From contig NZ_AP028142.1 in the NCBI RefSeq assembly GCF_030297675.1, positions 1,764,735-1,796,734 of the forward strand: a stretch of 32,000 bases of DNA. The letters run 5' to 3'. The notes below the pieces were generated by a model, which worked only from the letters and a program-made list of their open reading frames with translations, did no database searches and was not told where the DNA came from. The position numbers were made by a program, and so were the translations under genes. Numbering within the stretch: the stretch's first letter is position 1; each line of letters opens with the position of its first letter. This document shows, piece by piece, positions 1 through 32,000 of this stretch. Source of the DNA: Polynucleobacter sp. HIN11. Its GTDB lineage: Bacteria; Pseudomonadota; Gammaproteobacteria; Burkholderiales; Burkholderiaceae.

Positions 1-74
1 ACTACCTCGGCTTCTGAGGCGCTTAACTCCAGGCGCGAGAGCTTCGCTATACGGTGAACTTCATTTATATCCAT
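1..74 (-). CDS. gatC: Asp/Glu-tRNA amidotransferase subunit C, 5' end only (gene runs off the left edge)
   Basis: My reverse-strand translation from the ATG at 74 gives MDINEVHRIAKLSRLELSASEAEV. This matches the conserved GatC N-terminal pattern (V-x-RIA-x-L-x-RLEL). It is divergent from mreB, as is common in Burkholderiales. It is too short to appear in the ORF track. Confidence 0.6.
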   Translation of the reverse strand, partial: MDINEVHRIAKLSRLELSASEAEV

Positions 75-112
75 GGGGTGCTAGAGTATCATTTCATCTT
101 TGAGCTAATTAA

Positions 113-1180
<1,068 letters not shown>

Positions 1181-1203
1181 GCGGCTAAGCGCCGGAGCGG
1201 GCT

Positions 1204-2118
1204 GTGCAATATAGCGCCCCACCACTTTTCAAGCAAGGCATTCCAGCGCTTGCCAAATTAATTGCGTGCCTTGTAATTAGCCTGGCACTGATGATTATTG
1301 ATTTTCAGATCAAATCGCTGGACTTTATTCGCAATCAAGTCAGCGTTGTTCTACGTCCATTGGAGCAGCTAATGCTCCTGCCTGGCTCGATGATTTCAGG
1401 AGGTAGTGACTATTTAACAAGTCGCAGCACGCTTGAAAAAGAAAATGAGGCTCTCAAGTTACGACAAGCAGAACTCTCCCTGCTAGCCAATCAATCCGCA
1501 CTTCTGGCGATTGAAAATCAAAATCTTCGCAGCCTCTTAGATTTACAAAAAAAGGTGGCGTTCAAAACTGTCCCTGTGGAAATTTTATTTAATCCACCCA
1601 ACCCCGTCTCACAACGCGTCGTGATCAATCGGGGTGAAAACCAAGGCCTTCGATTAGGCTCACCCATTGCCAATGACATGGGCATTCTCGGTCAAGTGGT
1701 TCGTCTGTATGACAATTCGGCCGAAGTATCTTTATTGGAAGATCGTGATTTTGCAGTCCCCGTTCTTGTCGCTCGCAATGGGCTTCGCGCTGCGGTGGTT
1801 GGAAGCGGACGTGGTCAATTATTGCAACTCCGTTACTTACCCGTAGCCAGCGATCTGGAAGTGGGCGACATTCTTTTAACGTCAGGGGTTGATGGGGTAT
1901 ATCCCCCAGGGTTTGCGGTGGCAGTAATTACCAAGATCGAGCGCAACCTTGATCAAAACTCAGCAAATGTCTTCTGTAGTCCGATTGCTGAGGTCAATCG
2001 TCACCTCCAAGCACTTGCCTTAATCTACGATCCGCAGTTAGACGCCAAGCCAGCGTCTAACAGTAATGCACCGTCATCGACCGGTCGACGACAAACGCGA
2101 CCAAAGGGCCAGTTATGA
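1204..2118 (+). CDS. mreC: Rod-shape-determining protein MreC
   Basis: 304 aa starting at GTG. It has an N-terminal membrane anchor, a coiled-coil segment and a C-terminal beta domain, and it lies between mreB and mreD. Confidence 0.9.
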   Translation: MQYSAPPLFKQGIPALAKLIACLVISLALMIIDFQIKSLDFIRNQVSVVLRPLEQLMLLPGSMISGGSDYLTSRSTLEKENEALKLRQAELSLLANQSALLAIENQNLRSLLDLQKKVAFKTVPVEILFNPPNPVSQRVVINRGENQGLRLGSPIANDMGILGQVVRLYDNSAEVSLLEDRDFAVPVLVARNGLRAAVVGSGRGQLLQLRYLPVASDLEVGDILLTSGVDGVYPPGFAVAVITKIERNLDQNSANVFCSPIAEVNRHLQALALIYDPQLDAKPASNSNAPSSTGRRQTRPKGQL

Positions 2119-2639
2119 TTGATTATCAGAGCGGCTACATTCTTCGTCCAGTCAAGCCACCCTTCATTTACTTTAGCTTAGTCATCGCGCTGTTGCTGAA
2201 TTTTTTACCGTGGGGCAATCATGCGTGGGTTCCAGACTGGCTCATTATTTGCATTGTATTTTGGAATATTCATCAGCATCGCTTTGTTGGCGTGATTACC
2301 GCATTTGTATTTGGATTGGTGATGGATATTCATAGCGGGGCCTTGCTCGGGGTTCATGCCTTTAGTTACTCTCTGGTGGCATACATTGCAATTGCCTGGC
2401 ATCACCGCATTACTGCTTTGCCTGTGACCACTCAAATCCTGAATGTATTTCCTATCTTTGCTTTAGTGTCTGTTTTTCCAGTCCTTGTGCTTTGGGCTCT
2501 AAATGAGCAAATCTATTGGTGGGGGCTTACAAGCCTTATCCAAGCGGCCATTGAGGCCTTGCTTTGGCCTCTCGCCAGCTATCTTTTGCTCTTGCCGCAA
2601 CGACGACCGATTGATGTCGACCCACATCGACCTCTATAA
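2115..2639 (+). CDS. mreD: Rod-shape-determining protein MreD
   Basis: 174-aa polytopic hydrophobic protein. Its start overlaps the mreC stop by 4 bp, and its operon position is canonical. Confidence 0.85.
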   Translation: MIDYQSGYILRPVKPPFIYFSLVIALLLNFLPWGNHAWVPDWLIICIVFWNIHQHRFVGVITAFVFGLVMDIHSGALLGVHAFSYSLVAYIAIAWHHRITALPVTTQILNVFPIFALVSVFPVLVLWALNEQIYWWGLTSLIQAAIEALLWPLASYLLLLPQRRPIDVDPHRPL

Positions 2640-2644
2640 GCTGC

Positions 2645-4555
2645 ATGTCCTCAATTAAAAAACCCGATCTCTATTCGTTTCAGGAGCGAGCGCGGATCGC
2701 AATCATCTTCGTAGGCGTCTGTTTTGGCTTACTCGTCGTCCGCTTATTTTGGTTACAAATTGTTAGTCACCAGCAATATTCAACGCTTGCTGAGAGTAAT
2801 CGGATTGCGATTGTCCCAGTTCCCGCTAATCGTGGCTTACTGATTGATCGCAATGGCATTGTGATTGGACGTAATTATTCAGCGCTAACGCTAGAGGTGG
2901 ACGCCTCTCAAATTAAAGGAAATGTTGATGATTTAATTAATCAACTATCTGAGATTATTCAGATTAGCCCAAGAGATCGTCGCAACTTTAAGCGCGCCTT
3001 GGAAGATTCTCGAAACATGGGTACTTTTCCATTACGCTCCATGTTGACTGAAGCTGAGATGGCTCGATTTCTAGCAAATCGCTATCGCTTTCCGGGTGTC
3101 GATGTCAGTGCACGTAATTTTCGTGAATACCCATACAACGAATTAGCCTCCCATCTGATTGGATACATTGGGCGAGTCTCACAAAAAGATAAGGAGCGGA
3201 TGCAAAATGAGCTTGAGGCTACGAAAGGCAGTCAAGACCCTTATGCGCTTCAAGGCGCGTTCTTGCCTGGCATTCAATATGTTGGGAAGATTGGCATTGA
3301 ACAAACGTATGAAAGGGTCTTACGCGGCGTTCCAGGCTACGACGAGGTTGAAATCACCGCTGGTGGGAAGCCTGTGCGCACTCTATCAAGTAGGCCATCC
3401 ATCCCTGGCAAAAACGTCATTCTGTCGATTGACATTAAATTGCAAGCCTTGGTTGAACAGCTTTACGGTAACTATCGTGGGGCATTTGTCGCCATTGAAC
3501 CTGAAACGGGCGATATTCTCGCCTTCGTTTCAAAACCGAATTTCAATCCCAATGATTTTGTCGAAGGCATTGATCCTGTGACTTGGAAGGAATTGAATGA
3601 ATCCAAGGAAAAGCCGCTCTATAACCGACCTTTGAAAGGAATTTATCCTCCCGCATCAACCTATAAGCCCTTTATGGCACTCGCGGCCCTTGAGCTCAAT
3701 AAGCGCAAGCCTGAAGATGCGATTGCCGATCCAGGGTTTTTTACATTTGGCAATAATACCTTTCGTGATATTAAGGTGGGTGGTCATGGGATGGTGAATA
3801 TGGAGAAATCTCTAGTGGAGTCTTGCGATACCTACTACTACCTGTTAGCGCGCGACATGGGCGTCAACATGATGCATGATTTTATGAAGCCATTTGGCTT
3901 TGGTCAGCTTACAGGAATTGACCTGGAAGGAGAAGCAAAAGGCGTATTACCGTCGACGGAATGGAAAAAAACTGCTTTTAAGAAGCCTGAACAACAAAAG
4001 TGGTTCGAAGGCGAAACCATCTCACTCGGAATTGGGCAGGGATATAACGCGTTTACGATTTTGCAATTAGCGCACGGACTCGCCAATATGCTCAACTACG
4101 GTGTCGTGATGAAGCCTCACATTGCAAAGGCGATTGAAGATCCATTTACACGCCAAAAAGAACTCACAACACCCAAAGAAAGTTATCGCATTACCCTCAA
4201 ACCCGAAAATGTTGAAATCATCAAAAAGGCAATGGCGGAAACCAATAAAACGGGTACATCAGCAGCATCATTCCGTGGCGCGGCCTACACCTCCGGTGGC
4301 AAAACGGGAACGGCCCAAGTCTTCAGTTTGAACTCAAAAAAGTATAACCATGCCTCAACCCCTGAGTTTCTGCGCGACCATGCTTTATTCGTGGCATACG
4401 CGCCTAACGACAAACCCAAAATTGCCATTGCAATGATCGTTGAAAATGCGGGCTTTGGCTCTACGCAAGCCGCGCCGATTGCTCGTAAAGCACTTGATTA
4501 CTACATCGATGGTAAATGGCCTAAGGAGATTCCGGAATGGAAAAGAGTGCCTTAG
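2645..4555 (+). CDS. mrdA: Penicillin-binding protein 2 (elongasome transpeptidase)
   Basis: 636 aa with an N-terminal TM helix. Transpeptidase motifs are present: STYKPF (SxxK) and GGKTGTAQV (KTG). It is adjacent to rodA. Confidence 0.93.
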   Translation: MSSIKKPDLYSFQERARIAIIFVGVCFGLLVVRLFWLQIVSHQQYSTLAESNRIAIVPVPANRGLLIDRNGIVIGRNYSALTLEVDASQIKGNVDDLINQLSEIIQISPRDRRNFKRALEDSRNMGTFPLRSMLTEAEMARFLANRYRFPGVDVSARNFREYPYNELASHLIGYIGRVSQKDKERMQNELEATKGSQDPYALQGAFLPGIQYVGKIGIEQTYERVLRGVPGYDEVEITAGGKPVRTLSSRPSIPGKNVILSIDIKLQALVEQLYGNYRGAFVAIEPETGDILAFVSKPNFNPNDFVEGIDPVTWKELNESKEKPLYNRPLKGIYPPASTYKPFMALAALELNKRKPEDAIADPGFFTFGNNTFRDIKVGGHGMVNMEKSLVESCDTYYYLLARDMGVNMMHDFMKPFGFGQLTGIDLEGEAKGVLPSTEWKKTAFKKPEQQKWFEGETISLGIGQGYNAFTILQLAHGLANMLNYGVVMKPHIAKAIEDPFTRQKELTTPKESYRITLKPENVEIIKKAMAETNKTGTSAASFRGAAYTSGGKTGTAQVFSLNSKKYNHASTPEFLRDHALFVAYAPNDKPKIAIAMIVENAGFGSTQAAPIARKALDYYIDGKWPKEIPEWKRVP

Positions 4556-5688
4556 TCCGACTCAAATTATTACTCTCGCAAGCCTTTAGTGGTTTTGATC
4601 CTCGTCTGGGCCTCATTTTCTTAGCCCTTGCCCTAATTAGTTTCTTTGTCTTTTTATCGGCAGGCCAGGGAACGCCCGTAGCGCTTATCGATCAGGTCCG
4701 CAACCTGCTAATTGCCTTTGTGATTATGTGGCTGGTTTCACAGATTCCGCCCAAATGGCTAGAGATAGCTGCGATTTGGGTATACGGCATTGGCATTGCT
4801 CTGCTAATTGCTGTTGCTCTTTTTGGATTGGTTAAAAAGGGGGCAAGGCGCTGGATTAATGTTGGTATTGTGATTCAGCCATCCGAGATCATGAAGATCG
4901 CGGTACCGCTGATGCTCGCCTGGTATTTCCAGAAACGCGAGGGCATTCGTTCGGGGTTTGATTATTTAGTGGCAGCGCTATTGTTGGCCTTACCAGTATT
5001 TTTGATTGCCCGTCAACCTGATTTAGGAACCTCTTTGTTGGTGCTTGCCTCTGGCCTTTATGTGATTATTTTGGCGGGCCTTCCTTGGCGTTGGATCATT
5101 CCTGTGGTGGCGATTGGCACAATTGCGATTCTTTTACTAGTTGTATTTAGTGGCAGCATTTGTGCTCCTGACGTCAATTGGCCATTGATTCGGGAGTATC
5201 AAAAAAATAGGGTTTGTACATTGCTAGACCCATCAAGCGATCCCCTTGGAAAGGGCTTTCATACCATTCAGGCCGTCATTGCGGTTGGTGCTGGTGGGTT
5301 TTTTGGCAAAGGCTGGCGCGAAGGAACTCAATCTCATTTGGAGTTTATTCCTGAAAAACATACTGACTTTGTGTTTGCCGTTTTTGCTGAAGAGTTTGGA
5401 TTTCTTGGCAATGTTCTTTTGATCCTACTCTTTTTTGCACTGATTAAGCGTGGCTTGGCGATCTCAGTCAATGCACCTACTTTGTTTACGCGCCTCTTGG
5501 GAGGCGCTATCAGCATGATCTTTTTCACCTATGCCTTTGTCAATATCGGCATGGTCACTGGACTCCTACCCGTAGTAGGCGTCCCCCTCCCGCTCCTTAG
5601 CTATGGCGGCACAGCCCTTGTCACGCTTGGGTTTGGGGCTGGTATCTTGATGAGCATTCATCGCCATCGACGACTCGTACAAAGCTAA
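4537..5688 (+). CDS. rodA: SEDS-family peptidoglycan glycosyltransferase RodA
   Basis: 383-aa polytopic SEDS-like protein (RQPDLGTS, FIPEKHTDF, PLPLLSYGG). It overlaps the mrdA 3' end by 19 bp. Confidence 0.93.
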   Translation: MEKSALVRLKLLLSQAFSGFDPRLGLIFLALALISFFVFLSAGQGTPVALIDQVRNLLIAFVIMWLVSQIPPKWLEIAAIWVYGIGIALLIAVALFGLVKKGARRWINVGIVIQPSEIMKIAVPLMLAWYFQKREGIRSGFDYLVAALLLALPVFLIARQPDLGTSLLVLASGLYVIILAGLPWRWIIPVVAIGTIAILLLVVFSGSICAPDVNWPLIREYQKNRVCTLLDPSSDPLGKGFHTIQAVIAVGAGGFFGKGWREGTQSHLEFIPEKHTDFVFAVFAEEFGFLGNVLLILLFFALIKRGLAISVNAPTLFTRLLGGAISMIFFTYAFVNIGMVTGLLPVVGVPLPLLSYGGTALVTLGFGAGILMSIHRHRRLVQS

Positions 5689-5707
5689 GTAGTAACAAAA
5701 AACGGCA

Positions 5708-5733
5708 ATAAAAAACCCAGCCGAAGCTGGGTT
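5708..5733 (-). terminator. Rho-independent terminator for hupB; possibly also stops rodA read-through
   Basis: Stem CCCAGC (5716-5721), loop CGAA, stem GCTGGG (5726-5731). A6 on the + strand gives a U-tract on the - strand. It lies between the convergent rodA and hupB. Confidence 0.7.
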
Positions 5734-5752
5734 GATAAGAGATTGCTCTCGA

Positions 5753-6037
5753 TTACTTTTTACGCTTATTCACAGCGTCTTTAAATGCCTTGCCAGCAGA
5801 AAACTTCACAGTCTTGGAAGCGGCAATTTTGAGAGGCTCACCAGTTTTTGGATTGCGGCCCATGCGAGCAGCACGTTTGCCAGAAGCAAATGTTCCAAAA
5901 CCAATTAATTGCACCGAGTCACCTTTGGTTACTGCTTTGATGATGTGCTCAATAGCAGAATTCAATGCGTACTCTGCTTTTGCTTTAGAAATCTCGGCAT
6001 CGTCAGCAATTGCTGCGATTAAGTCTGCTTTATTCAA
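5753..6037 (-). CDS. hupB: Histone-like DNA-binding protein HU
   Basis: 94 aa: [11 protein letters not shown]...GFGTF...[14 protein letters not shown], the classic HU/IHF fold signature. TTG start preceded by AAGGAG. Confidence 0.9.
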
Positions 6038-6161
6038 GTGAAGCTCCTTGTTGATTGTTCATTGTGTCGCGCACATGCGCTGACGCAATTGTAAACACAA
6101 AATGTTATAAAAATAAATAATCTTTTGAAAAAAATTGGCCGCGGAGCCTTTTAGGATATGA

Positions 6162-6524
6162 CTAATCCAAAACGACCAAGTCAACGACAAAATACTGGGT
6201 TTCTGCAAAACAATTCGTCGGTAAACCAACGTGCTGCTCATACTGCAATGCAACTTTACGCCCCATATTGGCGTTAATCTTATTGGCAACGGCATCATCA
6301 CGCACCGAAAAGAAGAACTTTTCAGACATGGTTCCTGGCATCGAGACCATCGCTAACTCGCCTTCCCAGGTCTTACAGAGCCAGCCCCGTTTAGAGAACT
6401 TTTGCACATAGCCGGCTCGTTCGCCCTCCGCATAGCTCCAATGAAGCATTAAATAGGTATAGCCGGCAGTTAAAACGCCGCCAATCAGAATTAAAATAAG
6501 GAGTGATCGAAAGAAACGTGCCAT
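6162..6524 (-). CDS. Conserved hypothetical membrane-anchored protein
   Basis: 120-aa ORF with one N-terminal TM helix (FFRSLLILILIGGVLTAGYTYL). I recognise no motif. Confidence 0.55.
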   Translation of the reverse strand: MARFFRSLLILILIGGVLTAGYTYLMLHWSYAEGERAGYVQKFSKRGWLCKTWEGELAMVSMPGTMSEKFFFSVRDDAVANKINANMGRKVALQYEQHVGLPTNCFAETQYFVVDLVVLD

Positions 6525-6584
6525 ATAAGTTACTGAATTAAAAAGCTATCTTACTGGATTAAATTGACCAAAGAGGATGAGTTC

Positions 6585-6980
6585 ATGATGCGCCCCATTA
6601 CAGCTTCGTATTTATTTAGCGTCAGCACCTTGCTTATATTTCCAGGTGTCTCATTGGCCAACACGGGTGAGTCGACTTATCAGCAAGTTTGCGCCAGCTG
6701 TCATACTCCCGGAGTGGCGGGGGCTCCGAGGCTGGGCGACAAAGCAAAATGGGCAAAGCTAATTAAAGAAGGTCAGGTTCAGATTACGGCCCATGGCTAC
6801 GTTGGGGTTCGTGGCATGCCCGCCAAGGGGGGGAAGCCGGATTTGAGCGCCAGTGATTTTGCGGCATCGGTTGTCTATATGGCCAATCAGGCGGGTGCAA
6901 ACTGGAATAATCCAGATGATGCCATGTTGAAAAAAATCGATGCGGAAATCCAACGTCGACAGGCACAGCTTCGTAAATAG
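6585..6980 (+). CDS. Class I c-type cytochrome (cytochrome c5-like), secreted
   Basis: Signal peptide, a single haem-binding CASCH motif and a downstream GMPAKGG (Met ligand context). I prefer the ATG at 6585, which follows AGAGGA, over the TTG at 6564 in the ORF track. Confidence 0.8.
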   Translation: MMRPITASYLFSVSTLLIFPGVSLANTGESTYQQVCASCHTPGVAGAPRLGDKAKWAKLIKEGQVQITAHGYVGVRGMPAKGGKPDLSASDFAASVVYMANQAGANWNNPDDAMLKKIDAEIQRRQAQLRK

Positions 6981-6988
6981 GAATCGGC

Positions 6989-7891
6989 ATGGAGATTCGG
7001 CATAGTATTTTTCTGGTCTTTTTGGGGTCGGCACTATTTATTTATTTTCGGGGTAAGGTACGCTTTGGTCTATTGCGCTCCCTCACTGATTATGTGGTGT
7101 TATTGGCGCCCATCAACACATTGATTTATTTGTTTTCAAAAGTAGGACGTAGCGCCTACCTACCCGTTAATCAATTCCCAGAATTACAGCCCCTAAAAGA
7201 TCGCTGGCAAATCATCCGGGATGAAGCCTTGGCGCTTCAAGATAGCGGGCAAATTCGTCAAGCAACTGGCTATAACGATATTGGCTTTAATTCGTTTTTT
7301 CGTACTGGCTGGAAGCGTTTTTATTTATATTGGTACGGCAAAGATCTCCCGTCGGCCGAAGAGTCCTGCCCCCAAACAGTAGCGCTCCTTAAATCGATCC
7401 CAAGCATCAAAGCGGCTATGTTTGCTTCATTGCCGCCTGGAGCAAAATTGGTTCGCCATCGGGACCCCTATGCCGGATCATTGCGCTACCACTTAGGGCT
7501 TGTAACCCCAAACAGCCCAAAGTGTTTTATTGATGTCGATGGTGAACCCTATTATTGGAAAGATGGCGAAGCGGTTGTATTTGACGAAACCTACATCCAC
7601 TTTGCGGCCAACAATACTGAACATCAACGGATTGTCTTGTTTTGCGATATTGAAAGGCCATTGCATACCAAAATCATGCGAAGCTTTAATCGCTGGTTTG
7701 GTTTACAAGTGATGAGTGCGGCAGCCTCACAAAATGTTGAGGGCGAGTCACTCGGTTTTGTGAATGTTCTCTTTACCTATTTTTATCGGCTGCGGATGCA
7801 GGCCAAAAAGCTGAAGGCCTCACACCGAGGGATCTATTACATTGCTAAGTGGGTGTTAATTATTGGCCTTATTTGGTTGATTTTTTGGTAA
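6989..7891 (+). CDS. Aspartyl/asparaginyl beta-hydroxylase family protein (LpxO-like)
   Basis: 300 aa with N- and C-terminal TM segments and a central Fe(II)/2OG hydroxylase-like block ([24 protein letters not shown]). Confidence 0.75.
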
Positions 7892-8619
7892 TGGAAAAAA
7901 TTCGGGTTTCTAAACTACTATCCGAACGTGGTTTGTGTTCAAGGCGGGAAGCAGATGCTTATATTGAACAGGGACTGGTAACCGTTGACGGAGAGGTTGT
8001 TCAAGAATTAGGTACGCGAGCCTTTCGGCATCAAACGATTGAGTTACGCTCTGGCGCTAAACGCCAACAAGAGCAACGCCTCACGATTTTGCTTAATAAG
8101 CCAGTAGGCTATATTTCGCACTTAGATGATGAAGGGCAATATAAGCCAGCAGCGTCCCTCATCGTCCCTGAAAATCAATATGCGAACGCACCTCAACGAA
8201 CCGAGCGCACCATCTTTAAAAGTCTCGCCCCTGCTGGACGGCTTGATATTGATTCCTCAGGTTTATTAGTACTTACCCAAGATGGGCGGATTGCCAAGCT
8301 ATTAATCGGCGAGGATAGCCCGATTGAAAAAGAGTATCTGGTTCGTGTCAGCGGCAAATTGTCGGATACGGGTTTGCGCTCTTTGCAGCATGGGCTATCG
8401 CTTGATGGTAAGGCACTAAAACCAGCCAAAGTAAGTTGGCAAAATGAAGATCAACTTCGTTTTGTATTACGGGAAGGTCGTAAACGACAAATTCGTCGCA
8501 TGTGTGAGCTCGTTGGGCTCACTGTTGTTGGTCTAAAACGAATCCGCATTGGCCAAATAAGTCTCGGATCACTGCCAAGCGGGCAGTGGCGCATCTTAGG
8601 CAAAGAAGAGCGCTTTTAG
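7891..8619 (+). CDS. RsuA/RluF-family pseudouridine synthase with S4 domain
   Basis: S4 RNA-binding N-terminus ([30 protein letters not shown]) and a catalytic [18 protein letters not shown] motif. The ATG at 7891 overlaps the upstream stop (TAATG); the ORF-track start at 7849 is probably too early. Confidence 0.85.
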
Positions 8620-8909
8620 ACCACCAGGGGGAAAAGTGTCAATTGCATTGCTCGCTCACGCACTGGAAGCAATGCTGCGTATTCAGGGCTGCCGGCCCAG
8701 CGCTTTGCATCCTCTAGACTTGAAAAACTAAGCTCAACAAACGTATCAAAAGCTGCGGCGTTTAACTCGTTCCAAAACGGTTTCTCGCAAACTCCTCTGC
8801 GTAAAATCTTGCCGCCATACAGCTCGACCGTTGCACTAACCTGGGCTCGATAATCATCAAAGTCTTTAGGGCTCTGTGTTTTAAATATTCCGATGACATG
8901 AACGCTCAT
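8616..8909 (-). CDS. DUF1330-like small protein
   Basis: 97 aa. Size and sequence are reminiscent of DUF1330 dimeric alpha-beta barrel proteins, from memory only. It overlaps the synthase stop convergently by 4 bp. Confidence 0.6.
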
Positions 8910-8917
8910 GACTGTCC

Positions 8918-9574
8918 TTAACTAATTAACTGTGCATGATATCGATCATGCAGCTCTTGGGGACCAGAGATACTAGTATGAAGGTCTTTAAGTAAGCCGT
9001 CATGCAATCGATAAATACATCCATGAATTGAAATAGTCTGTCCTTTTGCCCAAGCATCTTGCACAATATTAGTTTGTCCAATATTGATTACTTGCTCTAA
9101 TACATTAAGCTCACAAAGACGATCTAACCGAGCATTCTCCTCCTCAATGGCACAAAGCTCATGATGATGCTTATCGTGCACATCTTTAATGTGTCGAATC
9201 CAGTTATCGGCGATTCCAATGCGGGTGTTATTCATGGCAGCAGCAATTCCTGAACAACCGTAATGGCCAACCACAATAATATGCTTAACTTTTAGGCGAT
9301 CAATTGCGAATTGAATGACCGACAGCGCATTGAAATCGGTATGAACGACAATGTTCGCGATGTTGCGATGAACAAATACCTCACCAGGCTTAAGTCCGAC
9401 GATTTGATTGGCGGGAACCCGCGAATCCGAGCATCCAATCCATAAATACTCAGGATTTTGCTGATCAACCAATCGTGAAAAATAATCTGGATCTGCTTTT
9501 GTCACCGATTCGATCCACTGGCGATTTTGCTCAAACAATCGCTCAAGATCGGGCTTTGAATTGTGATTACCCAT
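8918..9574 (-). CDS. can: Beta-class carbonic anhydrase
   Basis: 218 aa with the zinc-ligand motifs CSDSRVP and GHYGCSG. Confidence 0.9.
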   Translation of the reverse strand: MGNHNSKPDLERLFEQNRQWIESVTKADPDYFSRLVDQQNPEYLWIGCSDSRVPANQIVGLKPGEVFVHRNIANIVVHTDFNALSVIQFAIDRLKVKHIIVVGHYGCSGIAAAMNNTRIGIADNWIRHIKDVHDKHHHELCAIEEENARLDRLCELNVLEQVINIGQTNIVQDAWAKGQTISIHGCIYRLHDGLLKDLHTSISGPQELHDRYHAQLIS

Positions 9575-9648
9575 TTTTATACCTTTGGTGGCAATGAAGT
9601 CTAATATACAAGATCTTGTTATTCCCTCATATATATGTCAATGAAGTT

Positions 9649-10476
9649 ATGAGAATTTGTAGAACTTTATTCTGTGTATTTTCTTTTTTGTTTACTCAGT
9701 GCAGCTTTGCTCAAGATGAAGATACTGCGGGAGAACCAGATAATCTCTTAAGACTAAAAACTGATTCGTTTAATTACAGCAAGGATTCGATTTTAGAGTT
9801 ATGGGTTTATCAAAATGGATATGGTGATGGCAATCTGAGCGATATTTATCGACTTCGATTCTATCAACCACTATCGATTAATCAATGGAAGGGCATGATG
9901 CGGATTGACACTGCCTACAACTCCACTTGGGGGCCAGCAGCCCCGGGTCAAAGTAGTGGTCAATTTAGTGCAGGTAATACGATGCTCACCATCTGGGGTA
10001 TGCCACCTGATTTTTTCCCCAAATGGAATCTAAACCTAGGCGGTCGAATTATTTTTCCGTTTGGTAATAATGGCCAGTGGGCGGTTGGCCCACAAGTGAG
10101 CGCATCATTTGTGCCGCAATCGCCTAGTCAATCTCTACTATCTGATTTTTCTCCGCTTGTTCGCTACATGTATGGATTTGATAGCAAAAATAATTCATTT
10201 GCAGTTAATCCATCGCAACCACCGTTATTGCGATCGCTGCAACTTTTTCCAACCGTAGGCCTGCAATTAACTCCAAGAACTCAAATCCGCTTTTGGGATG
10301 AAAACGGGATTCTGTATAACACCGCAGGTGGTGGTTGGTTTGTACCACTTGATGCGATGGTGACACACTCCATCAGCAAACATCTTTTATTTGCCGTTGG
10401 GGCCAGTAAGCAAGTAGTTCAAACCTTTAAGTCCTATGATTGGTCCATCTATGGAAAGGTTTCCTTGCGATTTTGA
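9649..10476 (+). CDS. Putative outer-membrane beta-barrel protein
   Basis: Signal peptide (MRICRTLFCVFSFLFTQCSFA/QDE), alternating beta-strand-like sequence and a C-terminal ...VSLRF aromatic terminus typical of OMPs. I prefer the start at 9649 over 9616. Confidence 0.55.
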   Translation: MRICRTLFCVFSFLFTQCSFAQDEDTAGEPDNLLRLKTDSFNYSKDSILELWVYQNGYGDGNLSDIYRLRFYQPLSINQWKGMMRIDTAYNSTWGPAAPGQSSGQFSAGNTMLTIWGMPPDFFPKWNLNLGGRIIFPFGNNGQWAVGPQVSASFVPQSPSQSLLSDFSPLVRYMYGFDSKNNSFAVNPSQPPLLRSLQLFPTVGLQLTPRTQIRFWDENGILYNTAGGGWFVPLDAMVTHSISKHLLFAVGASKQVVQTFKSYDWSIYGKVSLRF

Positions 10477-10503
10477 GCAATTTCTCTCTATTTAATGGAT
10501 AAC

Positions 10504-10533
10504 AAAAAACCACCCGAAGGTGGTTTTTGTTTG
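10504..10533. terminator. Bidirectional Rho-independent terminator
   Basis: AAAAAACCACC-CGAA-GGTGGTTTTTGTTT lies between convergent genes. A and T runs flank both sides of the stem. Confidence 0.7.
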
Positions 10534-10545
10534 AAAAAAGAGTGC

Positions 10546-10728
10546 TTAAGCCGCGGCTTTATTACCAGCCCCTAAAAATTCAACAATTTTCTTGGCAGTT
10601 TCAATATAGCGCTCATTCATTTTGCGGTATTGAGCTAATTCAGCCATTAATGGGTTCTCAACCTGCTCAAAAGACGCATCCTCATAACCAGGGTGATACG
10701 GCGCTTCATCAACCAGCTTGCTATTCAT
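10546..10728 (-). CDS. Small hypothetical protein (60 aa)
   Basis: The ORF-track frame is trimmed to the ATG at 10728, which is preceded by GGAGGATCT. No recognisable domain. Confidence 0.4.
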   Translation of the reverse strand: MNSKLVDEAPYHPGYEDASFEQVENPLMAELAQYRKMNERYIETAKKIVEFLGAGNKAAA

Positions 10729-10883
10729 AGATCCTCCAAAAGTAAAAAAATAATTAGATGGAATCAATGTAGCATAGGAAATTACAAAATAAATCTATAT
10801 AAATCAAAAGCTTATGTTATTAGCATTACTTACGGATGGGTTTTTTGTAAGGCCTGTTTCATTTTTCAGCACACCATTTCGTA

Positions 10884-11876
10884 TTACGAAATATTCAGCG
10901 ATTTATTGGCGCCCTTCTCAATTGCCGCCATCCCCTCAGCCACCGAATATAGAGCGCGGTAGTCAAATGCAATTTTTGCCTTATTCATGGAGACGGAAAA
11001 TGGATAGCCCATAGTACGCACTGCTTCACGTACAAGTGGTGGGTCTCCTTTGAGTGGCAAATAATTCCATCCATTTTCTGTAAATCGTGCCAAAGGCCAA
11101 GCAAGCGATAGTGGGATCGATAGGGTTGGTACTGCATAGCCGCTGGCCTCAAGTCGTGCACTCAGAAATTCGCGCAGGGTCATTTGCTCCTCATCCCGAA
11201 TAAAAAATGCTCCGCTAGGAACATTTGCTATAAGAACTTGCAAGACTGCTTGGCATAAATTGCCGATATAACAGGTGGAATAGGGATAGCGACCGTGACC
11301 AAACCAACCAAACTGTCCACGATCTGCCGCGGGTCCGATTTGGCGATCGATGATGTCTCCATTACCCCAAACCAAGGCGGGTCGCAATGCGATTGCGGTA
11401 AAACGCTCTGATGCGCTCGATAGCACCAATTGTTCAGCTTGTGCTTTTGAGTGAGCATAATGCAATGAATCTTGATGGCAAATGGGAACGTCTTCTGTAG
11501 CATTTTCGATCGGCACCGAGTCATTGAGCGCCACATTTGCACAGCTCATGTAAATAAATTTACCAACGCCCACTTGAGTCGCAGCCTCAAGCAGTCGTTG
11601 CGTCAACTGAATATTCAGCCTCTGATAGAGCGATTTGGGGCCCCATAGCCCAACATGGGCCGCGCAATGAATCACGCAATCGTGACCACGAACTAAGGAT
11701 TGCAAATCATTCGTCGACAGAAAATCAATTTGGGTCGTATTGACCCCACGCCGATTTAAAGATTTCGCATCCGCCTCAGATCTGGCGGTGGCACTGATCG
11801 AGTAACCCTCCTCTAATAGGCGACTTACTAAATGCCGCCCAATAAATCCCATGGCGCCAGTGATCAATATTTTCAT
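10884..11876 (-). CDS. NAD-dependent epimerase/dehydratase family (extended SDR) protein
   Basis: The N-terminus MKILITGAMGFIGRHLV is a Rossmann GxxGxxG motif, and the length (~330 aa) is typical. I prefer the start at 11876 over 11906. Confidence 0.8.
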   Translation of the reverse strand: MKILITGAMGFIGRHLVSRLLEEGYSISATARSEADAKSLNRRGVNTTQIDFLSTNDLQSLVRGHDCVIHCAAHVGLWGPKSLYQRLNIQLTQRLLEAATQVGVGKFIYMSCANVALNDSVPIENATEDVPICHQDSLHYAHSKAQAEQLVLSSASERFTAIALRPALVWGNGDIIDRQIGPAADRGQFGWFGHGRYPYSTCYIGNLCQAVLQVLIANVPSGAFFIRDEEQMTLREFLSARLEASGYAVPTLSIPLSLAWPLARFTENGWNYLPLKGDPPLVREAVRTMGYPFSVSMNKAKIAFDYRALYSVAEGMAAIEKGANKSLNIS

Positions 11877-11922
11877 CTTTGCTATGCTAGCGTAATTCAC
11901 ATACATGGATGATTAATTACTC

Positions 11923-12243
11923 TTGAGTATTTACTGGATCTCACTACTTCTCGCTGGCGCTTGTGAAATAGGCTGGCCCTTAGGTTTGAAACTCGCCGAT
12001 CTTCCCAATATGAAAATTTGGGGCATTGGTATTGCTGTAATCAGCATGGCCCTTAGTGGGGTGCTGCTTTGGTACTCACTAAAGGAGATTCCGATTGGAA
12101 CCGCCTATGCAGTTTGGACATCGATTGGAGCTGTGGGTACGTTTACTCTCGGAGTTTTAGTTTTTGGTGATCCTAATATTCCGATTCGCTGGATTGGTGT
12201 TGCGCTAATTTTGCTTGGGGTGATCCTGCTAAAAATGGGCTGA
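11923..12243 (+). CDS. sugE: SMR-family small multidrug/quaternary-ammonium efflux protein (SugE-like)
   Basis: 106 aa with four TM helices. The N-terminus ...WISLLLAGACEIGWPLGLK carries the conserved membrane Glu. TTG start. Confidence 0.8.
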   Translation: MSIYWISLLLAGACEIGWPLGLKLADLPNMKIWGIGIAVISMALSGVLLWYSLKEIPIGTAYAVWTSIGAVGTFTLGVLVFGDPNIPIRWIGVALILLGVILLKMG

Positions 12244-12256
12244 TGCTTAATGCTTT

Positions 12257-13282
12257 CTAGCTCACAAACTCAATTTGCAACGCTTTCATGAGCTCACCAA
12301 CTGTAAGAGTTCGGGCTTTATAAAAAGCGCTGCCAGCCCATAGACTCTGATGCTCTGCATTATGTGAGCGGGCTGCTGCTTGGCGTAATTGGCCAGTGAG
12401 TGTATTTTGGATTGGGAACGGTAATGTCGACTTAGCATCCATGTGGCGAGTAAACGTATTCTCAACCCCCCGAGCCCAGCGCCCCGAGAAGCCTTTTGTA
12501 AAAATACTTGGTCGCGGATTCTCGTCTAAGAGAAGGGCCTTATATTCAGAAGAGGCTCCCGATTCAGGGCAACACAAAAATGCGGACCCCATTTGCACAG
12601 CACTTGCTCCAAGATCCAAGGCCTTTCGAATATCACGGCCATTCATCATGCCGCCGGCTGCAACCACCGGGATAGTGCAGCGCTTGACCAATTGATGCAA
12701 AAGATCAAATGTTGATAAACGCTCATCAGGACTATCGATCTCAAATGTTCCGCGATGGCCGCCCGCCTCAATGCCTTGAGCAACAATAAAGCTGGCACCC
12801 GCTTGCTCAATCTTTAGCGCCTCCTCAAGACTGGTTGCTGTAATTCCGATGGCGATACTAAGCGCCATGGCCCGCTGCATAAGCCATTCAGGCGGGATAC
12901 CAAAATGAAAACTAAGAACCGCTGGCTGCAACTGCCAAACGGGCTCTAATTGCGTTTCAAGATCGGGGAAAAAGGGTGGTTTTGGAACAACGAAATCAAT
13001 ATCAGGAGTCAATTCTTGAAGAAGCTCAATTACCTGCCCTATCGTTTTTGAATCAGGTAATTCGGCACTTGGAAATATGAAAAAGTTGGCATTAATCGGG
13101 CCTTGCGTTAATGACTGTGCAAGCTTTAGGTCGTGGCCAATTGTTTCGGGAGAACTATAAGCAAAACCGAAGCTTCCTAAACCGCCCGCATTAGAAACCT
13201 CCGAAACCAAGGCTGGGGTGGTAATGCCCCCAGCCATTGGCGCCTGAATCACAGGGATAGAAAGATTGGCGAATGAAAACAT
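12257..13282 (-). CDS. Nitronate monooxygenase (2-nitropropane dioxygenase family)
   Basis: 341 aa. PVIQAPMAGG at the N-terminus and a TIM-barrel FMN-binding pattern (VVAAGGMMNGRD, GASAVQMGSAF). Confidence 0.85.
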   Translation of the reverse strand: MFSFANLSIPVIQAPMAGGITTPALVSEVSNAGGLGSFGFAYSSPETIGHDLKLAQSLTQGPINANFFIFPSAELPDSKTIGQVIELLQELTPDIDFVVPKPPFFPDLETQLEPVWQLQPAVLSFHFGIPPEWLMQRAMALSIAIGITATSLEEALKIEQAGASFIVAQGIEAGGHRGTFEIDSPDERLSTFDLLHQLVKRCTIPVVAAGGMMNGRDIRKALDLGASAVQMGSAFLCCPESGASSEYKALLLDENPRPSIFTKGFSGRWARGVENTFTRHMDAKSTLPFPIQNTLTGQLRQAAARSHNAEHQSLWAGSAFYKARTLTVGELMKALQIEFVS

Positions 13283-13312
13283 ACTCTATCAATCCACCAT
13301 GAATACAGCCAG

Positions 13313-14167
13313 CTAAAGTCGCTTGCCAACAACGACTAATTTGGGGTCTCCATTGAGAGTGCCCCGCATTTGAGATCCATTCACTTGTCCATTAAACGAA
13401 TATTTTTTTTCATTGCTCTCAAAATCAAACCGAATCCCATCCCCCCGAATTCGGCCATCCTCAAATGCAATAGAGCGCTTACCTTGTGAGGTAATGCTGC
13501 CATCAAAGAACTGCTTTTTCTGGATAAACCGAATTGCGGTTTTATCTAAGCCAGGCAAACCCGCAAACTCCCATGTGCCATCAATATTTGCGGGCACGAT
13601 CCATAAATAAATGGTTTCATTTAATGTGCCAATCGTGGTCTCGCTCGATCTGACCGACACCTCTTGATCAGGAATCCAAGATTCCATCCGAAATGTATTG
13701 GAAACCACTCGAGTCCCAGGTTTCATCTTCAAAATCGTTGGCATCAGTCTTAAATTTAGGCTTTCACCCAAAAATAAAGTTAGAACTGTTGCTGATGAAA
13801 AGTCTTCTACAAAAATATCGCCCTGTTTAAAGGTCACCAAGTTTTGTACATTCTCACGAATCGCATTGCGCTTTGATAGCGCAACCAAATCGGGGTTGTA
13901 TTCAATTCCAACGGCACGAACACTATAGCGCTTGGCTGCTTGTATTGGAATGACGCCATCACCCGAGCCAAGGTCATAGACTATATCACCAGGCTTTACT
14001 TGCGCTAGTACGAGCATCTGCGTTGCTGTATCAACCCTCGTGGGTACCCACATAATGTCTTTTCCGTGGGCGGCCATTCTCAATTGAAATTGGTCATCTC
14101 CATAGTTATGTAACGCGCAACCGGTTAACAGTGAAATGGTGGATATGATGATGGCTAAAAGGCGCAT
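13313..14167 (-). CDS. Class I SAM-dependent methyltransferase, probable lipoprotein
   Basis: Lipobox LLTGC near the N-terminus and SAM motif I VYDLGSGDGV. Confidence 0.7.
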   Translation of the reverse strand: MRLLAIIISTISLLTGCALHNYGDDQFQLRMAAHGKDIMWVPTRVDTATQMLVLAQVKPGDIVYDLGSGDGVIPIQAAKRYSVRAVGIEYNPDLVALSKRNAIRENVQNLVTFKQGDIFVEDFSSATVLTLFLGESLNLRLMPTILKMKPGTRVVSNTFRMESWIPDQEVSVRSSETTIGTLNETIYLWIVPANIDGTWEFAGLPGLDKTAIRFIQKKQFFDGSITSQGKRSIAFEDGRIRGDGIRFDFESNEKKYSFNGQVNGSQMRGTLNGDPKLVVVGKRL

Positions 14168-14281
14168 AAATGTCCCAAAGGTTATTTTTGAGCATTGTAT
14201 GGGGAAGCCATCTACCCGGAGACAATAACCCTCTAGTTTTTAGGTTGAGCCAGTCAATAGTGTTTATTTAAAACAGAGCGC

Positions 14282-14680
14282 CTAAATCATCAATTGATAG
14301 AGGGTCCAACATAAATTCAAGACCACTAGGGCAATTAATGTATTGAATGTAAATTTCATGCCGAGCACACGCAAACTGAAATCTGGAGGCGGAGTATTGA
14401 TACCTTTAGCGTGAATTAAACGTCCAATAATCAGAAAAATTCCTGGCGCAAGAACTAACCACCACGGTGCTCCGTTTAACTCCAAACAGGCAATCATAAT
14501 AATTCCGAAAGGGACATATTCGGCAAAATTGCCCTGTGCACGAATTGCCCTCTCCAAGTCCTCGTAGCCTCCACTACCCAAGCCAACCTTATTCTTTCTG
14601 CGCAAACTAATCACATTGAAAGATAGCTTAATAAAAATAATGGTCAGAGTAGCAGCAATGATGGAGGTTACTAGTAGCAT
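14282..14680 (-). CDS. MAPEG-family membrane protein (YecN-like)
   Basis: 132 aa with 3-4 TM segments. RAQGNFAEYVPFGI is a typical MAPEG block. Confidence 0.7.
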   Translation of the reverse strand: MLLVTSIIAATLTIIFIKLSFNVISLRRKNKVGLGSGGYEDLERAIRAQGNFAEYVPFGIIMIACLELNGAPWWLVLAPGIFLIIGRLIHAKGINTPPPDFSLRVLGMKFTFNTLIALVVLNLCWTLYQLMI

Positions 14681-14793
14681 GTTGAGATCCTAGATAAGCT
14701 AAAGACGTTAACGTAACCCCAAAAGATCTAGAAGAGTGGCATATGGTTAATATTTTGATAAGTCGGTATTAAAAATCCTATGACTTCTCTGAA

Positions 14794-15282
14794 CTAATTA
14801 GAACTAGATTCAGGGCTTTGGTTAATCGCTCTTATATTGCGATAAGTTCGCATCATATCCATCATTACGGCCGTGCTCCAAGCAAAACAAAAAAGGCTGC
14901 TCATAGAGAGAACCACAGCAAGAATGCGATATCGGCTTGGTAAATTTGAAACGGCCCCCTCTGCCCCAATAGTCGTGTAAATACTACCAATCACAAAAAT
15001 TGCGTGATCAATACTGGTTGCTACTCCATGCTTTAGTCCCAATATAGAAAGTATTCCAATTTCACTTAAATGAATTAAGGCAAGGGCGGATAGGCCCATG
15101 AAGAAAAAAATTTCCATTCTGAAGTATTGATTTTTGGCAATCAGTGTTTTAGCGTGCCGGTGATATATAGATTGAGCACCCCACAAACATAGTCCGTGAT
15201 ACACGATTAATATGAAAAAGACTACGATAAATCCGATCAACAAACCAAAAGAAGATAAATCATCAATTGAAATTTCTCTCAT
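14794..15282 (-). CDS. Ion-channel-like membrane protein with a degenerate pore signature
   Basis: 162 aa. TM helices flank AIFVIGSIYTTIGAEG, which aligns by eye with the K+ channel pore-helix and filter pattern (xxTTVGYGD) but lacks the Y-G-D residues. Confidence 0.5.
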   Translation of the reverse strand: MREISIDDLSSFGLLIGFIVVFFILIVYHGLCLWGAQSIYHRHAKTLIAKNQYFRMEIFFFMGLSALALIHLSEIGILSILGLKHGVATSIDHAIFVIGSIYTTIGAEGAVSNLPSRYRILAVVLSMSSLFCFAWSTAVMMDMMRTYRNIRAINQSPESSSN

Positions 15283-15356
15283 TACGAGCTCTCCAATAAG
15301 TAATTCTTGTCGCTTATTACACCATTAAATAATGATGAAGCTCTTGTTTGCTGTGT

Positions 15357-15384
15357 AAAAAGAAAAACCACCCGAAGGTGGTTT
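15357..15384 (-). terminator. Rho-independent terminator downstream of tRNA-Phe
   Basis: The minus strand reads AACCACC-TTCG-GGTGGTT followed by TTTTTCTTTTT, 11 nt after the tRNA 3' end. Confidence 0.75.
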
Positions 15385-15394
15385 TGATGCATTT

Positions 15395-15499
<105 letters not shown>

Positions 15500-15632
15500 C
15501 TGTAGAGCTTGATAAATGTGTTAACTGTGTTGACTCTTGAGCGCGCTGTGGATCCTGTTGGGGTGGGAGTTCGCCATCCTGCTGACGGTGTTCTACATGG
15601 AACAACGGGCAGAGATATCTGAATCCTCTACT

Positions 15633-15809
15633 CTATGACGCGGCATTTGTTCGAACCATGGATAAACTCCGCTGACCTGCAGCAATTTTCTGTCGAGCAC
15701 GCTCTGCTTTGACTGCCTGCTGTGCTCGTTTAGCCTGAGCTTGTAGTGCTTTGATGCGCTGTTGCTCGGGTGTGGGTGGCTTTGCGGCTGTGATTTCTCG
15801 AATGATCAT
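15633..15809 (-). CDS. Possible small basic protein (58 aa), not in the ORF track
   Basis: My translation is MIIREITAAKPPTPEQQRIKALQAQAKRAQQAVKAERARQKIAAGQRSLSMVRTNAAS. Its ATG lies 2 nt after the stop of the 47-aa ORF upstream. There is no SD sequence, and the GC-rich context makes chance ORFs likely. Confidence 0.25.
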   Translation of the reverse strand: MIIREITAAKPPTPEQQRIKALQAQAKRAQQAVKAERARQKIAAGQRSLSMVRTNAAS

Positions 15810-15811
15810 GG

Positions 15812-15955
15812 CTATAACTGGGTAGGTATACCCAGCACGTTGTGAACACCAAATTGGGTTTGTAGGATCTTGATTGCAAAGTTCACGTTCTCAGCAAACA
15901 CGATGGTGGTCACTATCAATCCACTGGCACGAACGGTTGCACGAAATTGCTTCAT
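15812..15955 (-). CDS. Possible small protein (47 aa), not in the ORF track
   Basis: My translation is MKQFRATVRASGLIVTTIVFAENVNFAIKILQTQFGVHNVLGIPTQL. It is tightly coupled to the 58-aa ORF. No SD sequence is visible. Confidence 0.3.
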   Translation of the reverse strand: MKQFRATVRASGLIVTTIVFAENVNFAIKILQTQFGVHNVLGIPTQL

Positions 15956-16014
15956 ACAAATATTTAGTTATACGAATTACCAGCGTCCCAAATCTAGACG
16001 CTTATGTAAATCAG

Positions 16015-16051
16015 TCACAAAGGTTCCTGCCAATGTGGCCCACCTTTGTGA
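16015..16051. promoter_or_regulatory. Perfect 10-bp inverted repeat with a 17-nt spacer
   Basis: TCACAAAGGT (16015-16024) and ACCTTTGTGA (16042-16051). It lies between the hairpin cluster and the 47/58-aa ORF pair and could be an operator, an RNA stem-loop or a transfer/recombination site. Confidence 0.4.
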
Positions 16052-16080
16052 TGGGTTGCTTCGCCTCATCGGGCATTTTC

Positions 16081-16231
16081 AAAACTCGCCCCATGTGGGG
16101 CTGAAAAAGCCCGAACGCCCGGACACCAAAGCCTGCACTGAGCTCAGTGCTGGTGTCTATGGCTTGAGCTGCGCCGGGTCGTCGGGACTGGGCTGTCCCG
16201 ACTGCCGGGGCGCCTGCAGCGCCCCTCGCAA
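16081..16231 (-). ncRNA. GC-rich cluster of four perfect hairpins directly after the 146-aa gene (candidate structured RNA, 3' UTR or REP-like element)
   Basis: Four hairpins in + strand coordinates. GGGGCGC/GCGCCCC at 16207-16225. GTCGGGAC/GTCCCGAC at 16181-16202. GACACCA...TGGTGTC at 16122-16157, enclosing the 16-nt palindrome GCACTGAGCTCAGTGC. GCCCC/GGGGC at 16088-16101, followed on the - strand by GAGTTTTGAAAA (terminator-like). By my count 64 of the 90 bases in 16141-16230 are G or C. Confidence 0.3.
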
Positions 16232-16672
16232 TCAACGTCTAAATCCGCTACGCAAACTTGCACTGGCAGTTTCAATTTGAGCATCTAACTCACCTGCTTC
16301 CACTGCAGCTTTGATGGCGGTCAATGCTTTGACCAACTCCTCTCCACTTGCCACTTCCACACTGGGCTTGCCTTTGGCTAATTCAATGGTCCAGCTGCCG
16401 TATTTGACGGCCACACAGACTTTGCCAGTCTCGCTCTGAAACCACCAGGGCTTGATGCGCTTGGGCACTTCCACTTGCTTGCGCAGCCCTGTTTCACTGT
16501 CTTTGATTGAGCGGTATTTCATGACCACGAACGGTTTGCCATCGAGCTGGCTTTGTGCCAAATTAATCTGCTCCCACAGCTTGGTGGCCAGCTTGTTTCT
16601 ACGAATCACAATGGCAGGTATGTTACGTGGCTTTTTTACTGCGACCAACTTTAAGTTACTTAATGTGCTCAT
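16232..16672 (-). CDS. Hypothetical protein (146 aa) of an island-borne conserved family, function unknown
   Basis: Clean ORF: MSTLSNLKLVAV...RRNKLATKLWEQINLAQSQ...PKRIKPWWF...AVEAGELDAQIE. I recall very similar ~150-aa proteins in proteobacterial genomic islands, catalogued only as a DUF. That is from memory and unverified. Confidence 0.7.
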   Translation of the reverse strand: MSTLSNLKLVAVKKPRNIPAIVIRRNKLATKLWEQINLAQSQLDGKPFVVMKYRSIKDSETGLRKQVEVPKRIKPWWFQSETGKVCVAVKYGSWTIELAKGKPSVEVASGEELVKALTAIKAAVEAGELDAQIETASASLRSGFRR

Positions 16673-16724
16673 CTTCTTTCTCCTATTGGGTTAATGGGCA
16701 CATGTAGTTTGTTTTCGATCGCGC

Positions 16725-16746
16725 GATTTGGTCGACCTCTTTTTGG
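16725..16746. promoter_or_regulatory. GGTCGACC palindrome motif, copy 1
   Basis: GATTTGGTCGACCTCTTTTTGG. The palindrome centre is 61.5 nt upstream of the 146-aa gene start codon (16672, - strand). Confidence 0.35.
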
Positions 16747-17059
16747 ATTAATCCACAAAACCCCTCATTTTTTCCACGAAAAGTAGGGGTTTTCTTTGTG
16801 CGGACTAAATACTTTTGCGAGTTGCTTGGTTACAAAGTTTGGTCGCAAGAAATAAAGTAGTTGCGTAAGTGAGTTACTAAGGAGTTACTGGAGTGGCAAA
16901 TGAGTAACTCTGACTAGCGACAGCACGTGCAACATCTCTTTTGAGATCTGCAACACAACTCCTTGCAACGATCTTTTGATCTCGACTCCTTTTGTAACCA
17001 GCACAACCAGCTTCAAGCAACCGCACGAGAACTCAATCAATTTGAATAAGGAGAACGAT

Positions 17060-17509
17060 ATGAGAGAAATAGCGATTCGAGGATTTATTAACGAGAAGTT
17101 CAACACCACATTTGGTAAAGGTTTGTTTCGCAGGGCTGTTTATAACGGCTCTGTGGAACTGCATGATCCCAATCAAAAATACTTAGTAGACTACTTTTCC
17201 TATCGCGAGTGGGAAACACAAGCAAAGACAGATGAACAAATCCGGGTCATCAATGATTTGATCAACTCCGGCATTGCTCAAGAGAAGGACATGCTGTTCT
17301 CATGGTTGGTTCATTATGACCCATTGACCAAATCTAAAGAACGGGCTGAAGGCTACAGCGTGTATTCACCCAATACTCGCGAGCTGTTTATCAAGATCGA
17401 CGATCCTATCCATCAAACCCAAGATGAATGGACTCTGAATGTGCATCACTGCAAAGTAACTGGCGCAAATAAACCTGTGTTCATAGCTGCAAACGTTGAT
17501 TTAATGTAA
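17060..17509 (+). CDS. Hypothetical protein (149 aa)
   Basis: ATG at 17060 preceded by AAGGAG with 6-nt spacing; the ORF-track TTG at 16976 is probably not used. No recognisable motif. Divergent from the 146-aa gene. Confidence 0.65.
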   Translation: MREIAIRGFINEKFNTTFGKGLFRRAVYNGSVELHDPNQKYLVDYFSYREWETQAKTDEQIRVINDLINSGIAQEKDMLFSWLVHYDPLTKSKERAEGYSVYSPNTRELFIKIDDPIHQTQDEWTLNVHHCKVTGANKPVFIAANVDLM

Positions 17510-17530
17510 TGCGCTAACGCTAGCTATACG

Positions 17531-17686
17531 AAACCCCCTCAAAAACCGCCTATGCGCAATGATCTTTGGGCATCACAGCACCTAGTAGCTAGAAGGCATG
17601 CAAATAGCTTACAAGCGGATTTTGAGGGTTTATTTGCAATCTGTTGTCTAAATCCCACGATCAGTTAATGATTGGCGGGGTTTTTG
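17531..17686 (+). ncRNA. Candidate structured 3' UTR or small RNA ending in a Rho-independent terminator
   Basis: Long-range stem AAACCCCCTCAAAAACCGC (17531-17549) pairs with GCGGATTTTGAGGGTTT (17615-17631), about 16 bp with a CC bulge and an A-A mismatch, enclosing ~65 nt. It is followed by the hairpin CCCACGATCA-GTTAA-TGATTGGCGGGG (17654-17680) and TTTTT (17681-17685). Confidence 0.3.
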
Positions 17687-17769
17687 ACTAAATATCTATG
17701 CTGAACTAGCACCACATAAAAGTGCAGTTTTCTTTAAGTCATTGATTCTTGGAAGGTCTTTTTGAGTCA

Positions 17770-17791
17770 AATTTCGGTCGACCTTTTTTGC
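17770..17791. promoter_or_regulatory. GGTCGACC palindrome motif, copy 2
   Basis: AATTTCGGTCGACCTTTTTTGC. The palindrome centre is 62.5 nt upstream of the recombinase ATG (17842, + strand). Confidence 0.35.
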
Positions 17792-17841
17792 AAAAGAAAA
17801 CAAACTAAAGCGTGTTTTTTATTTAAACAAGGAACAATTAA

Positions 17842-18408
17842 ATGGCTCAAGCAAAAACCCTAACTACTGCAGAACTGGATGAAGTATTACGCTACGTTTC
17901 GACCAAAAAATATGCGCAGCGGGACCGCGCACTAATACTCACTAGCTTTTGGTCAGGCATGCGGGTGGGTGAGATTGCCGCACTCACTATGGGCGATGTC
18001 CTCAATGACGATGGCACCATCAAAAGCGAGATTCGCCTAAGTGCCGCGCAAACCAAAGGCCGCCATCCAAGAACAGTTTTTATTCCAGAAAAACTAAAGA
18101 CAGAATTGCAATCCTATATAGCAACACGCTATGCACGCTTGCCACAACTGCCATTTTTTCATAGTGCTAATCGTGTAGGCTTTTCGGCCAATGGGTTATG
18201 CCAGTGGTACTTTTGGACTTATCGCGCTGCTGGCATCTCAGGAGCCAGCAGTCACTCAGGAAGAAGGTCGTTTTTGACCACATTGGCCAATAAAGGTATT
18301 GGGGTTCGTATATTGGCCAGCCTAGCAGGCCATAAATCCATTGCAGTAACCATGAAATATTTGGATGCGAACGATGAGATGAAGAGAAATGCGGTTGAGC
18401 TAATCTAA
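17842..18408 (+). CDS. Small tyrosine recombinase (catalytic domain only, 188 aa)
   Basis: Catalytic signature residues are in order: GMRVGEIAAL (Arg), HSGRRSFLTTL (His-x-x-Arg), LAGHKSIAVTMKYL (His...Tyr). There is no N-terminal core-binding or arm-binding domain. AAGGAA lies upstream of the ATG. Confidence 0.85.
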   Translation: MAQAKTLTTAELDEVLRYVSTKKYAQRDRALILTSFWSGMRVGEIAALTMGDVLNDDGTIKSEIRLSAAQTKGRHPRTVFIPEKLKTELQSYIATRYARLPQLPFFHSANRVGFSANGLCQWYFWTYRAAGISGASSHSGRRSFLTTLANKGIGVRILASLAGHKSIAVTMKYLDANDEMKRNAVELI

Positions 18409-19332
18409 TGGCAGGCTTGACTCTTTTTGTCTTCTTGCAATCTCTTGCTCAACCAACCGTTCGAAACGTTTGCGAGCACGTCTTTTCTTTTGTAATTGCT
18501 TCATCATGACATTTGTGTAGTCATGATGTTGAATGGTCTTATCCTCTGTTGATCGATCCCACATATACTGCACTTCCTCAATAAAGCGCTCACGTAGTAG
18601 CGTTGATAAATGATCAAAATCAAAATGCATATAAAAAAGAGGTTTTTGTTTGGATGGAAATTTTCCACGTGCTGCATTTTCAGCAACAATCAAGGCTTCA
18701 GCAATATTTTTGCTCACTAACATTCCTAAATATGCCCTGGCTTTTTCGTTGCTAGCTGTTAGTTTGGAATCTTCTTTAATTCCGCGCTTCCATTTGGTTT
18801 GCAAATTTGCAGATAATGCAATCCGCCAATTTTCCAGCCCTGGGTTTCCATCCAAATAGGCGCTTGCCTTTTCTTCAATCAATTGCAACTTTTCGAAAAG
18901 TGAAAAGGGTTGAATTTTATTAACCTCTAAAAATGCTTTGGCCCTTTTAGATTTCTTTTGCCGTTTCTGCGCCTCACTTATTTTTAAATCTACTTGCTCC
19001 ATCAATGCTTGTTTAGGTTTAGTGATATCTAAAGTAAGACTTAGTGTGGTCAGGTCTGCATCGGAATAGAATAGATTGCAGCCTGTCTGCTCCCACCACA
19101 CTTCAAATGGTGTGGTGAAAATATCCCCAAATTGATCATATGTTTTTAGAACAGCCTTGATATCTTTGGGCAATGTTTTGTCATTTAAGCTCAGTTCACC
19201 CTTTCTAATTAGGTGTGCCTTCCAATAACTTGGGCTAACAATTAGGTATTGGAAATAAAGGTTATGTTCAACAGTAGGTAGTTGATTGAGGTTTTTCCAA
19301 CGATCCCCGAAATTAAAGCCTAATTTAGCCAT
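18400..19332 (-). CDS. Hypothetical protein (310 aa), Lys/Arg-rich central and C-terminal segments
   Basis: Long clean ORF that overlaps the recombinase 3' end convergently by 9 bp. Basic tracts (QKRQKKSKRAKAF, KKRRARKRFERL) suggest nucleic-acid binding. No catalytic motif recognised. Confidence 0.7.
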   Translation of the reverse strand: MAKLGFNFGDRWKNLNQLPTVEHNLYFQYLIVSPSYWKAHLIRKGELSLNDKTLPKDIKAVLKTYDQFGDIFTTPFEVWWEQTGCNLFYSDADLTTLSLTLDITKPKQALMEQVDLKISEAQKRQKKSKRAKAFLEVNKIQPFSLFEKLQLIEEKASAYLDGNPGLENWRIALSANLQTKWKRGIKEDSKLTASNEKARAYLGMLVSKNIAEALIVAENAARGKFPSKQKPLFYMHFDFDHLSTLLRERFIEEVQYMWDRSTEDKTIQHHDYTNVMMKQLQKKRRARKRFERLVEQEIARRQKESSLPLD

Positions 19333-19350
19333 TTCTTGATAGTTTTAGCT

Positions 19351-19382
19351 TATACAAAATAAGTTCGTACTCATTTTGTATA
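19351..19382. promoter_or_regulatory. Perfect 10-bp inverted repeat in a divergent promoter region (candidate operator)
   Basis: TATACAAAAT (19351-19360) and ATTTTGTATA (19373-19382), 12-bp spacer, between the divergent 310-aa and 311-aa genes. Confidence 0.45.
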
Positions 19383-19483
19383 TTTTACAGATCCATCAAG
19401 AATTCCCATAATCCCTCTGGTCAATTGAGCACTTTAGGCATTTCGCCACAACCGCTTGATTGATTTTTAAAAGGAGTATTGGT

Positions 19484-20419
19484 ATGTCTAATACCTTTGA
19501 GAAGCACTTTACGATCGAGGGTGAGGAAACGCATCCGAGCATCAAGATCGATCCACAAAAAGCCAAGGTAACACTGGATTCGGGGGGCTCTAAGGCTTCA
19601 CCAACCAAGTCTCAGCAAAACCCAGGCATTCAAGTAACGCCACCTCCAGCGATCACTTATAAAAATGAGATCACCTTCGTGGACTCATTGGCACATGATC
19701 AGCAAATCAAGCCCAAAAAGCTAGAAGAGTATGTTCTGGCCTTTAAGCAAGGTGCTGAGAAAACAGCGCGATCGACGCTGGAGATGTGCCGGGTGGTGTA
19801 TGAGGCAAACCAAACCTTGGGTGATTTGGAGTTTCGCGACTTTTGTCGTTCCATTGGATTTAAGGATTACAGCAGCACGATCCGTAAATTCATAGCCATT
19901 GGCAAAGTCTATCCGCGTTTTATCGACTATGCCAATCAGTTACCAGCCAGCTGGACTAACATTTATTTGATAACTCAAATTCCGGCTACGGAGTTTGAGA
20001 ACATCATCAAGGGACGAGTCCGGCTGTCTGAATTAACCGGCTCGCGTCTGCAAAAAATGTTAGAACGCACCAAGGATATCTCTGATATTCGAGGTGTTAT
20101 GCGCTATGACAAAAAGAACTCGGGCTATGTGTATGCCAAGTTGCTTTTTACCAAGGTGCCTGATGATACCGATTGGCGTGCTGCGGAAAAGGCCATCAAT
20201 GAGCTATGCGCTCGATTGCCCATCAAGTTCTTAGTTGACGAGAATGTCCGCAATGTTTTGTCCCAACGCAAAAACAAACGGTACGAGCAAACCAAGAAGC
20301 ATTACAAGGATATTGAAATGCGTCCTGACCTATGGGATCTTGGTGCCGAAGCAAATGCTGCCTATAAGACCGCTGAGCGTGTCAAAGAAGCAGATGCTAA
20401 GACAACTGTAACAGTATAA
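19484..20419 (+). CDS. Hypothetical protein (311 aa); weak resemblance to plasmid/phage DUF3102-type proteins
   Basis: ATG at 19484 preceded by AAAGGAG. The central block LEMCRVVYEANQTLGDLEFRDFCRSIGFKDYSSTIRKFIAIGKVY loosely recalls DUF3102-like helical domains, from memory only. A strong terminator follows. Confidence 0.65.
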   Translation: MSNTFEKHFTIEGEETHPSIKIDPQKAKVTLDSGGSKASPTKSQQNPGIQVTPPPAITYKNEITFVDSLAHDQQIKPKKLEEYVLAFKQGAEKTARSTLEMCRVVYEANQTLGDLEFRDFCRSIGFKDYSSTIRKFIAIGKVYPRFIDYANQLPASWTNIYLITQIPATEFENIIKGRVRLSELTGSRLQKMLERTKDISDIRGVMRYDKKNSGYVYAKLLFTKVPDDTDWRAAEKAINELCARLPIKFLVDENVRNVLSQRKNKRYEQTKKHYKDIEMRPDLWDLGAEANAAYKTAERVKEADAKTTVTV

Positions 20420-20423
20420 GAAG

Positions 20424-20453
20424 CTGCCGTCGCTGCAGAGACGGTAGTTTTTT
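20424..20453 (+). terminator. Rho-independent terminator
   Basis: CTGCCGTC (20424-20431) pairs with GACGGTAG (20440-20447): 8 bp including one G-U, with an 8-nt loop, followed by T6. Confidence 0.75.
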
Positions 20454-20482
20454 AATCAAACAACTTTATATGAGAGAACATC

Positions 20483-20638
20483 ATGAAAAATAAACTATCC
20501 AATGTAATCTGGGTTGACTTTAAATCAGGTCGAAAAATTGATTTAAGCAATCTGGAGCGCCCACAAAAGCCTCATCAAGTAATTCTAAGCATATGCAAGA
20601 GTGAGCATATTTCGCGAAAGAAAGTGGGGTATCAATGA
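20483..20638 (+). CDS. Possible small basic protein (51 aa), not in the ORF track
   Basis: MKNKLSNVIWVDFKSGRKIDLSNLERPQKPHQVILSICKSEHISRKKVGYQ. Its stop overlaps the next ATG (ATGA). Confidence 0.3.
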   Translation: MKNKLSNVIWVDFKSGRKIDLSNLERPQKPHQVILSICKSEHISRKKVGYQ

Positions 20639-20808
20639 TTATCTACACCATTGAATACACAATTGAGGTTTTGGGTAGCGTTGAAATAAAGGCTACTTCA
20701 AAAAACGAGGCTTACGAGAAATACAATCAAATCTCATGGCAGGAGCTGATTGATATTGGGAGCAAAAGTGAGCAATACGATATTTATGAGACCTCAGTTG
20801 AAGATTAG
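20635..20808 (+). CDS. Possible small acidic protein (57 aa), not in the ORF track
   Basis: MIIYTIEYTIEVLGSVEIKATSKNEAYEKYNQISWQELIDIGSKSEQYDIYETSVED. It is translationally coupled to the 51-aa ORF and ends 8 bp before the convergent integrase stop. Confidence 0.3.
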   Translation: MIIYTIEYTIEVLGSVEIKATSKNEAYEKYNQISWQELIDIGSKSEQYDIYETSVED

Positions 20809-20815
20809 GCAAAAT

Positions 20816-22030
20816 TTAAGCCAACTTCTCCGCATTCATCATTGGGGTCAACTTCGAGTAATGCCGCTCAATCATGCCCACGCTAGTGCCCATTTGCCTG
20901 GCCAATGTGTGTATATCCACACCCTTGGCCAAGGCCAGTGTGGCATAGGTGTGGCGCAGACTATATAGAGTTCGGTTCTGTCCGCTGCCATCTGTGCGCA
21001 TGTGGCTGCGAACCATTAAGTTACGAAAGATATTTTCCATGTTGCTTATTTGCTCACCCGTAGGTAGTCGAAATATCAAGGCGTCTAACTTGGCCTCAAT
21101 CACAGCCGCCAATCCTGAATAGGGCAGCTTGTGCCAACGAATGATCTGTTCAAACACCCGGATCACGGCATTTTTTGCAATCAGATATCTGGGACCCGTC
21201 TTACCCGACACCCAAATCCGCAAATACCGGCGGTTACCGATCCAGTGCCACTGCAAGTGTCGCCATCTAAGTGGTAATGCTTCTGTTCCATGCCGAACAC
21301 CCGTGTTGACCAGAAACTCAATGTAGTAGGTGCACAGGGTTCGCATGTGGGCGGTTCGCATGGTGTATGAACTCCGTTGCCAGGTCTGGGTATAGCTCAA
21401 TAACTCAGTGATTTCCTGTTCGGTAAACGCGGGTCTTGCTTGGCTGGCTCGTCCTTTGGCATCTAACATGGGCACTGGTTGATTAATGCCAACAAGGCCA
21501 TGGTCTCTAGCTAGATTGATTACTCGGGCATAGGCACTGGCGTGATTACGCTTGGTGCTGGCCATGGGGATCTTGCCCATCTCGCTGGCGCGCCAAGATT
21601 CAAAATCACTGATCAACTCGGTTGTAATTTGCCCCACTTCATATTTTCCAAAGAAGGGAATCAAATACTTGTTAATAGCAAAGGTGTAGTCTCGATAAGT
21701 GCGTTTACCCACTTGGTTATTCATTGCCTGAGCCATACGGTCAATCTCATCTGCGGCCACTTGCCTGAAGGTTTTGGTGACTGGAGACAATCCTGCACTA
21801 ACTTTGATCTTGATGGTTTCATATATAACCACAGCTTGGGTCTGGGCTAATACCAAATCATCTGTATTAGTTGACGCTGAGTGCCATTGCCCATTGGGTA
21901 ACTTGAAGCGACATTGCCATTTACTGCTATGAGATCGTTTGAAGAGGGTTAGTTCACCGCCAAGCAATGCGACGGCTTTGGGCAACTCTTGGGTGGCAGA
22001 GTGAGCGAAGAAATACTGTAAGTTTTGCAA
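20816..22030 (-). CDS. int: Tyrosine-type site-specific integrase (phage integrase family)
   Basis: About 400 aa with an N-terminal arm/core-binding region (FKRSHSSKWQCRFKLPNGQW). Catalytic motifs are NTGVRHGTEAL, LYSLRHTYATLAL and MIERHYSKL. The start is uncertain: there is no ATG near the 5' end, and the TTG at 22030 is the ORF-track call. Confidence 0.9.
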   Translation of the reverse strand: MQNLQYFFAHSATQELPKAVALLGGELTLFKRSHSSKWQCRFKLPNGQWHSASTNTDDLVLAQTQAVVIYETIKIKVSAGLSPVTKTFRQVAADEIDRMAQAMNNQVGKRTYRDYTFAINKYLIPFFGKYEVGQITTELISDFESWRASEMGKIPMASTKRNHASAYARVINLARDHGLVGINQPVPMLDAKGRASQARPAFTEQEITELLSYTQTWQRSSYTMRTAHMRTLCTYYIEFLVNTGVRHGTEALPLRWRHLQWHWIGNRRYLRIWVSGKTGPRYLIAKNAVIRVFEQIIRWHKLPYSGLAAVIEAKLDALIFRLPTGEQISNMENIFRNLMVRSHMRTDGSGQNRTLYSLRHTYATLALAKGVDIHTLARQMGTSVGMIERHYSKLTPMMNAEKLA

Positions 22031-22133
22031 ATTCAGCGTCCATTTACGCGACGCTTGCTAGCTTAGCTTCAGATCGGGGTTTGGGCGACCGATTTATTTT
22101 GTCGGGAAAACCGACATTCTAAATATTCCAAAA

Positions 22134-23027
22134 TCAAAGCATTGTCAGAATAGCCGCCATACCGAGGGAGCCAAGAGTAAAAGAAAATATTACGGATCGA
22201 CATGAAGTACCTTTAAGAGCTTCAGGAATCAACTCTTCCTTGATAACAAACATCATTGCACCCGCTGAAATTGCGAGAGCCCATGGAAGCAGCAGCGCAC
22301 TATCGCCTACTGCGAATATGCCTATAGCTGCGCCCAACGGCTCAAGTAATCCTGTAGCTACAGCCAACGCAAACGCCATGCTACGGCTTGCACCAATCGA
22401 CCAAAGGGCCGTCGCCACGATAAGCCCTTCAGGAATATTCTGCATACCAATTGATAATGCAATACCCCAACCTAAGGCATCACCACCCCCATAACCAGCG
22501 CCAACGGCAAAACCTTCAGGCAGATTATGGACGGCAATAGCAATCACCATCAATCGTATTGAATCCGCAGACAATACAACACAAGTATTTGGGGCAGCAT
22601 GCATGTGTGGCAACATCCGATCAAGCGCGGCCATTGCTGCATAACCGATAACAACGGCCAGCAGAATATCAAACGCCACAGGAATATTGCTCATTTGGAT
22701 GGCTGGCATAAGCAACGATAAAAGCGCAGCTGCAAACATGGCTCCCGCAGACAGCGCCAAAAATCCAAATATTCCTTGAGTGATCGTACTGCGCTTCAGT
22801 GCGAAGATACCCAAAGCGCCTAGGCCTGTTACCCCCCCAGCAAATAATGAAGCCTGTAAAGCTTGGGTTTCAGTTGGGTGTAATTGCAACCATGCAGTCC
22901 ATAGCCCCAAACCGATGCTGTATAAGATTAAGGCAAGCCCAATGAGGTTGATTGGCAACCCCCACAACAAGCGGATTGGCATTGCACTCATGCGGTGTTT
23001 CATGCGAAGAATAACTTGGGTCATCAC
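22134..23027 (-). CDS. zupT: ZIP-family divalent metal transporter (ZupT-like)
   Basis: Polytopic protein with the signature motifs HNLPEGFAVG and QNIPEGLIV. The likely start is the ATG at 23024, which follows GGAGAA. Confidence 0.85.
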   Translation of the reverse strand: MMTQVILRMKHRMSAMPIRLLWGLPINLIGLALILYSIGLGLWTAWLQLHPTETQALQASLFAGGVTGLGALGIFALKRSTITQGIFGFLALSAGAMFAAALLSLLMPAIQMSNIPVAFDILLAVVIGYAAMAALDRMLPHMHAAPNTCVVLSADSIRLMVIAIAVHNLPEGFAVGAGYGGGDALGWGIALSIGMQNIPEGLIVATALWSIGASRSMAFALAVATGLLEPLGAAIGIFAVGDSALLLPWALAISAGAMMFVIKEELIPEALKGTSCRSVIFSFTLGSLGMAAILTML

Positions 23028-23212
23028 TTTTCTCCGTCAGATGATCTACCTCGTTGAGGAAGGATCTAAGCCCTCCGCCAACCAATAGCATTTGGTTTAA
23101 TCTACGATTGCATTTTTGATTGACCCGATTAATCAGTCAAATGAATAGTTTTGATAGAGGTGATCGAAAAATTCGATATAAATTCAGTTGAAACCTTGAA
23201 TTCGTAAGACAA

Positions 23213-24100
23213 CTAGGCTTTTAATATTTTGACCAAGGCATTAAATTCCTCAATACGAGCGGTTGTCTGACGGGCAACTAAAGCAATTTTTCGTTTCGGG
23301 GCGGGGCTAATCAGCGGACGTGCTGTAAGTTTGGTTTGTTTTAAAAAACCAGCTTTAATCGCCATTTCGGGCAATAGTGCCAAGCCCAATCCTGACTCAA
23401 CCATTTGTACTAAGGTTAGCAAGCTCGTAGCTTCTAATGCATCGGGCGGTAATTCGTTACGCTTGCAGGCTTTTAAGGTGTGCTCCCGCAAACAATGCCC
23501 TTCCTCCAAAAATAAGATTTGATCCGACATTTTGTTCGTTAGTTGGATATCCTTATTCTTTAAAACTGGGTCATCGGCTTTTCCAATGAGCCAGAATTCA
23601 TCATCAAAGACCTCTTTCACCAAATAACCACTGGTGGGATACGGTAGTGCGATTAAAGCGAAATCTAATTCATGTCGACTAAGTTTGTCGATTAAATTAA
23701 CAGTCAGGTCCTCTCGGGGGATAACCTTTAAGTCAGGGTAGCTAGAGCGCATCTTTGGCAATAACCACGGCAGAACAAATGGTGCGATGGTTGGAATAAC
23801 GCCTAATTTCACCATCCCCCGCATGGCGCCTGACGAAGCCTCAACAAAGTCCACCAAATCATCTGCCTGCCCGATGAGTGCCTCAGCTCTTTGAGCCACC
23901 CCCAGTCCAATGGCAGTCAGCGATACAGAATGCTTATCGCGCTCGACCAACTGAACACCTAGCGTGTCTTCAAGCTCTTTGAGTCCAGCACTTAAGGTTG
24001 ATTGACCAACAAAGCAAAGCTCCGCGGCTTTCGTGAAATTAAGCGTCTGCCCCAAAGCAACTAGGTAGCGCAACTGTTTTAGGGTTGGGGTCATCGTCAT
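23213..24100 (-). CDS. oxyR: LysR-family hydrogen-peroxide sensor OxyR
   Basis: LysR HTH N-terminus plus LEEGHCLREHTLKAC. Both redox cysteines have the same 9-residue spacing as E. coli OxyR Cys199/Cys208 (LEDGHCLRDQAMGFC). Divergent from katG. Confidence 0.85.
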   Translation of the reverse strand: MTMTPTLKQLRYLVALGQTLNFTKAAELCFVGQSTLSAGLKELEDTLGVQLVERDKHSVSLTAIGLGVAQRAEALIGQADDLVDFVEASSGAMRGMVKLGVIPTIAPFVLPWLLPKMRSSYPDLKVIPREDLTVNLIDKLSRHELDFALIALPYPTSGYLVKEVFDDEFWLIGKADDPVLKNKDIQLTNKMSDQILFLEEGHCLREHTLKACKRNELPPDALEATSLLTLVQMVESGLGLALLPEMAIKAGFLKQTKLTARPLISPAPKRKIALVARQTTARIEEFNALVKILKA

Positions 24101-24371
24101 TTGGTAATCGATAAATTAGATTGAAATCATCATTTTAATTAGTTGGACTGATACTGGCAAGACGCCCAAAATCCCCTTGTTGATGAACAAATCGCACCGA
24201 GGATCAAATGAGTTGGATTTTGAAAATTAAATCGCAGTTCAGTTTAAGTAAGCAAGACTTGATCTATTTCCTAGCGACCTATATGGCTGGCTCAGTCCAT
24301 ATCGGGCGTTAATTCTGGAAATTGATTTGGGCATTTGTTATTCAACATTAATTGACATCACAATTTTATAA

Positions 24372-26534
<2,163 letters not shown>

Positions 26535-26674
26535 TCACTAGCTATACTTTTGATGACGGGGGTAAAGCCCCGTCATCAATCGTAATAATTTTTTGGTAAT
26601 TGAAATTATTTGGAACTTAAAGAAATTAAAACTGCTCCAATTATCTTGAAATACAACTCTATACACTAGAAATC

Positions 26675-26911
26675 ATGAAACCAACCATTCCTCAAAAAGC
26701 ACCTTACCCGATAACTGTTGAGGCTGGAAAAACTTATTACTGGTGCTCCTGTGGCAAAAGCAAAAATCAACCCTTTTGCGATGGCAGTCACCAAGGTACT
26801 AAATTTACACCCAAGCAATTGGTAGCCACAGAATCAAAGACCATTTACTTCTGTGGGTGTAAGCAATCAAAAAATGGCGTGTTCTGTGATGGTAGCCATA
26901 ATGCCTTATAA
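26675..26911 (+). CDS. CDGSH-type iron-sulfur domain protein (two CDGSH motifs)
   Basis: 78 aa containing CSCGKSKNQPFCDGSH and CGCKQSKNGVFCDGSH. Confidence 0.85.
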   Translation: MKPTIPQKAPYPITVEAGKTYYWCSCGKSKNQPFCDGSHQGTKFTPKQLVATESKTIYFCGCKQSKNGVFCDGSHNAL

Positions 26912-27249
26912 AGCAAACCGAAGGCAGCCTCATGCTCTGCTAACCCATTAGGCCGCTACCCACGGCTTGAAGGGCTGGCTAATCTGCGGCACAGAATGCT
27001 CAACAATGACATACAGCGCCCTGATTTAGCTGTTCTTCGAGGCAATAATGAGGATGGGTTGCAGGAAGTTCAATAAATTTATCAAGCGTCCAGTAATCGG
27101 ACGCCCAAAATTTTGTTCCACTTGGAACAGAGGATTAAACATCCTCTATCTACCCAGGCTTGATTGATACAGGCTTGTAGGGATTGCTCTATATTAATTA
27201 AAGTTGGAGAATCAAAGAAATTGTTGAATATAAGAATGGACAAAATACC

Positions 27250-28056
27250 TTGTCTTCAAAAGAACTTGCAGAACTTGAAAATGCCCTCAACAGGTTAAGT
27301 TATTTTTACAACGAACTTGAAGTCTTTCTTCCAAAAATATACTTTAATGAAGATGCCCCTTACAGAACATTTAGAGTAAACAATGATGAGCACACCGATT
27401 CACTAGTTTGCTATTTAAAAGGAATGAAGGCTGTCTCAACTTTGAATGCAAGCCTAGTCTTGCTTAAGTCAGGATATACCCAAGAAGTTGGTGCACTTTG
27501 CAGAATGCTTGATGAAGCGTGTAACGAAATATTATTTTTAATCAAGCCCGAAGGTGAAAATGCATTAAGCAGTAGTCAAGAGCAATTCTTAGACAGCTTT
27601 TATCAGGAAGAATTTAGTGAATCTAAAAATATTCTTGAAGCACATAACCCACGACATACTGTGTCTTCTCAAAAAATTCACGCATCAATTGCAAGAACTA
27701 TGTCTATATCAATAAATCCTTCTGATGCACAAGCAATGTCAAGCATAGTTCAAAAAACACTATCTGGCTATGTTCATGGAGCATATCCGCAAATTATGGA
27801 GATGTATGGTGGCAATCCACCACACTTTCATATGCATGGAATGCTAGGAACTCCGAGAATGGTTGAGTGGACGGCTCAAGTCGTCTCATACACCGATAAA
27901 CTGATAATGCTTTCTATTTTGATCTCTAGAAAACTGGGTGCCCTAGGAGTGGAAAAACTTATGCAAGAATTTAGGTTTGAATTTGAGTCTAAATTTTCTA
28001 CGCGATCAGATCTATCGCCTAAAGAGTTGCTTGAGGCGGCTAAAAAATCACAATAG
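27250..28056 (+). CDS. Hypothetical helical protein (268 aa), AT-rich orphan at the island edge
   Basis: Clean ORF with a TTG start; the next in-frame Met is 58 codons in. It is visibly more AT-rich than its neighbours. The block NASLVLLKSGYTQEVGALCRMLDEACNEILFL loosely recalls DUF5677/AbiV-type proteins, a weak recollection only. Confidence 0.55.
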   Translation: MSSKELAELENALNRLSYFYNELEVFLPKIYFNEDAPYRTFRVNNDEHTDSLVCYLKGMKAVSTLNASLVLLKSGYTQEVGALCRMLDEACNEILFLIKPEGENALSSSQEQFLDSFYQEEFSESKNILEAHNPRHTVSSQKIHASIARTMSISINPSDAQAMSSIVQKTLSGYVHGAYPQIMEMYGGNPPHFHMHGMLGTPRMVEWTAQVVSYTDKLIMLSILISRKLGALGVEKLMQEFRFEFESKFSTRSDLSPKELLEAAKKSQ

Positions 28057-28245
28057 CATTTTGAAGCTGAGTAATTAGCTTTTTTGTTCCATTCAGAACA
28101 AAATGACTGGCCAACGCAATGCTGTCGATGCCATTTGGGCGATATTCGAAACCGCAGTGATCCAAGAAATTTGGTGCCGATTGGGCAGTGAGTCTTGCTG
28201 TGCTTAGACTCAATGTGCAGAACTGTTTTAGTCCTCTATCCTACG

Positions 28246-28312
<67 letters not shown>

Positions 28313-28374
28313 GGTAAGGAGGCTTAAACCAATCGGATTCGTGCCCACGTATTTGTTTGTCTTTTAAGAGGACA

Positions 28375-31008
28375 CTACAAACCAATGGTGTATGTGGCTA
28401 GAACTGTAGTGGTGGATACGGCTTGGAATGGCTCTTGGCGATAGATACCAGTCACACCAATACGCTGATTCTTGAGAATGTCGTAATAACCACCAACAGT
28501 CGCAGTGGGTCTTGTTTTGACCGGATTAGGATTGAAGTTCACTGGGGTTAAGCCAGTGACACCAGTAGCGGAGTAAGAACCATTTGAAGTATTGGTATCG
28601 GTCTCTACACCGGCACTCGCAAAGAGAGTGGTCTTTGGAATGCCACGGTATCTTGCTTCTGCTCCTGCCAAGGCAGTGGTGGCATTGGTGTTCAGGGCTG
28701 AGTAAGTAAGGGGTGCTGTTACAGCGGAACTGGTTGCTTCGGTATAACCACCCATATTGTTCTGTGTGTAGCGCACTCCAGCGTATGGGGATACAACCAC
28801 ATCAGGCATCACAGCAAAGCCATATTTTGCGACCACTTGGGCACCCTGACTAATGAGTTGGGAGCCACCGCTACCGGCTTCACTTAAGCCTACGATTTGT
28901 CGGGTGATCGTGGTGTCTTTTTGTCCATAGGCCGCTGAGACTTTGACTTCGGCACCCACGCCATCTGAGCGCTGGCTCCATACCCCAAAGAGTCCCATCA
29001 TGGGGGTGCTGTTACCTAACTGAACCGTACCTGGACCACTCACGGATAAGTTCTGATCTACCCAAGCGCCGATCCGACTGTTGTTCTTGTTTAGGCGATA
29101 TGAGGCAATCAGTAAACCACTAGTGTTGTTAATGCCTTGGGCTTGAACGGTAGTATTGCGACCGCCCGCACTCACGCAAATACCACGCTTATCAAAAAGG
29201 GAGCAATCATAGGTAAAGCCATTGACCATCACCGAGTTTTGTAGGGTGAAGGTTCCCTGGAGAACAGAGGCGGTGTTAACGAGAGATTGTTGGGTTCCCA
29301 TGAGGGAGGCGCCCGTGAATACCAGATCAATTGCACTACCATTTTCAACTAATGACCAGGTCATATTGTCATAGGTTCCAGATCTGGTCCCACTAGGTAG
29401 AGCTGTTCCGCTTAGAACGCTGGAATAGGTTCGTGAAGTAATAAATGGGGTACCATAGATACCGAAGTTGGTGATGGTGCCAACAGGGCTAGTAACTGCC
29501 AATTGCCCATAATAGCTAGAGCTATTAATGATGATGTTGTAGTTGGTGGGCAACATCCCCGAGTAAGTCAAGGCTGGACTCGAAGCGCCGCCCTGTAAAT
29601 TATTTAGAGTGATGATTCCGACACTTCCACTAGAAATCGAAGAAACAGATATTCCACCACTGATGGAACCAGTATTCGTAAGCATTTCAATCCCGCTTTG
29701 CGGTGTACCGTAATATTGAACAGTATCAATAACGATTCCTCCAGTAACAGAACCTGTATTGATAAATGATTGAATGCCAGTACCCGAGCGAGAGCCTGTA
29801 ACCCCTACAAAACTAATCTGGACCCCTCCGTAAATCGATCCACTATTCCTAAGCGTGCCAATACCTGCTGATGATCCAGACATCACCCCAAGGATTTGAA
29901 TACCATTAGTAATTTGACCTGTGTTGTTAACGGTTTCAATGGCAACTCCTTCGCCAACCAAATACTGGAGATAAATGCTGCTCATACTGCCAGAGTTGTT
30001 GAGCGTTCCAATACTTGGTAGCGCGCCAGGCGTTGGCGCAGGCATCCATAAAACCACATCACCGCTAATCGTTCCTGAGTTGTTGAGGGTGTTAATTCTC
30101 CCAGAGCCTTTAGTAACAGCGTCGCAATCTGTCGCAAGGTCGGCGCAAGTAATAAAAATCCTTCTTGCGATCGTGCCGGTGTTCGTAAGTGTGTTGATCA
30201 GTCCCTGGTTGTAAATCTCATATCCATCATCGCCAGCAGAGATCGTGCCAGAGTTATTTAACGTACCAATAGTTCCGATGTTATAAATTCCACTTCCGTT
30301 GTCCCCAGCAGAGATTGAGCCTGAGTTAGTGAGCGTGGTGATAGTAGCGCTATTATTAATTCCGACTCCACCAGCCCCAGTAGAAATTGTGCCCGAGTTA
30401 TTCAGCGTAGTTATCAAACCATCGTTAGAGTTATCTATTGCATAGGGAAGGGTGGGGTTTGAACGACCAGCTGAAATTGTTCCAGTATTACTCAACAAAG
30501 AAATCACACCGCCTGCATTACCAATAGCAATCGCACCGTTACCCACTGAGATTGTTCCGCTATTAACAAAGTTGGCAATAGTGGTTGTACGAGGCTGATA
30601 TTCAAGATAGATGCCAACAGCACTTCCCCCAAACGAACCCCCTGAAGCAATGGAGCCTGAATTTGTTATGGAGTTTATGGTACTTCCTGACTGAATATAG
30701 ATACTTGATTGATTATTGCTTGACGAAATGGTTCCATTAATATTTAGGGATGTTGTTGAGCTATTAGTCGAGTTCAAAATTGCTTGGTTACCAGAGACCG
30801 TCGCTCCGGAATTAATTGTTACTACTCCGGCAGAATCTAAAACCAATTGCTCACAATCTACACTTATAGTAGCGTTTTCTCCGCCGGTAACCGAGGTGCA
30901 CGGAGCAGAATGTGCCGCATTTGAAAAAAGACAAAAGAATGAAATACCAATTTGAAAAGATACAAAAAATAACTTTTCAGATAATGCTGAAAATTTAGAT
31001 GGTGCCAT
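28375..31008 (-). CDS. Autotransporter (type Va) outer-membrane protein with a beta-helical repeat passenger
   Basis: 877 aa with an extended signal peptide (…FCLFSNAAHSA). At least 13 copies of an (L/F)xN(S/T)G(S/T)I(S/T)xG repeat occur about every 20-25 aa. The C-terminal ~280 aa have the alternating-strand pattern typical of an autotransporter barrel (GVWSQRSDGVGAEVKVSAAYG, SPYAGVRYTQ). Confidence 0.85.
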   Translation of the reverse strand: MAPSKFSALSEKLFFVSFQIGISFFCLFSNAAHSAPCTSVTGGENATISVDCEQLVLDSAGVVTINSGATVSGNQAILNSTNSSTTSLNINGTISSSNNQSSIYIQSGSTINSITNSGSIASGGSFGGSAVGIYLEYQPRTTTIANFVNSGTISVGNGAIAIGNAGGVISLLSNTGTISAGRSNPTLPYAIDNSNDGLITTLNNSGTISTGAGGVGINNSATITTLTNSGSISAGDNGSGIYNIGTIGTLNNSGTISAGDDGYEIYNQGLINTLTNTGTIARRIFITCADLATDCDAVTKGSGRINTLNNSGTISGDVVLWMPAPTPGALPSIGTLNNSGSMSSIYLQYLVGEGVAIETVNNTGQITNGIQILGVMSGSSAGIGTLRNSGSIYGGVQISFVGVTGSRSGTGIQSFINTGSVTGGIVIDTVQYYGTPQSGIEMLTNTGSISGGISVSSISSGSVGIITLNNLQGGASSPALTYSGMLPTNYNIIINSSSYYGQLAVTSPVGTITNFGIYGTPFITSRTYSSVLSGTALPSGTRSGTYDNMTWSLVENGSAIDLVFTGASLMGTQQSLVNTASVLQGTFTLQNSVMVNGFTYDCSLFDKRGICVSAGGRNTTVQAQGINNTSGLLIASYRLNKNNSRIGAWVDQNLSVSGPGTVQLGNSTPMMGLFGVWSQRSDGVGAEVKVSAAYGQKDTTITRQIVGLSEAGSGGSQLISQGAQVVAKYGFAVMPDVVVSPYAGVRYTQNNMGGYTEATSSAVTAPLTYSALNTNATTALAGAEARYRGIPKTTLFASAGVETDTNTSNGSYSATGVTGLTPVNFNPNPVKTRPTATVGGYYDILKNQRIGVTGIYRQEPFQAVSTTTVLATYTIGL

Positions 31009-31424
31009 ATACCCTTTTAATAAAAATGCTTCTAATACGTCGCAAACAGATAAGAAAATGATTTGGGCTTAAGAATAATTTATCCCGATGGTTAATGGTA
31101 TATTTTTTCTTAACTTTTTTTTGATAACGATTCGCCAATAAATCTATTAGGTAAAAGCTTTAGGAGTTTCATTAACAGCTCCTTTTCGATACACGATTTA
31201 CAAAAATCTAAGCAAAAATGTCTGGCTTTCCCTGCGCAACTAGCGCCCTAGATCTGGGGATTGGGTAACCCAAAAGCTGGTGGGTAGGCGTGGAAATCGT
31301 CTATCTTTTACTATGGCCGCTAATTTAGCCGTATAAGTATATGTCCTTTAAAAAACATTTTGTAGCACACCCGATTTTTACTATGCCTAGATCTTTGAAA
31401 TTGCGGTGGGATTTCCGTGAAAAC

Positions 31425-31465
31425 GGATCAGCAGTCCTCTGCTCTACCAACTGCGCCACCTGGCC
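31425..31465 (-). pseudogene. Degenerate tRNA 5'-half-like fragment (related to tRNA-Phe nt 1-41)
   Basis: 34 of 41 positions match 15430-15470 by my alignment, including an identical 17-mer (CAGTCCTCTGCTCTACC). Three of the mismatches fall in the anticodon loop. The adjacent sequence does not fold into a T arm or acceptor 3' strand. Confidence 0.5.
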
Positions 31466-31489
31466 AAGAATTAGAGGCTCTTGGGCAAG

Positions 31490-32000
31490 CTACTCTTGCT
31501 TTTTGGTGACATCAATACCAAGTGCTTTTAGCTTGCGATAGAGATGGGTTCGCTCAAGGCCAGTGAACTCTGAGATACGGGTCATGCTACCCCCCGTGAC
31601 CACCATTTGGTATTCAAAATAGGCCTTCTCAAAGAGATCGCGCGACTCACGAAGTGGCAGGGAGTAGTAGCTTTTTGCAATTCCGCTAATGTATTCATCC
31701 TGATTCGTAGTTTTAGGTAAATCAATTGATTTGGGCTGGGCTTGAGGTTCTAGTTCGTCTGGTTTTTTCAGGGGAGCGCGCTCAAGAGCCTTGCTGACTG
31801 TCTTTAAAAGCTTCTGGAGCGCGATGGGCTTTTCCAGAAAATTAAGGGCGCCAATACGTGTTGCTTCAACAGCCGTATCAATAGTTGCATGACCAGACAT
31901 CATGACCACTGGCATCGTTAGCAAATTATCTCGAGCCCACTCTTTTAATAAAGTGATGCCGTCAGTGTCTGGCATCCAAATATCGAGGAGTACCAAATCG
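31490..32000 (-). CDS. Response regulator with a C-terminal Fis-type HTH; 3' portion only (gene runs off the right edge)
   Basis: Receiver-domain residues (LLDIWMPDTDG, MMSGHATI) are followed by a linker and then MTRISEFTGLERTHLYRKLKALGI (HTH_8-like). No sigma-54 AAA+ module lies between them. Confidence 0.8.
   Translation of the reverse strand, partial: DLVLLDIWMPDTDGITLLKEWARDNLLTMPVVMMSGHATIDTAVEATRIGALNFLEKPIALQKLLKTVSKALERAPLKKPDELEPQAQPKSIDLPKTTNQDEYISGIAKSYYSLPLRESRDLFEKAYFEYQMVVTGGSMTRISEFTGLERTHLYRKLKALGIDVTKKQE

Follow-up and report, generated by a model that had tools for sequence, protein, structure and literature searches.

Which kind of genetic unit is formed by the genes and structured non-coding segments at 15.5-20.8 kb of this Polynucleobacter window (the whole 32,000-nucleotide stretch that was analysed)? 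The sequence-only reading had taken the interval between a tRNA-proximal repeat and an integrase gene as the unit, and had considered a maintenance and regulation core of an integrative mobilisable element, a recombinase-controlled cassette, or a small protein-plus-RNA defence or exclusion system. Our analysis indicates that the region very probably forms the conserved backbone of an integrative island, 12.8 kb long and site-specific, in the tRNA-Phe gene of a freshwater Polynucleobacter, and that this island belongs to a large family of small cargo-carrying elements. The first of the earlier proposals thus proved essentially right, the module genes co-occurring in many unrelated genomes.

An island in tRNA-Phe

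A 67-nt direct repeat, the two copies of which are 99% identical and 12,813 bp apart, comprises the 5' half of tRNA-Phe and the promoter-proximal 29 nt with its -10 box (Table 1). The chromosomal match to strain AP028137 (99%) ends at 15474, 4 nt upstream of tRNA-Phe. The island spans 12.8 kb, from approximately 15471 to 28312, and contains the 15.5-20.8 kb core, the 404-aa integrase and cargo; its distal end is not the integrase, as had been supposed, but the second att repeat at 28.3 kb. The flank upstream of the regenerated tRNA-Phe is 85-86% conserved beside internal 5' tRNA fragments in three relatives (L097, L113 and L114), and presumably supplies the remainder of the promoter. In the mechanism that we propose, the integrase would act on an attP that carries the 5' half of tRNA-Phe with its -10 box, recombining it with the tRNA gene of the chromosome, probably within the anticodon loop, so that the element would supply the promoter of the regenerated tRNA. 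The same island was found in several samples, and no empty site or excised circle of it was seen.

Table 1. Features of the island and its borders, with positions in the window.
Feature	Position	Strand	Remarks
Intact tRNA-Phe(GAA)	15395..15470	-	ARAGORN; Rfam tRNA 68.7 bits
att repeat copy 1	15433..15499	.	tRNA-Phe positions 1-38 and 29 nt upstream with TATAAT
Island-end flank	15471..15632	-	upstream of regenerated tRNA-Phe
58-aa basic coiled-coil mini-protein	15633..15809	-	last gene of DUF6641 operon
47-aa mini-protein	15812..15955	-	homologues in relatives
GC-rich multi-hairpin RNA-like element	16001..16238	-	directly 3' of DUF6641 gene
146-aa DUF6641 protein	16232-16672	-	Pfam PF20346, phrog_31551
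Candidate promoter/operator box GGTCGACC-N13-GAAAACAAACTA	16705..16737	-	upstream of DUF6641 gene
Iteron-like array	16791..17030	.	leader of 149-aa gene
149-aa protein	17060-17509	+	ORF
Long hairpin (17536-17628) and terminator-like hairpin	17536..17690	+	3' of 149-aa gene; inverted repeat I4
Degenerate inverted repeat AAGAAAA-N6-TTTTCTT, then IHF-consensus-like site TAAGTCATTGAT	17712..17746	+	
Candidate promoter/operator box GGTCGACC-N12-GAAAACAAACTA	17776..17807	+	upstream of mini recombinase gene
188-aa tyrosine recombinase, catalytic domain only	17842-18408	+	PF00589
310-aa all-alpha protein	18400-19332	-	motifs SPSY, WW, ENAARGxFP; AF2 pLDDT 78.9
Palindromic operator candidate	19351..19382	.	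between divergent 310-/311-aa genes
Sigma-70-like promoter TTTACA-17-CATAAT	19384..19412	+	for 311-aa operon; abuts operator candidate
311-aa protein	19484-20419	+	disordered N-terminus, helical core residues 70-195
Two overlapping mini-ORFs (51 and 57 aa)	20483..20808	+	after 311-aa gene, convergent with integrase
51-aa ORF	20483-20638	+	one 49% homologue, in L077
57-aa ORF	20635-20808	+	gene call in independent assembly
404-aa tyrosine integrase, N-terminal SAM-like domain	20816..22030	-	PF00589, PF14659
Cargo: ZIP transporter, LysR-family regulator, KatG-like catalase-peroxidase, CDGSH protein, 268-aa protein	22134..28056	.	Pfam
att repeat copy 2 (displaced 5' fragment of tRNA-Phe)	28246..28312	.	

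The integrase (phrog_1, 1.2e-30) has homologues in relatives at 53-92% identity, for the most part beside tRNA genes, and in one of these relatives' loci (L107) 45-nt tRNA-Arg repeats bound a 10.9-kb island. As in relatives, the cargo occupies the interval that separates the integrase from the distal att repeat; its 268-aa protein gave a weak DUF5677 match (Pfam). Since no att repeat was found beside the integrase (22031-22133), the ZIP-KatG block could be older island material rather than the cargo of one element.

A recurring gene set with variable cargo

Gene calls in independent assemblies and homologues elsewhere establish that the five solid ORFs noted earlier are real, and the four mini-ORFs also hold up: the 58-aa protein has homologues at 19 loci (43-88% identity, position kept), the 47-aa protein at L008, L012, L014-L017, L077 and L087 (30-62%, immediately after DUF6641), and the 51-aa ORF a single homologue, while the 57-aa ORF has near-identical copies only. 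Relatives carry ORFs of 54-71 aa where the 51- and 57-aa mini-ORFs sit. The 188-aa protein had been thought the sole recognisable one; it indeed matches Phage_integrase (residues 6-179, 8.6e-21), but the 146-aa protein can be recognised too, as DUF6641 (2.8e-16, 60.2 bits against a Pfam cutoff of 27; PHROG match at 3.3e-23). Judged by sequence, the recombinase is the only one of the five proteins to which a function may be assigned with confidence. The 149-aa and 310-aa proteins have no match in Pfam, PHROG, NCBIfam or PADLOC.

The suggested check for co-occurrence gave a clear result: DUF6641 with its mini-ORFs, the 149-aa protein, the 188-aa recombinase, the 310-aa and/or 311-aa protein and the integrase recur together at more than 80 loci across genera, some with defence-gene cargo, in Polynucleobacter, Methylophilaceae, other Burkholderiales, Sphingomonadales and Rhodobacterales. 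Among the 84 non-redundant loci that have a member of the 310-aa family, the mini recombinase is present at 57, DUF6641 at 44 and an Int404-like integrase at 42, with all three at 26. Homologues of the 149-aa protein occur at 16 loci, in addition to L104-L109, and the 310-aa family comprises 858 clusters at 50% identity. The 311-aa protein has 266 homologues, mostly from Polynucleobacter where the source is named; a Polynucleobacter sub-family possesses this protein and lacks the 310-aa one.

Across many genera the backbone genes are found at various tRNA genes and with different cargo, including restriction-modification genes, an EcoRI-type methylase with GmrSD, a Dcm methylase with SLATT_5, an AAA_15 ATPase, HepT/MNT, and an ECF sigma factor with thiol-redox genes. 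Two gene orders are seen among relatives, and identities between elements are mosaic. This element family moves variable cargo genes between bacteria. Furthermore, one relative of 6.5 kb occurs in three genomes with differing flanks (L104, L105 and L106) at 99.6-99.9% identity, which argues that the family is currently mobile.

Most relatives possess a clamp-loader-like AAA+ ATPase gene (phrog_168, 1e-21) that is missing from the window's element. This absence, the degenerate inverted repeat upstream of the recombinase gene and the att repeat that does not adjoin the integrase might suggest that the element is inert and immobile, left over from a prophage or a larger island, its conserved genes being relics. 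We regard this as quite improbable: every ORF is intact, the att repeats are nearly identical, several samples hold the island, a sister element is near-identical in three genomes, and lack of the AAA+ gene is shared by an entire sub-family that is nevertheless widespread (266 homologues, and one protein on 24 contigs).

With Pfam, PHROG and NCBIfam, no gene for an excisionase, a replication initiator, a relaxase or packaging was recognised; the reported absence of relaxase, capsid, replicase and toxin likewise stands, as no such model, nor any defence model, was matched (Pfam, PHROG, NCBIfam, PADLOC). These results bear on whether the island is a phage satellite (PICI- or PICMI-like), helper-induced, replicating from the iteron region and packaged in helper capsids, in which case the unlabelled proteins would act in regulation and interference. 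The small, tRNA-integrated island, the divergent regulator-like pair with its operator, the relatives' ATPase, the PHROG membership of DUF6641 and the presence of the 310-aa family towards the end of tail-bearing IMG/VR contigs would all suit such a satellite. It is nevertheless rather unlikely, given that no terS, capsid, AlpA, primase or Rep homologue was recognised (Pfam, PHROG, NCBIfam), that 2.9 million IMG/VR contigs hold no 311-aa and only three DUF6641 homologues, and that 50,697 phage records gave no match.

Non-coding sites and their putative roles

The ~230-nt GC-rich element folds strongly (MFE -126.6 kcal/mol, z = -5.7), as had been predicted for the segment after the 146-aa gene. 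It is present in only six related elements, always 3' of the DUF6641 gene, and is lineage-specific; in most relatives the gap measures 26-70 nt. Its copies are 95-97% identical, with differences mostly in loops, and no compensatory pair was found among them; Rfam gave no match. The companion segment after the 149-aa gene proved weakly structured overall (z = -2.0), although pairing in its hairpins is kept in relatives via compensatory changes (CCGC/GCGG versus GCCC/GGGC; GTCGTC/GACGAC versus TGTGGGA/TCCCACA).

The iteron-like array contains five GTTRC followed by six GYAAC motifs around an invariant ACAAATGAGTAAC. Its density of 11 motifs per 240 nt is the window maximum (mean 0.87, sd 1.1), and it is kept in 12 relatives, for which no consensus RNA structure emerged (-3.5 kcal/mol). 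The best-conserved non-coding region is a DNA repeat array with no conserved RNA fold, and the module's non-coding parts are mostly DNA sites: this array, the shared promoter boxes and the palindromic operator. Flanked by the divergent DUF6641 and 149-aa genes, the array may be a locus at which protein binds to multiple sites, serving as an origin, in a partition-like role or as a regulatory hub.

A stand-alone protein-plus-RNA defence or exclusion system, with the integrase a chance neighbour, is accordingly highly improbable. Relatives often adjoin defence genes, and the structured element would fit such a system; however, PADLOC gave no match, the defence genes are the variable, interchangeable cargo and the module the constant part, the sole strongly structured segment is absent from most relatives, and integrases and tRNA att sites always accompany the module.

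The palindrome GGTCGACC, reported to lie about 62 nt upstream of two start codons, occurs exactly twice in 32 kb (0.2 expected), centred at that distance from the DUF6641 and mini recombinase genes. The longer shared box GGTCGACC-N12/13-GAAAACAAACTA was found twice, with 0 expected. Of 61 distinct regions upstream of mini recombinase genes, 52 carry a GGTNGNNN box between -62 and -74, mostly in the forms GGTCGNCC, GGTTGTCC or GGTAGGAA, and it is found in relatives with as little as 42% protein identity; the DUF6641-upstream box of relatives is a variant, GGACAACC/GGACGACC, in the same place. The two genes may be co-regulated through one common promoter/operator box.

The perfect 10-bp inverted repeat noted between the 310- and 311-aa genes was recovered (arms TATACAAAAT/ATTTTGTATA), and a perfect 20-bp palindrome occupies this position in the L004 lineage. 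The divergent pair, with this operator near a sigma-70-like promoter, could act as the regulatory switch of an early operon, which in relatives encodes a C4-family protein and the clamp-loader-like ATPase. The 311-aa protein is unrelated to the C4 partner superfamily. Structure searches, proposed earlier for both proteins, returned nothing significant: the 310-aa model had no Foldseek match in PDB or BFVD, and the best hint for the 311-aa model (pLDDT 71) was Spo0J/ParB-parS at a non-significant probability of 0.28.

The 188-aa protein aligns with residues 99-273 of XerA-like 4a8e, and manual reading of this alignment places the R, K, H-x-x-R, H and Y positions. Upstream of its gene, 13 of 18 close relatives have AAGAAAA-N6-TTTTCTT near position -136, against a background of 0.0046 per 300 nt, and the IHF-like site lies at about -107. 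The repeat, a putative site for the mini recombinase, could equally be an operator. Being restricted to the catalytic domain, the protein may be an accessory recombinase, its most likely job, speculatively, being to resolve multimers or tandem arrays at the inverted repeat and IHF-like site. The other role considered, inversion or excision of a promoter-bearing segment such as the 149-aa region to toggle expression, has a slim chance of being correct. The FimB/FimE-like size, a partial match to the tyrosine-type DNA invertase model NF007370 (3e-9), the dif-like repeat with its adjacent IHF-like site, similar blocks (D1, D9 and D11) upstream of both the 149-aa and recombinase genes, and the two gene orders of relatives point in this direction. 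Yet the NF007370 score of 36.8 bits is below the cutoff of 221 and is exceeded by those of Xer-type models, no inverted site pair was found flanking a segment, all near-identical copies share one orientation, and the repeat is degenerate in the window.

Comparison with known systems

The mini recombinase resembles FimB/FimE in possessing a full catalytic domain at about the same size, while XerA and XerD are its best structural relatives by sequence. It differs from both groups in lacking the N-terminal core-binding domain, in scoring far below every curated NCBIfam cutoff, and in showing no evident invertible segment and no dif-like role in the chromosome.

A displaced 5' tRNA fragment is the rarer configuration of tDNA islands. 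Here the displaced piece is such a fragment, and the element must therefore supply the tRNA promoter; in relatives whose integrases are 53-54% identical, it is the 3' 45 nt of tRNA-Arg that serves. The island otherwise resembles Islander-type tDNA islands (PMC4383910) in its regenerated tDNA with a same-orientation displaced fragment, its internal integrase and tandem arrays, and the Islander algorithm accepts a 5' fragment upstream of the tDNA (PMC4383910).

PICI, PICMI and VEIME elements are comparable in size, site-specific integration and divergent regulatory pair, in the small replication-like module of the island's relatives, and in that the 310-aa family is common to prophage-like contigs. 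In contrast to these, the island has no AlpA/Stl, primase-Rep, terS or capsid-redirecting genes (Pfam, PHROG), nor the VEIME set of primase/helicase, AlpA, terS and excisionase, and its family is almost absent from IMG/VR.

Tycheposons (Hackl et al., bioRxiv 10.1101/2020.12.28.424599), also reported in Methylophilaceae (PMC10872708), are likewise small integrative elements of streamlined planktonic bacteria. They share with the island family a tyrosine integrase, tRNA targets, partial-tRNA repeats, island-building tandem arrays, and a compact mobility/replication module with niche-adaptive or defence cargo. Their primase, helicase, excisionase, terS and MCP gene types (bioRxiv 10.1101/2020.12.28.424599) were not recognised in the island (Pfam, PHROG, NCBIfam), whose integrase is internal rather than terminal; the genes that recur in its family are instead those of the DUF6641, 310-aa and 311-aa proteins and of a second recombinase restricted to the catalytic domain. 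The suggestion of an undescribed system can therefore be kept in part: no published description of the family was found in the literature and libraries searched, and the family is new, but the kind of element is known, namely a tycheposon- or PICI-like integrative island.

The tRNA-Phe island and its boundaries

The flagged module at 15.5-20.8 kb is part of a larger unit, a 12.8-kb island in tRNA-Phe that comprises this module, a 404-aa integrase (Int404) and a block of cargo genes. Two copies of a 67-nt direct repeat, 99% identical to each other, stand at both ends of the island, and the interval therefore contains the module, the integrase gene and the cargo. Each copy is made up of tRNA-Phe positions 1-38, which reach as far as the anticodon loop extends, and of the upstream 29 nt, which include TATAAT. 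In the terms used by the Islander algorithm, the locus presents an intact tDNA, a same-orientation 5' fragment upstream of it (with its 29 nt upstream) and a tyrosine integrase gene inside the interval; a 5' fragment in this upstream position is permitted by the algorithm (PMC4383910). Since the bounding fragments are 5' halves of tRNA-Phe that carry the -10 region, an incoming element must bring the tRNA promoter. The tRNA fragments that bound islands are usually 3' ends, unlike the 5' halves of the window. The integrase faces the core module, with 6.2 kb of cargo between it and the distal att repeat, while no att repeat of at least 10 nt was found adjoining the integrase itself. The function of the integrase and the att sites have direct sequence evidence as their basis, and the best-supported reading of the module is, with good confidence, that it constitutes the backbone of a site-specific integrative island.

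Features of the tRNA-Phe locus, the backbone and its relatives (window positions unless a locus is named)
Feature	Position	Remark
Hairpin AAAAACCACCCGAAGGTGGTTTT	5703-5734; 10496-10527; 15354-15385	Repeated, bidirectional, terminator-like
tRNA-Phe	15395-15470	Intact
67-nt direct repeat, tRNA copy	15433-15499	
Structured segment	16001-16238	GC-rich; after DUF6641 gene
Perfect 10-bp inverted repeat	19351-19382	Between 310- and 311-aa genes
Sigma-70-like promoter	19384-19412	Abuts the inverted repeat
Conserved leader	19430-19483	GGCAYTTCGCC-N5/6-CGCT-NAGTTGATTTTT-AAGGAG
Int404 integrase gene	20816-22030	404 aa
Window cargo	22134-28056	ZIP transporter, LysR regulator, catalase-peroxidase, CDGSH protein, 268-aa protein
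67-nt direct repeat, distal copy	28246-28312	5' tRNA-Phe fragment
Interval between second and third tRNA-Phe fragments	28313-31427	Contains 877-aa autotransporter gene
Sequence flanking internal tRNA fragments in related loci	31324-31446	Similar sequence in L097 and L113/L114
Third 5' tRNA-Phe fragment	31428-31494	Degenerate
Sister element	L104:5974-12485	6.5 kb; also in L105 and L106
AAA_15/AAA_21 ATPase gene	L107:5956-7413	485 aa; between DUF6641 gene and mini-ORFs
Cargo in relatives		EcoRI-type methylase and GmrSD
Cargo in relatives		Dcm methylase and SLATT_5
Cargo in relatives		AAA_15 ATPase between DUF6641 and mini-ORFs; HepT/MNT; ECF sigma and thiol-redox genes
Cargo in relatives		Acyltransferase

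Beyond the distal repeat, the stretch that reaches to the third fragment resembles an earlier island of this array that has no integrase, and the degenerate fragment together with this autotransporter island marks the locus as a tandem array. The host belongs to Polynucleobacter, and its flanking chromosome matches AP028137.1 (1.85 Mb) at 99% identity as far as 4 nt upstream of the tRNA, where AP028137.1 is arranged differently and has a 5' tRNA fragment in an internal position. Contigs bearing the 162-aa and autotransporter genes end at the tRNA repeat. Exact look-ups of the flanking proteins did not return an empty site, the ZIP protein not being on record. The AAAAACCACCCGAAGGTGGTTTT hairpin stands after several chromosomal genes, including downstream of the tRNA-Phe gene.

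Proteins and cis elements of the backbone

The five ORFs and four mini-ORFs lie where the sequence-only reading had placed them, and the same genes are called in independent assemblies. That reading recognised a tyrosine recombinase catalytic domain in the 188-aa protein, which is borne out by Pfam PF00589 (residues 6-179), and held that no other protein of the module was recognisable. The latter statement stands for the 149-, 310- and 311-aa proteins, which have no match in Pfam, PHROGs, NCBIfam, PADLOC or PDB sequences, and falls for the 146-aa protein, which belongs to DUF6641 (60.2 bits vs a Pfam gathering threshold of 27) and phrog_31551. Among all the unknown proteins, searches of PADLOC, NCBIfam, Pfam and PHROGs yielded nothing except DUF6641/phrog_31551 and integrase domains, and PDB sequence and profile searches with the 146-, 310- and 311-aa proteins yielded nothing. 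A literature search for DUF6641 gave no papers.

The 188-aa protein aligns with residues 99-273 of the XerA-like structure 4a8e, and this alignment, as we read it, includes the R, K, H-x-x-R, H and Y positions. Its scores against the XerC, XerD and XerA models are 54-69 bits (cutoffs 220-335). Neither these scores nor the architecture fits a Xer-type recombinase, the protein consisting of the catalytic domain only, without a core-binding domain. It likewise falls short of the FimB/FimE-type invertases (NF007370, 36.8 bits vs a cutoff of 221), and no flanking inverted-repeat pair that might delimit an invertible segment was found.

AlphaFold2 (AF2) predicts an all-alpha structure for the 310-aa protein (pLDDT 78.9), for which Foldseek found no match in the PDB or BFVD, and a helical core at residues 70-195 for the 311-aa protein (pLDDT 71); both models were compared with the PDB, and the 310-aa model alone with BFVD. 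The match of the 311-aa model to ParB/Spo0J bound to parS (4umk), which would hint at the HTH domain of a ParB/KorB-like DNA-binding protein, is non-significant (E = 2.3, probability 0.28, TM 0.37), and a profile search against PDB sequences returned nothing.

The palindrome GGTCGACC, which had been noted upstream of the recombinase and DUF6641 genes, occurs twice in the window vs 0.2 expected, each time about 62 nt before a start codon. Both copies belong to a longer shared box, GGTCGACC-N12/13-GAAAACAAACTA, oriented as the downstream gene. Among 61 distinct regions upstream of mini-recombinase genes, 52 contain a GGTNGNNN box (mostly GGTCGNCC, GGTTGTCC or GGTAGGAA) at -62 to -74 from the start, kept down to 42% protein identity across Alpha- and Betaproteobacteria. 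Equally far from its start, the DUF6641 gene has a variant of this box; when every locus was scanned with a loose regex for the bipartite form, the box was recovered ahead of the recombinase gene, and the regex was too crude for DUF6641 genes. Close relatives also possess an IHF-consensus-like site at about -107 of the recombinase gene and, in 13 of 18 cases (background 0.005), an inverted repeat AAGAAAA-N6-TTTTCTT at about -136, which is degenerate in the window. A sigma-54 promoter reading of the GGTCGACC...TTGCA box and the conserved GGCACTTTCGCC leader was dismissed, the GG-GC spacing being wrong by eye.

Between the divergent 310- and 311-aa genes, the perfect inverted repeat was found as described. 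The leader with NAGTTGATTTTT is also conserved in L004, L104 and L107, all loci bearing family members, and lies upstream of the early-operon gene whether this encodes a 311-aa family protein or one of the unrelated C4 family, a cluster of partner proteins encoded divergently from the 310-aa gene in relatives.

The DUF6641 and 149-aa genes are separated by 387 nt that relatives conserve at 70-86%. This intergenic region contains the densest motif cluster of the window, in which five GTTRC and then six GYAAC motifs surround a centre that does not vary. We read this cluster as a putative iteron-like protein-binding array; an RNA was rejected (alifold -3.5 kcal/mol, no consensus fold). The two structured segments of the sequence-only reading were upheld in different ways. 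Compensatory changes preserve the hairpins after the 149-aa gene in relatives, and the GC-rich segment after the DUF6641 gene folds far better than shuffled sequences (z = -5.7). The latter is limited to one sub-lineage and invariably sits directly 3' of the DUF6641 gene; six elements share it at 95-97% identity and differ largely in loops, and the comparison of these six gave no compensatory pair supporting an RNA. As every copy has the same context, a dispersed repeat or MITE was excluded. An Rfam search of 14.5-22.5 kb (E <= 1) returned the tRNA alone, plus one chance-level sRNA match outside the module.

A mosaic family with variable cargo

The 310-aa protein gave just 26 word-index matches, and a profile search extended these to 858 clusters at 50% identity. 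A genome scan for its family located 76 loci in Polynucleobacter, Methylophilaceae, Oxalobacteraceae, Comamonadaceae, Sphingomonadales, Rhodobacterales and others, and a scan of viral contigs located eight in IMG/VR. As to whether the module genes occur together outside this lineage, a point raised in the sequence-only reading, a shared set is found in many genera across 84 non-redundant loci. The mini recombinase is present in 57 of these (its gene and the 310-aa gene converge in 26, which is also the window arrangement), DUF6641 in 44 and an Int404-like integrase in 42, while all three accompany one another in 26. Many other relatives adjoin tRNA-Lys, Asn, Cys, Thr or Phe. In another Polynucleobacter sub-lineage (L026, L031, L037, L042, L075, L086), DUF6876 (PF21781, 1.8e-31) follows DUF6641 and replaces the 47-aa mini-ORF.

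With few exceptions, a partner gene stands divergently beside the 310-aa gene. The partners in 49 loci fall into a single superfamily (C4/C106/C111/C31/C69; HHalign 93-99%, with C14 joining weakly at 71%), and their gene is often followed by that of a clamp-loader-like AAA+ ATPase. The 311-aa partner of the window is unrelated to this superfamily; a diverged C4 member was ruled out (HHalign probability <1%). It has 266 homologues, and the three contexts examined are smaller elements without the 310-aa gene, composed of mini-ORFs, DUF6641, a 152-aa protein, the mini recombinase, the 311-aa family and an integrase. On the IMG/VR contigs (L089-L096, 17-40 kb), the 310-aa ENAARGxFP gene lies about 0-4 kb from one contig end, again divergent from a partner gene of no known function, and on at least two of the three checked it is within a few kb of genes for tails or tail fibres.

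The elements are mosaic, as in L113 (DUF6641 95%, 149-aa protein 59%, recombinase 67% and integrase 92-100% identical). Three genomes whose flanks differ carry copies, 99.6-99.9% identical, of a 6.5-kb element of the sub-family that lacks the 310-aa gene; it stands at or near a tRNA-Arg/tRNA-Pro pair, and its 311-aa-family protein has the NCBI label MULTISPECIES. In L107, a 10.9-kb island between 45-nt repeats of the tRNA-Arg 3' end runs from tRNA through cargo, integrase and core to the displaced fragment; the parts are laid out relative to each other as they are in the window, and it is the other half of the tRNA that is duplicated. The relatives using the 3' 45 nt of tRNA-Arg have integrases 53-54% identical.

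The window cargo is an oxidative-stress and metal set, in which the LysR gene has an OxyR-like position beside katG and the CDGSH protein is an iron-sulfur protein; the equivalent place in L107 holds an ECF sigma/anti-sigma pair, CMD, thioredoxin and DsbD. The L107 ATPase gene fills the gap that holds the GC-rich element in the window, which makes this position an insertion hot spot. A stand-alone defence system, as the sequence-only reading had considered, is unlikely: anti-phage genes do occur in relatives, as variable cargo, and because cargo differs from element to element they are passengers, not the system. PADLOC gave no match to known anti-phage systems among the 10 proteins searched.

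Proposed functions and comparison with known elements

Gene order and cis elements suggest a scheme in which the 310/311-aa pair would be a regulatory switch that comes with an early operon, the DUF6641/149-aa locus would form a hub resembling an origin or a partition site, and the mini recombinase would work as an accessory resolvase. The element may conceivably live as a phage satellite. Of the three IMG/VR contigs with the 310-aa family that were checked, at least two carry tail genes; this virome support is thin, IMG/VR scans for the 311-aa protein and DUF6641 being nearly empty, and the customary satellite gene sets are missing from the window element. None of its families matches the PICI genes (AlpA/Stl regulator, primase/Rep with ori, packaging or capsid-redirecting genes), and the relatives carry just the clamp-loader-like AAA+ ATPase in this comparison. 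The island DNA and the 310-aa protein had no match in phage and plasmid collections (72,556 plasmids for the 310-aa protein), with DUF6641 giving weak plasmid matches only. No ICE or IME genes were recognised, as anticipated from the sequence, there being no match to a T4SS, a coupling protein, an oriT or a relaxase.

Few freshwater bacteria are as abundant as Polynucleobacter and Methylophilaceae, and their micro-diversity is driven by genomic islands whose vehicles are poorly defined. The integrative-island backbone offers a concrete signature by which one of these vehicles can be searched for (the ENAARGxFP family of 310-aa proteins, DUF6641, the GTTRC array and the 188-aa recombinase with the conserved box upstream) and ties it to ecologically interesting cargo, namely oxidative-stress and defence genes. 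It also flags three sizeable protein families with no Pfam model and no structural relative in the PDB or BFVD, and a conserved tyrosine recombinase that has the catalytic domain only, so that how it recognises DNA becomes a mechanistic question. For annotation, genes between the backbone and a tRNA fragment are best taken as cargo.

More tentatively, the backbone might represent a distinct, self-mobile class of small integrative elements in planktonic and soil Proteobacteria, a freshwater counterpart of the tycheposons. Such a class would combine a two-recombinase logic (a full integrase and a catalytic-domain-only recombinase needing a partner for DNA binding), regulators or replication proteins of new fold (the 310-aa family with its C4 or 311-aa partners) and an iteron locus flanked by DUF6641, and would move adaptive and anti-phage cargo between species without conjugation or capsid genes of its own. 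No published description of the recurring genes was found in the literature searched. The hallmark mobility and replication genes of tycheposons (primase, helicase, excisionase and others, as listed by Hackl et al., bioRxiv 10.1101/2020.12.28.424599) have no Pfam, PHROG or NCBIfam match in the backbone. In how the element works, the family resembles tycheposons and other tDNA islands, and it shares with tycheposons the integration at tRNA genes, the partial tRNA repeats and the arrays of islands, with internal fragments in L097 and L114.
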